DNA of 41,751 nt from Gaiellaceae bacterium (GTDB lineage: Bacteria > Actinomycetota > Thermoleophilia > Gaiellales > Gaiellaceae). Below, piece by piece: positions 1 to 41,751 of the stretch; positions within the stretch are counted from its first letter, which is position 1; each line of letters begins with the position of its first letter. Made by a program: the position numbers and the translations under genes. The notes beneath the pieces are model-generated. The model was not told where the DNA came from, did not search any database, and was given only the letters and a program-made list of their open reading frames with translations. The DNA is taken from positions 1 through 41,751 of the forward strand of contig JBGPLW010000001.1 of the NCBI GenBank assembly GCA_041486645.1. Reading direction: 5' to 3'.

Positions 1-234
1 ATCACGCTGCAGGACATCTTCGCCGCCAAGCCGCCGGACGAGGAGCACAATCCGACCGGCGGCCGGTCGCGCCTGCTCTCGCCGCTGCAGTGCACGGGCC
101 TCAAGCCGCAGTTCCTCGAGAAGCTCGCCGCCAACGGCGTCGTTCTCCCGCCGAGCTTCTTCGGTCAGGAGGAGAACCCAGAGGCGCCGCGCTCGGCGTT
201 CTCGGCGACGAGCTTCGAAGGTGCATTCGAGTGA
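1..234 (+). CDS. 3' end of a CpaF/TadA-type pilus-assembly ATPase, truncated by the window edge
   Basis: Frame 1 is open from nt 1 to TGA at 232-234 (ITLQDIFAAK...LQCTGLKPQFLEKLAANGVVLP...). This tail resembles CpaF C-termini. The stop overlaps the ATG of the next gene (GTGATG), which belongs to a TadB/TadC platform pair. It is absent from the ORF track because it has no start in the window. Confidence 0.55.
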   Translation: MTLQDIFAAKPPDEEHNPTGGRSRLLSPLQCTGLKPQFLEKLAANGVVLPPSFFGQEENPEAPRSAFSATSFEGAFE

Positions 235-2093
235 TGCGCCGAGCCGTCACGGCGGTTGTCGTCGCACTCGCGCTCGTTCCCGTTGCCTCTGCCGCCTCGC
301 CGGTCAAGATCGCCGGAACCGACACAGCCGGCTACCCGCGCCTTGTCGTCAACGTCGTCACCGCGAGCCCGGCGGCGACTGCGCCGCGGCTGCGGGAGGA
401 CGGTGTGCCCGCCTCGGGCCTCGACGCCGTCAACCTCGGAGCGGCGAAGAGCGTCGTGGTGGCGATCGACAACTCGCAGTCGATGAAGGGCAAGTCGATC
501 GTCGACGCGGCTGCAGCTGCCCGCGCCTTCGTCGACGCGAAGGCTCCGGGAGATCGCGTCTCGGTCTTCTCCTTCGGCCGGCACACCCTTCAGCTGACGG
601 GCTTCTCGGCGTCGTCCGCCGAGGCCGACGGCGTGCTCCAGGGGCTGGCCGTCGACAGCAGCCCGGGAACGGCGCTGTACGACGGTGTCGTCGCGGCGGC
701 GAAGGCGCTGAGCGCGTCCACTCAGCCCGGCCGCGTGATCATCGTCCTCACCGACGGACGCGACGTGTCGAGCTCAGCCACGCTCGAGGCAGCCGTCGCT
801 GCCGCGCGAAGCGCTGATGCGTCGATCTACCCGATTGGGATCGAGAGCTCCGACTTCGATCCCGGCGCGCTTCGCACGCTGGCCGGTGAAACCGGCGGCA
901 CGTACCACGGCGCCGGGTCGACCGCTCAGTTGCAAGGCGTGTACGCGTCGATCGCCTCGGAGCTCGATCGAACCTGGCGCCTCGGCTATGTCACGTCGGC
1001 GCGCCCGGGCGATCGCGTCCGCCTTCGCGTCACCGTCGCCGGAGTGGGCGCGACCGAGGAGTCGCTCGCGGTGCCGGTGGCCTTCGGCCAGGCGGTCGAC
1101 GTTCCGCCGTCGCGCGCTCTGCCGGCGGTCGTCTACACGCCGGTTGGGACGGTTGCTCTCGGCCTGCTCGTGGGCGCGCTCGTCGCCGGCGCGCTCTTCT
1201 CCCTGACACGGATCCGGCGGCGGAACTGGGTGCAGCAGCGGCTCGCCCCGCACGTCGTCCAGACGGTGCAGCGCGGGAATCAGGCGGACCGGCTCTCGTT
1301 CCTGAAAGCGCTCTTCCGCGCGACGGAGGGAGCGTTCGGCCGGCATGCGAAGTGGCGCTCGATCGAGCGGATGCTCGTGCGCGGCGGCGTGCCGCTTCGT
1401 CCGGCGGAGTTCGTGTGGCTGATGATCGGGTGCGGCGTCGGAGCGGGACTGCTCTTCGGTGCTGCCGGCGCACCGGCGCTGCTCACGCTCGTCGCGTTGG
1501 GGGTCGGCGGCTTTCTTCCATACGGGTTCGTCGCCTACCGCGTGCGGCGCCGCGTCAAGGCGTTCGAGGAGCAGCTTCCGGACATCTTGACGACGATCGC
1601 AGCGACGTTGAAGGCCGGCCACTCGTTCAAGCACGGCCTGCAGGCAGTGCTCGACGAGGCGCAGCCGCCCGCCAGTGACGAGTTGAGGCGCGTGCTCACG
1701 GAGGCCGGCCTCGGTCGCCCGCTCGACGACGCGCTCGGCGACATGGCAGACCGCATCGGCTCGGAGAACTTTGGTTTTGCGATCACGGCCGTGACGATCC
1801 AGCGGCAGGTCGGTGGATCGCTCGCGACGCTCTTCGACATGGTCTCCGAGACTGTGCGAAACCGGCAGCAGTTCGCGCGCAAGATCCGCTCGCTGACCGC
1901 GATGGGGCGCATGTCGGCGTACACGCTCGTCGGTGTCCCCTTCTTCATCGCCGGGATCGTGTCGCTGATGAATCCCGAGTACATGCGGCCCCTCTTTCAT
2001 ACGTCTGCCGGCCACCTCCTGCTCTTCGCCGGGATCGGAATGATCGGTGTCGGCTCCTTGGTCCTGAAAAAGATCGTCTCCTTCAGAGGGTGA
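234..2093 (+). CDS. Fusion protein: signal peptide + extracytoplasmic von Willebrand factor A domain + TM + TadB-like T2SS-F platform domain
   Basis: ATG at 234 overlaps the upstream stop and gives a signal peptide MRRAVTAVVVALALVPVASAAS. VWA MIDAS motif DNSQSM (DxSxS) and downstream LTDGRD are present. A TM lies at ~aa 300-330. The C-terminal half matches the TadB/GspF pattern (LPDILTTIAATLKAGHSF...RKIRSLTAMGRMSAYTL). Confidence 0.85.
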   Translation: MRRAVTAVVVALALVPVASAASPVKIAGTDTAGYPRLVVNVVTASPAATAPRLREDGVPASGLDAVNLGAAKSVVVAIDNSQSMKGKSIVDAAAAARAFVDAKAPGDRVSVFSFGRHTLQLTGFSASSAEADGVLQGLAVDSSPGTALYDGVVAAAKALSASTQPGRVIIVLTDGRDVSSSATLEAAVAAARSADASIYPIGIESSDFDPGALRTLAGETGGTYHGAGSTAQLQGVYASIASELDRTWRLGYVTSARPGDRVRLRVTVAGVGATEESLAVPVAFGQAVDVPPSRALPAVVYTPVGTVALGLLVGALVAGALFSLTRIRRRNWVQQRLAPHVVQTVQRGNQADRLSFLKALFRATEGAFGRHAKWRSIERMLVRGGVPLRPAEFVWLMIGCGVGAGLLFGAAGAPALLTLVALGVGGFLPYGFVAYRVRRRVKAFEEQLPDILTTIAATLKAGHSFKHGLQAVLDEAQPPASDELRRVLTEAGLGRPLDDALGDMADRIGSENFGFAITAVTIQRQVGGSLATLFDMVSETVRNRQQFARKIRSLTAMGRMSAYTLVGVPFFIAGIVSLMNPEYMRPLFHTSAGHLLLFAGIGMIGVGSLVLKKIVSFRG

Positions 2094-2097
2094 GCAC

Positions 2098-3006
2098 ATG
2101 CTGCTTCTGATCATCGCCTCCGCCTGCTTCGCCGGCTCCGTGTACGTCCTCGGCCAGGTTGCGACGCAGCCCGAGCGCGAGCGGCGCTCACTGGTGCGGC
2201 GAGCCGCGCATTACGGCGCCGTCCGCACCGCCGCCTCTCGCGAAGAGCGGCTCTCGCTGCGCGAGCGCGTCGTGGTGCCCGCAGCGGCGCGGATCGCGCA
2301 GGCGATGCTGCGACTGAACCGCCGCGAGAATCTCGAGCAGGTGCAGCAGCGCTTGCTCGCCGCCGGCCTCAGCTCGGTGTCGCCGAGCAGCTTCCTCGCG
2401 ACGAAGGCTCTGCTCGCCGTCGGCGGCGGTCTCTTCGGCCTGGTGATCTGGGTCGGGACCGGAAGCGCCATGGGTTTCCTGATGCTCGTCGGCACGGCCG
2501 GGATCGGCTACATGGCCCCGAGCTTCGTCGTCGGCTCGCGCGTCCGCCGGCGCCGTGACGCCGTGCAGGCCGCCCTTCCGGACGCACTCGATCTCCTCGC
2601 AGTCAGCGTCGAGGCAGGACTCGGCTTCGACGCCGCGATCTCGAAGCTGGTCGAGCACATGGACGGGCCTCTGATCGACGAGTTCGGTCTCGCACTCAGC
2701 GAGATGCGCGTCGGTGAGGCGCGGCAGGACGCGCTGAAGAAGCTGTCGGCGCGCATCGACTCGCCGGAGCTCGGAGCGTTCGTGCGCGCGATCATCCAGG
2801 CAGACCAGCTCGGCATCTCACTCGGGCGCATCCTGCGCGTGCAGGCCGTCGACTCGCGCCTGAAGCGGCAGACCGCCGCCGAGGAGAAGGCGATGAAAGC
2901 GCCGATCAAGATGCTGTTCCCGACCGTCGTCTTCATCTTCCCGGCGATGTTCATCGTCATTCTCGGGCCGGCAATGCTCAACCTCGCGAAGGTCTTCAAG
3001 CTCTGA
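2098..3006 (+). CDS. tadC: TadC-like type II secretion system F-family platform protein
   Basis: Starts 4 nt after the upstream stop. N-terminal TM. T2SS-F pattern LPDALDLLAVSVEAGLGFDAAI...RLKRQTAAEEKAMKAPIKMLFP, followed by a terminal TM. Confidence 0.85.
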   Translation: MLLLIIASACFAGSVYVLGQVATQPERERRSLVRRAAHYGAVRTAASREERLSLRERVVVPAAARIAQAMLRLNRRENLEQVQQRLLAAGLSSVSPSSFLATKALLAVGGGLFGLVIWVGTGSAMGFLMLVGTAGIGYMAPSFVVGSRVRRRRDAVQAALPDALDLLAVSVEAGLGFDAAISKLVEHMDGPLIDEFGLALSEMRVGEARQDALKKLSARIDSPELGAFVRAIIQADQLGISLGRILRVQAVDSRLKRQTAAEEKAMKAPIKMLFPTVVFIFPAMFIVILGPAMLNLAKVFKL

Positions 3007-4568
3007 TGGCGGGCGCGAGGGAAAAGGGCTTTGGCACCGGCCTGCGGGCGCAGCTCGAGAAGAAGCAGGACGCGCGCTCTGCCGCGCCGACCGACGCCGA
3101 GCACGGAGAGGAGCCGCGGTCGGTCAGCGAGGCAATCGCCGTCGCCACGCTTCAGGCGGAAGGTGTCACGGAGCTCCGGGCCGAGCTTGCAGCAGCGCGT
3201 GCGCGCGAGCAGGAGTTGCGTGCGTCACTTGCCGCACAGAAGCACGCAGTCGACATCGAGCAGCAGACGGTGCAGCGCACCGAGCAGCTCGATGAGCGGA
3301 TGGCGCAGCTCGCCGCGGCAGAGGCCACCGTCGCCGCACGCGAGCGCGCGGCCGCCGAGCAGTTTGCGGAGGCAGAAGCGCTCCGCGAGGCGATCGCCGC
3401 GCAGCACGAGTCGTTCACCGACGCCGGGACCAGGGCGGACGAACGCGAGCGGCAGATCGAGCTCAAGGCAAAGGAGCTGAAGGAGTCAGAAGCAGCACGC
3501 GCCGCGGCGGCGGCCGAGCTGAAGCAGCAGACCGCGGCGATCGCCGAGCGCGAGGCCGCGCTGTCGCAGGCGGAGAGTGAGGTTGCGCGTGGCCAGGCAC
3601 AGCTCGAAGCCGGGCTCGCGAAGCTCAGCGAGCTCGATCATCGAGAGGGGACGATCGGGCAGACACAGGCGGAACTCGAGCGGCGCGAAGCGGAGCTGCG
3701 CATCTCGGCGGAGCGGTTTGCAGGCATCGAGCAGCGCGAGGCGACCGTGGCGGCGCGCGAAGTGCACGTCGCCGAGACCGCTTCGGCGCTCGCGACGCGC
3801 GAGGCCGAGCTCGCCGCTGGTCTCGAGCGCTTTGCAGAGCTCGAGCAGCGCGAGCAGGCTGTGCGCGCGCGCGAAACGGAGCTGCGTGGGCAGGAAGAAC
3901 GAGTCAAGGTCGGGCTCGTGACTCAGAGCGAAGGCCTCGGCCGGCTCGCCGAGCTCCAGGCGCGCGAGGTCATGATCGCCGCCCGCGAGGCGGAGGTGCT
4001 TGCGCGCGAAGCGCTCGGGCGCGACCAGGTCGACCGCGACTCGGAGTCGGTGGCGACGCGTGCCCAGCTGCTCGACCGGCGCGAGCTGGAGCTCGCCGCA
4101 CGGGAAGCGGAGCTGCACCGCGCCGAAGCGGCGGTGGCCCGCGCGAGCTCGGAGCCGGACGGCGAGCTCGAAGCGGAGCTCGAGGCCGAGCGCCAGCGCC
4201 TGAGCGAGCGCGAGCGCTTCATCGCCGCGCGCGAGGCGGCGCTCGTGGAGCGCGAGGCCGAGCTCGAATCGAGAGTCGCGAGTGGCGGCGTCGCAGTTCC
4301 TATCGACGTCGGCGCGCGGACAACGGCGCTCGCCGAGCAGGAGCGCGAGCTTCTGTTGCGCGAAGCGCGGCTCGAGGCCGATGGCGACATCCGCGAGGAC
4401 AAGCTCGACAAGCGCGAGGCCGCCGTGGCGGAGCGGGAGGAGAAGCTCCGGCGCCGCGAGGGCGACCTCGGCGCCTACGTCGCGCAGGTGCAGGACGACT
4501 TCGACCGCCGCGACTCCGAGTGGTGGGCGAAGCAGCTGGGCGACAAGCCGCTGCAGGCCGCTTCCTAG
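3006..4568 (+). CDS. 520-aa Ala/Glu/Arg/Leu-rich coiled-coil protein with no TM; uncharacterised
   Basis: The ATG overlaps the tadC stop by 1 nt (TGATG). The sequence is heptad-like low complexity with about 12 REAEL-type motifs (REAEL, REAAL, RETEL, RELEL...). One roughly 38-aa unit is duplicated (REAELRISAERFAGIEQRE... / REAELAAGLERFAELEQRE...). The tail DFDRRDSEWWAKQLG is not repetitive. Confidence 0.75.
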   Translation: MAGAREKGFGTGLRAQLEKKQDARSAAPTDAEHGEEPRSVSEAIAVATLQAEGVTELRAELAAARAREQELRASLAAQKHAVDIEQQTVQRTEQLDERMAQLAAAEATVAARERAAAEQFAEAEALREAIAAQHESFTDAGTRADERERQIELKAKELKESEAARAAAAAELKQQTAAIAEREAALSQAESEVARGQAQLEAGLAKLSELDHREGTIGQTQAELERREAELRISAERFAGIEQREATVAAREVHVAETASALATREAELAAGLERFAELEQREQAVRARETELRGQEERVKVGLVTQSEGLGRLAELQAREVMIAAREAEVLAREALGRDQVDRDSESVATRAQLLDRRELELAAREAELHRAEAAVARASSEPDGELEAELEAERQRLSERERFIAAREAALVEREAELESRVASGGVAVPIDVGARTTALAEQERELLLREARLEADGDIREDKLDKREAAVAEREEKLRRREGDLGAYVAQVQDDFDRRDSEWWAKQLGDKPLQAAS

Positions 4569-4608
4569 CAACCTGCTTTCAAGCAGGTTGCAGTCGTTGG
4601 ACGACTGC
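4569..4608 (+). terminator. Two abutting perfect 8-bp stem-loops immediately after the coiled-coil gene stop; probable operon terminator or RNA-stability element
   Basis: caacctgc-tttcaa-gcaggttg (4569-4590) and gcagtcgt-tgg-acgactgc (4590-4608). There is no T-tract, as is common in high-GC actinobacteria. Confidence 0.5.
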
Positions 4609-4658
4609 AACGAGGCTGAAGCCTGGTTACGCCTCCCTGCTGCGGGCATCATGGTTCC

Positions 4659-5657
4659 GTGCCCCCGCTCGACGACATCACCCGCGGCCTCCGACTGCTG
4701 CGGGATCGCATCGCCGTCGCCGCCGGCGCGAACGACGCGCTCGACATCGTGCGCGAGCAGCTCGCGCGCCCGGAGCCCGCGCGGCCGCTCGCCGACCTCC
4801 AGCGCGAGCTCGACTCGCTCGTCGGGCTCGCAACGGTGAAGGAGCAGGTGCGCGGTCTCGTCGCGTTCCTCCAGGTGCAGGGCCGCCGCCTCGAGTACGG
4901 GCTGCCCGAGGTCGCGACGTCGCAGCATCTCGTCTTCCTCGGCAACCCGGGGACCGGCAAGACGACGATCGCGCGGCTGCTCGCGCAGATGTACCGCTCG
5001 ATGGGCCTGCTCGAGAAGGGTCATCTCGTCGAGGTCGATCGCGCCGACCTCGTCGGCGAGTACGTCGGCTCGACTGCGATCAAGACCGACCGCGCGATCC
5101 GGCGGGCGCTCGACGGCGTGCTGTTCATCGACGAGGCGTACTCGCTCGCGCCGCGCGGCGCGCAGCTCGACTTCGGCCCGGAGGCGATCGAGACGATCCT
5201 CAAGCGGATGGAGGACTACCGGCACCGGCTCGTCGTGATCGTCGCCGGGTATCCGCGGCTCATGCACAGCTTCCTCGACTCGAATCCGGGGCTGCGTTCA
5301 CGTTTCGCGCGCGAGATCGTCTTCCCCGACTACACGACCGGCGAGCTACTCGAGATCACGCGCGACATCGCCGCGCGCAACGAGTACACGCTCGCGCCGG
5401 ACGCCGAGCAGGAGCTGACGCGGATCTTCGACGGCGTCAAGCGCAGCGAGGGCTTCGGGAACGCACGCTTTGCACGCACGCTCTTCGAGCAGGCGCTGAA
5501 CACGCAGGCGCTCCGTCTCGCAGAGCAGAACGGCACGTCTCTGGCCGAGCTCGGCGCGACCGAGCTGATGGCGCTGCACGCGCCGGATCTCTCCGCCGCC
5601 GCCCGCGCGCTCGGCGAGGAGACGGCCGTCGCGCCGCGCCGCCGCTGGGGCCGTTAG
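4659..5657 (+). CDS. CbxX/CfxQ/SpoVK-type AAA+ ATPase
   Basis: GTG start. Walker [10 protein letters not shown], Walker [11 protein letters not shown], and the family-typical LVGL..VK..V lead-in and VIVAGY segment. Confidence 0.85.
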
Positions 5658-5685
5658 CCGCGGCCAGCTGATTCAATGCGGCGCG

Positions 5686-6573
5686 ATGGCGTCAGCGTCC
5701 GCGACCCTTCCGCTCGCGGCGCAGCACCGCCGCGGCCGCGCGTACGTCGCGCTCGCGGCGGTCGCCTGGTCGACGGCGGGCATCCTCCAGCGCGAGCTCT
5801 CCGTCGGTGTGCCGACGCAGCTCGCGGGGCGCGCGTTCTTCGCGGTGGTCGGGCTGCTCGCGTACATCGCCGTTGCGGAGCGCGGTGCAGTCGTGCGTGC
5901 CTTCCGTGCGATCGGCCGCGGCGGCCTCGCGGTCGCTGCCTTGATGGCGATCTCGTCCGGCTCGTTCCTGATTGCGCTGAACCACGCGACGGTTGCGAGC
6001 ATCCTCTTCATGCAGGCGCTCGCGCCGCTGCTCGCCGCGGTGCTCGGCATGCTGCTCGGCGAGCCCGTCTCGCGGCGCACCTGGCTCGCGATGACGATCG
6101 CCATCGGCGGCGTCGCGCTGATGGTCGGCGGCCCCGGCCGCCCGAGCGCACTCGGCCTCGGGCTATCCGTCCTGATGACGTCGTCGTTCGCGGGGACGCT
6201 TGTGATCACGCGGCACCTACGCGACGTCTCGATGGCGCCGGCCACGTGCCTCTCGCAGGTCGTCGTGTTCGTCGCCGCAGTTCCGTTCACGCATCCCGGC
6301 GCGGTCGGCGCGCGCGACGCCGGCCTGCTCGTCGCGCTCGGCGTCGGGCAGATCGGCCTCGGTCTCGTCTTCCTCACGATCGGCGGGAGGCTCATCCCCG
6401 CCGCCGAGGTTGCGCTCATCACGCTGCTCGAGGCCGTGCTCGGCCCACTCTGGGTGTGGGCGTTCCTCTCGGAGCAGCCGAGCGCCGCGACGCTTGCCGG
6501 CGGCGCGATCGTGCTCGCGGCCGTCGCGATTCAGGCAGGGCGCGCCGTGGGCCAGGCACCGCCGCCGCCCTGA
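5686..6573 (+). CDS. EamA/DMT-family permease
   Basis: About 10 hydrophobic helices and two-fold internal symmetry typical of EamA repeats (AVAWSTAGIL..., LSEQPSAATLAGGAIVLAAV). Confidence 0.75.
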   Translation: MASASATLPLAAQHRRGRAYVALAAVAWSTAGILQRELSVGVPTQLAGRAFFAVVGLLAYIAVAERGAVVRAFRAIGRGGLAVAALMAISSGSFLIALNHATVASILFMQALAPLLAAVLGMLLGEPVSRRTWLAMTIAIGGVALMVGGPGRPSALGLGLSVLMTSSFAGTLVITRHLRDVSMAPATCLSQVVVFVAAVPFTHPGAVGARDAGLLVALGVGQIGLGLVFLTIGGRLIPAAEVALITLLEAVLGPLWVWAFLSEQPSAATLAGGAIVLAAVAIQAGRAVGQAPPPP

Positions 6574-6580
6574 GCGAGCG

Positions 6581-7198
6581 TCACGATGCTGTCGCGCGAC
6601 GCTGCCAGCGCTCGTTCCAGTTGTCCCGCGTGAGGCCGGAGATGAGCGCGCGCTGGAGGAGCTGCCCCGCGTTGCCTCGCCCGAGCAGGTGCACGCGAAT
6701 CGGCAGCTCCTGCAGCTGCAGCGCGACCGTCGTCTCCATTGCGGGCAGCGAGCGCTCTTCCTCTGCGGCATACGCGGCGCGCGCGCTCGGGCGCCGGCTC
6801 ACGCGCACGTCCCAGCTCGTCACGCCTGCTGCCTTGTCCCAGCTGAGCGCCGCGGTCTCCGCCGTGCCGCTGCGGCGCACGTCCATGTTCCCGGTGATCG
6901 TGGGCTTCGTGCGAAACGCGGGGCGGCGCGCGGGCCGCACCGGCGTCGCGGGCGGCGGGGTGGGCTCGCGGTCGACGAGCGTGCGGGCGCGCCGCACGGC
7001 GCTCAACCGCTCGAGCTGCTGAAGCGCCCGTTGCTGCGCCCGGTCCTTGCGACCGCCTGTCGCACCGACGCGTGCCTTCAATGCCCGCCAATCGGGCTCT
7101 ACTCCTGCCGCGATCTTCGCGCGCGCTTCCGCGACGATGGCCTCATACGGCGTGCCGGGCGCGTCGGAGTCGCCGGGTGGGGGCAGTGCCGCTTGCAT
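6581..7198 (-). CDS. Hypothetical protein (205 aa)
   Basis: The internal ATG at 7198 (MQAALPPPGD...) avoids overlap with the divergent gene at 7253. The composition is balanced (W, D, E, K). The ORF-track start at 7588 is probably a spurious extension. No recognisable motifs. Confidence 0.45.
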   Translation of the reverse strand: MQAALPPPGDSDAPGTPYEAIVAEARAKIAAGVEPDWRALKARVGATGGRKDRAQQRALQQLERLSAVRRARTLVDREPTPPPATPVRPARRPAFRTKPTITGNMDVRRSGTAETAALSWDKAAGVTSWDVRVSRRPSARAAYAAEEERSLPAMETTVALQLQELPIRVHLLGRGNAGQLLQRALISGLTRDNWNERWQRRATAS

Positions 7199-7252
7199 GG
7201 TCACGAGCTTACGAGTTGAGCGCGTGCCGACGGCGGCATACCGTGTGAGCCG

Positions 7253-7999
7253 GTGAACGCGCGTCCGCCGTCGACGGTTCCCGAGGTGATCGCGCGGCTG
7301 CGTGCCCTCGAATCGTCGCCCTCGCGTTCCGACGGCGTTGCCTGCTTTGCACGGCTCTATCGCGAGGTGACCGAAGGCGTCGCCGCAGAGCTCGGTCGGC
7401 ACACCTTCGCGAACGGCCGCTTCCTGAAACGCCTCGACGTCTGCTTCGCGAGCTTGTTCTTCACTGCGCTCGACGAGTACGAGCGAGCGCCCGCAAGCGC
7501 GCCGCGCGCGTGGTTGCCCCTGTTCGCGCAGCGATCGAGGAAAGGGGTGGCGCCGCTGCAGTTCGCCCTGGCGGGAATGAACGCGCACATCAACCGCGAC
7601 CTGCCGGTCGCACTCGTCGCCACCTGTCGCGAGCTCGGGATCGACTTACGTGACGGATCGCCGGAACAGGGGGACTTCGAGCGGGTGAACGGCCTGCTGG
7701 CGGGGGTCGAGGCGCGCGTCAAGCGATCGTATGTCACAGGGTGGCTCTCGATTGCCGACCGGCTCGTGCATCGCTTTCACCGCATCGACGACGTGATCGC
7801 GATGTGGGACGTCGAACGGGCGCGCGCTGCAGCCTGGACGAACGGGATTGCGCTCTGGAAGCTGCGCGACGACCCGGAGCTGACGGCGAGCTTTCTCCTC
7901 AAGCTCGACCGCATGGTCGGTCTCGCAAGCCGCGGCTTCATGATTCCTGCGGACACGACGCTCCAGAGGCTCGGTCGCTTCTTCGCGAGGCGAGCCTAG
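7253..7999 (+). CDS. Hypothetical protein, possibly DUF5995-like
   Basis: 248-aa ORF with GTG start. The motif LQFALAGMNAHINRDLP recalls DUF5995 proteins, but this is from memory and not verified. Confidence 0.55.
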   Translation: MNARPPSTVPEVIARLRALESSPSRSDGVACFARLYREVTEGVAAELGRHTFANGRFLKRLDVCFASLFFTALDEYERAPASAPRAWLPLFAQRSRKGVAPLQFALAGMNAHINRDLPVALVATCRELGIDLRDGSPEQGDFERVNGLLAGVEARVKRSYVTGWLSIADRLVHRFHRIDDVIAMWDVERARAAAWTNGIALWKLRDDPELTASFLLKLDRMVGLASRGFMIPADTTLQRLGRFFARRA

Positions 8000-8616
8000 G
8001 CTCGCGGAAGCGCCGGCTGTCCGGGCGCCGGCGCACCGACCGGTTCCTCGCCGCTGATGTTCATGCGCACGAGCGCCGCCACGACGAGGAGCCCGACGCA
8101 GACGCCGATGACCCCTCCGATCGCTCGCGGCCGCGCGGCGTCGAGGGCACGCAGCGCGCCCCACGACACGAGGTAGCCCCAGCCCGCGAGTGCGGCGCCG
8201 TAGACGAGGGAAAGCCCGCGGTCGTGACCGACCTCGACGCCGAGGAGATGCCTGCTCCGATCGGGACGCTCGCTGTAGAGCCCTCCCGGCCCGGACGCAT
8301 CGAACGCCGAGATCAGCTCGAGCTCGCGCTCGACGGCCTTCGCGCGCCTCGTCGCGTACTCGTAGAGCTGTGTGTTGCGCAGCTCGTAGAGCAGGACTCC
8401 CAGCGTCGCGCAGAGCCCGAGCAATCCCACGCCGAGCAGCTCGTCCGCGCTCCGCGGCCGGCCGAGCAACCCGATGGCCGTTCCACTGACCGTCGGCACG
8501 AGTGCGAGCAGCTTGAAGCGGACGTCGGTCAACGTTCGCAGCTCATCGAGCGTGTGGTCGTAGTCAAGGCGTAGCCGGTCGCTGCGGCTGAGCCCGCTTG
8601 CGTCGCCGGTCGTCAT
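7996..8616 (-). CDS. 206-aa predicted 4-TM membrane protein, uncharacterised
   Basis: The ATG at 8616 overlaps the upstream gene's stop (ATGA, 8613-8616). Order of elements: N-terminal helix LDYDHTLDELRTLTDVRF, a TM hairpin, the charged helix YELRNTQLYEYATRRAKAVERELE, then a second TM hairpin. The ORF-track extension to 9252 is Arg-rich shadow. Confidence 0.65.
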   Translation of the reverse strand: MTTGDASGLSRSDRLRLDYDHTLDELRTLTDVRFKLLALVPTVSGTAIGLLGRPRSADELLGVGLLGLCATLGVLLYELRNTQLYEYATRRAKAVERELELISAFDASGPGGLYSERPDRSRHLLGVEVGHDRGLSLVYGAALAGWGYLVSWGALRALDAARPRAIGGVIGVCVGLLVVAALVRMNISGEEPVGAPAPGQPALPRA

Positions 8617-9626
8617 GTGGGCTTGGCGGCAGCTTGCGGCACAGCCGCGGCGAGTGTGTCCTGCGCCCAGCGCTCGCTGAAGCCGGCGAGGAAGCTCACG
8701 ACTAGCAGCGCAAGACGGCGGTCGTTGCTCGACTCGGCGGCGGCAACCGGGAGGTGCAGCAGCCCGCCGGTGAACGCGAACGAGATGGCGAGGGCGAACG
8801 CACCGCCGATCAGCGGCCGCAGCCCGCCGAGGAAGAACGCGTACGGCCGCCCGCAGTCGTAGTCGAGCGTGAACTTTCCGGCGTTGATGCGCTGGATGAC
8901 GCTGACGACCCCGCCGAGAGCGCCGGCGACGAGCGCCGCGACCGGGCCAGCCCAAACGATCGCCAGCCAGATCGCCGCGCCGATCGAGATTGCGATTGCG
9001 ACCGTGGCCATGCCGAGGAAGTAGACGATCTGCGCCTGGCCGTTTGCGGCCTCGCGGTAGTACTGCTCGGCCTGCCCGAGCGCCTCGCGCTCCCGCTGGA
9101 GCGCCTCGGCTGTCTTCGCGGCATCGGCGTGGGACGCGCGTGCGTCGACGAGGCTCAGGAGGTGCGCCGCCGACGCCATCACGAGCTGCATGCAGATCAG
9201 CCGCCGGACACCCATGAGCACGGTGCGCGCGCGTACTGCGAGCTCGTCGCAACGGTGCAGCTCGCAGGCGATGTCCGGCGAGTTCTGAGTCGCCCAGTCA
9301 CTCTCGCGGTGGAACTCGGAGCTCGGCGTCGCCCATGGCCTTGCGCGCCTCTTGTGCGTCGTCAGAGCGACCGCGCTCTCGACGTGCGAGCACCAGTAGG
9401 CGCTGACGATCTCGCCGTGGCGCCGCTCGAAGCCGGCGAGCGCGTCGTGGTACGCGACCTTGGTGGCGCTCGACACGTGGTCGTCTCGGAAGGCCCGCCA
9501 CCAATCGAAGTGCGCGTAGACGAGCTCGGAAAAGGTCGTCGAATGCGAAGCGCCGGCGGACTCGCGGAGTGCCACCTTCGGCTCTGCTGTCGGTGCTGCG
9601 GCAAGCGGCTGCGTCAACTCGGTCAC
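8613..9626 (-). CDS. 337-aa uncharacterised membrane protein, paralog 1: ~200-aa soluble N-domain + coiled coil + 4 TM
   Basis: GTG at 9626 is preceded by GGGAGG (5-nt spacing). It is homologous along its length to the 12896-13945 product. Shared motifs: IV.AYWC, H.E(S/T)DW, LI.MQ, G.LRP.IG..FA and VSFLAGFSERWA. Confidence 0.8.
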   Translation of the reverse strand: MTELTQPLAAAPTAEPKVALRESAGASHSTTFSELVYAHFDWWRAFRDDHVSSATKVAYHDALAGFERRHGEIVSAYWCSHVESAVALTTHKRRARPWATPSSEFHRESDWATQNSPDIACELHRCDELAVRARTVLMGVRRLICMQLVMASAAHLLSLVDARASHADAAKTAEALQREREALGQAEQYYREAANGQAQIVYFLGMATVAIAISIGAAIWLAIVWAGPVAALVAGALGGVVSVIQRINAGKFTLDYDCGRPYAFFLGGLRPLIGGAFALAISFAFTGGLLHLPVAAAESSNDRRLALLVVSFLAGFSERWAQDTLAAAVPQAAAKPT

Positions 9627-9666
9627 GTCGACCTCCCGTCAGCCGCAGCCAGCGATCTCGCAGAGC

Positions 9667-9690
9667 GTACGCCCTCGCCGCAGGGCGTAC
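9667..9690. promoter_or_regulatory. Perfect 9-bp inverted repeat (candidate operator) in the divergent promoter region between paralog 1 and the patatin gene
   Basis: gtacgccct-cgccgc-agggcgtac, in the 147-bp intergenic region 9627-9773. Confidence 0.4.
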
Positions 9691-9773
9691 AAGACCTTGC
9701 CGCGCGTGGCCCGACGGAGTAGCGTCGAGCGAGCGAACGGAGCCTGCGGCCTCCCAGCACGAGAGGAGACTGC

Positions 9774-12050
9774 ATGGCGACGGCCACTACGACAGCACCG
9801 TCTGCACCGGCGACCGCCGCGTCCCGGCCGCCCGATCTGCCGAGCGACCACGACGTCCGGGAGCTCCGGCTTGCGCTCGTCTGCTACGGCGGCGTTTCCC
9901 TCGCGATCTACATGCACGGCATCACGAAGGAGCTCGAGAAGCTCGCCCGCGCCTCGGCGAAGCTGCTCGAGCCGGGCAACGACAACCCATACCCGCCCGA
10001 CAAGACCGAGCACGCGTACTACAACGCGCTTCGCCGCAAGGCGGCGGCCGACGGCTTCCGCACGCGCGTCGTCATCGACATCATCTCCGGCACGTCGGCG
10101 GGCGGGATCAACGGCGTGTGCCTGGCGAAGGCGCTCGCACTCGACGCACCACAGGACGGTCTGCGCGATCTCTGGCTGACGAAGGGCGCGATCCTCAAGC
10201 TGCTCTCGCGCTGGCCGACGCTGCCGCCGCTCGCCGGGAACCGGATGCTGAAGTGGCTCGGCGGCGCGTTCAGCGAGATGGACGGACATGGGCAGGGATC
10301 GCTGATGCCGCCGGGCCTGGCGTTGAATCTGTTCGTCACGACCACGGACATCAACGGCTACAACCGGCAGATCCCGATCGCCGACCCGCCGGCGATCAAC
10401 ACCGTCGTCAACAAGCACGTGTTCGAGTTCCTCCACCGTGACGGCGTGGGCAATCTCGACAGCACGCACAACCCGGCGCTCGCCTTCGCCGCACGTGCGA
10501 CGTCGTGCTTCCCAGGCGCGTTTCCCGCGACGGCGCTCGCGGACATCCAGCATCAGGAGTCGCGCGAGAGTTTCCCGACGGAGTTCTGCCGCGTCTACGA
10601 GCTCGCCGACTCACCGGTCGACATGACGTTCTTCGTCGACGGCGGGGTGCTCGACAACTTTCCGTTCCGGCATGCAGTTCGCGCGATCGCGGGCAAGCCC
10701 GCCGCGACGCAGGTCGACCGCAGGCTCCTCTTCATTGAGCCGGACCCTGCCGCGCCAGGCCAGAGCCCGAACGGCGCGACGCCAGGGTTCCGCGCGACGG
10801 TGTGGGCGGGGCTGTCGAAGCTGCCGCGCCGCCAGCCGATCGGCGATGCGCTCGACGAGCTCATGCAGTACAACCGGCGCGTTCTCCGGGTCAAGCAGAT
10901 GATCGGCGCGGTCGAGGACGACGTCCTCGCGACGGTCGAGCCCCTGCTCGGCCTCGGCTACGACACTGCGAACCAGGCCACGAACACCGGCGCCATCAAG
11001 TCGAGCGGCTTCAGCTTTCGGGCGTACCTCGGGCTCAAGTTGCTGTCGGTCGTGGAGGGCATCGCCACTTCGGTCTCGCGGGTCATGGACTATCCACCGA
11101 CGTCCACACAGACCCTCTTCGTCCGCCGCGCGCTGCTCACGTGGGCCGACGGCGCGAACTTGCTCGCGACGAATAACGAGCTCAGCGACGCCCAGATGAG
11201 CTTCCTCCGGACATTCGATCTCGGCTACGGACGCCGCCGGCTGGCGTTCGTCATCGGCCGCTTGGGCCACTATTACGACGCCGGCGCCGATCGCGAGCTG
11301 CTGAACACGCTCAAGCACCGCCTCTACGAGCTCGTCTCGGAGCTGCAGGTCGTGCTCGAGCGCCCCGAAGCCGCCTTCCTCCATAGCTCGGTCGAGCAGA
11401 TCTTCGGCGTGCAGCGGCTGCAGCCGTACCTCGCACGCTGGCAGACAGCGGAGTTCCTGGACAGCGCGAAAGCGGAGATCGACGACCTCCGTACTGTGCT
11501 CGGGACATATCTCGACCAGGCGCTGGCGGGCTTCGGCGAGCGCGCCTACGCCGAGCTCGAGCGGCTCACCGCCGAGCTGCCGGCTGAGAGCCGAGACGAC
11601 CTTCGGGCGCGCTACCTCGGGTTCCCCTACTGGGATGCGACGACGTATCCGGTGCGGATGCTCAGCGACGTGGCCGAACTCGACGAGGTCAAGGTCGTCC
11701 GCGTGAGCCCACTCGACACGCACCGGCTCTCGGAGCCCGGGCAGGGAGCCGTGCCGAGCGCAAAGGCGAAGCTGCGTGGTGTGGCGCTCGGACACTTCGG
11801 GGCGTTCTTCCGGCGCAGCTGGCGGGAGAACGACTATCTGTGGGGGCGGCTCGACGGTGCCGAGCGGCTCCTGTGGCTGATCGGCGACACGGGCGACGTC
11901 GCCGCGAAGGAAGCGTTCGCGGCGATCGCCGCGGAAGAGGGGCCGAAGCTCCGCAAGGCGGGGGCGTTGATCCGCCGCGCCGAGAAATACGCAAACGGGG
12001 ATCTTGACGAGGCGCCGCTCTCGGCGGATCATCGGCTGACACCCATATAG
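9774..12050 (+). CDS. Patatin-like phospholipase with a long C-terminal extension (DUF3376 / TIGR03607-type architecture)
   Basis: RBS GAGAGGAG lies upstream of the ATG. Motifs present: oxyanion-region LVCYGGVSLAIYMHG, nucleophile elbow SGTSAGGING (GxSxG) and catalytic Asp motif FVDGGVLDNFP. The C-terminal WRENDYLWGRLDGAERL is typical of the DUF3376 tail. Confidence 0.9.
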   Translation: MATATTTAPSAPATAASRPPDLPSDHDVRELRLALVCYGGVSLAIYMHGITKELEKLARASAKLLEPGNDNPYPPDKTEHAYYNALRRKAAADGFRTRVVIDIISGTSAGGINGVCLAKALALDAPQDGLRDLWLTKGAILKLLSRWPTLPPLAGNRMLKWLGGAFSEMDGHGQGSLMPPGLALNLFVTTTDINGYNRQIPIADPPAINTVVNKHVFEFLHRDGVGNLDSTHNPALAFAARATSCFPGAFPATALADIQHQESRESFPTEFCRVYELADSPVDMTFFVDGGVLDNFPFRHAVRAIAGKPAATQVDRRLLFIEPDPAAPGQSPNGATPGFRATVWAGLSKLPRRQPIGDALDELMQYNRRVLRVKQMIGAVEDDVLATVEPLLGLGYDTANQATNTGAIKSSGFSFRAYLGLKLLSVVEGIATSVSRVMDYPPTSTQTLFVRRALLTWADGANLLATNNELSDAQMSFLRTFDLGYGRRRLAFVIGRLGHYYDAGADRELLNTLKHRLYELVSELQVVLERPEAAFLHSSVEQIFGVQRLQPYLARWQTAEFLDSAKAEIDDLRTVLGTYLDQALAGFGERAYAELERLTAELPAESRDDLRARYLGFPYWDATTYPVRMLSDVAELDEVKVVRVSPLDTHRLSEPGQGAVPSAKAKLRGVALGHFGAFFRRSWRENDYLWGRLDGAERLLWLIGDTGDVAAKEAFAAIAAEEGPKLRKAGALIRRAEKYANGDLDEAPLSADHRLTPI

Positions 12051-12079
12051 CGCTGCGGCACGAAAACTGGAGGCAGGGC

Positions 12080-12889
12080 ATGGCCGTCATGGCTATTCCG
12101 TTTGTGCAGGCGCGCAACTTCACGCGGGGCCGGTCGAACGCGATCGACGTCCTCGTGATTCACACGATGGAGTCGCCGGAGAAGCCCGATACGGCGGAGA
12201 GCGTGGCGCACTGGTTCGCGGGCTCTACCGCCCCGCAGGCATCGGCGCATTACTGCATCGACGACAACTCGGTCGTCCAGTGCGTCCGCGACGAGGACGT
12301 CGCCTGGCACGCGCCGGGCGCGAACCACAACGGCCTCGGCTTCGAGCACGCCGGCCGGGCGGCGCAAACCAAGAGCGACTGGAGCGACGAGTACTCGACG
12401 AAGTGCCTGGAGCTGTCGGCGCAGCTCGTCGCGGAGAAGTGCACGGAGCATCACATCCCCGTCGTGTGGCTCCAGCCGGCGGACCTTCGCGCCGGCAGGC
12501 GCGGCATCACGGGTCACGTTCAGGTGTCGGACGCGTTCAAACGCTCGGACCACAGGGATCCGGGCACACAGTTCCCGGTCGAGGCGTATCTCGAGCTCGT
12601 GCGCGCCAAGATGGGCGAGTCGCACGTTCCGGAGCACGTGCACCGTGCGCGCGACAAGGCGCCCGAGCAGGACCCGACGCTCGAGGAAGGCTCGAAGGGG
12701 TATCAGGTGAAGCGCTTTCAGCGCCTGCTCGCGGACCACCACTTCGATCCCGGCGTGGTCGACGGCATCTTCGGGCCGGCGACGAAGAAGGCGGTCGTGA
12801 AGGCGCAGAAGGCGCACGGCCTGAACGCGAACGGCATCGCGAGCGCCATGACCTGGCATGCCCTTGTTGCGTCCGAGACGAAGACCTAG
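12080..12889 (+). CDS. N-acetylmuramoyl-L-alanine amidase (Amidase_2/PGRP fold) + C-terminal PG_binding_1 domain, with no signal peptide; endolysin-like
   Basis: Lies 29 nt after the patatin stop, with RBS GGAGG. Amidase_2 pattern: VLVIHTMES...HYCID...AWHAPGANHNGLGFEHAG...ITGHVQVS...DHRDPG. PG-binding repeat: GYQVKRFQRLLADHHFDPGVVDGIFGPATKKAVVKAQKAHGL. The N-terminus MAVMAIPFVQARNF is not a signal peptide. Confidence 0.88.
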   Translation: MAVMAIPFVQARNFTRGRSNAIDVLVIHTMESPEKPDTAESVAHWFAGSTAPQASAHYCIDDNSVVQCVRDEDVAWHAPGANHNGLGFEHAGRAAQTKSDWSDEYSTKCLELSAQLVAEKCTEHHIPVVWLQPADLRAGRRGITGHVQVSDAFKRSDHRDPGTQFPVEAYLELVRAKMGESHVPEHVHRARDKAPEQDPTLEEGSKGYQVKRFQRLLADHHFDPGVVDGIFGPATKKAVVKAQKAHGLNANGIASAMTWHALVASETKT

Positions 12890-12895
12890 GCGTCC

Positions 12896-13945
12896 TCAGG
12901 CTTCTTTGGGCTCGGCGTCGTCGGCCCCGCCGGTTTTGTGGAGCATCAGGCGTGCCCAGCGCTCGCTGAAGCCCGCGAGGAACGACACGATCGCGTAGAA
13001 GTAAATCGTCTTCTGCTCCGTGCCGAGCTGGACGAGGTTGCTCGCAAAACCGAAGTACAGGGCGACCGCGAAGGTGGCGCCGATGAAAGGCCGGAGGCTG
13101 CCGAGCCGGCGAACCATCTTGCGGCCGACCTCATGATCGACGGAGAATGCGCCCTTGCCGGCCATGCGTGACATGACACTGATGATCGCGCCGGCTCCGC
13201 CCATCGCCGCCGCAAGGAACAAGGCCTGCGTCGTCGGCGAGTGCCAGCGTGAGAAGTGGGTTGCGTAGAGGACGAGTGCAATGACGGCAACAAGGCCGCC
13301 GAGCAAAGCCCCCCCGCGCATCATTCCCTGGAAGTAGACGAGACGTGCCTGAGCCTCCGCCGCCTTGTTGTGGTACGCGAGGATCTGCGCGAGCTCCTTC
13401 TGATTTGCTGTGACGACACGCGCAACGTCTTTCTCGTCGGGCGGCTGCTCTGACTGGTCGATGAAGCCGAGCACCCGCTCGACCGCAGAGACGAGCCACT
13501 GCATCGCGATCAGCTCGCTCGTGCCGCGCAGAACCTCACCGATCTTCACCGCGAGCGCCCGGCTCGCATACACCTGATCGGCGATCTCCGGGCACTCGCC
13601 TGTGATCCAGTCAGTCTCGGAGTGGAAGTACACGACCTGCCGCGTGAACCAGAGCCGGCGCCAGGAACGCTCGGTCGTCTCCGTCACTGCAACACCGGAC
13701 GGCTGGCGCGTGCACCAGTACGCCTCCACAATGCGGCCGTTCGCGGCGATGAATGCCTTCAGCTTCGCCTGGTAGGTGTCCTCCCGCGGCCCGCCGTACT
13801 CGCGGTTCTTGTAGACCGCGAGCTGGCGGAGGTAATGCACGAGCACGAGCTCTGCGAACGGGACGACCTCGGGCGGCGGCTTTCGGCGCCAGAGGAAGGC
13901 CTCCCGCAGCCACCCGAACGTCGACGGATGTGCGTAGTCGCCCAC
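12896..13945 (-). CDS. 349-aa uncharacterised membrane protein, paralog 2 of the 8613-9626 product
   Basis: GTG start at 13945; an in-frame stop lies just upstream. Same architecture and motifs as paralog 1. A 20-nt identical stretch, gcccagcgctcgctgaagcc (12954-12973 vs 8665-8684), encodes GFSERWA. Confidence 0.8.
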   Translation of the reverse strand: MGDYAHPSTFGWLREAFLWRRKPPPEVVPFAELVLVHYLRQLAVYKNREYGGPREDTYQAKLKAFIAANGRIVEAYWCTRQPSGVAVTETTERSWRRLWFTRQVVYFHSETDWITGECPEIADQVYASRALAVKIGEVLRGTSELIAMQWLVSAVERVLGFIDQSEQPPDEKDVARVVTANQKELAQILAYHNKAAEAQARLVYFQGMMRGGALLGGLVAVIALVLYATHFSRWHSPTTQALFLAAAMGGAGAIISVMSRMAGKGAFSVDHEVGRKMVRRLGSLRPFIGATFAVALYFGFASNLVQLGTEQKTIYFYAIVSFLAGFSERWARLMLHKTGGADDAEPKEA

Positions 13946-14156
13946 CGCGCCGGCCTAGCGATCGTCTGGGGTTCTGGTGCGAACGGCCATGCGGATCCCT
14001 TCGTGGGGGTGCCACAGCCTTCGCCGCAGGCGACAGACGGTACTCCTCGGTTTCGGGCGGTGCAACCTGTCCGCAGCCAGCGCTGGGACGGGAGGAATCA
14101 ACCTGGGACGAATCGTCCCTGGGTCAGCCCTATCTCCGGCTGCAACAATTGCCGCT

Positions 14157-14993
14157 GTGAGCGACGACTTCGGTGCATTCCTTCGTTCTCGGCGGGCCCG
14201 GCTCCGCCCGGAGGACGTCGGCTTCGCCCCCGGCCGTAGCCGGCGCGTCCCCGGCCTGCGACGGGAGGAGGTTGCGGCGCTCGCCTCCGTGAGCGTCGAC
14301 TACATCAGCCGCCTGGAGCAGGGGCGGATCAGCCCGTCCGAGGCCGTGCTCCACTCGCTCGCCCGCGCGCTCCGGCTCGACGCCGCGGAGCGCGTGCACA
14401 TGTTCGCGCTCGCCTGCCGAACGCCCGGGGCCGAGGACATCGAGCTGCTGGACGAGGTCCGCCCGGGCCTTCTCCGGCTGCTGGAGGCCGTCGAACCGCT
14501 GCCCGCCTATGTGCTCGGGCGGTCGCTCGATCTCCTCGCCTGGAACGCGACCGCGTCCGTCCTGCTCGGCGACCTCGAGCGGAAGCTTCTGATCGAGCGG
14601 AATCTCGGGCGGCTGATCTTCCTCGACGCCGAGTTCAGAGCGCTGGTGGGGCCGCCCGAGCGCTTCGGGGCGGACGTCGTCGCCGCGTTGCGCGTCGCGC
14701 AGACTCGGCATCAGCGCGACCCGCGCGTCGAGGCGCTCATCGGTGAGCTCGCCGAGCGCTCGTCCGTGTTCCGCGTGTTGTGGGAGGAGCATCCCGTCGC
14801 GACGCAGGCGCACGGGCGCAGCACCTTCGACCATCCGGACGTCGGGTGTCTCGAGCTCGAGTGGGAGCGGCTGACCGTGCCCGGCGCCGGTGGACAGGCC
14901 GTGATGGTCTACAGCGCTGAGCCCGGCACGCCTGCGGCCACCGCGCTGACCTTGTTGGGGACGCTTGCTGCAACTGCCGCGCACGCCCGTTGA
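14157..14993 (+). CDS. XRE-type HTH regulator with MmyB-like ligand-binding domain
   Basis: The GTG at 14157 gives VSDDFGAFLRSRRARLRPEDVGF..RRVPGLRREEVAALASVSVDYISRLEQGR..PS..VL..LARALRL, the canonical MmyB-family N-terminus. The upstream part of the track ORF (from 13977) looks non-coding. Confidence 0.8.
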   Translation: MSDDFGAFLRSRRARLRPEDVGFAPGRSRRVPGLRREEVAALASVSVDYISRLEQGRISPSEAVLHSLARALRLDAAERVHMFALACRTPGAEDIELLDEVRPGLLRLLEAVEPLPAYVLGRSLDLLAWNATASVLLGDLERKLLIERNLGRLIFLDAEFRALVGPPERFGADVVAALRVAQTRHQRDPRVEALIGELAERSSVFRVLWEEHPVATQAHGRSTFDHPDVGCLELEWERLTVPGAGGQAVMVYSAEPGTPAATALTLLGTLAATAAHAR

Positions 14994-15489
14994 GTCCTTG
15001 GGAAAGCGGCTGCTCGACCCGCGGCAGGCCGGCGACCATCTCGACCGGCTCTACCGGGCTGCCTGGGCGCTCTGCGGCTCGCGCGAGGATGCCGAAGATC
15101 TCGTGCAGGAGACGTACCTCCGCGTGCTCGCGAAGCCGCGCCTGCTGCGAAGCGACGACGACTTCGGCTACCTCCTGCGCGCGCTACGGAACACGTTCCT
15201 CGTCCGCAAGCGCACCGAGGGGCGCCGGCCGCGCACCGTGCCGTTCACGGACGACCTGGAGCCTGCCGGCGGGCTGAGCCCCGAAGCGGAGCTCGAGACG
15301 CACGAGGTCTTCGCGGCCATCGCCGCGCTCCAGCCGGACTTTCGCGACGTGCTCGTGGCCGTCGACGTCGCCGGGCTCTCCTACGGAGAGACGGCGCGCG
15401 CGCTGCGGATCGCCGACGGGACGGTCATGAGCCGCCTGTACCGCGCGCGGCAGCATGTTGCACGCGCGCTCGCGCCCGTCGCGTCCTGA
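14965..15489 (+). CDS. ECF-type sigma-70 family RNA polymerase sigma factor
   Basis: Region 2: LYRAAWALCGSREDAEDLVQETYLRVL. Region 4: LSYGETARALRIADGTVMSRLYRARQHV. The start is uncertain: TTG at 14965 or TTG at 14998, just after the MmyB stop. Confidence 0.8.
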   Translation: MLQLPRTPVESLGKRLLDPRQAGDHLDRLYRAAWALCGSREDAEDLVQETYLRVLAKPRLLRSDDDFGYLLRALRNTFLVRKRTEGRRPRTVPFTDDLEPAGGLSPEAELETHEVFAAIAALQPDFRDVLVAVDVAGLSYGETARALRIADGTVMSRLYRARQHVARALAPVAS

Positions 15490-15492
15490 GGC

Positions 15493-16278
15493 TCAGAACG
15501 GGACGGCTCCCTTGCCCTTCCAGGCTGCAAGCTTCAGCAGCACGCCGCGTGGGACAGCGGAGCCGGAGAGCACGCAGGTTCGGCCGCCGCGAAGCCACGT
15601 GACGACGAGACGTCCGTGCACGGTGAAGGTGTGTAGCTCGGTGCCGTTGCGCTCGACGAGGGTTGTCCCGCGCGGAACGCGGAGTGCGGCCCCGTCGATG
15701 ATCGTGTAGCCGATTCGGTGGCCTTCTTTTCCGTAGAAGACCGTCCCCGTTCGGCGTCCCCCAAGCGTGTCGGTTCGCATCCCGGTCGCCTTCCAGCCGA
15801 ACTTCGTCTCCCAGTTCGGGAACGCGACTCCTCCGATGGCGTGCGCGAGCAGCTTCGGCTGCGCGGGCTGTGGTGTCGGCGGAGCACCGGTCGCCGCGCG
15901 GCCCGAGAGCTGCGCGGCCGCCGCGAGGCTCGGGCCGCCCGCGCCGCCGGGTAGCACGAGGAAGAGTGCGAGCGCCGTTACGGCAGCAACCGCCAGCCCC
16001 GTCCCGAGCTGGGTCCGGCGACGGCGGGGAGAGCGCCGCTCGGCGCCGATGCGAGCCCGAAGGCCCGACGGAGCCTCGACCGTTGCGCTCACGCTGCGGA
16101 CGAGGGTGAGGGCGCACTCCTGCTCGGCAAGCCGAGCGGCGAGCTCGGGCGACGCCGCAACCGACGCCTCGACCGCTGCCTGGCGCTCCGGCGCCAGCGA
16201 ACCGTCGGCGAGCGCAGCGAGCTCGATCGGTTCGTCGTCAGGTGCTTCGGCGCTTCTCCGGTTCTTCAGTAAGAACAC
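15493..16278 (-). CDS. Putative membrane-spanning anti-sigma factor (no zinc-finger Cys motif)
   Basis: N-terminal LAALADGSLAPERQAAVEASVAASPELAARLAEQ resembles anti-sigma N-domains. There is a single TM (GTGLAVAAVTALALFLVL) and an extracytoplasmic beta-rich C-domain. The GTG start at 16278 is chosen; 16389 is possible. Confidence 0.6.
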   Translation of the reverse strand: MFLLKNRRSAEAPDDEPIELAALADGSLAPERQAAVEASVAASPELAARLAEQECALTLVRSVSATVEAPSGLRARIGAERRSPRRRRTQLGTGLAVAAVTALALFLVLPGGAGGPSLAAAAQLSGRAATGAPPTPQPAQPKLLAHAIGGVAFPNWETKFGWKATGMRTDTLGGRRTGTVFYGKEGHRIGYTIIDGAALRVPRGTTLVERNGTELHTFTVHGRLVVTWLRGGRTCVLSGSAVPRGVLLKLAAWKGKGAVPF

Positions 16279-16339
16279 CTCGATCGCAAATGATGCCGCG
16301 GGCCCGCAGTTTATTCCCGGAGATCGTCGCGGTCGCGCG

Positions 16340-16364
16340 GGAATATCCGCGGCCGAGCGGAGTC
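16340..16364 (+). promoter_or_regulatory. Possible ECF-type promoter (GGAAT-N17-GTC) upstream of the RTX-like gene
   Basis: GGAATA at 16340-16345 and GTC at 16362-16364, about 45 nt upstream of ATG 16409. The GGAATA is one arm of an 8-bp inverted repeat, tattcccg (16312-16319) / cgggaata (16338-16345). Confidence 0.3.
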
Positions 16365-16408
16365 CTTGTGCAGGACGGAAGACATCCACTCATGAGGAGA
16401 CATGCGAA

Positions 16409-18373
16409 ATGCGTTGGCACAAGCACATCCTGATCGGCGCGGCCGTGGTGTTCGTTGCGGCTGCGACGGCCGGGCCCACGTTCGCTTCGGCGAAGAAGGA
16501 CAAAGTCAAGGCGAAAGTTCAGAACGGCACCCTCACGGTCACCGGATCGACTGGGAACGACGTCATCACCTTGCGACTGGCCGCGGGCGACCCGACGACG
16601 CTCGAGGTCGAGGCCGACGGCAAGAAGTCGGAGGAGCTCAGCTTCAAGCGCAGCAGGTTCGACGCGATCGTCGTCGATGCGGGAGGCGGTGACGACACCG
16701 TCTCGATCGACGAGAGCAACGGCGTCTTCACGGACACGGAGGCGACGACGCTCGACGGCGGCGACGGCAACGACACGCTCCGTGGCGGCTCCTTCGCCGA
16801 GACCTTGATCGGCGGCGCCGGCAACGACACGGTCGACGGGAATCGCGGCAGTGACACGGCGTTCCTGGGCGCGGGCGACGACACGTTCGTCTGGGACCCG
16901 GGCGACGGTAGCGACGTGGTCGAGGGTCAGGCGGGTAGCGACACGATGCTGTTCAACGGCTCCAATGCGGGCGAGCACATCGATCTGTCCGCGAACGGGT
17001 CGCGGTTGCGGCTGTTCCGTGATGTCGCGAACATCACGATGGACACGAACGGTGTCGAGACCGTCGATGTCAACGCGCGCGGCGGCGCCGACACGCTGAC
17101 CGTGAACGATCTGAGCGGGACGGACGTGACGAGCGTCAAGACTGACCTCGGCGTGAACGGCGGCGGCGACGGCTCGGCCGACCAGGTGATCGTCAACGGC
17201 ACGGCGGCGGCCGACCGCGTGCAGATCGCTTCGGCGGGCGGCGAGACGGAGGTCTCCGGGCTCGCGGCGACCGTTGCCGTGTCAAACGCGGAGGCGTCGG
17301 ACACGCTGGCCGTCAACGGCCTCGCCGGCGATGACCGGATCGCGTCCGAGGCTGCTCAGCCGCTGGCGGTGCAGATCGACGGCGGCGACGGCGTCGACAC
17401 CGCGGTCGCGCAGGGCTCGAACGCGAACGACACGATCCAGGTTGCAGCCGCGGCTCCGGCCGTGCGCGTCTTCTCGATCGGTGCTGCCGGTTTCGTACAG
17501 GCGCAGGCCGAAGACCTCGTGGTCAGCGGTCTCGCCGGCGACGACTCGATCAGCGCCGGCAACGGCCTCGCGGGTCTCGCCGCGCTGACGATCGACGGCG
17601 GCGACGGCAACGACACGATCGCGGGCGGTGACGGTGCCGACCTGCTGATCGGCGGCGCCGGCAACGACACGGTCGACGGCAACCGCGGCAGTGACACGGC
17701 GTTCCTCGGTGCGGGCGACGACACGTTCGTCTGGGATCCGGGCGACGGCAGCGACGTCGTCGAGGGCCAGGCAGGGAACGACACGATGCTGTTCAACGGC
17801 TCGAACGCGGGCGAGAAGATCGACCTGTCCGCGAACGGCTCACGGCTGCGCCTGTTCCGTGACGTCGGGAACATCACGATGGACACGAACGGCGTCGAGA
17901 CCGTTGATGTCAACCTGCTCGGCGGTGCCGACACGCTGACCGTGCACGACCTCAGTGGAACCGACGTGACGAGCGTCAAGACCGACCTCGCAGTGAACGG
18001 CGGCGGCGACGGCTCGTCCGATCAGGTGGTTGTCGACGGCACGAACGGCAACGACGCGATCACCGTCGCCGGGAGCAACGGCTCGGCGACCGTGTCCGGT
18101 CTCGCGGCCGGCGTCACGATCACCGGTGCCGAGCCCAGCCTCGACGGCCTCACGGTCAATGCGCTCGGAGGCGACGACGCGGTCACCGCATCCGCTCTTG
18201 CGGCGAACGCGCTCAAGCTCACCGTCGACGGTGGCGACGGAGCCGATGTGCTGGTCGGCGGCGCGGGTGACGACGTGCTGCTCGGCGGCGCGGGCGACGA
18301 CATCCTCATCGGCGGGCCGGGGCTCGACACGCTCGACGGCGGTCCCGGGGCCAACATCCTGATCCAGGACTGA
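16409..18373 (+). CDS. Secreted calcium-binding protein with RTX/hemolysin-type Gly-Asp repeats
   Basis: RBS AGGAGA lies 8 nt upstream of the ATG. Signal peptide: MRWHKHILIGAAVVFVAAATAGPTFASA. There are many GGxGxD-type repeats (GGDGNDTL, GGAGNDTVDG, GGAGDDVLLGGAGDDILIGGPGLDTLDGG). The upstream 642 nt of the track ORF is antisense to the anti-sigma gene. Confidence 0.88.
   Translation: MRWHKHILIGAAVVFVAAATAGPTFASAKKDKVKAKVQNGTLTVTGSTGNDVITLRLAAGDPTTLEVEADGKKSEELSFKRSRFDAIVVDAGGGDDTVSIDESNGVFTDTEATTLDGGDGNDTLRGGSFAETLIGGAGNDTVDGNRGSDTAFLGAGDDTFVWDPGDGSDVVEGQAGSDTMLFNGSNAGEHIDLSANGSRLRLFRDVANITMDTNGVETVDVNARGGADTLTVNDLSGTDVTSVKTDLGVNGGGDGSADQVIVNGTAAADRVQIASAGGETEVSGLAATVAVSNAEASDTLAVNGLAGDDRIASEAAQPLAVQIDGGDGVDTAVAQGSNANDTIQVAAAAPAVRVFSIGAAGFVQAQAEDLVVSGLAGDDSISAGNGLAGLAALTIDGGDGNDTIAGGDGADLLIGGAGNDTVDGNRGSDTAFLGAGDDTFVWDPGDGSDVVEGQAGNDTMLFNGSNAGEKIDLSANGSRLRLFRDVGNITMDTNGVETVDVNLLGGADTLTVHDLSGTDVTSVKTDLAVNGGGDGSSDQVVVDGTNGNDAITVAGSNGSATVSGLAAGVTITGAEPSLDGLTVNALGGDDAVTASALAANALKLTVDGGDGADVLVGGAGDDVLLGGAGDDILIGGPGLDTLDGGPGANILIQD
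16752..17205 (+). repeat. Copy 1 of an intragenic direct repeat (~450 nt, offset exactly 840 nt)
   Basis: Aligns colinearly with 17592-18045. By eye it is about nine-tenths identical, with long exact runs such as gatcggcggcgccggcaacgacacggtcgacgg and acatcacgatggacacgaacgg. Confidence 0.85.
17592..18045 (+). repeat. Copy 2 of the intragenic direct repeat
   Basis: See copy 1. It encodes LIGGAGNDTVDGNRGSDTAFLGAGDDTFVWDPGDGSDVVEGQAG.DTMLFNGSNAGE.IDLSANGSRLRLFRDV.NITMDTNGVETVDVN in both copies. Confidence 0.85.
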
Positions 18374-18381
18374 CCGGATGT

Positions 18382-18419
18382 CTCGAATGGGCTCCGCCTC
18401 GCGGCGGGGCCCATTCGAG
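18382..18419. terminator. Long hairpin between convergent genes (RTX-like gene and histidine kinase); probable bidirectional terminator
   Basis: 11-bp perfect stem ctcgaatgggc / gcccattcgag. An inner ccgcc/ggcgg pairing extends the stem. Confidence 0.6.
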
Positions 18420-18434
18420 CACTCGCTCGAGATC

Positions 18435-20129
18435 TCAGGTCTCGTGTTGCCGGCGCGGCAGGACGACGGTGAACGTCGAGCCCTCACCCGGGGACGACCG
18501 CACGGTCAGCGTGCCGCCCATCTGCATCACGATCTCGCGGGAGATGTAGAGGCCGAGGCCTGAGCCGCCGACGCCGCGGCTCATGGCTGCGTCGAGGCGA
18601 TAGAACTTCTCGAAGATCCGTTCGAGCTCGGCTGCAGGGATGCCGATCCCTTCGTCGACGACCTCGAGCCGCACCCAACCGGGCTCCTCACTCACGAGCA
18701 CGTCGATTCGCCCGCCGTTGGGCGAGTACTTGACGCCGTTCTCCACGAGGTTGACGAGCACCTGCCGGAGTAGCGCCTCGTCGCAGCGAAGCGGCACCAT
18801 CTTCGTCGGCATCTGGAGCATCACTGTGTTGCTCCCAGCGGTTCGCAGTCGCGCGGACTCCACGACGCCGGAGCACAGTGCGAGGACGTCGACATCCGAC
18901 TCGTCGAGGTGAACGCCGCCGCGGTCGAGCCGTGCACTGACGAGGAGCTGGTCGACGATCTGGACCAGGTGCTCGGATTCTTGTTCGATCATCCCCAGGA
19001 GCCGCTCCTGCTGGCCTCGCTCGAGGGTGTCGCGGTGGGCGATGAGTGTGCGAGCGCCGCCATAAACCGCGGTCAGCGGCGTCCGGAGCTCGTGTGAGGC
19101 CGTGGCGACGAAGTCCGCGCGTGTCCGCTCGAGCACGTAGCCGGCCGTCGCGTCTCTGACCGTGAGCACGGTTCCTCCCTCGAAGGCGCTGAGCGCAGGA
19201 GAGAGCCACCGCTCCTCGTCGGCGATCCGCACGGGTACGAAGCGCTCGTCTCGGTGGGCTGCCTCGACGAGCCGCGCGTACTCCGGCACGACCACCGCTG
19301 CCGGCCGGCCGACCGCCTCCAGCGCGGTGACGCCGAAGAGCGGCTCGCTCGCCGCGTTCCAGAAGCGAATCACGCCGGCGTCGTCAACGAGGAACACCGC
19401 GTCGGACACGTGCGCGAGCGCGTGCGCCGCGTTCGCTCCCTGCTCTGCGCGCAGGCGCGCGTCCTCTTCTGAGGCGTACAGCCGTCGGAGCCGCTCCGGA
19501 AGTTTCACGAGCAAGCCTATGGCCACGGCCAGTGCGAGCGCGCCGGCGATACCGAGTGACGCGAGCGTGCGCCGCAGGGTTGCGCGTTGCTCGTGCTGCG
19601 TCCGCTGGACGATGCGTTTCGTGTCGCTCTGCATCAGCGCCGCGGTCTCGTGGAAGCGCGCGCCGAGTGCCTCGCCGCCGAGGACTTCGCGGATGGCGCG
19701 CTCTCGTCCAACTTTGCCGTCCGCGACGAAGACGATGAGCCGGTCGTAGAAGCCGTGCAGCGCGACAACGTCCTTGCGAACTTCGGTGAGACGGTCGTTC
19801 AGCTCGGGATGGTCCTTCGTCAGCCTCGCGATCCGGCGGAGATCCCCGACGACGCCTTTGCGTCCCGCGAGATACGGGTCGAGGCTCTTGCGATCCTGGG
19901 TGATCATGTAGCCCCTGACGCCTGTCTCCTCCCGTTCCATCTGGAACAACACGTCACGTGATGCCGTGCGGAGTGGAAGCGCGAGGCCGATGTAGTGATC
20001 CTCCGCGGAGCGGTAGAGGTTGTAGCTCGCGAGCAGTCCGATGAGGAGAATCGCGAGCAGCAGCGCCAAGAGGACGAACAGGGAGACCCGCACGCGCTGC
20101 TTGACCGCGAACGCACCGACCGATGACAT
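18435..20129 (-). CDS. Sensor histidine kinase: TM-CHASE3-TM-PAS-HisKA-HATPase_c
   Basis: ATG at 20129 (MSSVGAF...); the track start at 20180 is a TTG. CHASE3-like ETGVRGYMITQDRKSLDPYLAG; H-box ATASHELRTPLT; N-box LVENGVKYSP; G1 VVDEGIGI; G2 GGSGLGLYISREI. Confidence 0.88.
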   Translation of the reverse strand: MSSVGAFAVKQRVRVSLFVLLALLLAILLIGLLASYNLYRSAEDHYIGLALPLRTASRDVLFQMEREETGVRGYMITQDRKSLDPYLAGRKGVVGDLRRIARLTKDHPELNDRLTEVRKDVVALHGFYDRLIVFVADGKVGRERAIREVLGGEALGARFHETAALMQSDTKRIVQRTQHEQRATLRRTLASLGIAGALALAVAIGLLVKLPERLRRLYASEEDARLRAEQGANAAHALAHVSDAVFLVDDAGVIRFWNAASEPLFGVTALEAVGRPAAVVVPEYARLVEAAHRDERFVPVRIADEERWLSPALSAFEGGTVLTVRDATAGYVLERTRADFVATASHELRTPLTAVYGGARTLIAHRDTLERGQQERLLGMIEQESEHLVQIVDQLLVSARLDRGGVHLDESDVDVLALCSGVVESARLRTAGSNTVMLQMPTKMVPLRCDEALLRQVLVNLVENGVKYSPNGGRIDVLVSEEPGWVRLEVVDEGIGIPAAELERIFEKFYRLDAAMSRGVGGSGLGLYISREIVMQMGGTLTVRSSPGEGSTFTVVLPRRQHET

Positions 20130-20176
20130 TCCGTGGCGACGCGTGCGGCTGCCCTTGGGCCGGCTTGCGGCCACGC

Positions 20177-20806
20177 TCAACTGCCGACCCCGCAGCCGGA
20201 GACGATCTTGAAGTTCGTGAGCGGCCGCAGCTCCGCGCCGTTTGGCAGCGCCCCGCGCGTCGTCGTGGTGGGGTTCCAGAAGCCGACGCCGCCGATGTCG
20301 ACGGTGACGCCGATCAACTGCCAGGGGGCGATAACCGTCGGACAGTGCGACGTCAGTTCACGCCGTGCGGCGATCATGCCCGTACGGTCGCGCGCGTCTG
20401 GCCCGAGGCAGTTTGGATTCGGGAGGTACGCGTTCATGTACTGCGCGCTTTCGATGCTGTAAAGCGAGAGGACGATCTCGCCGTTCGAGGCGATGCGGTA
20501 GCGGTCGACAACGGTCCGCATGCGCCACACCTGTCGTTGGAACGATGTCGTGCGTGCGGGTCCGATTCGCGTCGGCGCCTTCAGCGCCGCGATCTTCGCG
20601 ATTGTCGTCCAACGTCCGTGGAGGTTCACTCGGTTGCGGTCGGCGTCGCTCAACGTCATCAACCGCCACAGTGTCCCGCCACAGTGCGGTCCTGGTCCTC
20701 GCGTTTCGGCGCGTGAAGAGCCAGCGGCCGCGGCGAGCATCGCGCTCACCGCGAGTAATGCGAATGCGAGCGCGAGTACGGGTCGGCGTTTGAGTTGAGA
20801 TGGCAT
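20177..20806 (-). CDS. Secreted hypothetical protein (209 aa, several Cys)
   Basis: Signal peptide: MPSQLKRRPVLALAFALLAVSAMLAAAAGSSRA. It lies directly upstream of, and on the same strand as, the histidine kinase. Confidence 0.6.
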   Translation of the reverse strand: MPSQLKRRPVLALAFALLAVSAMLAAAAGSSRAETRGPGPHCGGTLWRLMTLSDADRNRVNLHGRWTTIAKIAALKAPTRIGPARTTSFQRQVWRMRTVVDRYRIASNGEIVLSLYSIESAQYMNAYLPNPNCLGPDARDRTGMIAARRELTSHCPTVIAPWQLIGVTVDIGGVGFWNPTTTTRGALPNGAELRPLTNFKIVSGCGVGS

Positions 20807-20914
20807 TGGCGCTCGAGATGATTGGGCCGCCCGCAGCGCCGCTCAGGGTACCTGCTTCGTCCTCGGCCACAACCCGACGGGGTTGGTTCAGGACAGCGGG
20901 TGTCTACATCGCGA

Positions 20915-20987
20915 TGGGCCGGGCAGGGATCGAACCTGCGACCTTGGGATTAAAAGTCCCCTGCTCTACCAACTGAGCTACCGGCCC
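20915..20987 (-). tRNA. tRNA-Lys (anticodon UUU)
   Basis: The reverse complement folds as a cloverleaf: acceptor GGGCCGG/CCGGCCC, D-arm GCTCAGTTGGTAGAGC, anticodon loop CTTTTAA, T-arm GCAGGTTCGATCCCTGC. CCA is not encoded. Confidence 0.93.
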
Positions 20988-20994
20988 GAGACGG

Positions 20995-21204
20995 TCAACT
21001 CTTTTCGAGTGTACGTTCCCACGCCTGGAGCAGCTGCTCGATGTTCCGGCGCTGCGCGTCGCTGAACTCGAAGCGGTCGACGAGCCGCCGCGCCTCTGCC
21101 GGATCGTCGTTCTCGACCGCGGCCTCGAGATGCTCCCGCAACGGCGTGGGCTGCTGGAGCTGCCGCCGCAGCCAGCGCAGAAGGCTCACCTGTGCCGCTT
21201 CCAC
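20995..21204 (-). CDS. Small hypothetical protein (69 aa)
   Basis: GTG start 3 nt after the DUF2339-like gene's stop. Helical, charged sequence with no recognisable motifs. Confidence 0.4.
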   Translation of the reverse strand: MEAAQVSLLRWLRRQLQQPTPLREHLEAAVENDDPAEARRLVDRFEFSDAQRRNIEQLLQAWERTLEKS

Positions 21205-21207
21205 GGC

Positions 21208-24018
21208 TCAACTGTAGGTGCTCGGGCCGTTCCGGTCGCCGAGTTGGGCCGACAGCTTCTGCGTGAAGAAGCCTGCGAGCAGTAGAACCGCGCCGACGGC
21301 GAGGAACGACAGCGCCCGCGTGATTGAGCTGAGCTGCGACAGGTCGTAGAGGAAGAGCTTCGCGAGGCTGACACCGAGGAGCGTGAAGCCGCCGAGCCGC
21401 AGCGCGCGGCGGCCGCGCGTGAGGCCGATATAGAGGAGCACGAGGCCAAGGCCGCCCCAGAGCGCGCTCACGCCGGTGTGGCCGCGCTGGAAGTCGGTGT
21501 GCAGGCTCGCTGTCGACACACGCATGAACAACTCGAGGATCCCGAGTGACGCTGCGTAGACGAGCAGCCCGCCGCTGACCCAGAGCGAGATCTCCCGCCA
21601 CTCCTCGCCGACTCTCGGGACCGCCCACGCGAACGTGACGAGTGCGCCTATGAGCAGGATGAGCCCGACCAGTCCGTGCGCCGGATGCGAGCGCGCGACC
21701 ACGAGGTGCGTCGGGGGCGCGTGGACGAGCGCCGATCCTGCAGTGAGCACGAGGTAACCGAAGGAGCCGAAGAAGAACCGGTCCTCGTGCGCGTAGACCG
21801 CGAGAACGGCGAGCGCCGCTGCCGCGCCCGCCCACGCGAGCGTGAGCCAGGTGCCGCCGGTCAGCATGCCCCCCGCGACGGCCGCGAGCGCGAGCGCGGG
21901 CGCCCAGAGCGACGTGCAGAGATCGCGGAGGCGCGCGCGCGTGAAGACCGAGGCTGCGAACGCACCGAGAACGAGCGCGATGGCGAGCAGCCCGAAGCCG
22001 CCTTGCCGCTGCGTCTCGAGCGGATGGAGCGACGCGATCGCGAACGCGACGGCGGCAGCGACGGCGATGTAGGTCTCCGCGCTCGGAGTCGTCCGCTCCT
22101 CGTCCAGCACCTCACGGAGGTAGCCGGCGAGCAGGAGCGCCGAGGCGACGCCGATGAAGCAGAGCGAGAAGGCGAGCCCAACGAGCTGCGAGCCGTCGTA
22201 GGCTGCGACCTTCAGCGCGGCGACGTCGAGCCAGGCGAACGCAATGAGGCGCGCCGTCGGCGAGCCTCGCCGCGTCGTGAGGACAGTGGCGAGGAGGCCG
22301 GCAACCGACCAGAGGACCGTCACTGCGACGTGCCCGCGGTGGAACGAGGCCGTGATGCCGCCGTGTCCCCACACGTCTTCGAAGAGCTCGAGAACCGTTA
22401 GCGAGACCGCGTCGACCGCAAACAACGCCGCAACGCACGCACTGACGATGCGCAGCTCGCGCTGGTGCAGGCGGAGCGAGGTCGCGATGGGAGCGAGGAA
22501 GCGGAGAACGCCGCGCTCGCTCGTCTCGTTCCAGTCGGCGCGTGCCGTATACATCACGATAAGGGCGGCGATCGTCGTCGCGGCGAGTGCGGCGGCGCCC
22601 GATGCCGGATGGCGCGCGACGGCGAAGAGCGAGTCGGGCGGCGCGTCGAAGATGAGCGCGTGGCCCGCTGCGAGCGAAACGTAGCCGAGCGCGGCGAGCT
22701 GAAGGCGCGTCTCGCGGACCTGGCGTGCCGCGAATGCGAGCACCGCGCCTTCGGCCGCGAACGTGTAGGTGAGGTTCGCGCCCGACAGGATGTTCGCAAC
22801 GCCGACGGCGGCCGCCGCGAGCGCGATCGTCCCGAGCAGCGTTCCGAGCTCGCGCTGCGCGCGCAGCCAGAGCGCAACGCCGATCGAGCCGAACGCTGCG
22901 CCAGCGACGAGAAGAGCGCCCCCGGCGGCGGCTCCACCCGCGGGACCGAAGAGCTGTATCGCAGCGAGCCAGGTGATGCCGATGCTCGCAAGGACGAACA
23001 TCGTCGGCAGCGGCTCGAGCGCATCCTTGCGACGTGCGAGCTGATCCGCGATGCCGGTCGCGAGGTAGAGGAGCGCAAACACGATCGCGAGCGCAATGGC
23101 GCCGCCGTCGAGGCGCCCGGCGTCGACGATGAGCGCGATGATCTGCGGCGCGCCGGCGATTGCGCCGCCGACGAGCAGCCACTCCCAGCGCATACGAACG
23201 CCGACGGCGGCCGCGGCGATCGTCATGATCGCGGCGAAGCCGGTTCCGGTCGCTGTCAGCCCGCCCTCCGTCGCGAGGAGTGCGGGCGCGGCGATCGCGC
23301 CGATGAGGCCCAGCGCCGCGACGAGCTCCGCGCGCCACGCGACTGCGACCGCCAGGGCAGCGGCGGCGATGCCCGCCGCCAGGACGAGCGCGAGCGCGTT
23401 CGGGACGATGTCATAGAGCGCCGTGGCGGCGGCGAGGGTTGCATAGCCGCCGGCGATGCCGGCCCCGACCGCTGCGAGTGACGAGTACGTCTCCTCGAAG
23501 CGGCGGCGCAGCCAGAGCCCCGAGAAGAAGACGATCGCCGAAGCGACCGCACCGCAGATGACGCGCGCGTCGGGCCCGATCCAGCCGTTGTTGACGGCGA
23601 GAACGAAGAAGAAGATGACGCCGAGCAGCGTCACGATGCCGCCGGCCCAAGCGAGTACCTGCGGGCCGGGGAGATCGGAGATGTCCCAGTCGTGGGGCGG
23701 CGTGGGCGGGGTTGCCCCGTACGCGGGCTGCGCGGGCCGTGACGGGAACGGGCTCCGCGGCCCGAACGACGCCGGAACGGATGTTGCCGGCGCCGACGGC
23801 GCGGGAGGCGCGGGAACAGGTGCGTGCGGCACCGGCCCCGCCGGGAACGGCTCGCGTGCAGTCGTGGGCCGCGGCGCGGTGCGCAACGGCTGTGCAGGCG
23901 CGGGCACGGTTGCGCCATGCTCTTGCAGCGCGGCGCGAATCTCGGCGACCTCGTCCTGGAGAGCTTGCATCCGGTGCTCGACGGCGTTCAAGCGCACGAG
24001 CAGGTCGTCGGTCTCCAC
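21208..24018 (-). CDS. Large polytopic membrane protein (936 aa), DUF2339-like
   Basis: GTG start with GGAGG 6 nt upstream. Order of elements: N-terminal coiled coil (LVRLNAVEHRMQALQDEVAEIRAAL), a Pro-rich linker, then more than 20 hydrophobic helices. This is the architecture typical of DUF2339. Confidence 0.8.
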   Translation of the reverse strand: METDDLLVRLNAVEHRMQALQDEVAEIRAALQEHGATVPAPAQPLRTAPRPTTAREPFPAGPVPHAPVPAPPAPSAPATSVPASFGPRSPFPSRPAQPAYGATPPTPPHDWDISDLPGPQVLAWAGGIVTLLGVIFFFVLAVNNGWIGPDARVICGAVASAIVFFSGLWLRRRFEETYSSLAAVGAGIAGGYATLAAATALYDIVPNALALVLAAGIAAAALAVAVAWRAELVAALGLIGAIAAPALLATEGGLTATGTGFAAIMTIAAAAVGVRMRWEWLLVGGAIAGAPQIIALIVDAGRLDGGAIALAIVFALLYLATGIADQLARRKDALEPLPTMFVLASIGITWLAAIQLFGPAGGAAAGGALLVAGAAFGSIGVALWLRAQRELGTLLGTIALAAAAVGVANILSGANLTYTFAAEGAVLAFAARQVRETRLQLAALGYVSLAAGHALIFDAPPDSLFAVARHPASGAAALAATTIAALIVMYTARADWNETSERGVLRFLAPIATSLRLHQRELRIVSACVAALFAVDAVSLTVLELFEDVWGHGGITASFHRGHVAVTVLWSVAGLLATVLTTRRGSPTARLIAFAWLDVAALKVAAYDGSQLVGLAFSLCFIGVASALLLAGYLREVLDEERTTPSAETYIAVAAAVAFAIASLHPLETQRQGGFGLLAIALVLGAFAASVFTRARLRDLCTSLWAPALALAAVAGGMLTGGTWLTLAWAGAAAALAVLAVYAHEDRFFFGSFGYLVLTAGSALVHAPPTHLVVARSHPAHGLVGLILLIGALVTFAWAVPRVGEEWREISLWVSGGLLVYAASLGILELFMRVSTASLHTDFQRGHTGVSALWGGLGLVLLYIGLTRGRRALRLGGFTLLGVSLAKLFLYDLSQLSSITRALSFLAVGAVLLLAGFFTQKLSAQLGDRNGPSTYS

Positions 24019-24067
24019 GTCTACCTCCGTTGGACGAAGCGCGTGTATCGCATACGTGCTATGGCCG

Positions 24068-24095
24068 AGTATAGCGAGTTTGCTATGTCTGTCAA
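24068..24095 (-). promoter_or_regulatory. Near-consensus sigma-70-type promoter TTGACA-N16-TATACT for the DUF2339-like gene
   Basis: The minus strand reads cggtcTTGACAgacatagcaaactcgcTATACTcggcc. It sits in a locally AT-richer spacer between tRNA-Val and the gene start (24018). Confidence 0.55.
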
Positions 24096-24103
24096 GACCG
24101 GGA

Positions 24104-24176
24104 TGGGCGGTGACGGGCTCGAACCGCCGACCCTCTGCGTGTAAAGCAGATGCTCTACCAACTGAGCTAACCGCCC
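24104..24176 (-). tRNA. tRNA-Val (anticodon UAC)
   Basis: Reverse complement: GGGCGGT TA GCTCAGTTGGTAGAGC A TCTGC TTTACAC GCAGA GGGTC GGCGGTTCGAGCCCGTC ACCGCCC A. Confidence 0.93.
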
Positions 24177-24197
24177 GGAACGTGGTACACGGTACAC

Positions 24198-24584
24198 GTG
24201 CCCTATCCGAGCGAGAGCGAGCGCAAGGCGGTCCTCCAGCGGTTGCGGACGATCTGCCTCGCGCTGCCGGCGACGAGTGAGCGCCCGAGCCACGGCGCGC
24301 CGAGCTTCTTCGTGCGCAACAAGACGTGTTTCCTCATGCTGCTCGACGACCATCACGAGGACGGCATCTTCGGCATCTGGTGCGCGGCCCCGCCCGGCAA
24401 CCAGGAGCTCCTGATCGCGGCGGACCCCGCACGGTTCTTCCGCCCTCCGTACGTCGGTCACCGCGGCTGGCTCGGCGTGCGCTTCAACGACGGCGTCGAC
24501 TGGGATGAGCTCGTCGGCATCGTCGAGGACGCGTTCGCGACGGTTGCGCCGAAACGTCTGCTCGAGTCGCGTCTCGACGACTGA
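24198..24584 (+). CDS. MmcQ/YjbR-family protein
   Basis: 128 aa, GTG start. The pattern LRTICLALPATSERPSHGAPSFFVRNKTCFLML...GWLGVRFNDGVDWDEL is typical of YjbR-like proteins. Confidence 0.7.
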   Translation: MPYPSESERKAVLQRLRTICLALPATSERPSHGAPSFFVRNKTCFLMLLDDHHEDGIFGIWCAAPPGNQELLIAADPARFFRPPYVGHRGWLGVRFNDGVDWDELVGIVEDAFATVAPKRLLESRLDD

Positions 24585-24702
24585 CCATTTGTGCACGGCG
24601 GTGTGCCGAGAGTGTGCCGGTTCGAAAAGGACACTTTCGTCGGCCGCGCGGCGACGGTACGAAAGGGGAGTCCACGTCCCCCTCAGCGATCGGAGCCATC
24701 GG

Positions 24703-25755
24703 ATGCACCGGATCAACCTCGCCGCTGCGCTGCTCGTCACCGCAATCCTGCTCGCGGCGCCGTCCGCGCTCGCCGCAACGTCGACTGTCGTCGTCAGCCA
24801 GGTCTATGCGGGCGGCGGCAACGCGGGCGCGACGTATCAGAACGACTTCGTCGAGTTGTTCAACCGCGGCGGCTCCGCGGTCGACCTCACGGGATGGACG
24901 CTTCAGTACGCGTCGTCGACGTCGACGAGCTGGTCCGCGACACCGCTCAGCGGCTCGATCCAGCCGGGACGCCACTACCTCGTCCAGCTCGCGTCGACTG
25001 CGACGGTCGGTGCGGCACTTCCCGCGCCGGACGCGACGGGCACGTCCAATCTCGCCGCCTCCGGCGGCAAGGTGGCGCTCGTCCGCGACGCCACGGCGCT
25101 CACGTGCGGCGCGACGGCGGGCAGCTGCTCGGGCTCTGCGCTGCTCGAGGATCTCATCGGGTACGGCTCGGCCTCCGACTACGAGGGAGCCGGCGCGGCG
25201 CCGGCGCTCACGAGCACGACGGCCGCTGTGCGACAGGGCGGAGGCTGCACGGACACGGATGCGAATGCCGTCGACTTCGCGTCCGCGGCGCCCACGCCGC
25301 GTAACGGGTCGGTCGCGGCGGCTGCGTGCTCGGGGACACCGACGGGCGACGCGACCGCGGCCGCCGGCGTCGATGTCGAGCTCGCGCCGTTCCTGTCCGT
25401 TGCGCTCGAGCGCTCGAGCATCAGCTTCGGCCAGGTGTTCGCCGGTCAGACGCCGCCTCCGGTCTCCGAGCACGTGACGGTCGTGAGCAACAACACCGCC
25501 GGCTACGTGCTGACCGTCCACCGCACGGCATTTGCTCCGGCCGACCTGCCGCTCGGCATCGCTCCCTCGGCGACCGCCGCGCTTGCGCCGATTCCGGTTC
25601 TGCCGGCGGCCGACTTCGTCCTTGCGAGTGCGTCCGCCGCGACTGCTGCCGTGGGCGACGTGTGGCCTGCGAGCGTCGGCTTCACGAGCGCGCTGCCGGT
25701 GCTGCCGCCGGGGCGCTACACGTCGACGATCACGTTCACGGTGATCGGCCGGTGA
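24703..25755 (+). CDS. Secreted lamin-tail-domain (LTD) protein with a C-terminal beta-rich domain
   Basis: The ATG at 24703 gives signal peptide MHRINLAAALLVTAILLAAPSALA. LTD hallmark: VVVSQVYAGGGNAGATYQNDFVELFNRGGSAVDLTGWTLQY. The C-terminal part is VTVVSNNTAGYVLTV...YTSTITFTVIG. Confidence 0.8.
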   Translation: MHRINLAAALLVTAILLAAPSALAATSTVVVSQVYAGGGNAGATYQNDFVELFNRGGSAVDLTGWTLQYASSTSTSWSATPLSGSIQPGRHYLVQLASTATVGAALPAPDATGTSNLAASGGKVALVRDATALTCGATAGSCSGSALLEDLIGYGSASDYEGAGAAPALTSTTAAVRQGGGCTDTDANAVDFASAAPTPRNGSVAAAACSGTPTGDATAAAGVDVELAPFLSVALERSSISFGQVFAGQTPPPVSEHVTVVSNNTAGYVLTVHRTAFAPADLPLGIAPSATAALAPIPVLPAADFVLASASAATAAVGDVWPASVGFTSALPVLPPGRYTSTITFTVIGR

Positions 25756-26435
25756 TCGTCGCGCCTCCGCCTGTTGCGCTCGCCGCGTCGCCCGCGCGGA
25801 TCGAGCTCGTGGGCGCAGGCGTCCGGACGATCCGCGTCACGAACTCGGCTCGTGTCGGCGTCGTCGTCGACGCGAGCCCAGCGGGTTTCGGTCTCGACCT
25901 GCGCGGTCGTCCACGCATCGTTGCACGGCGCGACCCTGCGGTGCGCGTGTCCGTGTCGCCGGGCCGTGTCGCGCTGAGTCCGGGTGCGACCGCGTCGGTC
26001 GTCGTGTCGACCACCGTCGGCGCCCATGCGCGACCGGGCGACCACGAGCTGCTCGTGCTGCTCGCGACGCGACGGCTTGCCGGCGCCGGCGTTTCGATTC
26101 GGATGCAGGTCGGAATCGTCGTCGTTGTGCGAGTTCCCGGTGCGGTCGTGCGGCGGCTCGACGTTCGCGGGCTGCATGTGCACGGACCGGGCCTGCTCGA
26201 CGTCACGGTGCAAAACGACGGCAACGTCGCAGAGCGCATCGGGGCTCGAACGTTGCGCATCGTGCTTCGGCGCGGCGGTCGCGCGCTCGCGGTGCTGCGG
26301 CCGACGCCGCGCGAGCTGCTACCCGGCGCGCGTGGGATCGTCGCGGCTCGCTACCCGGCGGGTGTTCGCGGACGGGTCAGCGCGACGGTCGAGCTCGCCG
26401 GTCGAGCGGCGGTGTTCCGGATTCGCCTCCCCTAG
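25752..26435 (+). CDS. Hypothetical protein with two Ig/chaperone-like beta-sandwich-type segments
   Basis: GTG at 25752 overlaps the LTD gene stop (GTGA). Two similar segments are present (ARIELVGAGVRTIRVTNSARVGVVV... and LLDVTVQNDGNVAERIGARTLRIVL...), reminiscent of PapD/DUF916-like folds. No obvious signal peptide. Confidence 0.6.
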   Translation: MIVAPPPVALAASPARIELVGAGVRTIRVTNSARVGVVVDASPAGFGLDLRGRPRIVARRDPAVRVSVSPGRVALSPGATASVVVSTTVGAHARPGDHELLVLLATRRLAGAGVSIRMQVGIVVVVRVPGAVVRRLDVRGLHVHGPGLLDVTVQNDGNVAERIGARTLRIVLRRGGRALAVLRPTPRELLPGARGIVAARYPAGVRGRVSATVELAGRAAVFRIRLP

Positions 26436-26722
26436 GGCGAGAGGCGGAAGAAGAACCCGAAACCGGTGCCGATCACCTGCGAGCGCGGCGGCTGCTCGCA
26501 CGCGACCGGCGCGAGCTTGCGTTCGACCTTGCCGACCGCCCCGGTGCTTCGCCGTGCGTGCACGGTGCACGACGACGGTGCGCGATCCTGCACGTCCTTG
26601 AAGTAGACGATCGGGAGGCTGTGCAGCGTCGACGGCACACCTGCGAGCGAAGGCCCGAACTCGGCGGCTGCGACAGGCGCCAGGCCGAGCGCGATCACTG
26701 CGGCGGCGAGGAGGAACCGCAT
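26432..26722 (-). CDS. Small secreted protein (96 aa)
   Basis: ATG start and signal peptide MRFLLAAAVIALGLAPVAAAE. Two Cys residues. No family recognised. Confidence 0.5.
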   Translation of the reverse strand: MRFLLAAAVIALGLAPVAAAEFGPSLAGVPSTLHSLPIVYFKDVQDRAPSSCTVHARRSTGAVGKVERKLAPVACEQPPRSQVIGTGFGFFFRLSP

Positions 26723-26834
26723 GCCCGAAGGATACTCCCAGTCTGGAGGTCAGCGAATCCCCCGATGTCGTTGCGGGCATCGGCGGCGATCTTGCGCGCA
26801 GAGTCTCCCCGACGCACGTCCAAGGAGGGCACGG

Positions 26835-27107
26835 ATGGCAGTGCTAATGACCGCTCAGCTTCCCGGCGGAACGAAGGAAATGATCGACGGCATGACCTCG
26901 CAGCTCGAAGGGAAGATGCGGAGCGCGCAGGGATTCACGCTGCACACGAACGGCCCGGCGCCCGGCGGGTGGCGTGTGACCGAGGTCTGGGCTTCGCAGG
27001 CGGACTTCGAGGCGTGGTTCGAGGCCCACGTCAAGCCGGCGTTTCCTGAGGGCGCCCCGATGCCGTCGATTACCTTCGACGATCTGAACACCGTCGTCAC
27101 CGCCTAG
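26835..27107 (+). CDS. Small (90 aa) protein; a ferredoxin-like/ABM-type fold is only a guess
   Basis: The ATG at 26835 is preceded by AAGGAGGG. The track ORF start at 26721 is probably an extension. Confidence 0.55.
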   Translation: MAVLMTAQLPGGTKEMIDGMTSQLEGKMRSAQGFTLHTNGPAPGGWRVTEVWASQADFEAWFEAHVKPAFPEGAPMPSITFDDLNTVVTA

Positions 27108-27123
27108 CGGCGACGACCGCTGT

Positions 27124-27160
27124 CGGCAACCCGTCCCGGGCTGGGGGAAGCGGGTTGCCG
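27124..27160 (+). terminator. Stem-loop after the 26835-27107 gene
   Basis: 10-bp perfect stem cggcaacccg / cgggttgccg with a 17-nt loop, 17 nt after the stop. Confidence 0.45.
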
Positions 27161-27213
27161 GTAGCTCGTGTTGCGCTGTGTGAGCCAAGCCCGCAGAGCC
27201 ATGCGGCCTGCAA

Positions 27214-27286
27214 TGCCCCCAACGGGATTCGAACCCGTGCGACGGCCTTGAAAGGGCCGCGACCTGGACCGCTAGTCGATGGGGGC
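27214..27286 (-). tRNA. tRNA-Glu (anticodon UUC)
   Basis: Reverse complement: GCCCCCA TC GACTAGCGGTCCAGGTC G CGGCC CTTTCAA GGCCG TCGC ACGGGTTCGAATCCCGT TGGGGGC A (73 nt). Confidence 0.92.
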
Positions 27287-27299
27287 GGCGCGGTTCAGG

Positions 27300-27515
27300 C
27301 TACAGATACATGAGCCAGCGAGAGGTCGCGCCACAGGCGCAATCCTTGTGCGTCACGGCGCAGCTGCGGCAGTGCCAGTGCTCCCACCAGATCCACTTGA
27401 GGTGGTTCACCTCGAGCACGAACAGGGCCACGATCCACAGGAGAATCTCGGTGCGCGACACGCCGTTCAACGTATCGGCGTCCGGAGACCGCGAGCAATG
27501 GGCCGGGAGGCCCAA
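27300..27515 (-). CDS. Small membrane protein with a Cys/His/Trp-rich tail
   Basis: This frame has a very high third-position G/C content, by eye about nine in ten codons. It has one TM (ILLWIVALFVLEV) followed by KWIWWEHWHCRSCAVTHKDCACG. The start is uncertain: TTG at 27515 or GTG at 27461. Confidence 0.5.
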   Translation of the reverse strand: MGLPAHCSRSPDADTLNGVSRTEILLWIVALFVLEVNHLKWIWWEHWHCRSCAVTHKDCACGATSRWLMYL

Positions 27516-27604
27516 CCTTGCCGGCTGCCGGTCCCACGATCAGATCGGGTGCGGGGCGGAGCAGGTCCCGGAGGAACCGCTCCGCCCCGAAATCGTGCCG
27601 CTCC

Positions 27605-27760
27605 TTAGAGCGCGCGGCCGCGCCGGCCGACGCCGCCCGAGAACAGGCTGATCAGCCAGACCAGTGCGAGTACGGCTGCGACGATGAAGAGCCACTTGAT
27701 GACGAACCCCGCGCTGAACGCGATGATCGCCAAGATCGCCAACACAACGAGAAGAAGCAT
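27605..27760 (-). CDS. 51-aa two-helix hydrophobic peptide
   Basis: The ATG at 27760 is preceded by AAGGAGGA. Sequence: MLLLVVLAILAIIAFSAGFVIKWLFIVAAVLALVWLISLFSGG... Confidence 0.6.
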   Translation of the reverse strand: MLLLVVLAILAIIAFSAGFVIKWLFIVAAVLALVWLISLFSGGVGRRGRAL

Positions 27761-27829
27761 TGTCAGTCCTCCTTTGGTCGCCCTCAACGGGTCGATTACG
27801 GAGGTGAAACGAGCGAACCGCGCTGCCGG

Positions 27830-28666
27830 TTACGCCTGAAGCGGCGCCAGAACGAGGACCGCGTCGCCCTGCTGGGTCTGCGAGATCCCGAACTTGTAGA
27901 TCCGCGGCTGCGTGACCGAGTCGATGCGCTGCACCTCGGTCGAGGTCATCTTGGCCTGTAGCGGCACCTTCGGGGCGAGCGTCCGCCGGAGCGGCATCCT
28001 CAGCTGCTGCGCGACGTCGCTCTTCTGCAGGTAGACGACGTAGGCGGGCTGCGTCCCGGCCGGAGGCGGCATGAACGCGACGATCTGCTTCACGCTCTTC
28101 ACGTACTTGAACGTGTAGAGCGCGAGCTCGAGGATCTCGCGGCGCACGAGGGTCGCGCGCGCGACCGACGCCTTGCCGGTGGCGATCGAGCAGGAGCTGC
28201 CGAGGCCGCAGAGCGAGAAGGTGAACGTGTTCTCGTTCGTGAGCTGCATCACCTGGTCGGGCAGAATCTTGCCCTTCGGGCCGCGCACGGCGAGGAGGGG
28301 GATCGGAATCGTCTGGCCGCCCGACGACACCGCCGGGCCTCTCGGGATCACGTCGACGAGCTGATTGCCGTCGGGGAGGCGGTAGTTCGGCGACACGTGC
28401 TCGGCGATCTGTTTCGCGGCGCCGAGACCGCCGCCGGTCGGCTTCCACGACGACCACGCGGGCCCCGGGTTGATGCTGCGACCGCCATAGACGACGACGC
28501 CGCCGATCCCCGCCATGACAGCGAGCCCGAGGATGCCGTAGATGACCATGAACCGGTGCCGGTGCAGCTGCGCGGACACGGATGCCGGCGCCGCCGGCCG
28601 CTCGACCAGCGGAGCCTCCGGCTTCGCGAGCTCGGCGCCGTCGCCGCTCGTCAGATCCGCGGCCAT
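27830..28666 (-). CDS. Single-pass membrane-anchored hypothetical protein (278 aa)
   Basis: Overlaps the end of the FtsH-like gene by 16 nt. It has a TM (FMVIYGILGLAVMAGIGGVVVY) followed by an extracytoplasmic domain. Confidence 0.65.
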   Translation of the reverse strand: MAADLTSGDGAELAKPEAPLVERPAAPASVSAQLHRHRFMVIYGILGLAVMAGIGGVVVYGGRSINPGPAWSSWKPTGGGLGAAKQIAEHVSPNYRLPDGNQLVDVIPRGPAVSSGGQTIPIPLLAVRGPKGKILPDQVMQLTNENTFTFSLCGLGSSCSIATGKASVARATLVRREILELALYTFKYVKSVKQIVAFMPPPAGTQPAYVVYLQKSDVAQQLRMPLRRTLAPKVPLQAKMTSTEVQRIDSVTQPRIYKFGISQTQQGDAVLVLAPLQA

Positions 28667-31050
28667 GTCTCCTCTGCAAGCAGGTCGACTTCGGGAACGG
28701 TGACCGGCAGGCTCTGCAGGAGCTGGACGACCTCGTTGCCGTACATCTCTCGCCTCTCGACGAGGGTGTCTGCGATCGTCTCGATGGCAGGCTTGTTGCT
28801 CAGCATCAGATGGTAGGCGCGGATGTACGCCTGCCCGATGATCTGTGCGGCCATCGCGCGCTTGTCACGGTCGTTGAGGACGCCGGCGATCGGGTCGGCG
28901 GCGAAGGGACCGCCGCCACCGGTCCGGTTCATGATCTGCACGCCGATCTTCTCGAAGCGCTTCATGATCCGTTCCCGGGTCTGCTCCTCGGTCTCGTCCT
29001 TGACCTTCTTCGTGATCGTGATCGGCTCCGGCGCCATCGCCGACGCGCCGACCATGTACGCGGCGAGCGCGGTCGTCGACTGGACGTCGCCACCGACGCC
29101 GTTCGTGTTCTCGCCGTAGAAGACGTGCTCGGCCGCCATCGCGCCGAGCAGCATCGTCAGCGCTGCCATGTCCTCGCTGCGCCAGCGGCTGAACCGCTCC
29201 TCCTGCTGGATGCCGTAGAAGTGGCCGAGCGAGCCGCCGCGCATCTTCACCGAGAGCCGCGTCGACTCGATGTTCTTCTGGTAGACGTGCGACGCGAGCG
29301 CGTGCCCCGCCTCGTGAACGGCCGTCGCGCGCAGCTCGTCCGGCACCGACTCGACGCCGATCGCGGTGCCCGACTCGATGGTCGTCATCGCCTCGACGAG
29401 GTCGCCGCGGCTGAAGACGACGCGGCCGTCGTGCTGCGCATACGTCAGCGCCATCGAGCAGACCTGGTCGATCATCGCAGGCGAGTAGCCGTTCGTCATG
29501 CGCGCGATCTCGTCCCGCGCCTCCGGCGTGTCGAGCTCCTCGTCGTGCCCGACCTTGCCGAGATAGAGGTCGAAGACGTCGACGCGATCGTCCTTCGTCG
29601 GCGTGCGGAACCAGACATGCCGGCCCATCCGCCCTGGGCGCGTCAGCGCCGGGTCGAGCCGCTCGATCGGCACGTTCGTCGCGCCGATGAAGTAGATCTG
29701 CGCGCCGAGCGGACGCGGCGGCGGCAGGCGCAGGCTCACCTTGCCGATGCGCCGCGGGAAGATGTAGACCGCGTCGAGCGTGGAGTTGATGCGGTTCGTC
29801 AGGAAGCGCCGTGAGAACGGCGGGTTGTCGATGCCGTCCATGACGACGAGCAGCTGGTTGAGCGCGAGCTGGCCCTGGCCGCCCCCCATCATCCCGGGGA
29901 AGATGCCCTGATTCGCGAGGTTGCCGATCTTCTGCATCCACGCCGGGTACGGCGACCGCGAGTCGGGTGCGCGATGCTCGAACATTCGGTCGCGCCACGC
30001 GCGCGTCTCGATCACGACGTCACCGCTCGCCGACACGGCGCCGTTCTCGCCGTAGAAGAGCAGCTCGTCCGCAACGGGCTTGCTCTGCCCGAGCGCCGCG
30101 CGGCGCATGCCGACGGCGTCGATCTCGTCGATGAAGACGATGCACTGGCCGCCCCACTTGCGCGCAAGCTTCTTCGCCTTGCGCGCGAGGAAGCGCACAA
30201 TGAGCGCGTCGATGCCGATGAACGTCTGCGCGAAGCCCGAGCCCGGGATCGACACGAAGGGCGAGTTGAACCCGGTCGCGATGGCCTTCGCGAGCATTGT
30301 CTTCCCGGTGCCCGGCGCGCCGAGGAAGAGCAGTCCTCGCTCCCGCTTGCCGCCGGCGCGCTCGAATGCCTCCCCGGACTGCCAGAGCGTGACGACGCGC
30401 CGCACCTCTTCCTTCGCCTCCGCCTGGCCGCGGACGTCGTCGAGCTTCACGCCCCACTCTGCGTCGCCGGGCTCGTAGCCGCGGATCTGCGAGATGCCCA
30501 TCAGCATCAGCGGCCCCATGAAGATGAGGAAGTTCGCGAGGAAGAGGAAGAGCACGAGCACCATCTGCTGCAAGATCGTGCGGCTCGTGAACACGTGGCC
30601 GATGCTCCTCAGGATGTGCCAGCCGGTCAGCGGCCAAGAGTCGTACGTCGCACTGAAGAAGTAGTGCTTGAGGAAGACGAGCGTGACGATCGCCGCGAGG
30701 AAGATCCCGACCCGGTAGAAGAAGCGCCACGTCCAGGCGCGGCGGCGGTTGACGATGTCCTCCTCGCGGAGGCGCGCGTCCTCGTTGCCGAACAGGCTCG
30801 GCCACGGGATGAGCCGCCGGATCACGAGGTCGACGAGGCCGCGGAAGCCGATCACGACGAGGGCGGTCAAAAGGAGCGACTTGCCGACGCTGAGCCCGTC
30901 CTCCTTGTGGAAGAAGAAGAAGGCGGCGGGGCTCGTCAGAAGGGCGACGACGGTCGCCACGCGGGCCAGGCGGCGCAGCTGAGTGGCGAGGGCTACCGAC
31001 TCCTCGCTCGAGCGCAGCATGCCGGTCGTCGTTACTTCGGCGGTCGCCAT
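28651..31050 (-). CDS. Atypical FtsH-family AAA+/M41 zinc metalloprotease (799 aa)
   Basis: Walker A GAPGTGKTMLAKAIA, pore loop TFIG, Walker B IVFIDEIDAV, RPGRMG, M41 HEAGHAL. The N-terminal region has about 4 TM helices. Large insertions lie between Walker B and sensor-1. Confidence 0.88.
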   Translation of the reverse strand: MATAEVTTTGMLRSSEESVALATQLRRLARVATVVALLTSPAAFFFFHKEDGLSVGKSLLLTALVVIGFRGLVDLVIRRLIPWPSLFGNEDARLREEDIVNRRRAWTWRFFYRVGIFLAAIVTLVFLKHYFFSATYDSWPLTGWHILRSIGHVFTSRTILQQMVLVLFLFLANFLIFMGPLMLMGISQIRGYEPGDAEWGVKLDDVRGQAEAKEEVRRVVTLWQSGEAFERAGGKRERGLLFLGAPGTGKTMLAKAIATGFNSPFVSIPGSGFAQTFIGIDALIVRFLARKAKKLARKWGGQCIVFIDEIDAVGMRRAALGQSKPVADELLFYGENGAVSASGDVVIETRAWRDRMFEHRAPDSRSPYPAWMQKIGNLANQGIFPGMMGGGQGQLALNQLLVVMDGIDNPPFSRRFLTNRINSTLDAVYIFPRRIGKVSLRLPPPRPLGAQIYFIGATNVPIERLDPALTRPGRMGRHVWFRTPTKDDRVDVFDLYLGKVGHDEELDTPEARDEIARMTNGYSPAMIDQVCSMALTYAQHDGRVVFSRGDLVEAMTTIESGTAIGVESVPDELRATAVHEAGHALASHVYQKNIESTRLSVKMRGGSLGHFYGIQQEERFSRWRSEDMAALTMLLGAMAAEHVFYGENTNGVGGDVQSTTALAAYMVGASAMAPEPITITKKVKDETEEQTRERIMKRFEKIGVQIMNRTGGGGPFAADPIAGVLNDRDKRAMAAQIIGQAYIRAYHLMLSNKPAIETIADTLVERREMYGNEVVQLLQSLPVTVPEVDLLAEETWPRI

Positions 31051-31096
31051 GGGCTCTCAGTGTAGTCGTGGGGGGACGTAATCTCTGTACTCCGGA

Positions 31097-32191
31097 ATGG
31101 GCGATTTAGATTTCTCTCACGACGACGTCGAGCGGGCCCGGCGCTATCACCGACCGCTGTACTTCGCCGCCGCAGCCCGTTTTCTTCTTGCCGTCTCGGT
31201 CTATTCGCTCCTCGCGTGGAGCTGGATCGGCGACCGGCTCTGGAGCGCGGTCGCCGGGCTCGGATGGGCCGGGGCGGCCGCGGCGTGGGCGGCGCTCGTG
31301 CTCGCCGTCTCGGCGGTCGTCCGCCTGCCGCTCGACGTCTGGCGCGGGCTCGTGTTCGAGCGGCGCTGGGGCTTCTCGAAGCAGACGGCCGCGGCGTGGG
31401 CGGCCGACCAGGCGAAAGGGCTCGCACTCGCCGTCGCGCTCGCCACGGGCGTCTGGGTTGCGGCTGTCGGACTCGGCCGGGCACTGCCGGGCTGGTGGGC
31501 GCTGCCCGCGGCGGCGGCGCTCGCGCTGCTCACGCTCTTCCTCGCCTTCGTCGGCCCCGTCGTGCTCGAACCGATCTTCAACCGCTTCGAGCCGCTCGCC
31601 GACGCGCAGCTCGCGGGGGAGCTTCGGCAGCTCGCCGTCGACGCGGGCGTGCCGATCCGCGACGTGCTCGTCGCCGACGCGAGCAAGCGCACGACGAAGT
31701 CGAACGCGTACGTCTCCGGGCTCGGCGCCACGCGGCGCGTCGTGCTCTGGGACACCCTGCTCCAGTCGACGGGCGCGCGCGAGGTGAAGCTCGTGATCGC
31801 ACACGAGCTCGGCCACCGGCGCGAGAGGCACGCGGCGAAGTTCACCCTGCTCTTCATTGCCGGCGGGTGCGCAGGCGTCCTCGTCCTCTGGGCCGTGCTC
31901 GGAGCGCTGTCGTCCCGCGACTTTCCGGTCGCGCTCCTGCTCTTCACCGGGCTCTCGCTCCTCGGCATGCCGGTCGTGACTGCGGTCTCGAGACGGTGGG
32001 AGCGCGTCGCCGACCGGTGGTCGCTCACGCTGACGAACGACCTCGAGGCGTTCGAGAGCACGCATCTCGGCCTCGCCCGCGAGAACCTCAGCGACCTCGC
32101 GCCGCCGCGGCTCGCCTACGTGCTTCTCTTCACCCATCCGACCGCACCCGAGCGGCTCGCGTTCGGGCGAGCCGTCGCAGGAGCCGTGTGA
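31097..32191 (+). CDS. M48-family (Ste24/HtpX-like) zinc metallopeptidase, polytopic membrane protein
   Basis: HExxH motif VIAHELGHRRERH. Multiple N-terminal TMs. The segment NAYVSGLGATRRVVLWDTLL is typical of M48. Confidence 0.82.
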   Translation: MGDLDFSHDDVERARRYHRPLYFAAAARFLLAVSVYSLLAWSWIGDRLWSAVAGLGWAGAAAAWAALVLAVSAVVRLPLDVWRGLVFERRWGFSKQTAAAWAADQAKGLALAVALATGVWVAAVGLGRALPGWWALPAAAALALLTLFLAFVGPVVLEPIFNRFEPLADAQLAGELRQLAVDAGVPIRDVLVADASKRTTKSNAYVSGLGATRRVVLWDTLLQSTGAREVKLVIAHELGHRRERHAAKFTLLFIAGGCAGVLVLWAVLGALSSRDFPVALLLFTGLSLLGMPVVTAVSRRWERVADRWSLTLTNDLEAFESTHLGLARENLSDLAPPRLAYVLLFTHPTAPERLAFGRAVAGAV

Positions 32192-33099
32192 TGCACGCGC
32201 ACTCGCACGATCACTCGCGTGCCGCGGACCGCCGTCTTCTGGCGGTCGCACTCCTCCTGATCGTCGGCTTGATGGCGGGCGAGATCGCCGCCGGCATCGT
32301 CGCGGGCTCGCTCGCGCTCCTCGCCGACGCGGGGCACATGCTCACCGACGCCGCCGCGCTCACGGCGGCGCTCGTCGCCTCGCGGCTTGCGTCGCGGCCC
32401 GCACGCGGTTCGTGGACGTTCGGGCTCGGACGCGCGGAGATCCTCGCCGCGCAGGCGAACGGGATCGCGCTGCTCCTGGTCGGCATCTGGATCATCTACG
32501 GCGCAGTACGGCGTCTCGTCTCGCCGGCCGACGTCCACGGCGGCATCGTGCTCGTCGTCGCGCTCGTCGGCGTCGCCGTGAACCTGCTCGCGACGCTCGT
32601 GTTGTCGCGCGCCGACCGCGAGAGCTTGAACGTCCGCGGCGCGTTCCTGCACGTCGCGACCGATCTCGCTGCGTTCGCCGGTACCGCTGTCGCGGGTGCA
32701 CTCGTGCTCACGACCGGGTGGGACCGGTTCGACCCGGTCGCGGGGCTCGCCGTCGCCGCGCTCTGCCTGCGCTCGAGCTGGTCACTTCTCCGCGAGTCGG
32801 GGCGCATCTTCATGGAGGCGTCGCCCGCCGGCATCGATCCGGACGAGGTCGCGGGCGCTCTTGCCGCGGATCCCGACGTCGTCGAAATCCACGATCTTCA
32901 CGTCTGGACGGTGACGAGCGGCTTTCCGGCGCTCGCGGCCCACGTGCTCGTCTCGCCCGAGACCGACTGCCATGGCGCTCGCCGCCGGCTGCAGCGGCTG
33001 CTGCACGACCGTTACCAGCTCCATCACGTGACGCTCCAGGTCGACCATGTGGCGCAACGCTCTCAACCAGTCGAGATAGCATCGCGCCGTGACACGTGA
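32191..33099 (+). CDS. Cation diffusion facilitator (CzcD/ZitB-like) metal efflux transporter
   Basis: The ATG overlaps the M48 stop by 1 nt (TGATG). His-rich N-terminus MHAHSHDHS. CDF signatures: SLALLADAGHMLTDAAAL and FLHVATDLAAF. Confidence 0.88.
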   Translation: MHAHSHDHSRAADRRLLAVALLLIVGLMAGEIAAGIVAGSLALLADAGHMLTDAAALTAALVASRLASRPARGSWTFGLGRAEILAAQANGIALLLVGIWIIYGAVRRLVSPADVHGGIVLVVALVGVAVNLLATLVLSRADRESLNVRGAFLHVATDLAAFAGTAVAGALVLTTGWDRFDPVAGLAVAALCLRSSWSLLRESGRIFMEASPAGIDPDEVAGALAADPDVVEIHDLHVWTVTSGFPALAAHVLVSPETDCHGARRRLQRLLHDRYQLHHVTLQVDHVAQRSQPVEIASRRDT

Positions 33100-33823
33100 T
33101 CTCTCCGGCAAGACGGCGATCGTCACCGGCGCGTCGTCCGGAATCGGGCAGGCAACCGCTCGGGCGCTGAAGGAAGCCGGCGTGCGCGTCGCCGGCGGCG
33201 CACGGCGCGTCGAACGGCTCGAGACCGACGTCAAGCTCGAGCTCGATGTCACCGACCGGCAGAGCAGTGAGCGTTTTGTCTCCGCCGCGGTCGAGCAGCT
33301 CGGCGGCCTCGACATTCTCTTCAACAACGCCGGCCTCGCGCTCGGACGGCATCCCTTCACGGAGTCGAGCGAAGAGGACGAGTACGCCGTGTTCAACACG
33401 AACGTCAACGGCCTCGTCCGCATCACCCGCCTCTGCTTGCCGCACATCCGTGACGGCGGCCACATCGTGAACATGGGCTCCGTCGCCGGCCGCGTCGCTT
33501 ACGAGAACGGCGCGACCTACATCGCGTCGAAGTTCGCCGTGCGCGGCTTCACGTACGCGCTGCGCGAGGATCTGCTCGGCCGCCCGATTCGGATCACGAC
33601 CGTCGATGCAGGTCTCGTCGAGACCGAGTTCTCGATCGTCCGCTTCAAAGGAGACACCGAGAAAGCCGACGCGGTCTACAAAGGCGTCGACCCGCTCACC
33701 GCCGAGGACATCGCCGACTGCGTGCTGTGGGCGTTGACACGACCGTGGCACGTCAACATCGACGAGATCGTCGTCAAGGCGCGAAACCAGGCTTCCGGCG
33801 CGCGCGTCTTCCGCGAGCAATGA
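33089..33823 (+). CDS. SDR-family oxidoreductase
   Basis: TGASSGIGQATA (TGxxxGxG), NNAG, and catalytic YIASKFAV (YxxxK). Confidence 0.88.
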   Translation: MTRDLSGKTAIVTGASSGIGQATARALKEAGVRVAGGARRVERLETDVKLELDVTDRQSSERFVSAAVEQLGGLDILFNNAGLALGRHPFTESSEEDEYAVFNTNVNGLVRITRLCLPHIRDGGHIVNMGSVAGRVAYENGATYIASKFAVRGFTYALREDLLGRPIRITTVDAGLVETEFSIVRFKGDTEKADAVYKGVDPLTAEDIADCVLWALTRPWHVNIDEIVVKARNQASGARVFREQ

Positions 33824-34698
33824 CACCGGCCGCGCCGTGGCGCGTCGCGATCGTGACGCGGATCCTGCCGGTCGTGCTCGGCTTCTACGGTGCGCTTCGC
33901 GAGGCAGGCCACGAACCGGTCGCCCTTCTCACCGTCCGCGACAACGACGGCCGCTACGGCGGCTTCGAGCTCGGCGGGATGCTCGGTGAGGTGCCGCAGG
34001 ATCTCGAAGTCCTGATGCCGGCGCGGCGCTCGTCGATCGCGCCGCTCCTCGAGGCCGTGCGCCCCGACCTCGTCGTCTGCACCGGCTTTCCATGGAGGAT
34101 CCCCGCCGACGCGCTCGCCGTGCCGCCGCTCGGCTGGCTCAACGGGCACCCGTCGCTCCTGCCGCGCCACCGCGGACCGGTTCCCGTCGCCTGGTCGATC
34201 CGCAACGGTGAGCCCGAGATCGGCATCACGTTCCACCGCATGGATACGGAGCTCGACACCGGCGCGATCCTCGCGCAGCGGACGATGACGGTCGGCGAGT
34301 ACTGCGAGCCGGATGAGTTCTACGGCCGCATGGGTCCGTTGCACATCGACGCGTTCTGCGAGGCGCTCGACAAGCTCGCCGCCGGTGACGAAGGCACGCC
34401 GCAGACGGCGGGCGGCGAGTACGAGTCGTTTTTCGGCGACGAAGACGCCGACCTCGACCTCTCGCGCACCGCAGACGAGGCGAACCGCCTCGTCTGGGCG
34501 TGGCGCTACACGATTCCGGTCGGGACGCGCCACGGCGCATTGCTCGAGCTCGACGGCGAGACGGTGCGGGTGCTTGCGTCGTCGCTCACCGAAGTCGACG
34601 GCGCGCGACGCGTCGAATGCGCCGACGCGCCGCTCTGGCTCGTGAAGACTCAGCCGGTCGCGGCGACCGGCGCGGAGTCGACAGGCTCCGCGTCGTAG
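33820..34698 (+). CDS. Formyltransferase-family protein (Fmt-like)
   Basis: The ATG overlaps the SDR stop (ATGA). Motifs HPSLLPRHRGPVPVAW and FHRMDTELDTGAIL match the formyltransferase catalytic core. Confidence 0.75.
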   Translation: MTPAAPWRVAIVTRILPVVLGFYGALREAGHEPVALLTVRDNDGRYGGFELGGMLGEVPQDLEVLMPARRSSIAPLLEAVRPDLVVCTGFPWRIPADALAVPPLGWLNGHPSLLPRHRGPVPVAWSIRNGEPEIGITFHRMDTELDTGAILAQRTMTVGEYCEPDEFYGRMGPLHIDAFCEALDKLAAGDEGTPQTAGGEYESFFGDEDADLDLSRTADEANRLVWAWRYTIPVGTRHGALLELDGETVRVLASSLTEVDGARRVECADAPLWLVKTQPVAATGAESTGSAS

Positions 34699-35879
34699 GT
34701 GAAGTCGCGCACCGAGGGCAGTCGGTAGACGACGAGCGTGCTCGCGACGAGCCAGCACGCACCGAAGATCAGATACGCACGCATGCCGACCACCGTGCCG
34801 AGCGGCCCGGCCAGCGCGTAGCCCGCGGGGAGGAACACCATCGCGCTCATCCAGCCGTACGCAGAGACGCGCGCGAGCTTCTCCGGCGCGATCGTGCGCT
34901 GCATCGCGGTGTCCCAGACGACGGAGCCGCACGCGAACGCAAAGCCGGCGAGGGCCGCCGCCGGCGCGAGCGCGAAGACGGAGACGTGGTAGGCGAGCAG
35001 CACGCTCTGGATCGCGGTCGGCAGGAAGAGGTACCCCATCGCCATGAGCGGCCGGCGCGGGCGAAGCCGAAGCCCCGCGAGGCTGCCGAGAAGCGCGCCG
35101 ATGCCCTCGCCGGTGACGACCGCGCCCCACGAGCCGGCGCCGCCCATCGAGTGCTTCGCGATGTACGGCCCGAGCACGAAGAACGGCGCGTACGTGATCA
35201 GGAAGTAGAGGGCGATCCAGAGGCAGAGGACCCAGACCCACGTGTGCTCGACGAAGGCGCTCCAGCCTTCGCGCAGCTCGTGCAGGAAGCTCTGGCCGGC
35301 CTTCGCGAGCGACTCGACCCGCAGCTGCGAGAGGAGTAGCGCGCTCGCTGCGTACGTGCCGGCGTCGAAGAGCAGCGCCGTTCCGGAGCCGACGGTCGCG
35401 ACGATCGTTCCGCCCGCCGCGGCGCCGAGCGGGAACGCGGCGTAGCGGGCGATCGCGAGGTAGCTGTTCGCCTGCTGCAGCAGCTCCGGCCGCACCACCT
35501 CAGGCACGAGCCCGTACGACGCCGGCGAGTAGAACGCGACCGCCGCGCCGCCGACGGCTTGTAACGCGATCAGCTCCCACACGTGCGCGTGCCCGGCGAC
35601 GAGCAGGACGCCCATCGTCGTGCGTACGGCAAAGCTCGCTGTGTCGGAGCCGATCATCACCGCGCGCCGCGGCAGCCGGTCGCCGACGACCCCGCCGAAT
35701 GCGAGCGTCGCGACCTGCGCAACCGTCCAGGCGGCGAAGCCGAGACCGACCTCCGTCGCGCTGCCGCCGAGATCGAGGATCGCGAACGCGACCGCGATCG
35801 GCGCGAGATACGTGCCGACGTACGAGATGCCCCGGGCAGCGAAGAGAAGCCTGAAGTTCCGCTCGCGGAGCGCGTCCAC
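34650..35879 (-). CDS. MFS transporter
   Basis: About 12 TMs. N-terminal FRLLFAARGISYVGTYL and the GDRLPRR loop motif. Confidence 0.82.
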   Translation of the reverse strand: MDALRERNFRLLFAARGISYVGTYLAPIAVAFAILDLGGSATEVGLGFAAWTVAQVATLAFGGVVGDRLPRRAVMIGSDTASFAVRTTMGVLLVAGHAHVWELIALQAVGGAAVAFYSPASYGLVPEVVRPELLQQANSYLAIARYAAFPLGAAAGGTIVATVGSGTALLFDAGTYAASALLLSQLRVESLAKAGQSFLHELREGWSAFVEHTWVWVLCLWIALYFLITYAPFFVLGPYIAKHSMGGAGSWGAVVTGEGIGALLGSLAGLRLRPRRPLMAMGYLFLPTAIQSVLLAYHVSVFALAPAAALAGFAFACGSVVWDTAMQRTIAPEKLARVSAYGWMSAMVFLPAGYALAGPLGTVVGMRAYLIFGACWLVASTLVVYRLPSVRDFTYDAEPVDSAPVAATG

Positions 35880-35896
35880 GGGCGGATGGTGACGCG

Positions 35897-36757
35897 CTAC
35901 GCGGCGGGAGGCAAGGCCCCGTGCTGCTCGACCCAGCGCACGAGTCCGCGGTACGACTGCCAGATCGGCATCGCGACGTTCCAGTCCGCCATGTTCTCGC
36001 CCGCATCGCGCAGCTCCGTGCGCACGTACTCGACGAACTCTTCTTCACCGGCGCCACCGCGGACGAAGTCGGCCCAGTCGTACAGCTCGAGCCGTAGTTC
36101 GGCGAGGTGGCGCTGCGGATCTTCGGCGACGCCGAAGTGGATGAGCGCGAGCCGTTCCGGGTCGCGACGCTCTATCTCCTCGATCGTCCGCTGCCAGAGC
36201 TCGACGTCGAGCTCGGGCGGCGGCGTCGGCGGCAGCACCGCGTGGCCGGGCTGAATGCGCACGCCGGCAGCATCGCCGGCGTAGAGCGTGCCGTCGCGGT
36301 CGAGATACGAGACGTGGTGCGACGCGTGACCCGGCGTCGGGAAGCAGTCGAGTCCGAGCACACGGTCGCCGACGACGTGCACGTTCTCGCGCGGCACGGG
36401 TGCGAGCTCGCCCCACAGCGTGTCGAAGGTGTCGCCGTAGAGCCTGCGCGCGCTGCGCTCGAGCCGTTCCGGGTCGATGAGGTGCGGCGCGCCGATCCCG
36501 GAGACGTGCACCTGAAGCGAGGGCTGCTCGCGCACGAGCACGCCCGCCGCACCCGCGTGGTCGAGATGGATGTGGCTGAGGAGCAGGTGCCGGACGCCGC
36601 CGAGCTCGAGGCCGCGCTGCGCGAGGCCGGCCTTCAGCGCGTCGATCGTCGTCGCCGCGCCGCAGTCGAAGAGCGCCGGGCCGTCGTCGGTGTCGAGGAG
36701 GTACGAGGCGACGGTGCGCTCGTGACCCATATGGCGGAGATCGATCAGCTCGGGCAC
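35897..36757 (-). CDS. MBL-fold metallo-hydrolase
   Basis: HxHxDH motif LLLSHIHLDHAGAAG, followed by downstream His/Asp ligands. Confidence 0.85.
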   Translation of the reverse strand: MPELIDLRHMGHERTVASYLLDTDDGPALFDCGAATTIDALKAGLAQRGLELGGVRHLLLSHIHLDHAGAAGVLVREQPSLQVHVSGIGAPHLIDPERLERSARRLYGDTFDTLWGELAPVPRENVHVVGDRVLGLDCFPTPGHASHHVSYLDRDGTLYAGDAAGVRIQPGHAVLPPTPPPELDVELWQRTIEEIERRDPERLALIHFGVAEDPQRHLAELRLELYDWADFVRGGAGEEEFVEYVRTELRDAGENMADWNVAMPIWQSYRGLVRWVEQHGALPPAA

Positions 36758-36930
36758 GGCGGGATGCTAGTGCCTCTTCAGGTGATGTGGCCACGCTTCT
36801 GGGGCGCGAGCACCAAGCGGTGCAAGGACGCAGGCCGGGTCGCTAGCGGTGCTAGCGGCGCGGCCGAGGACGCGGCAACGCGCCGCGTGATCGCGATCCA
36901 GAAGCCTGGAGGGCATTGCCTGAAGGGGCA

Positions 36931-37308
36931 CTAAACGAGTGTGAGCGTGTCGATGAGGACGGCTTCGGACGCGACGGCTTCGATCGGCTCGTACTCGTGC
37001 GAGCCGTCCGCACGCGCAAACACGACCCGCGGCGCGTAGACGCCGTGCGCGCCGATCAGCGTGCGCAGCACCATGAACGGCTCGACGGGGATCACCTCGG
37101 CGACGAGGCCCTCGGACGCGAACTGCACGGGCCCGACGAGCGCGTCGAACGGCTCGAACTCGACTGCGTCGGGCTCGCCCGCCGCTTCGCCGACGACGAT
37201 CTGGAACGCCGGCTCGCGGACGAGCCCGGGGCGGCCGAGGATCGGCTCGAGCCATTGCACGAGCAGGTCGAGCTGCGCGCCGAGCGGGAGGACCCAAGTG
37301 CCGCTCAC
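36931..37308 (-). CDS. Hypothetical protein (125 aa)
   Basis: The GTG start overlaps the ppa stop (GTGA). No recognisable motif. Confidence 0.5.
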   Translation of the reverse strand: MSGTWVLPLGAQLDLLVQWLEPILGRPGLVREPAFQIVVGEAAGEPDAVEFEPFDALVGPVQFASEGLVAEVIPVEPFMVLRTLIGAHGVYAPRVVFARADGSHEYEPIEAVASEAVLIDTLTLV

Positions 37309-37784
37309 GCGCGGTCGCGCGCCTTCCCGAGGATCGCGTCGGCTTCGCTTCTGTTGCCCCAGCCGCGCGTCTCGGTCCGCTTCGACGGCTCGAGATCTTT
37401 GTAGCGCTGGAAGAAGTGCTCGATCTCGTCGCGGAGCTCGGAGTTCACGTCGTGGATGTCGCGGATGCGCTCGAACGACGGGTCGCCGAGCGGCACGCAG
37501 AGGAGCTTCTCGTCCGGCCCCTTCTCGTCGGTCATGTGGAAGACGCCGATCGGCCGCACGCGGATGCGGCAGCCGGGGAACGTCGGATCGGAGACGAGGA
37601 CGAGCGCGTCGAGCGGGTCGCCGTCCTCGGCGAGCGTCCCCTCGACGTAGCCATAGTCGGCCGGATACGTCATCGCCGTGAAGAGGCGGCGGTCGAGCAC
37701 GATGCCGCCGAGCTCCCTGTCGAACTCGTACTTGTTCCGCGATCCCGACGGGATCTCGACGAAGACGACCGCCTTGTTGCTCAC
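37305..37784 (-). CDS. ppa: Inorganic pyrophosphatase (family I)
   Basis: VFVEIPSGSRNKYEFD...DRRLFTAMTYPADYGYV..TLAEDGDPLDALVL is the canonical Ppa signature. The GTG start overlaps the upstream stop (GTGA). Confidence 0.92.
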   Translation of the reverse strand: MSNKAVVFVEIPSGSRNKYEFDRELGGIVLDRRLFTAMTYPADYGYVEGTLAEDGDPLDALVLVSDPTFPGCRIRVRPIGVFHMTDEKGPDEKLLCVPLGDPSFERIRDIHDVNSELRDEIEHFFQRYKDLEPSKRTETRGWGNRSEADAILGKARDRA

Positions 37785-38923
37785 GTGCGAACGGCCGCGG
37801 GCACGAGCGCGTGCTCGAGGTCCGCGATCAGATCCGTCGCCGACTCGATGCCGACCGACAGGCGTACGAGGTTCGGCGGTGAGGCGAACGGCGCCGTCGC
37901 AGTCGATGCATGCGTCATCCGCGCCGGCACCTCGATCAGGCTCTCGACGCCGCCGAGCGACTCCGCGAGCTGGAAGAGCTTTGTGCGCGTGACGAGGGCG
38001 AGCGCCTCCTCCTCCGAGTGCGCGAGGAAGGAGACCATGCCGCCGAAGTCGCGCATCTGCCGCGCCGCGAGCGCATGGTTCGGATGCGATGGCAGACCGG
38101 GGTAGAGCACGCGCTCGACGTTGCCGTGCCGCTCCAGCCAGAGCGCCACCTGCATCGCGTTCTCGCAGTGCTGCCGCATGCGAACGGCGAGCGTCTTGAT
38201 CCCGCGCAGCACGAGCCACGAATCGAAGGGCCCCGGCACGGCGCCGAGCGACTTCTGCAGGAAGTAGAGGCGCTCCGCGATCGTCGGGTCGTTCGTCGCG
38301 ATGAACCCGCCGACGGTGTCGGAGTGGCCGCCGAGATACTTCGTCGTCGAGTGCACGACGACGTCGGCGCCGAGCTCGAGCGGCTGTTGCAGGTACGGCG
38401 TCGCAAAGGTGTTGTCGACGACGAGGAGTGCGCCGACTTCGTGCGCCGCGTCGGCAGCGGCGCGTATGTCGACGACGTTCAACAGCGGATTCGACGGCGA
38501 CTCGACCCACACGATGCGCGTGTTGTCGTCGAGATGGTCGCGCAGGTTCGGGAAGTCCTCCGCCGGGACGTAGTCGAAGAGGTAGCCCTTCGGCTCGTAC
38601 ACCTGCGACGTCATGCGGTAGACGCCGCCGTAGACGTCCGCGATCAGCACGACGCGCTGGCCGGGGTCGACGAGGTGCATGAGCGTCGTCGTCGCGCCGA
38701 GCCCCGACGAGAAGGCGATGCCGTGGTCGGCGCCTTCGAGCGACGCGAGCGCCTGCTGAAGCGCGGTGCGGGTCGGGTTCGCGACGCGCGAGTAGTCGTA
38801 CCCCTTGTGCTCGCCCACAGCGTCCTGCACGTAGGTCGAGGTCTGGTAGATCGGCGTGATGATCGCGCCCGTCGCGGGATCCGGCTCCTGCCCCTCGTGG
38901 ATGGCGCGGGTCTCGAAGTCCAT
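37781..38923 (-). CDS. PLP-dependent Cys/Met-metabolism enzyme (cystathionine gamma-synthase/lyase family)
   Basis: N-terminal TRAIHEGQEPDPATGAIITPIYQTSTY. PLP-lysine region HSTTKYLGGHSD. Confidence 0.88.
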   Translation of the reverse strand: MDFETRAIHEGQEPDPATGAIITPIYQTSTYVQDAVGEHKGYDYSRVANPTRTALQQALASLEGADHGIAFSSGLGATTTLMHLVDPGQRVVLIADVYGGVYRMTSQVYEPKGYLFDYVPAEDFPNLRDHLDDNTRIVWVESPSNPLLNVVDIRAAADAAHEVGALLVVDNTFATPYLQQPLELGADVVVHSTTKYLGGHSDTVGGFIATNDPTIAERLYFLQKSLGAVPGPFDSWLVLRGIKTLAVRMRQHCENAMQVALWLERHGNVERVLYPGLPSHPNHALAARQMRDFGGMVSFLAHSEEEALALVTRTKLFQLAESLGGVESLIEVPARMTHASTATAPFASPPNLVRLSVGIESATDLIADLEHALVPAAVRT

Positions 38924-38932
38924 CCCGGAAGT

Positions 38933-40078
38933 CTACGAACGGACGACCTGCTCGGCACCCAAAACGCGGGCCAGCCGGGCGGTCGCCGTCTCGAGAGCCT
39001 CGTCGAGGTTCCCGCGCGCCCCCGGCTCCGGGTGGAACGCCTTGACGCGGAGGACGCCTTCGGCCCGGTCGTGCTTCAGGTCGGCGCGGCCGACGAGGCG
39101 GTCGCGGCGGAGGAGTGGCAGGACGTAGTAGCCGTAGACCCGCTCGTGCTCGCGCTTGTAGACCTCGATCACGTGGCGAAAGCCGAAGATCCGCTCGAGA
39201 TAGGTGCGGTCCCAGACGAGGTTGTCGAACGGGGAGAGGAGCACCGACTGCGGCAGCGGGCCGCCGGACTCGACGTCCGCAGGCACGAGCACGGGCGCCT
39301 TGCCGTCCTCGACGTCGAGCTTGCGGAGCAGCCCTTCCCCGACGAGCGCGTCTGCGTGTGGGCGCACGCCGGCCGCGCCGCCCGCGAGCCGCCACATCTC
39401 GGCGACCGCCGCTTCGGTGAGCGCGCCGCGCGCGCGGACGCCACGGAGCGTCGCCCAGCGCACGTACTCGTCGCGCGTCGGCGTCGAGCCGTTCAGGTGC
39501 TCGGCCGGGACGACGCGCTCGGGCAGGTCGTACAGGCGCTGGAAGTTCTCGCGGCCGGCGATCACGAGCCGCCCGGCGGAGTGGAGCGCCTCGAGCACGA
39601 CCTTCGCCGGCTTCCAGTTCCACATGCCGCCGGGGCCCGAGCCTTCGAAATCGCGCGAGGCGAGCGGGCCGCGCTCGGCGATCTCGCGCAGCACCTGTTC
39701 CGTCAGCTCAGGCTCGCGCTCGAAGACGTTGCCGCGCCACGGATGCGAATCGGCGAAGTGCGCCATGCGCCAGCGGTGCATGCGGTAGTCCTCGATCGGC
39801 ACGAGGCACGCCTCATGAGCCCAGTACTCGAAGATCCGTCCCTCGCGCATCAGCCTCGACACGGCGGGCTCGGAGTAGGCGCCGATGCGCGCCCCGAGGG
39901 CGATGCGGTGGCTCCGTTCGACGGTCGAGATCGAGTCGAGCTGCACGCAGCCGAGACGCTGGACGGTCGCAAGCAGCTCCGCTGCTGTTCCCTTGCGCGA
40001 GCGAACGGCATAGCCCTGTGCCTCCGTCACGCGGCGGCGGATCTCTGCGAGGCTGACGGTCGTGAGCGATTTCGCCAC
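38933..40078 (-). CDS. Winged-helix YcaQ/AlkZ-like (DUF1006) protein
   Basis: LQLDSISTVERSHRIAL...FEYWAHEACLVP...YVLPLL match the YcaQ family pattern. The GTG at 40078 is chosen; the track start at 40150 is possible. Confidence 0.7.
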   Translation of the reverse strand: MAKSLTTVSLAEIRRRVTEAQGYAVRSRKGTAAELLATVQRLGCVQLDSISTVERSHRIALGARIGAYSEPAVSRLMREGRIFEYWAHEACLVPIEDYRMHRWRMAHFADSHPWRGNVFEREPELTEQVLREIAERGPLASRDFEGSGPGGMWNWKPAKVVLEALHSAGRLVIAGRENFQRLYDLPERVVPAEHLNGSTPTRDEYVRWATLRGVRARGALTEAAVAEMWRLAGGAAGVRPHADALVGEGLLRKLDVEDGKAPVLVPADVESGGPLPQSVLLSPFDNLVWDRTYLERIFGFRHVIEVYKREHERVYGYYVLPLLRRDRLVGRADLKHDRAEGVLRVKAFHPEPGARGNLDEALETATARLARVLGAEQVVRS

Positions 40079-40700
40079 GTTCGTATTCGAGCAGTTGCCG
40101 CCGCCTCCAGGTCGAGTGCTCGAGATCGGCTGCGGCCCCGAAGGCGGCATCGTCGCGGAGCTCGCAGCGGGCGGCTACGACGTGCTCGGCGTCGATCCGG
40201 ACGCGCCCGAGGGCGTGCGGTTCCTCCGGGCGGAGTTCCAACAGGTTGACGGCACCTGGGACGCCGTTGTTGCCGGTCGCGTACTGCACCATGTGCACCC
40301 GCTCGGCGAGGGTCTCGACAAGCTCGCTTCGCTCGCGCCGCTCCTGATCGTCGACGAGTTCGCGTGGGACCGGATCGAGCCGCCGGCCCAGGACTGGTAC
40401 GAGAGCCAGCACCGGATGCTTCGCGCAGCCGGCGCCGATCCGTACGGCCCACGCGATCTCGACGAGTGGCGCACCCGGCATCACGATCTTCATCCGCACA
40501 CGACGCTGCTCGCCGCACTGCGTGCGCGCTATGACGAGCGCACCCTCGAGTGGGGGCCGTACTTCTACCGTTGGCTCGGCGGCCCCTCGAGTGAGGCGCT
40601 CGAGCGGACGCTGATCGGTGCGGGAGCGATTCCCGCGATCGGCTACCGCTGGGCAGGCGCGAGCACGTCGACGACGCGCTCTTCGGCGCCGTCGCGGTAA
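40062..40700 (+). CDS. Class I SAM-dependent methyltransferase
   Basis: Motif I VLEIGCGPEGG and the post-I acidic residue (YDVLGVDPD). Confidence 0.7.
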   Translation: MSDFATFVFEQLPPPPGRVLEIGCGPEGGIVAELAAGGYDVLGVDPDAPEGVRFLRAEFQQVDGTWDAVVAGRVLHHVHPLGEGLDKLASLAPLLIVDEFAWDRIEPPAQDWYESQHRMLRAAGADPYGPRDLDEWRTRHHDLHPHTTLLAALRARYDERTLEWGPYFYRWLGGPSSEALERTLIGAGAIPAIGYRWAGASTSTTRSSAPSR

Positions 40701-41020
40701 TCCGCGCCGAGCTTCTCCTCGAGTACACGCGTCAGCTCGCCGCTCTCGGCGAGCTCCTGCGTGATGTCGGCGCCCCCGATCAGTTCGCCCTTCACGAAGA
40801 CGGCGGGGATCGTCGGCCAGCCCGAGAGCTCGGCGAGCTCCTGGCGGATCGCCGGGTCGGGAAGGATGTTCACCGCCGTCACGGGCGCTCCCGCGTCGCG
40901 GAGCGCACGCAGCGCGCGGTCGGAGTTCCCACACATCACGAACTGCGGCGTGCCCTTCATGAAGAGCGCGACCGGCTCGTTCTCGATGACGTTCTTGATG
41001 GTTTCCTTGAGCTCGCTCAT
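40643..41020 (-). CDS. Grx4-type monothiol glutaredoxin with a variant CGNS active site
   Basis: VALFMKGTPQFVMCGNS...WPTIPAVFVKGELIGGADI. The canonical family motif is CGFS. Confidence 0.85.
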   Translation of the reverse strand: MSELKETIKNVIENEPVALFMKGTPQFVMCGNSDRALRALRDAGAPVTAVNILPDPAIRQELAELSGWPTIPAVFVKGELIGGADITQELAESGELTRVLEEKLGADYRDGAEERVVDVLAPAQR

Positions 41021-41250
41021 GAAGTCCCTCTCGTCTTGATTCGCAGTTCGTGAATGGTGCCGTCGCGGAGCGGCTCCGCGAGCGCCTCGTTGACGAGGCG
41101 ATGCTGGTCGAGCAGCGTCAGGCCGTCGAAGCGCGGGCTCGCGACGATCACCTGGAAGTGATCGCCGCCGCCCGTGCGATCCTCGACGCGGAGCTCGCCC
41201 GCATCGGGAAACGCGCCGCGCAGCAAAGTCTCGAGACGATCGACAGCCAC
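41017..41250 (-). CDS. BolA-family protein
   Basis: 77 aa with GGGDHFQVIVASPRFDGLTLLDQHRLVNEAL...IHEL. ATGA overlap with the glutaredoxin gene. Confidence 0.85.
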   Translation of the reverse strand: MAVDRLETLLRGAFPDAGELRVEDRTGGGDHFQVIVASPRFDGLTLLDQHRLVNEALAEPLRDGTIHELRIKTRGTS

Positions 41251-41286
41251 GCAGCCATGCTACTCACGGCGCGTACCCTTAGGTCG

Positions 41287-41751
41287 ATGTCGGAGATCGG
41301 TCTTTTCCCGCTCGGCATCGTCCTGCTCCCGACCGAGCGCGTGCCGCTCCACATCTTCGAGCCGCGCTACCAGGAGCTGATCGGCGAGTGCCTCGACGCC
41401 GACGACGAGTTCGGGCTCGTGTACGCCGACGAGGACGGCGTACGGGAGATCGGCACCCGCGCACGCATCACGGAGGTGCTCGAGCGCTTCGACGACGGCC
41501 GGCTGACGATTCTCGTCGAGGGCGGCCTGCGCTTCAGGGTCGAGGCCCTCACGCGCGGCCGCTCCTTCATGACGGCGGAGATCGACGAGGTGGACGACGA
41601 GGCGGGCACGGTCGATCCGGAGACCGCGCTCCGCGCCGCCGGCGCGTTCCGCGCGCTCGCCGCGCTCGCCGGTGCCGAGACCGAGGATCCGGACGAGGCG
41701 TCGCCGCAGCTCTCGTTCGAGCTCGCCGCGCAGGTCGAGCTGCCGCCGGAG
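41287..41751 (+). CDS. LON N-terminal substrate-binding-domain protein, 3'-truncated by the window edge
   Basis: The ATG at 41287 gives MSEIGLFPLGIVLLPTERVPLHIFEPRYQELI. The frame stays open to the end of the window. It is not in the track because it has no stop. Confidence 0.75.
   Translation, partial: MSEIGLFPLGIVLLPTERVPLHIFEPRYQELIGECLDADDEFGLVYADEDGVREIGTRARITEVLERFDDGRLTILVEGGLRFRVEALTRGRSFMTAEIDEVDDEAGTVDPETALRAAGAFRALAALAGAETEDPDEASPQLSFELAAQVELPPE

Follow-up and report, generated by a model that had tools for sequence, protein, structure and literature searches.

The window analysed here is a stretch of 41,751 nt, positions 1–41,751 of contig JBGPLW010000001.1 (GCA_041486645.1) from a Gaiellaceae bacterium. 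The six genes described in a first-pass annotation were all recovered at their positions, and a gene that it had left out, encoding a 248 aa protein with a Pfam DUF5995 match (204.6 bits; 7253–7999, + strand), belongs to the same module. The DUF5995 gene converges with the gene for a 206 aa multi-pass membrane protein of an unnamed family, here called TM4 (7996–8616, − strand), and their stop codons overlap. TM4 overlaps the F1 gene (8613–9626, − strand) through an ATGA, an arrangement of translational coupling. F1 (337 aa) matches the HMM of a membrane protein family that we call F, and is the first of two F paralogs. A 147 bp divergent control region (9627–9773) separates F1 from a + strand pair, a leaderless patatin-like phospholipase of the TIGR03607/DUF3376 type (9774–12050; 758 aa) and a leaderless endolysin-like N-acetylmuramoyl-L-alanine amidase (12080–12889; 269 aa), with a 29 nt gap that carries a GGAGG ribosome-binding site. 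Convergent on the amidase gene is that of the second paralog, F2 (12896–13945, − strand; 349 aa), which is divergent from an MmyB-like regulator gene (start at 13977 or 14157, end at 14993, + strand; HTH_31 and MLTR_LBD).

Two elements of the layout emphasized in the first-pass annotation are present in the window but hardly extend beyond it. The MmyB-like regulator has a counterpart in none of the fetched loci, and the bracketing of the enzymes by two F paralogs recurs only in the close relatives L001 and L084, other genomes having one F each. A domain scan covering up to 24 kb of the window found no phage genes among 10 flanking genes, which include those for a Tad-type T2SSF protein, EamA, an ECF sigma factor, an RTX protein, a histidine kinase and DUF2339. 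For these 10 genes, all ordinary chromosomal ones, the earlier statement that phage genes are absent nearby holds.

The control region contains a perfect 9+9 inverted repeat with a 6 nt spacer, GTACGCCCT-N6-AGGGCGTAC (9667–9690). This palindrome, to which the first-pass annotation had drawn attention, is real in the window but is not conserved in L001, L083, L084 or L085. When the window and these four loci were compared, complete or near invariance was seen in the promoter-like hexamers TTGCCG (9697–9702) and TAGCGT (9720–9725), which are 17 nt apart, and in a 5′-UTR block, ACGGAGCCTGCGGCCTCCC (9737–9755). The patatin–amidase pair stands behind this conserved promoter-like element.

Profile searches agree with the earlier assignments of both enzymes. 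The patatin exceeds the gathering thresholds of Pfam Patatin (59 bits) and DUF3376 (90 bits) and scores 495.8 bits on TIGR03607, for which the cut-off is 262.45. The motifs of the Ser-Asp dyad are intact (GTSAG, aa 106–110; DGG, aa 289–291), and hydropathy revealed neither a TM segment nor a signal peptide. The amidase is likewise above gathering for Amidase_2 (72.4 bits) and PG_binding_1 (53.1 bits). As its maximal ORF starts at 12080 with no upstream extension, with the catalytic domain starting near aa 20, there is no room for a signal peptide, and a hydrophobic N-terminus is absent. Residues H28, H57, Y58, H146, H158 and D160 are invariant in a 16-sequence alignment of the family and supply the conserved His/His/Asp and Tyr positions expected of such an amidase. 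The best PHROG assignment is endolysin phrog_12609 (E 7e-38), the protein is 31% identical to mycobacteriophage LysA, and its catalytic domain is 38–57% identical to sequences in IMG/VR contigs, all of which bears out its description as leaderless and endolysin-like. No F, TM4, DUF5995 or patatin gene was found around the viral amidases in IMG/VR. An identity as AmpD was rejected (NF008758, 20.4 bits against an NCBIfam equivalog cut-off of 143).

F1 and F2 are 32% identical over 312 residues (E 2e-42) and align over their full lengths with 20 homologues, with 39 invariant columns in common. The family is recognized by an N-domain of approximately 200 aa in which H37, W77-C78 and H108 are invariant, by a long helix that runs into a TM region of 3–4 helices, and by a C-terminal GFSERW motif. 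In the AF2 model of F2 (pLDDT 81.7), an alpha/beta N-domain is followed by a long helix (171–228) that enters the hydrophobic TM region, with more TM helices beyond. The F profile retrieved 3634 representatives of 50%-identity clusters, but the family has no name, fold relative or literature. It has no match in Pfam, NCBIfam, PADLOC or PHROG (best PHROG match for F1, E 0.045, not significant), F2 has no fold match in the PDB or among viral folds, and F was not found in IMG/VR. TM4, presented earlier as a 4-TM protein, has three strong hydrophobic segments (aa 34–52, 59–77 and 165–183) and only a weaker fourth in a crude hydropathy scan; it has no match in Pfam, NCBIfam, PADLOC, PHROG or the PDB. 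The DUF5995 protein is soluble and all-alpha (AF2 pLDDT 80.5; no PDB fold match), and belongs to a family of approximately 3100 homologues, the top 120 of which are 66–98% identical.

The proposal of a module survives the check on synteny named in the first-pass annotation: F genes are syntenic with patatin or amidase genes in other genomes. Patatin, amidase, F, TM4 and DUF5995 recur together in shuffled orders, and the exact order of the window is reproduced only in its closest relatives. For example, L081 has DUF5995(−) F(+) amidase(+) patatin(+), L082 has patatin(−) F(+) DUF5995(−) amidase(+) TM4(+), and L096 has patatin(−) F(+) amidase(+) DUF5995(−). In L112 and L114, F, the amidase and a patatin of a different type, PAT-a, are consecutive on one strand. 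The divergent arrangement with the patatin is shared by F1 orthologues in L001, L083–L085 and L088, and a TIGR03607-type patatin adjoins the amidase orthologue in L001, L081–L089, L092, L096 and L158. TM4 orthologues immediately follow the amidase gene in L082, L101 and L103–L108, and are neighbours of F in L001, L073, L084 and L085. DUF5995 adjoins the amidase, F or TM4, in varying orientation, in L001, L012, L073, L081, L082, L085, L096, L101, L104, L106–L109, L113 and L162; it repeatedly accompanies the amidase and F, and is a member of the module.

A patatin lies within 2.5 kb of the amidase in 13 of the 19 loci whose flanks reach 1.5 kb or more on each side (three of the TIGR03607 type and 10 of the PAT-a type). 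Such counts are not phylogenetically independent, as a single actinobacterial lineage supplied nearly all of the comparison loci, in the form of MAG or metagenome contigs. In six of the longer amidase loci, every partner is absent. Patatin genes are concentrated close to F, at 19/278 for rank ≤2 and 2/921 farther away (Fisher p = 7e-11, not corrected for phylogeny). Those beside F belong to five lineages and accompany different F clades in different orders and strands, often overlapping or separated by only 2–15 nt. These data support the conclusion that the genes at 7253–13945 form a real, conserved and unnamed module.

Elsewhere, F adjoins five patatin lineages and three kinds of leaderless wall hydrolase, with a leaderless PG_binding_1+CHAP enzyme in L055 and L061 and a leaderless Phage_lysozyme+PG_binding_1+Peptidase_M15 enzyme in L044. 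Other neighbours are a Peptidase_C1 with a chagasin-type inhibitor, an M4 protealysin-like protease with emfourin, a PLC-type phosphoesterase and a protease–nuclease fusion (Trypsin_2+Endonuclease_NS). In some proteins a complete F domain is fused to the C-terminus of an nSTAND1 NTPase, a conflict-system clade (PMC8195603), and in both such loci examined (2/2) a SIR2_2 gene precedes and overlaps the fusion gene. The F family is also present in conflict-type architectures of this kind. Many F loci have only housekeeping neighbours (SelB, nitrilase, ParB, FGGY kinase, MMPL). Of 150 non-redundant proteins encoded next to F, only a few match PADLOC models, and two match phospholipase effector models (E 1.5e-71 and 8.5e-65).

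The reading we prefer, tentatively and at a little under even odds, is that of a lysis-cassette-like module of non-phage character whose membrane proteins act as the gate or the trigger for latent hydrolases of the envelope. The constant element would be F, and its partners would be degradative enzymes made in the cytoplasm without signal peptides. From the company these genes keep, we infer a gating or sensing role for F, whose alpha/beta N-domain would be cytoplasmic and whose long helix would form a stalk to the 3–4 TM helices, with TM4 and DUF5995 as accessory parts. The hydrolases would be kept latent or physically apart from their substrates until a trigger caused F, with TM4, to open or perturb the cytoplasmic membrane or to activate the enzymes there. 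The amidase would then gain the wall while the patatin attacked membrane lipid, and the regulated breach of the envelope may end in cell suicide, abortive infection or lytic release. Self-lysis, abortive infection or membrane remodelling, the functions put forward in the first-pass annotation, may apply, and export of the hydrolases is as legitimate a reading as these. As a patatin is already at the inner membrane leaflet and needs no gate, some other form of latency would be required for it.

An envelope-breach module is supported by linkage that survives rearrangement, the clustering of patatins by F, the other leaderless lytic enzymes beside F, the nSTAND1 fusions behind SIR2, the endolysin-like amidase without a signal peptide, the ATGA coupling of F1 and TM4 and the 29 nt spacing of patatin and amidase behind the promoter-like element. 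Against it stand the lack of holin, PHROG or viral matches for F and TM4, the many F loci with housekeeping neighbours only, the small number of F neighbours on PADLOC models, the longer amidase loci that lack all partners and the access that a patatin already has to its substrate. The strong conservation of the amidase and DUF5995 (50–98% identity) in ordinary chromosomal contexts also counts against it, as this suggests a trait of the whole lineage rather than a defence island of patchy occurrence.

Like a phage lysis cassette or a type 10 secretion system (T10SS), the module combines a signal-less endolysin-type hydrolase with small multi-pass membrane proteins and an enzyme that hydrolyses lipid esters. 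The likeness to a lysis cassette noted earlier is borne out for the amidase. The membrane proteins are not recognizable as holins: F1, F2 and TM4 belong to no recognized holin family in Pfam, NCBIfam or PHROG and have no viral fold match, and no viral contig in the phage data matched F or TM4. Holins are very diverse, so a holin-like action of F or TM4 is compatible with the lack of a family match. Phage holins have no large soluble domain, whereas F has a cytoplasmic domain of approximately 200 aa. The lipase is a patatin where the phage cassette has LysB, a cutinase-like alpha/beta hydrolase, and no phage genes were seen among the 10 flanking genes scanned. T10SSs, which are chromosomal derivatives of phage lysis cassettes (PMC13284979, PMC10847048), are described in Gram-negative bacteria and clostridia and not in Actinomycetota, to which the module belongs.

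No PADLOC system corresponds to the module, in line with the earlier remark that no described system has this composition; a PADLOC-DB v2 search gave only weak patatin (E 7e-4) and generic HTH matches, and none for F, TM4, the amidase or DUF5995. F systems resemble EACC1 conflict systems in pairing a constant membrane component with variable degradative effectors (PMC7159879). EACC1 forms a pore once its autoinhibitory domain is removed (PMC7159879; Evans et al. 2025 preprint, 10.1101/2025.11.14.688446), and by analogy this may be a model for F beside proteases. However, EACC1 is a small single-TM domain (PMC7159879), whereas F has approximately 350 aa, 3–4 TM helices and no Pfam match, and the EACC1–caspase system has a caspase-type protease where the partners in the window are a lipase and a wall amidase. 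Membership of the EACC1–caspase system was rejected because F and TM4 have several TM segments and no Pfam match and the module has no protease. CBASS with CapV or 2TM/4TM effectors shares with the module a patatin as a latent membrane-degrading effector, but membership was rejected on a CBASS_lipase score of 18.4 bits (cut-off 200) and the lack of a CD-NTase match in the genes at 7253–14993. Some F relatives, as C-terminal modules of nSTAND1 NTPases, resemble STAND (Avs-like) defence with SIR2; in the window the NTPase and SIR2 are absent and F is free-standing.

The main alternative, which we regard as rather unlikely, is that F and/or TM4 mediate holin/endolysin-type, T10SS-like export of leaderless enzymes against competitors or necromass. 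The patatin and amidase, and elsewhere proteases, a phosphoesterase and a nuclease, would be the exported proteins; the amidase may make local openings in the wall of the producer itself, and cytoplasmic inhibitors (chagasin-like, emfourin and perhaps DUF5995) would shield the producer. All of the enzymes lack signal peptides, and T10SSs, derived from phage lysis cassettes, do export signal-less cargo (PMC13284979, PMC10847048, PMC9527704). The proteases beside F are accompanied by cognate inhibitors; protealysin is described as an intracellular protease that is inhibited by emfourin (PMC9505478). The recurrent amidase-then-TM4 order resembles an endolysin–holin pair. The strong conservation of the amidase and DUF5995 and their chromosomal contexts would also suit a physiological trait. 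However, there is no recognizable holin, the phage data yielded no relatives of F or TM4, and a channel hardly accounts for nSTAND1–F fusions behind SIR2.

Housekeeping envelope turnover is improbable. Here the amidase, AmpD-like or an autolysin exported otherwise, would join the patatin in recycling or remodelling the wall and membrane of growing or dividing cells, with F, TM4 and DUF5995 as sensors or scaffolds of envelope homeostasis and with no function in death or attack. The abundance and strong conservation of the amidase and DUF5995 families, an AmpD label for the amidase in one source, core-gene neighbours in several loci (enolase, MazG, SelA/SelB) and the ordinary flanks of the window fit this. 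The AmpD equivalog score, near 20 bits for a cut-off of 143, does not, the PG_binding_1 and endolysin PHROG matches indicate the sacculus as substrate, and the nuclease–protease fusion, inhibitor-guarded proteases and SIR2/STAND partners of F are not turnover enzymes. That the genes are independent and merely adjacent by descent in one lineage is highly improbable: most comparison loci do come from related soil MAGs, with the exact order confined to the closest relatives, but the linkage is kept through at least six orders and orientations and when one patatin type replaces another, with genes often overlapping or a few nt apart.

Returning to membrane-gated hydrolases, a wider version that we consider possible but somewhat doubtful is that F is the constant membrane component of new, widespread polymorphic lytic-effector systems in Actinomycetota. 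One sensor or gate would license interchangeable leaderless effectors (phospholipases, wall hydrolases, inhibitor-guarded proteases, nucleases and, via nSTAND1, SIR2), and the window would hold a two-gate version for programmed envelope destruction or effector release. If so, it would have no described homologue as a mechanism of cell death, defence or secretion, and would represent a new architecture of constant component and variable effector comparable to EACC1 or CBASS effector sets. It would offer a non-phage route for endolysin-like enzymes across the membrane and a first functional context for DUF5995 and the large TIGR03607/DUF3376 patatin family. The genes for the amidase, the patatin, DUF5995 and F, the last alone or together with TM4, make a set that is directly testable. 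A family of >3600 clusters would provide a handle on the control of self-lysis, defence or leaderless protein release in abundant, barely cultured soil actinobacteria (Gaiellales/Thermoleophilia-like). The F–patatin–amidase neighbourhood was found in many soil actinobacterial genomes.

Every gene listed in the first-pass annotation was recovered with unchanged coordinates. On the minus strand, TM4 (7996–8616), which encodes a 206 aa multi-pass membrane protein, is joined by an ATGA overlap to F1 (8613–9626; 337 aa), the first of two copies of an unnamed membrane protein family, here called F. Across a 147 bp divergent control region, the plus strand carries the gene for a 758 aa patatin (9774–12050) that has the GTSAG and DGG motifs and scores 495.8 bits against TIGR03607 (cut-off 262). 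A 29 nt gap with a GGAGG site separates it from the downstream gene for a 269 aa amidase with Amidase_2 and PG_binding_1 domains (12080–12889). The second copy, F2 (12896–13945, minus strand; 349 aa), is convergent with the amidase gene and shares 32% identity with F1 (E = 2e-42). The first-pass annotation had missed a DUF5995 gene (7253–7999, plus strand); the stop codons of this gene and of TM4 overlap. As the patatin, amidase and DUF5995 proteins contain no hydrophobic segment and none of their ORFs can be extended upstream, all three lack signal peptides.

The G+C content of the window is 66–74%, and it is most closely related to soil MAGs that carry the label Actinomycetes, Gaiellaceae or Thermoleophilia. 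The 10 flanking genes that were scanned are all ordinary chromosomal genes, with no phage gene among them. The only Rfam matches in the window are three dispersed tRNA genes (Lys-TTT, 20915–20987; Val-TAC, 24104–24176; Glu-TTC, 27214–27286, minus strand), none of which adjoins the module. With no phage genes in the scanned flanks and the closest tRNA genes at least 7 kb away, a prophage or genomic island was rejected. Elsewhere in the window are two TadB/TadC-like T2SSF genes (231–3006, plus strand), the first with an N-terminal VWA domain fused to it, and two minus-strand ORFs of 593 aa (3486–5267) and 207 aa (6581–7204) whose GC3 pattern is coding-like and that match no Pfam family. An 868 aa protein with C-terminal RTX calcium-binding repeats (15767–18373, plus strand) adjoins a CHASE3-PAS histidine kinase (18435–20180). 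A 936 aa DUF2339 membrane protein is encoded 7 kb from the module (21208–24018, minus strand) and another directly downstream of F in the comparison locus L024 (11249–13909), which may be a coincidence.

F had no match in Pfam, NCBIfam, PADLOC or PHROG. Despite this, it is a well-defined family: homologues align over their full length and share 39 invariant positions, among them H37, W77-C78 and H108 as well as a GFSERW motif at the C-terminus. Searched with a profile, 1.84 billion cluster representatives yielded 3,634 members at E ≤ 1e-3, of which 545 reach E ≤ 1e-30. In four family representatives, a complete F domain is fused behind an nSTAND1 NTPase. An AlphaFold2 model (pLDDT 81.7, pTM 0.72) combines an N-domain of alpha/beta type with a very long helix (residues 171–228), which runs into the hydrophobic/TM region, and with additional membrane helices. 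The Lys/Arg-rich loop at 260–286 and the nSTAND1 fusions argue that the N-domain is cytoplasmic. Foldseek searches of the PDB and viral models found nothing significant (none below E 0.1), a PDB sequence search gave chance matches only (E > 1), and a search of IMG/VR did not recover F. TM4 was rejected as a truncated F (hhalign probability 0.4%) and is a separate unnamed family; it had no match in the PDB sequence search. We found no name for F, TM4 or the present combination of genes in database models or the literature.

Among PHROGs, the amidase matches endolysin families (phrog_12609, E = 7e-38); it shares 31% identity with mycobacteriophage LysA across its whole length and falls below the AmpD equivalog cut-off (20 bits versus 143). 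Its catalytic domain shares 38–57% identity with IMG/VR contigs, and no relative of F, TM4, DUF5995 or the patatin was present at those viral amidase loci. With 1,084 homologues, more than 120 of them at 63–89% identity, the amidase family is abundant. In the PDB sequence search only its PG_binding_1 domain was matched; the patatin had no match, and DUF5995 had neither a sequence match nor a PDB fold match below E 0.1. Literature searches for DUF3376, TIGR03607 and DUF5995 yielded nothing beyond passing mention of DUF5995.

The first-pass annotation had made its proposed module depend on the membrane paralogs accompanying patatin or amidase genes elsewhere, and such linkage was found, in shuffled orders. 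Comparison loci, most of them on contigs of MAGs or metagenomes from a single lineage, were annotated with a GC3-based caller and six-frame HMM searches, and their statistics are not corrected for phylogeny. Among the best 80 genome loci by similarity to F2, each taken with 10 kb flanks, tblastn with the patatin and amidase of the window as queries gave matches in L001 alone, a relative at 85–90% identity. This at first looked like a refutation, but it arose because the loci had been picked by similarity to F2 and a single patatin subtype had served as query; the conclusion was reversed when the neighbours were clustered and the search was repeated from the amidase side. With all neighbours in the 80 loci clustered and assigned to Pfam families, other patatins were found repeatedly adjoining F. 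One type, PAT-a (approximately 355 aa), adjoins F or lies close to it in L002, L006, L013, L017, L033, L059, L062, L012 and L073, and a second, PAT-b (approximately 625 aa), does so in L011, L023, L037, L051 and L032; PAT-c and PAT-d were found in L068 and L078, respectively. An exact-protein look-up added two more loci, one with the patatin gene ahead of F (L221) and the other with F first (L222/L223). Of the 278 genes no more than two positions from F, 19 encode patatins, compared with 2 of the 921 farther off in the same 20 kb windows (Fisher p = 7e-11, with related loci counted as independent and shared ancestry uncorrected). The associations are scattered over separate clades of the F tree, on both sides and both strands, and the genes often overlap or are 2–15 nt apart. 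PAT-a relatives on Firmicute plasmids are standalone genes and were uninformative.

The contexts of the amidase homologues are decisive for the question of synteny. HMM-confirmed arrangements are DUF5995(−) F(+) amidase(+) TIGR03607-patatin(+) in L081, patatin(−) F(+) DUF5995(−) amidase(+) TM4(+) in L082, and F(−) patatin(+) amidase(+) in L083. In the best 80 metagenome loci centred on the amidase, labelled by six-frame HMM, patatin then amidase was found in L084–L089, L092 and L158; patatin(−) F(+) amidase(+) DUF5995(−) in L096; F, DUF5995(−), amidase and TM4 in L101 and L103–L108; F, amidase and PAT-a on a single strand in L112 and L114; and PAT-a divergent from the amidase in approximately 20 loci. 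A patatin lies within 2.5 kb of the amidase in 13 of the 19 loci that have at least 1.5 kb on both sides, and the amidase stands alone, with no partners, in 6 longer loci. As the linkage of patatin, amidase and F survives reordering and the swap of one patatin type for another, it is, judged from gene order, the signature of a functional unit. The bracketing by two membrane paralogs stressed in the first-pass annotation holds for the window, L001 and L084; no other locus has two copies of F.

F also has other partners. PG_binding_1+CHAP proteins are encoded beside it in L055 and L061, and a leaderless Phage_lysozyme+PG_binding_1+Peptidase_M15 protein in L044. Directly downstream of F are a leaderless Peptidase_C1 and a chagasin-type (I42) inhibitor gene in loci of the L003–L016 class (e.g. 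L013, 6174–7400), and an M4 protealysin-like protease with emfourin in L010 (11025–12426). Protealysin is described as an intracellular protease kept in check by emfourin (PMC9505478). Immediately upstream of F in L069 (7879–9795) is the gene for a leaderless 639 aa Trypsin_2+Endonuclease_NS fusion, an effector-like architecture. A signal-less PLC-type phosphoesterase (PF04185) and an amidohydrolase are found beside F in other genomes; the protease and inhibitor genes that follow F are often part of a rearranging cluster with these two and a weak UDG-like protein. In both nSTAND1-F loci examined, a SIR2_2 gene precedes the fusion gene and overlaps it by 4 nt (L164, 1–3188; L165, 2427–5527). 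nSTAND1 was defined as an NTPase clade of conflict systems (PMC8195603). These two-gene operons resemble a STAND/SIR2 conflict system in an undescribed variant that includes a membrane module. Only a few of 150 non-redundant F neighbours matched PADLOC models: phospholipase effector models (E = 1.5e-71 and 8.5e-65), one each of 2TM effector, NACHT, caspase, CARF and subtilase, and one or two for each MADS component. Many F loci have housekeeping neighbours only (SelB/SelA, nitrilase, ParB, FGGY kinase). Together, the neighbourhoods show F to be conservedly linked to cytoplasmically made enzymes whose substrates are wall, membrane or macromolecules of the cell.

On the most economical interpretation, F, with TM4 in the window, would control the timing of enzyme action. 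It could open the membrane in a holin-like manner, which would account for the signal-less, endolysin-type amidase, or it could sense a membrane event and then license the enzymes, a role that would fit F occupying the sensor position in its STAND fusions. We favour, at a little under an even chance, a regulated breach of the envelope that lyses the cell in suicide, abortive infection or lytic release. Its strongest competitor, to which we give about half that weight, is export of the leaderless enzymes as in T10SSs, with cytoplasmic inhibitors shielding the producer; T10SSs are themselves chromosomally encoded and derive from lysis cassettes (PMC13284979, PMC10847048, PMC9527704). Envelope turnover as a housekeeping process, which we consider improbable, would fit the high conservation but does not fit the nuclease, SIR2/STAND and inhibitor-guarded protease partners of F. 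Chance adjacency is disfavoured as very improbable.

The closest conceptual analogue is the EACC1 system, which likewise pairs a constant membrane component with variable effectors. There, the constant component is a small membrane protein that forms a pore once its autoinhibitory domain is proteolytically removed (PMC7159879; 10.1101/2025.11.14.688446), which suggests by analogy a similar proteolytic route to activation where F lies beside proteases. F was rejected as EACC1 itself, which has a single TM helix (PMC7159879). What appears to be new here is the membrane parts of a lysis-cassette-like or constant-component/variable-effector system, both of these being known kinds of system.

The perfect 9 + 9 inverted repeat in the control region (9667–9690), to which the first-pass annotation had drawn attention, was rejected as a conserved operator because relatives carry a degenerate form. 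Kept upstream of the patatin gene in five relatives are a promoter-like TTGCCG-N17-TAGCGT (9697–9725) and an invariant 19 nt 5′-UTR block, ACGGAGCCTGCGGCCTCCC (9737–9755); no Rfam family matches this stretch (9697–9755). The MmyB-like regulator gene reported beside F2 is present and divergent from it, and was rejected as a module member as no counterpart was found in any fetched locus; judged by this distribution, it probably lies outside the module. Following the regulator gene (HTH_31 + MLTR_LBD), and overlapping it with its start, is the gene for an ECF-type sigma factor (13977–15489 for the pair).

Follow-up and report, generated by a model that had tools for sequence, protein, structure and literature searches.

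Described systems closest to the locus

CidA and LrgA are holin-like proteins with four transmembrane (TM) helices that control murein-hydrolase activity and cell death; the Cid/Lrg proteins have no cytoplasmic domain. In type 10 secretion, a holin and an endolysin release cargo that carries no leader, as in the cases of TcdE, ChiW/ChiX and the lysis cassette of Yersinia entomophaga (PMC10847048, PMC10109510, PMC10516005). Membrane effectors have also been described in conflict systems, namely the two-TM SLATT domain, the TM effectors of CBASS and Pycsar, and STAND-linked effectors (PMC7159879, PMC8195603), and the nSTAND1 NTPases were defined in counter-invader and cell-death systems (PMC8195603). 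Operons that pair an enzyme with its inhibitor, protealysin-emfourin and C1-chagasin (I42), have been described with no membrane partner (PMC9505478). Our literature search found no named system that combines the parts reported below.

Two membrane proteins flank a phospholipase and an amidase

The window analysed here is the whole stretch of 41,751 nucleotides from a Gaiellaceae bacterium. In it, two members of an unnamed membrane-protein family, ORF A (8613-9626, minus strand, 337 aa, A-clade) and its B-clade paralog ORF B (12896-13945, minus strand, 349 aa), flank two enzyme genes. The first encodes a patatin-like phospholipase of 758 aa (9774-12050, plus strand; TIGR03607, Patatin + DUF3376) and is divergent from A. 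The second encodes an endolysin-type N-acetylmuramoyl-L-alanine amidase of 269 aa with a PG_binding_1 domain (12080-12889, plus strand); it is convergent with B, the two stop codons lying 6 nt apart. The amidase matches a phage endolysin family (phrog_12609, E = 7e-38 in PHROGs). No signal peptide was detected in the patatin by hydrophobicity scan, and none is possible in the amidase, because its ORF starts at the first start codon after the upstream stop and its catalytic domain begins at residue 20. What A and B flank, and what their relatives adjoin, is the most informative fact about them, and the preliminary description of this DNA had overlooked it.

As in holin/endolysin and type 10 cassettes, a membrane protein adjoins an endolysin-type wall hydrolase and leaderless cargo enzymes (here the amidase and the patatin), and wall hydrolases recur near its relatives. 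As in type 10 systems, the cassette is chromosomal, not phage-borne, and lysis or release would be the expected outcome. The differences from holins are considerable. Phage holins are under about 150 aa with no large soluble domain, whereas A and B, at 337 and 349 aa, are two to three times larger and have a cytoplasmic part of about 195 aa; they show no similarity to holins in sequence (PHROGs returned no holin match) or in fold. Unlike the genes of type 10 and holin cassettes, family genes are often divergent from or convergent with the enzymes, and at this locus neither paralog is co-directional with them. A prophage or plasmid origin of the locus was considered and is unsupported: no relatives of the family were found in IMG/VR, INPHARED or plasmid collections, and the genes of the window are ordinary chromosomal ones.

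A and B are old paralogs

Both ORFs are present at the coordinates and lengths first reported. Their GC3 values (0.88 for A, 0.85 for B) are normal for real genes, the window having a GC content of about 70%, and the N-termini of orthologs agree with the predicted starts (MTELT... and MGEYA...). The preliminary description had proposed, on motifs that we indeed found in both proteins, that the two products are paralogs aligning end to end at about one-third identity. This proved to be the case: BLASTP aligned them over 312 aa, nearly their full length, with 32% identity and 49% positives (E = 2e-42).

The segment VSFLAGFSERWA is identical between the paralogs (residues 310-321 of A, 320-331 of B). 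Within it, the reported 20-nt run, at 8665-8684 in A and 12954-12973 in B, is exact, with zero additional matching bases on either side; it encodes part of the FLAGFSERWA motif and consists of the six identical codons of GFSERW with adjoining bases. Given the codon usage of the window, the chance that all six codons agree is about 0.034, and across the A/B alignment the same codon is used at 57% of identical residues. We therefore attribute the run to amino-acid constraint combined with codon bias. Gene conversion was rejected as its origin, since the run has no extension and codon bias suffices.

The duplication was said to be old and kept in one locus. Its age stands, since proteins of the A and B types fall into distinct clades across many genomes; its maintenance in one locus does not, as this species and its closest relative (L013) are the only two in which A and B were found together. 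Two further relatives (L014 and L025), whose A proteins are 79% and 73% identical to A, have the order A-patatin-amidase with no B, and B-type genes elsewhere occupy other loci with their own enzyme partners. This bears on the idea that A and B were retained together as an obligate heteromer, for instance a holin/antiholin-like pair. The paralogs do enclose one and the same pair of enzyme genes in this window and in L013, and paralogous pairs of pro- and anti-death membrane proteins are known (Cid/Lrg, Bcl-2; PMC8195603). Against a heteromer, the pairing is confined to these two organisms and the majority of family genes stand alone at their locus, and we regard it as very doubtful. The family resembles CidA/LrgA in its four membrane helices, in including paralogous pairs and in its association with wall hydrolases and cell death; unlike them, it has a cytoplasmic domain, and the LrgA family PF03788 was neither matched by A or B nor present among the top Pfam families listed for 109 members.

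A large family with no detectable relatives

A profile search delimited a family of 4226 cluster representatives at 50% identity, 638 of them with E <= 1e-30. All named genome matches were uncultured Thermoleophilia or Actinomycetota, and cluster annotation look-ups returned only 'hypothetical protein'. The A-clade is present as one copy per genome and is conserved in at least 80 species-level Thermoleophilia MAGs. Thermoleophilia (Gaiellales, Solirubrobacterales) are common in soil and sediment metagenomes and almost uncultured; to our knowledge, little is known of their cell biology. A metatranscriptome search yielded a single run with trivial fragments.

The statement that the proteins belong to no known family was confirmed in every library searched. 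NCBIfam, PADLOC, PHROGs and PDB sequences gave no significant match for A or B, the sole PADLOC row for B being LeoBC at E = 0.083. In Pfam, B was without a match and A had only a sub-threshold one to DUF2207_C (13.7 bits against a cut-off of 33). Foldseek gave a best E of 1.0 for the whole-protein model (ExbB, TM-score at most 0.24) and of 0.68 for the N-domain model, with no PDB fold match and no ligand-binding or signalling fold for the latter. Transporter families were not matched in Pfam, NCBIfam or by Foldseek, and SLATT families were not matched in the Pfam scans of A, B and 109 members. The family is large, and neither of its two domains has a detectable relative in any searched library; it merits a name and a profile model even if its mechanism differs from the one proposed below.

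Among the 109 members, weak matches to the membrane families DUF2207_C and DUF3792 recur. Those to DUF2207_C (PF20990; 30 of 109 members, best E = 1.6e-4) all lie under the cut-off; they span the long helix and TM1-TM2 and leave the N-domain and the TM3-TM4 motifs uncovered, and DUF2207 is itself uncharacterised. Holin-X was matched below threshold in three of the 109 (best E = 0.0049). A relationship of B to the T6SS effector BTH_I2691 (E = 0.044) was discarded, as only one of 30 members matched it.

Conservation is strongest in the membrane helices

AlphaFold2 modelled protein A with a pLDDT of 83.9 and a pTM of 0.76. Its N-domain (residues 28-168; 9123-9545, minus strand) is modelled with a pLDDT of 94 as two helices and a three-stranded sheet followed by two long helices, and is taken to be cytoplasmic because the whole module also occurs fused to the C-terminus of nSTAND1 NTPases. 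The linker that had been called a coiled coil is present; in the model, residues 169-223 form a single long helix that runs into TM1. The membrane region (residues 196-328 approximately; 8643-9041, minus strand) comprises four helices, in which the motifs G..G...SV..R, RP..G and F..GFSER are invariant throughout the family. Both paralogs are read as cytoplasmic-membrane proteins built on this plan, with an alpha/beta N-domain of about 140 aa, the long helix and the four-helix bundle.

Among 122 diverse representatives, G235, G238, S242 and R246 in TM2, R270 and G274 in TM3, and F312, G315, F316, E318 and R319 in TM4 are each at least 96% conserved, and P271 is 93% conserved. The strong constraint previously noted on the C-terminal motif is therefore real. 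The membrane helices are the most strongly conserved part of the protein, the N-domain being less so, and the invariant polar residues S242, R246, R270, E318 and R319 are predicted by the model to lie near the cytoplasmic ends of TM2-TM4. A catalytic triad Cys79/His106/Asp110 in the N-domain was rejected: C79 is less than 70% conserved and is replaced by S, G or A in STAND-fused forms.

Relatives adjoin leaderless enzymes

Neighbourhoods were compared at 73 non-redundant loci, which are phylogenetically related, so that the counts are not independent owing to shared ancestry. At least one gene for a patatin, C1 peptidase, wall hydrolase, PLC or M4 peptidase lay within two genes of 57 of the 73 family genes. 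These classes accounted for 54% of genes at position +1, 26% at -1 and 31% at +2, and for 0 to 4% at four or more genes from the family gene. A C1 gene followed the family gene with overlapping stop and start codons at 11 loci and was convergent with it at 14. Further arrangements among relatives were family-M4-emfourin, family-I42 inhibitor-C1 and patatin-family; an Amidase_2 gene 5' of the family gene; a CHAP+PG_binding gene divergent from it, with I42, patatin and PLC close by; and, upstream, a GH25+PG_binding lysozyme whose N-terminal motif looks M15-like by eye, Pfam reporting no M15. Endonuclease_NS adjoins some family genes, and Tyrosinase and Exo_endo_phos also occur. In an independent, more divergent soil sample, Patatin again ranked first among neighbour families, with An_peroxidase, CN_hydrolase, M4, PLD and PG_binding_1 coming next; recognisable lytic or oxidative enzymes made up only about one-fifth of the immediate neighbours in this broad soil sample.

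The neighbouring C1, M4, PLC, GH25 and patatin enzymes had no N-terminal hydrophobic leader, as judged by a hydrophobicity scan rather than by SignalP or TatP; a signal-anchor control cluster scored high. The family consistently adjoins enzymes that need to cross the membrane but lack an export signal. The pairs of leaderless protease and intracellular inhibitor found directly 3' of family genes are the same as in the protealysin-emfourin and C1-chagasin operons, which they differ from in that the family gene overlaps the protease or inhibitor gene. An apparent fusion to a protealysin propeptide (P0323) turned out to be a frameshifted read-through of adjacent genes.

A candidate gate for leaderless enzymes

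Because relatives across soil Actinomycetota adjoin similar enzymes, the family is a candidate gate for leaderless enzymes. We propose, tentatively and at somewhat less than an even chance, that it is a regulated, holin-like module that breaches the membrane and lets these enzymes reach the envelope, with lysis or enzyme release as the result. The gene neighbourhoods, the missing leaders and the nSTAND1 fusions described below count in favour of this reading, and type 10 secretion offers a precedent. The family would be the constant membrane component of chromosomal 'lytic-enzyme cassettes'. Its N-domain, or in one branch a fused STAND NTPase, would sense a cytoplasmic cue; membrane bundles would then assemble into a lesion or conduit, and neighbouring enzymes without signal peptides would thereby gain access to substrates in the envelope or outside the cell. 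The cargo may be the patatin phospholipase and the endolysin-type amidase here and, elsewhere, papain-like or thermolysin-like proteases checked by co-encoded inhibitors, wall hydrolases, PLC and PLD lipases, nucleases and oxidases. Controlled lysis or cell death would follow, or else the release of exoenzymes. The paralogy, the size of the family, its architecture and conservation, the gene neighbourhoods, the absence of signal peptides and the STAND/SIR2 fusions are shown by the data; that a pore or conduit forms, what triggers it and what results are inferred.

Several observations count against a gate. No homology to a holin, pore-former or transporter was detected; members of 337-390 aa with a 195-aa cytoplasmic part are unlike classical holins; the orientation of A and B is unfavourable, as is the dilution to about one-fifth of neighbours in the broad soil sample; and the phage and plasmid collections yielded no relatives. 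The single-copy, widely conserved A-clade also looks more housekeeping-like than defence-like. This last point, together with patatin being the commonest neighbour in both samples and the recurrence of PLC, PLD and An_peroxidase, would suit a housekeeping protein that takes part in the turnover of membrane lipids alongside phospholipases and a haem peroxidase that oxygenates fatty acids, nearby proteases and wall hydrolases being incidental. Such a role leaves the stop/start overlaps with C1 and M4 peptidases unexplained, and it gives no reason why wall hydrolases of three different classes, nucleases and STAND/SIR2 fusions should occur; we judge it quite improbable.

The neighbourhoods might also reflect synteny inherited within one bacterial class, the protein having an unrelated role, for example in transporting ions or small molecules or in signalling envelope stress. 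Every context does come from related uncultured Actinomycetota, and the association is diluted in the divergent sample; the conserved buried charges R246, R270, E318 and R319 would fit a transporter or channel, and the recurrent weak matches to DUF2207_C and DUF3792 point the same way. Shared ancestry sits poorly, however, with an enrichment that drops so steeply with position, from 54% at +1 to 0-4% at a distance of four genes or more, and that survives changes of enzyme type, order and orientation between clades only 30-40% identical; no transporter family was matched in Pfam or NCBIfam. This explanation, too, seems distinctly unlikely.

If the family is a gate, it would give these bacteria a new way of lysing or of releasing exoenzymes, akin to that of holins or type 10 systems, and would add a new membrane module to STAND/SIR2 immune-type systems; it would also account for the deployment of leaderless protease/inhibitor pairs such as protealysin-emfourin. 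A bolder form of the gate, which we think improbable, is an 'executioner gate' of new fold: a cytoplasmic signal, perceived in one branch by NLR-like STAND sensing, would open the membrane and unleash a co-encoded cell-dismantling kit, supposedly made up of lipases, inhibitor-latent proteases, wall hydrolases, nucleases and oxidases. Bacteria would then have their own equivalent of regulated necrosis, and a whole class of soil Actinomycetota a lysis or secretion route not seen before.

Fusions to nSTAND1 NTPases

At least four divergent proteins (P0321, P0332, P0354 and P0341) carry the whole module fused C-terminally to an nSTAND1 NTPase. In both fusion loci that have upstream sequence, the fusion gene overlaps a SIR2_2 gene at its 5' end. 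A and B contain no NTPase, and no nSTAND1 was found among the window genes scanned; the nSTAND1 link applies to the family, not to this locus. Like conflict-system effectors, the module occurs alone or fused to an NTPase switch and adjoins SIR2, patatin and peptidases. Unlike them, it matches no SLATT or PADLOC model and is C-terminal in the STAND protein, and the stand-alone family genes are conserved chromosomal genes, not patchy island genes.

These fusions raise the alternative that, instead of forming a conduit, the protein sits in the membrane as a sensor or activator. It would monitor the membrane or envelope and switch on an adjacent latent enzyme or, in the fused branch, the STAND NTPase with its SIR2 effector, and would belong to a defence or cell-death system of two parts whose effectors can be exchanged. 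Systems of that kind usually combine one constant partner with enzymes that vary, the fused module occupies the C-terminal position usual for a STAND sensor with a separate SIR2_2 effector gene upstream, and conservation is lower in the N-domain than in the membrane part. Yet leaderless Amidase_2, GH25 and CHAP enzymes need a route through the membrane, which a pure sensor does not provide, and Foldseek recognised no ligand-binding or signalling fold in the N-domain. We consider a sensor unlikely and keep the gate as our working proposal.

Other features of the locus

A gene for a hydrophobic protein of 206 aa with no family match (7996-8616, minus strand) is a likely operon partner of A, because its start overlaps the A stop by 4 nt; hhalign ruled it out as a relative of A and B. 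The adjoining DUF5995 gene (7253-7999, plus strand) recurs beside genes of the A-clade (a cluster of 22). Divergent from B lies a gene for an MmyB-like HTH protein (13977-14993, plus strand; true start probably near 14157), a possible local regulator since it adjoins B only in contigs of this species.

The control region between the divergent A and patatin genes spans 9627-9773. The heptamer CTGCGGC was dismissed as a shared regulatory motif, being merely clustered locally and unenriched in the window (32 occurrences, 24.7 expected). A perfect 9-nt inverted repeat at 9667-9690 is particular to this window. Six orthologous loci largely preserve a -35/-10-like pair on the A strand, TTGTRC-N17-TACGCT, with variation in the -10 box.

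Two divergent paralogs and their locus

The two genes lie on the minus strand: ORF A, of 337 aa, at 8613-9626, and ORF B, of 349 aa, at 12896-13945. Their GC3 is 0.88 and 0.85, respectively, in a window of about 70% G+C, and their G+C content by codon position follows the pattern of real genes. The preliminary description had taken them for divergent paralogs, which a pairwise BLASTP alignment bears out (E = 2e-42; of 312 aligned residues, 32% are identical and 49% positive, and the match runs almost end to end). All the motifs it quoted are found in the two proteins, VSFLAGFSERWA being the same in both. The 20-nt run that they share (8665-8684 = 12954-12973) is exact, and not one base longer on either side. 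It consists of six identical codons and flanking bases, with P of about 0.034 under local codon usage; given that the same codon is already used at 57% of the identical residues of the alignment, codon bias on a constrained motif suffices to account for it.

Two enzymes are encoded on the plus strand between A and B: a patatin-like phospholipase of 758 aa (TIGR03607, E = 3e-148; Patatin and DUF3376 domains), and a 269-aa Amidase_2 + PG_binding_1 protein that matches phage endolysin families (phrog_12609 at E = 7e-38). Neither has a signal peptide, and the amidase ORF opens at the first start codon past the upstream stop, its catalytic domain beginning at residue 20. A and the patatin gene are divergent (147-nt spacer), B and the amidase gene convergent, with stop codons 6 nt apart. 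A is followed by a gene (7996-8616, minus strand) whose ATG overlaps its stop (ATGA); the product, 206 aa with hydrophobic segments at both ends, is unrelated to A or B, has no match in Pfam, PHROGs or PDB, and has similar genes in a few other loci (a cluster of six including L013 and L014, and also L151). A DUF5995 protein is encoded at 7253-7999 (plus strand) and in 22 related loci, a recurrent neighbour of the relatives of A (the A-clade) in variable position and orientation. Elsewhere, the window holds ordinary chromosomal genes (among them Tad-type T2SSF, EamA, histidine kinase, DUF2339, FtsH-like protease, M48 peptidase). At 90-3006 and 15767-18373 are found a VWA-T2SSF (Tad-type) fusion followed by a second T2SSF gene, and an 868-aa protein that carries RTX calcium-binding repeats at its C-terminal end.

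The preliminary description also held that the duplication was kept in one locus, and this does not hold up: B shares its locus with A only in this species, where the pair was seen on three other contigs, and in its closest relative (L013; B 89% and A 85% identical). Two loci (L014, L025) have A, patatin and amidase without B, two others (L019, L083) have the amidase on the other side of A, and B-type genes elsewhere have their own, different partners. The two copies thus either came together recently or stayed together in this lineage alone; that they form an obligate heteromer seems unlikely from the loci compared.

On the A strand of the A/patatin spacer (9627-9773), TTGTRC-N17-TACGCT is largely conserved in six orthologous spacers, with a variable -10 box, and is likely the promoter of A. 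Blocks CCGCAGG and GACGCTACTC are conserved close to the patatin start, while a perfect 9-nt inverted repeat (9667-9675 / 9682-9690) occurs in this window only. The heptamer CTGCGGC has four copies around this spacer, one upstream of the amidase gene and one upstream of B (9596-9750, 12053, 14023); as it is not enriched across the whole window (32 copies, 24.7 expected), it is weak as a signal. Between B and an MmyB-like regulator gene, whose true start is probably near 14157 and not at 13977, a 19-nt palindrome (14093-14131), imperfect overall but perfect in its GGGACGA-A-TCGTCCC core, is a candidate operator.

A family without recognised relatives

The search from B returned 248 proteins and that from A 1148, all annotated 'hypothetical' except where an automatic name, evidently spurious, had been given to a few; no precomputed Pfam domain is recorded for any of them. 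A 30-member profile reached 4226 representatives of 50% identity clusters at E <= 0.001, 638 of them at E <= 1e-30. When one genome per species was searched, 228 loci contained a relative. The best 80 of these, suspected misbinning aside, all belong to MAGs of Gaiellaceae, Thermoleophilia or unclassified Actinomycetota; each is in a different MAG, so that the A-type gene looks like a single-copy ortholog. The A-type genes on two short contigs (L043, L044) share about 61% identity with A and have DUF5995 next to them; these contigs were binned as Gemmatimonadaceae and Burkholderiales, probably by error rather than as a result of horizontal transfer. The family was not found in IMG/VR viral contigs, GenBank phages or plasmids, and the window's locus recurs across many sediment metagenomes.

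The initial view that the family is unrecognised stands. Pfam gave only a sub-threshold DUF2207_C match for A and none for B; NCBIfam, PADLOC and PHROGs gave no meaningful match for either, and PDB sequences none by single sequence or by profile. Of 109 diverse members scanned at a lax threshold, 30 matched DUF2207_C (best E = 1.6e-4), 13 matched DUF3792 and 3 matched Holin-X, always weakly and below a curated cut-off. An AlphaFold2 model built from the family alignment was confident (pLDDT 83.9, pTM 0.76). In its N-domain, a pair of helices precedes a three-stranded sheet, after which come two long helices; the chain then runs as one long helix (169-223) into TM1, and three more membrane helices follow. 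The structural comparison that had been proposed gave no known fold: Foldseek found no match for the whole model in PDB (best E = 1.0, TM-score <= 0.24) or BFVD (best E = 0.46), nor in PDB for the N-domain modelled by itself (pLDDT 94; best E = 0.68). We conclude that the family and both its folds are new to every library searched.

Among 122 diverse representatives, residues at least 95% conserved are almost all in the membrane part: G235, G238, S242 and R246 in TM2, R270 and G274 in TM3 (P271 reaches 93%), and F312, G315, F316, E318 and R319 at the end of TM4, where the preliminary description had seen strong constraint. Outside these motifs, only L137 and G205 attain this level, and the cysteine of the N-domain YWC motif is not conserved family-wide. 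Those invariant residues that carry a charge are close to the helix ends predicted to face the cytoplasm.

Degradative enzymes as neighbours

The surroundings of relatives elsewhere, looked up one by one, are varied. In L001, L004 and L005, the family gene is followed by an M4 peptidase and emfourin with overlapping stops and starts, and preceded by an amidohydrolase and, in the latter two, by PLC. L003 has the order family gene, I42 inhibitor, C1 peptidase, with PLC farther downstream; L008, patatin then family gene; L012, Amidase_2+PG_binding, two small genes, family gene; and L176, family gene, unknown gene, tyrosinase, Exo_endo_phos. In L094, a CHAP+PG_binding gene and the family gene are divergent, and I42, patatin and PLC are close by.

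ORF calling and clustering on 93 loci placed a C1 peptidase at position +1 in 25 A-clade loci. A co-directional C1 gene has its start overlapping the family gene stop (11 loci); an inverted one has its 3' end abutting that of the family gene (14 loci). Small patatins occupied 34 neighbouring positions, and large patatins, Amidase_2, GH25+PG_binding lysozymes, PLC, animal-type haem peroxidase, a metallo-beta-lactamase-fold protein and DUF5995 were also recurrent. Most of the remainder were unrelated genes of housekeeping type; Endonuclease_NS, CHAP and further patatins accounted for two each. A hydrophobicity scan, which is a crude test, revealed no leader on the neighbouring enzyme clusters; a signal-anchor control cluster scored 2.7-3.9.

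For 73 non-redundant family genes, from loci that are phylogenetically non-independent, lipases, proteases or wall hydrolases made up 54% of genes at position +1, 26% at -1, 31% at +2, and 0 to 4% at four or more genes away; for 57 of the 73, one or more such enzymes lay no farther than two genes away. That the protein has an unrelated function, its neighbourhoods being inherited synteny, is improbable in our estimation. An independent sample of 80 soil metagenome loci (30 to 38% identical to the query, all stand-alone, many on very short contigs) again had Patatin as the commonest Pfam family, with 5 of 90 immediate neighbours, ahead of An_peroxidase and CN_hydrolase (3 each) and of M4, PLD, PG_binding_1 and Exo_endo_phos (2 each). 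The enzyme association is therefore general but diluted, to about one in five neighbours. The membrane protein is the constant element, and enzymes destroying lipids, proteins, peptidoglycan or nucleic acids are its variable partners.

Just upstream of A-clade genes, an An_peroxidase (about 600 aa, E = 1e-107) and a metallo-beta-lactamase-fold protein recur (for example L032 3392-5197; L024 6232-6939; L120; L135; L156). Together with the lipases, the peroxidases, also present in the soil sample, hint at a lipid-oxidation theme; a housekeeping role in lipid turnover is, to our mind, improbable. A recurrent protein of about 340 aa with an HELCE motif (cluster of 10; L076 8058-9095, L012 5053-5619), without Pfam or PDB match, is encoded between family genes on one side and wall hydrolases or patatins on the other, and may be another hydrolase. 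A leaderless wall hydrolase of L060 (5111-6481), with counterparts in four similar loci, combines an N-terminal part, PG_binding_1 and GH25; the first has no Pfam match, and its SxHxxGxAxD-like motif looks M15-like. The gene is 72 to 82 nt upstream of the family gene in three of the five loci. This hydrolase resembles actinophage LysA-type endolysins but differs in its chromosomal context.

STAND fusions and a possible role

In four divergent representatives, an N-terminal nSTAND1 NTPase (PF20703) is followed gap-free by the complete module of N-domain and membrane bundle; the N-domain must consequently be cytoplasmic. In both fusion loci with upstream sequence, on two divergent soil contigs (L093 2427-5527; L095 1-3188), a SIR2_2 gene overlaps the start of the fusion gene by 4 nt. 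The definition of nSTAND1 comes from systems predicted to counter invaders and to bring about cell death (PMC8195603). The pair has the look of a defence-type STAND/SIR2 system, so far undescribed, that includes a membrane module, and this branch shows the same module wired into an NTPase-switched, death-type system.

Most of the partner enzymes belong to families normally active outside the cytoplasm but bear no export signal in these loci, and the partner proteases are accompanied by cytoplasmic inhibitors. Leaderless wall hydrolases would need to pass the membrane, and the family protein might act as a regulated, holin-like breach, with cell death, altruistic lysis or non-lytic release as possible outcomes. 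The known passage for such enzymes is a holin, in phage lysis and type 10 secretion (PMC10847048, PMC10109510, PMC10516005). The leaderless hydrolases, this precedent and the STAND/SIR2 branch lead us to favour, tentatively and at somewhat under even chances, a regulated membrane-breaching role. Against it, the family has no likeness to any holin or pore-former in the libraries searched, its size is atypical of holins, and the gene orientations are mixed, unlike a holin/endolysin arrangement. A sensor or activator without conduit function is a less probable reading, at perhaps half the weight. The known systems most resembled are those in which a membrane component accompanies lytic enzymes that lack a leader, or a STAND switch bears a membrane module. 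The family could also constitute an 'executioner gate' or an export route in its own right, broadly important to a bacterial class that has been little studied, which we regard as rather unlikely.

A PAAR protein follows the family gene in three distant members (L089 8228-10577, L092 8280-10629, L157 2491-2838). The next product in both L089 and L092 is a Ser/Thr kinase of 665 aa, with a PASTA-repeat protein close by, and L092 also encodes a P2-type baseplate protein (Tail_P2_I, 14410-15036) near the family gene. These neighbours suggest a possible link to a contractile injection system.
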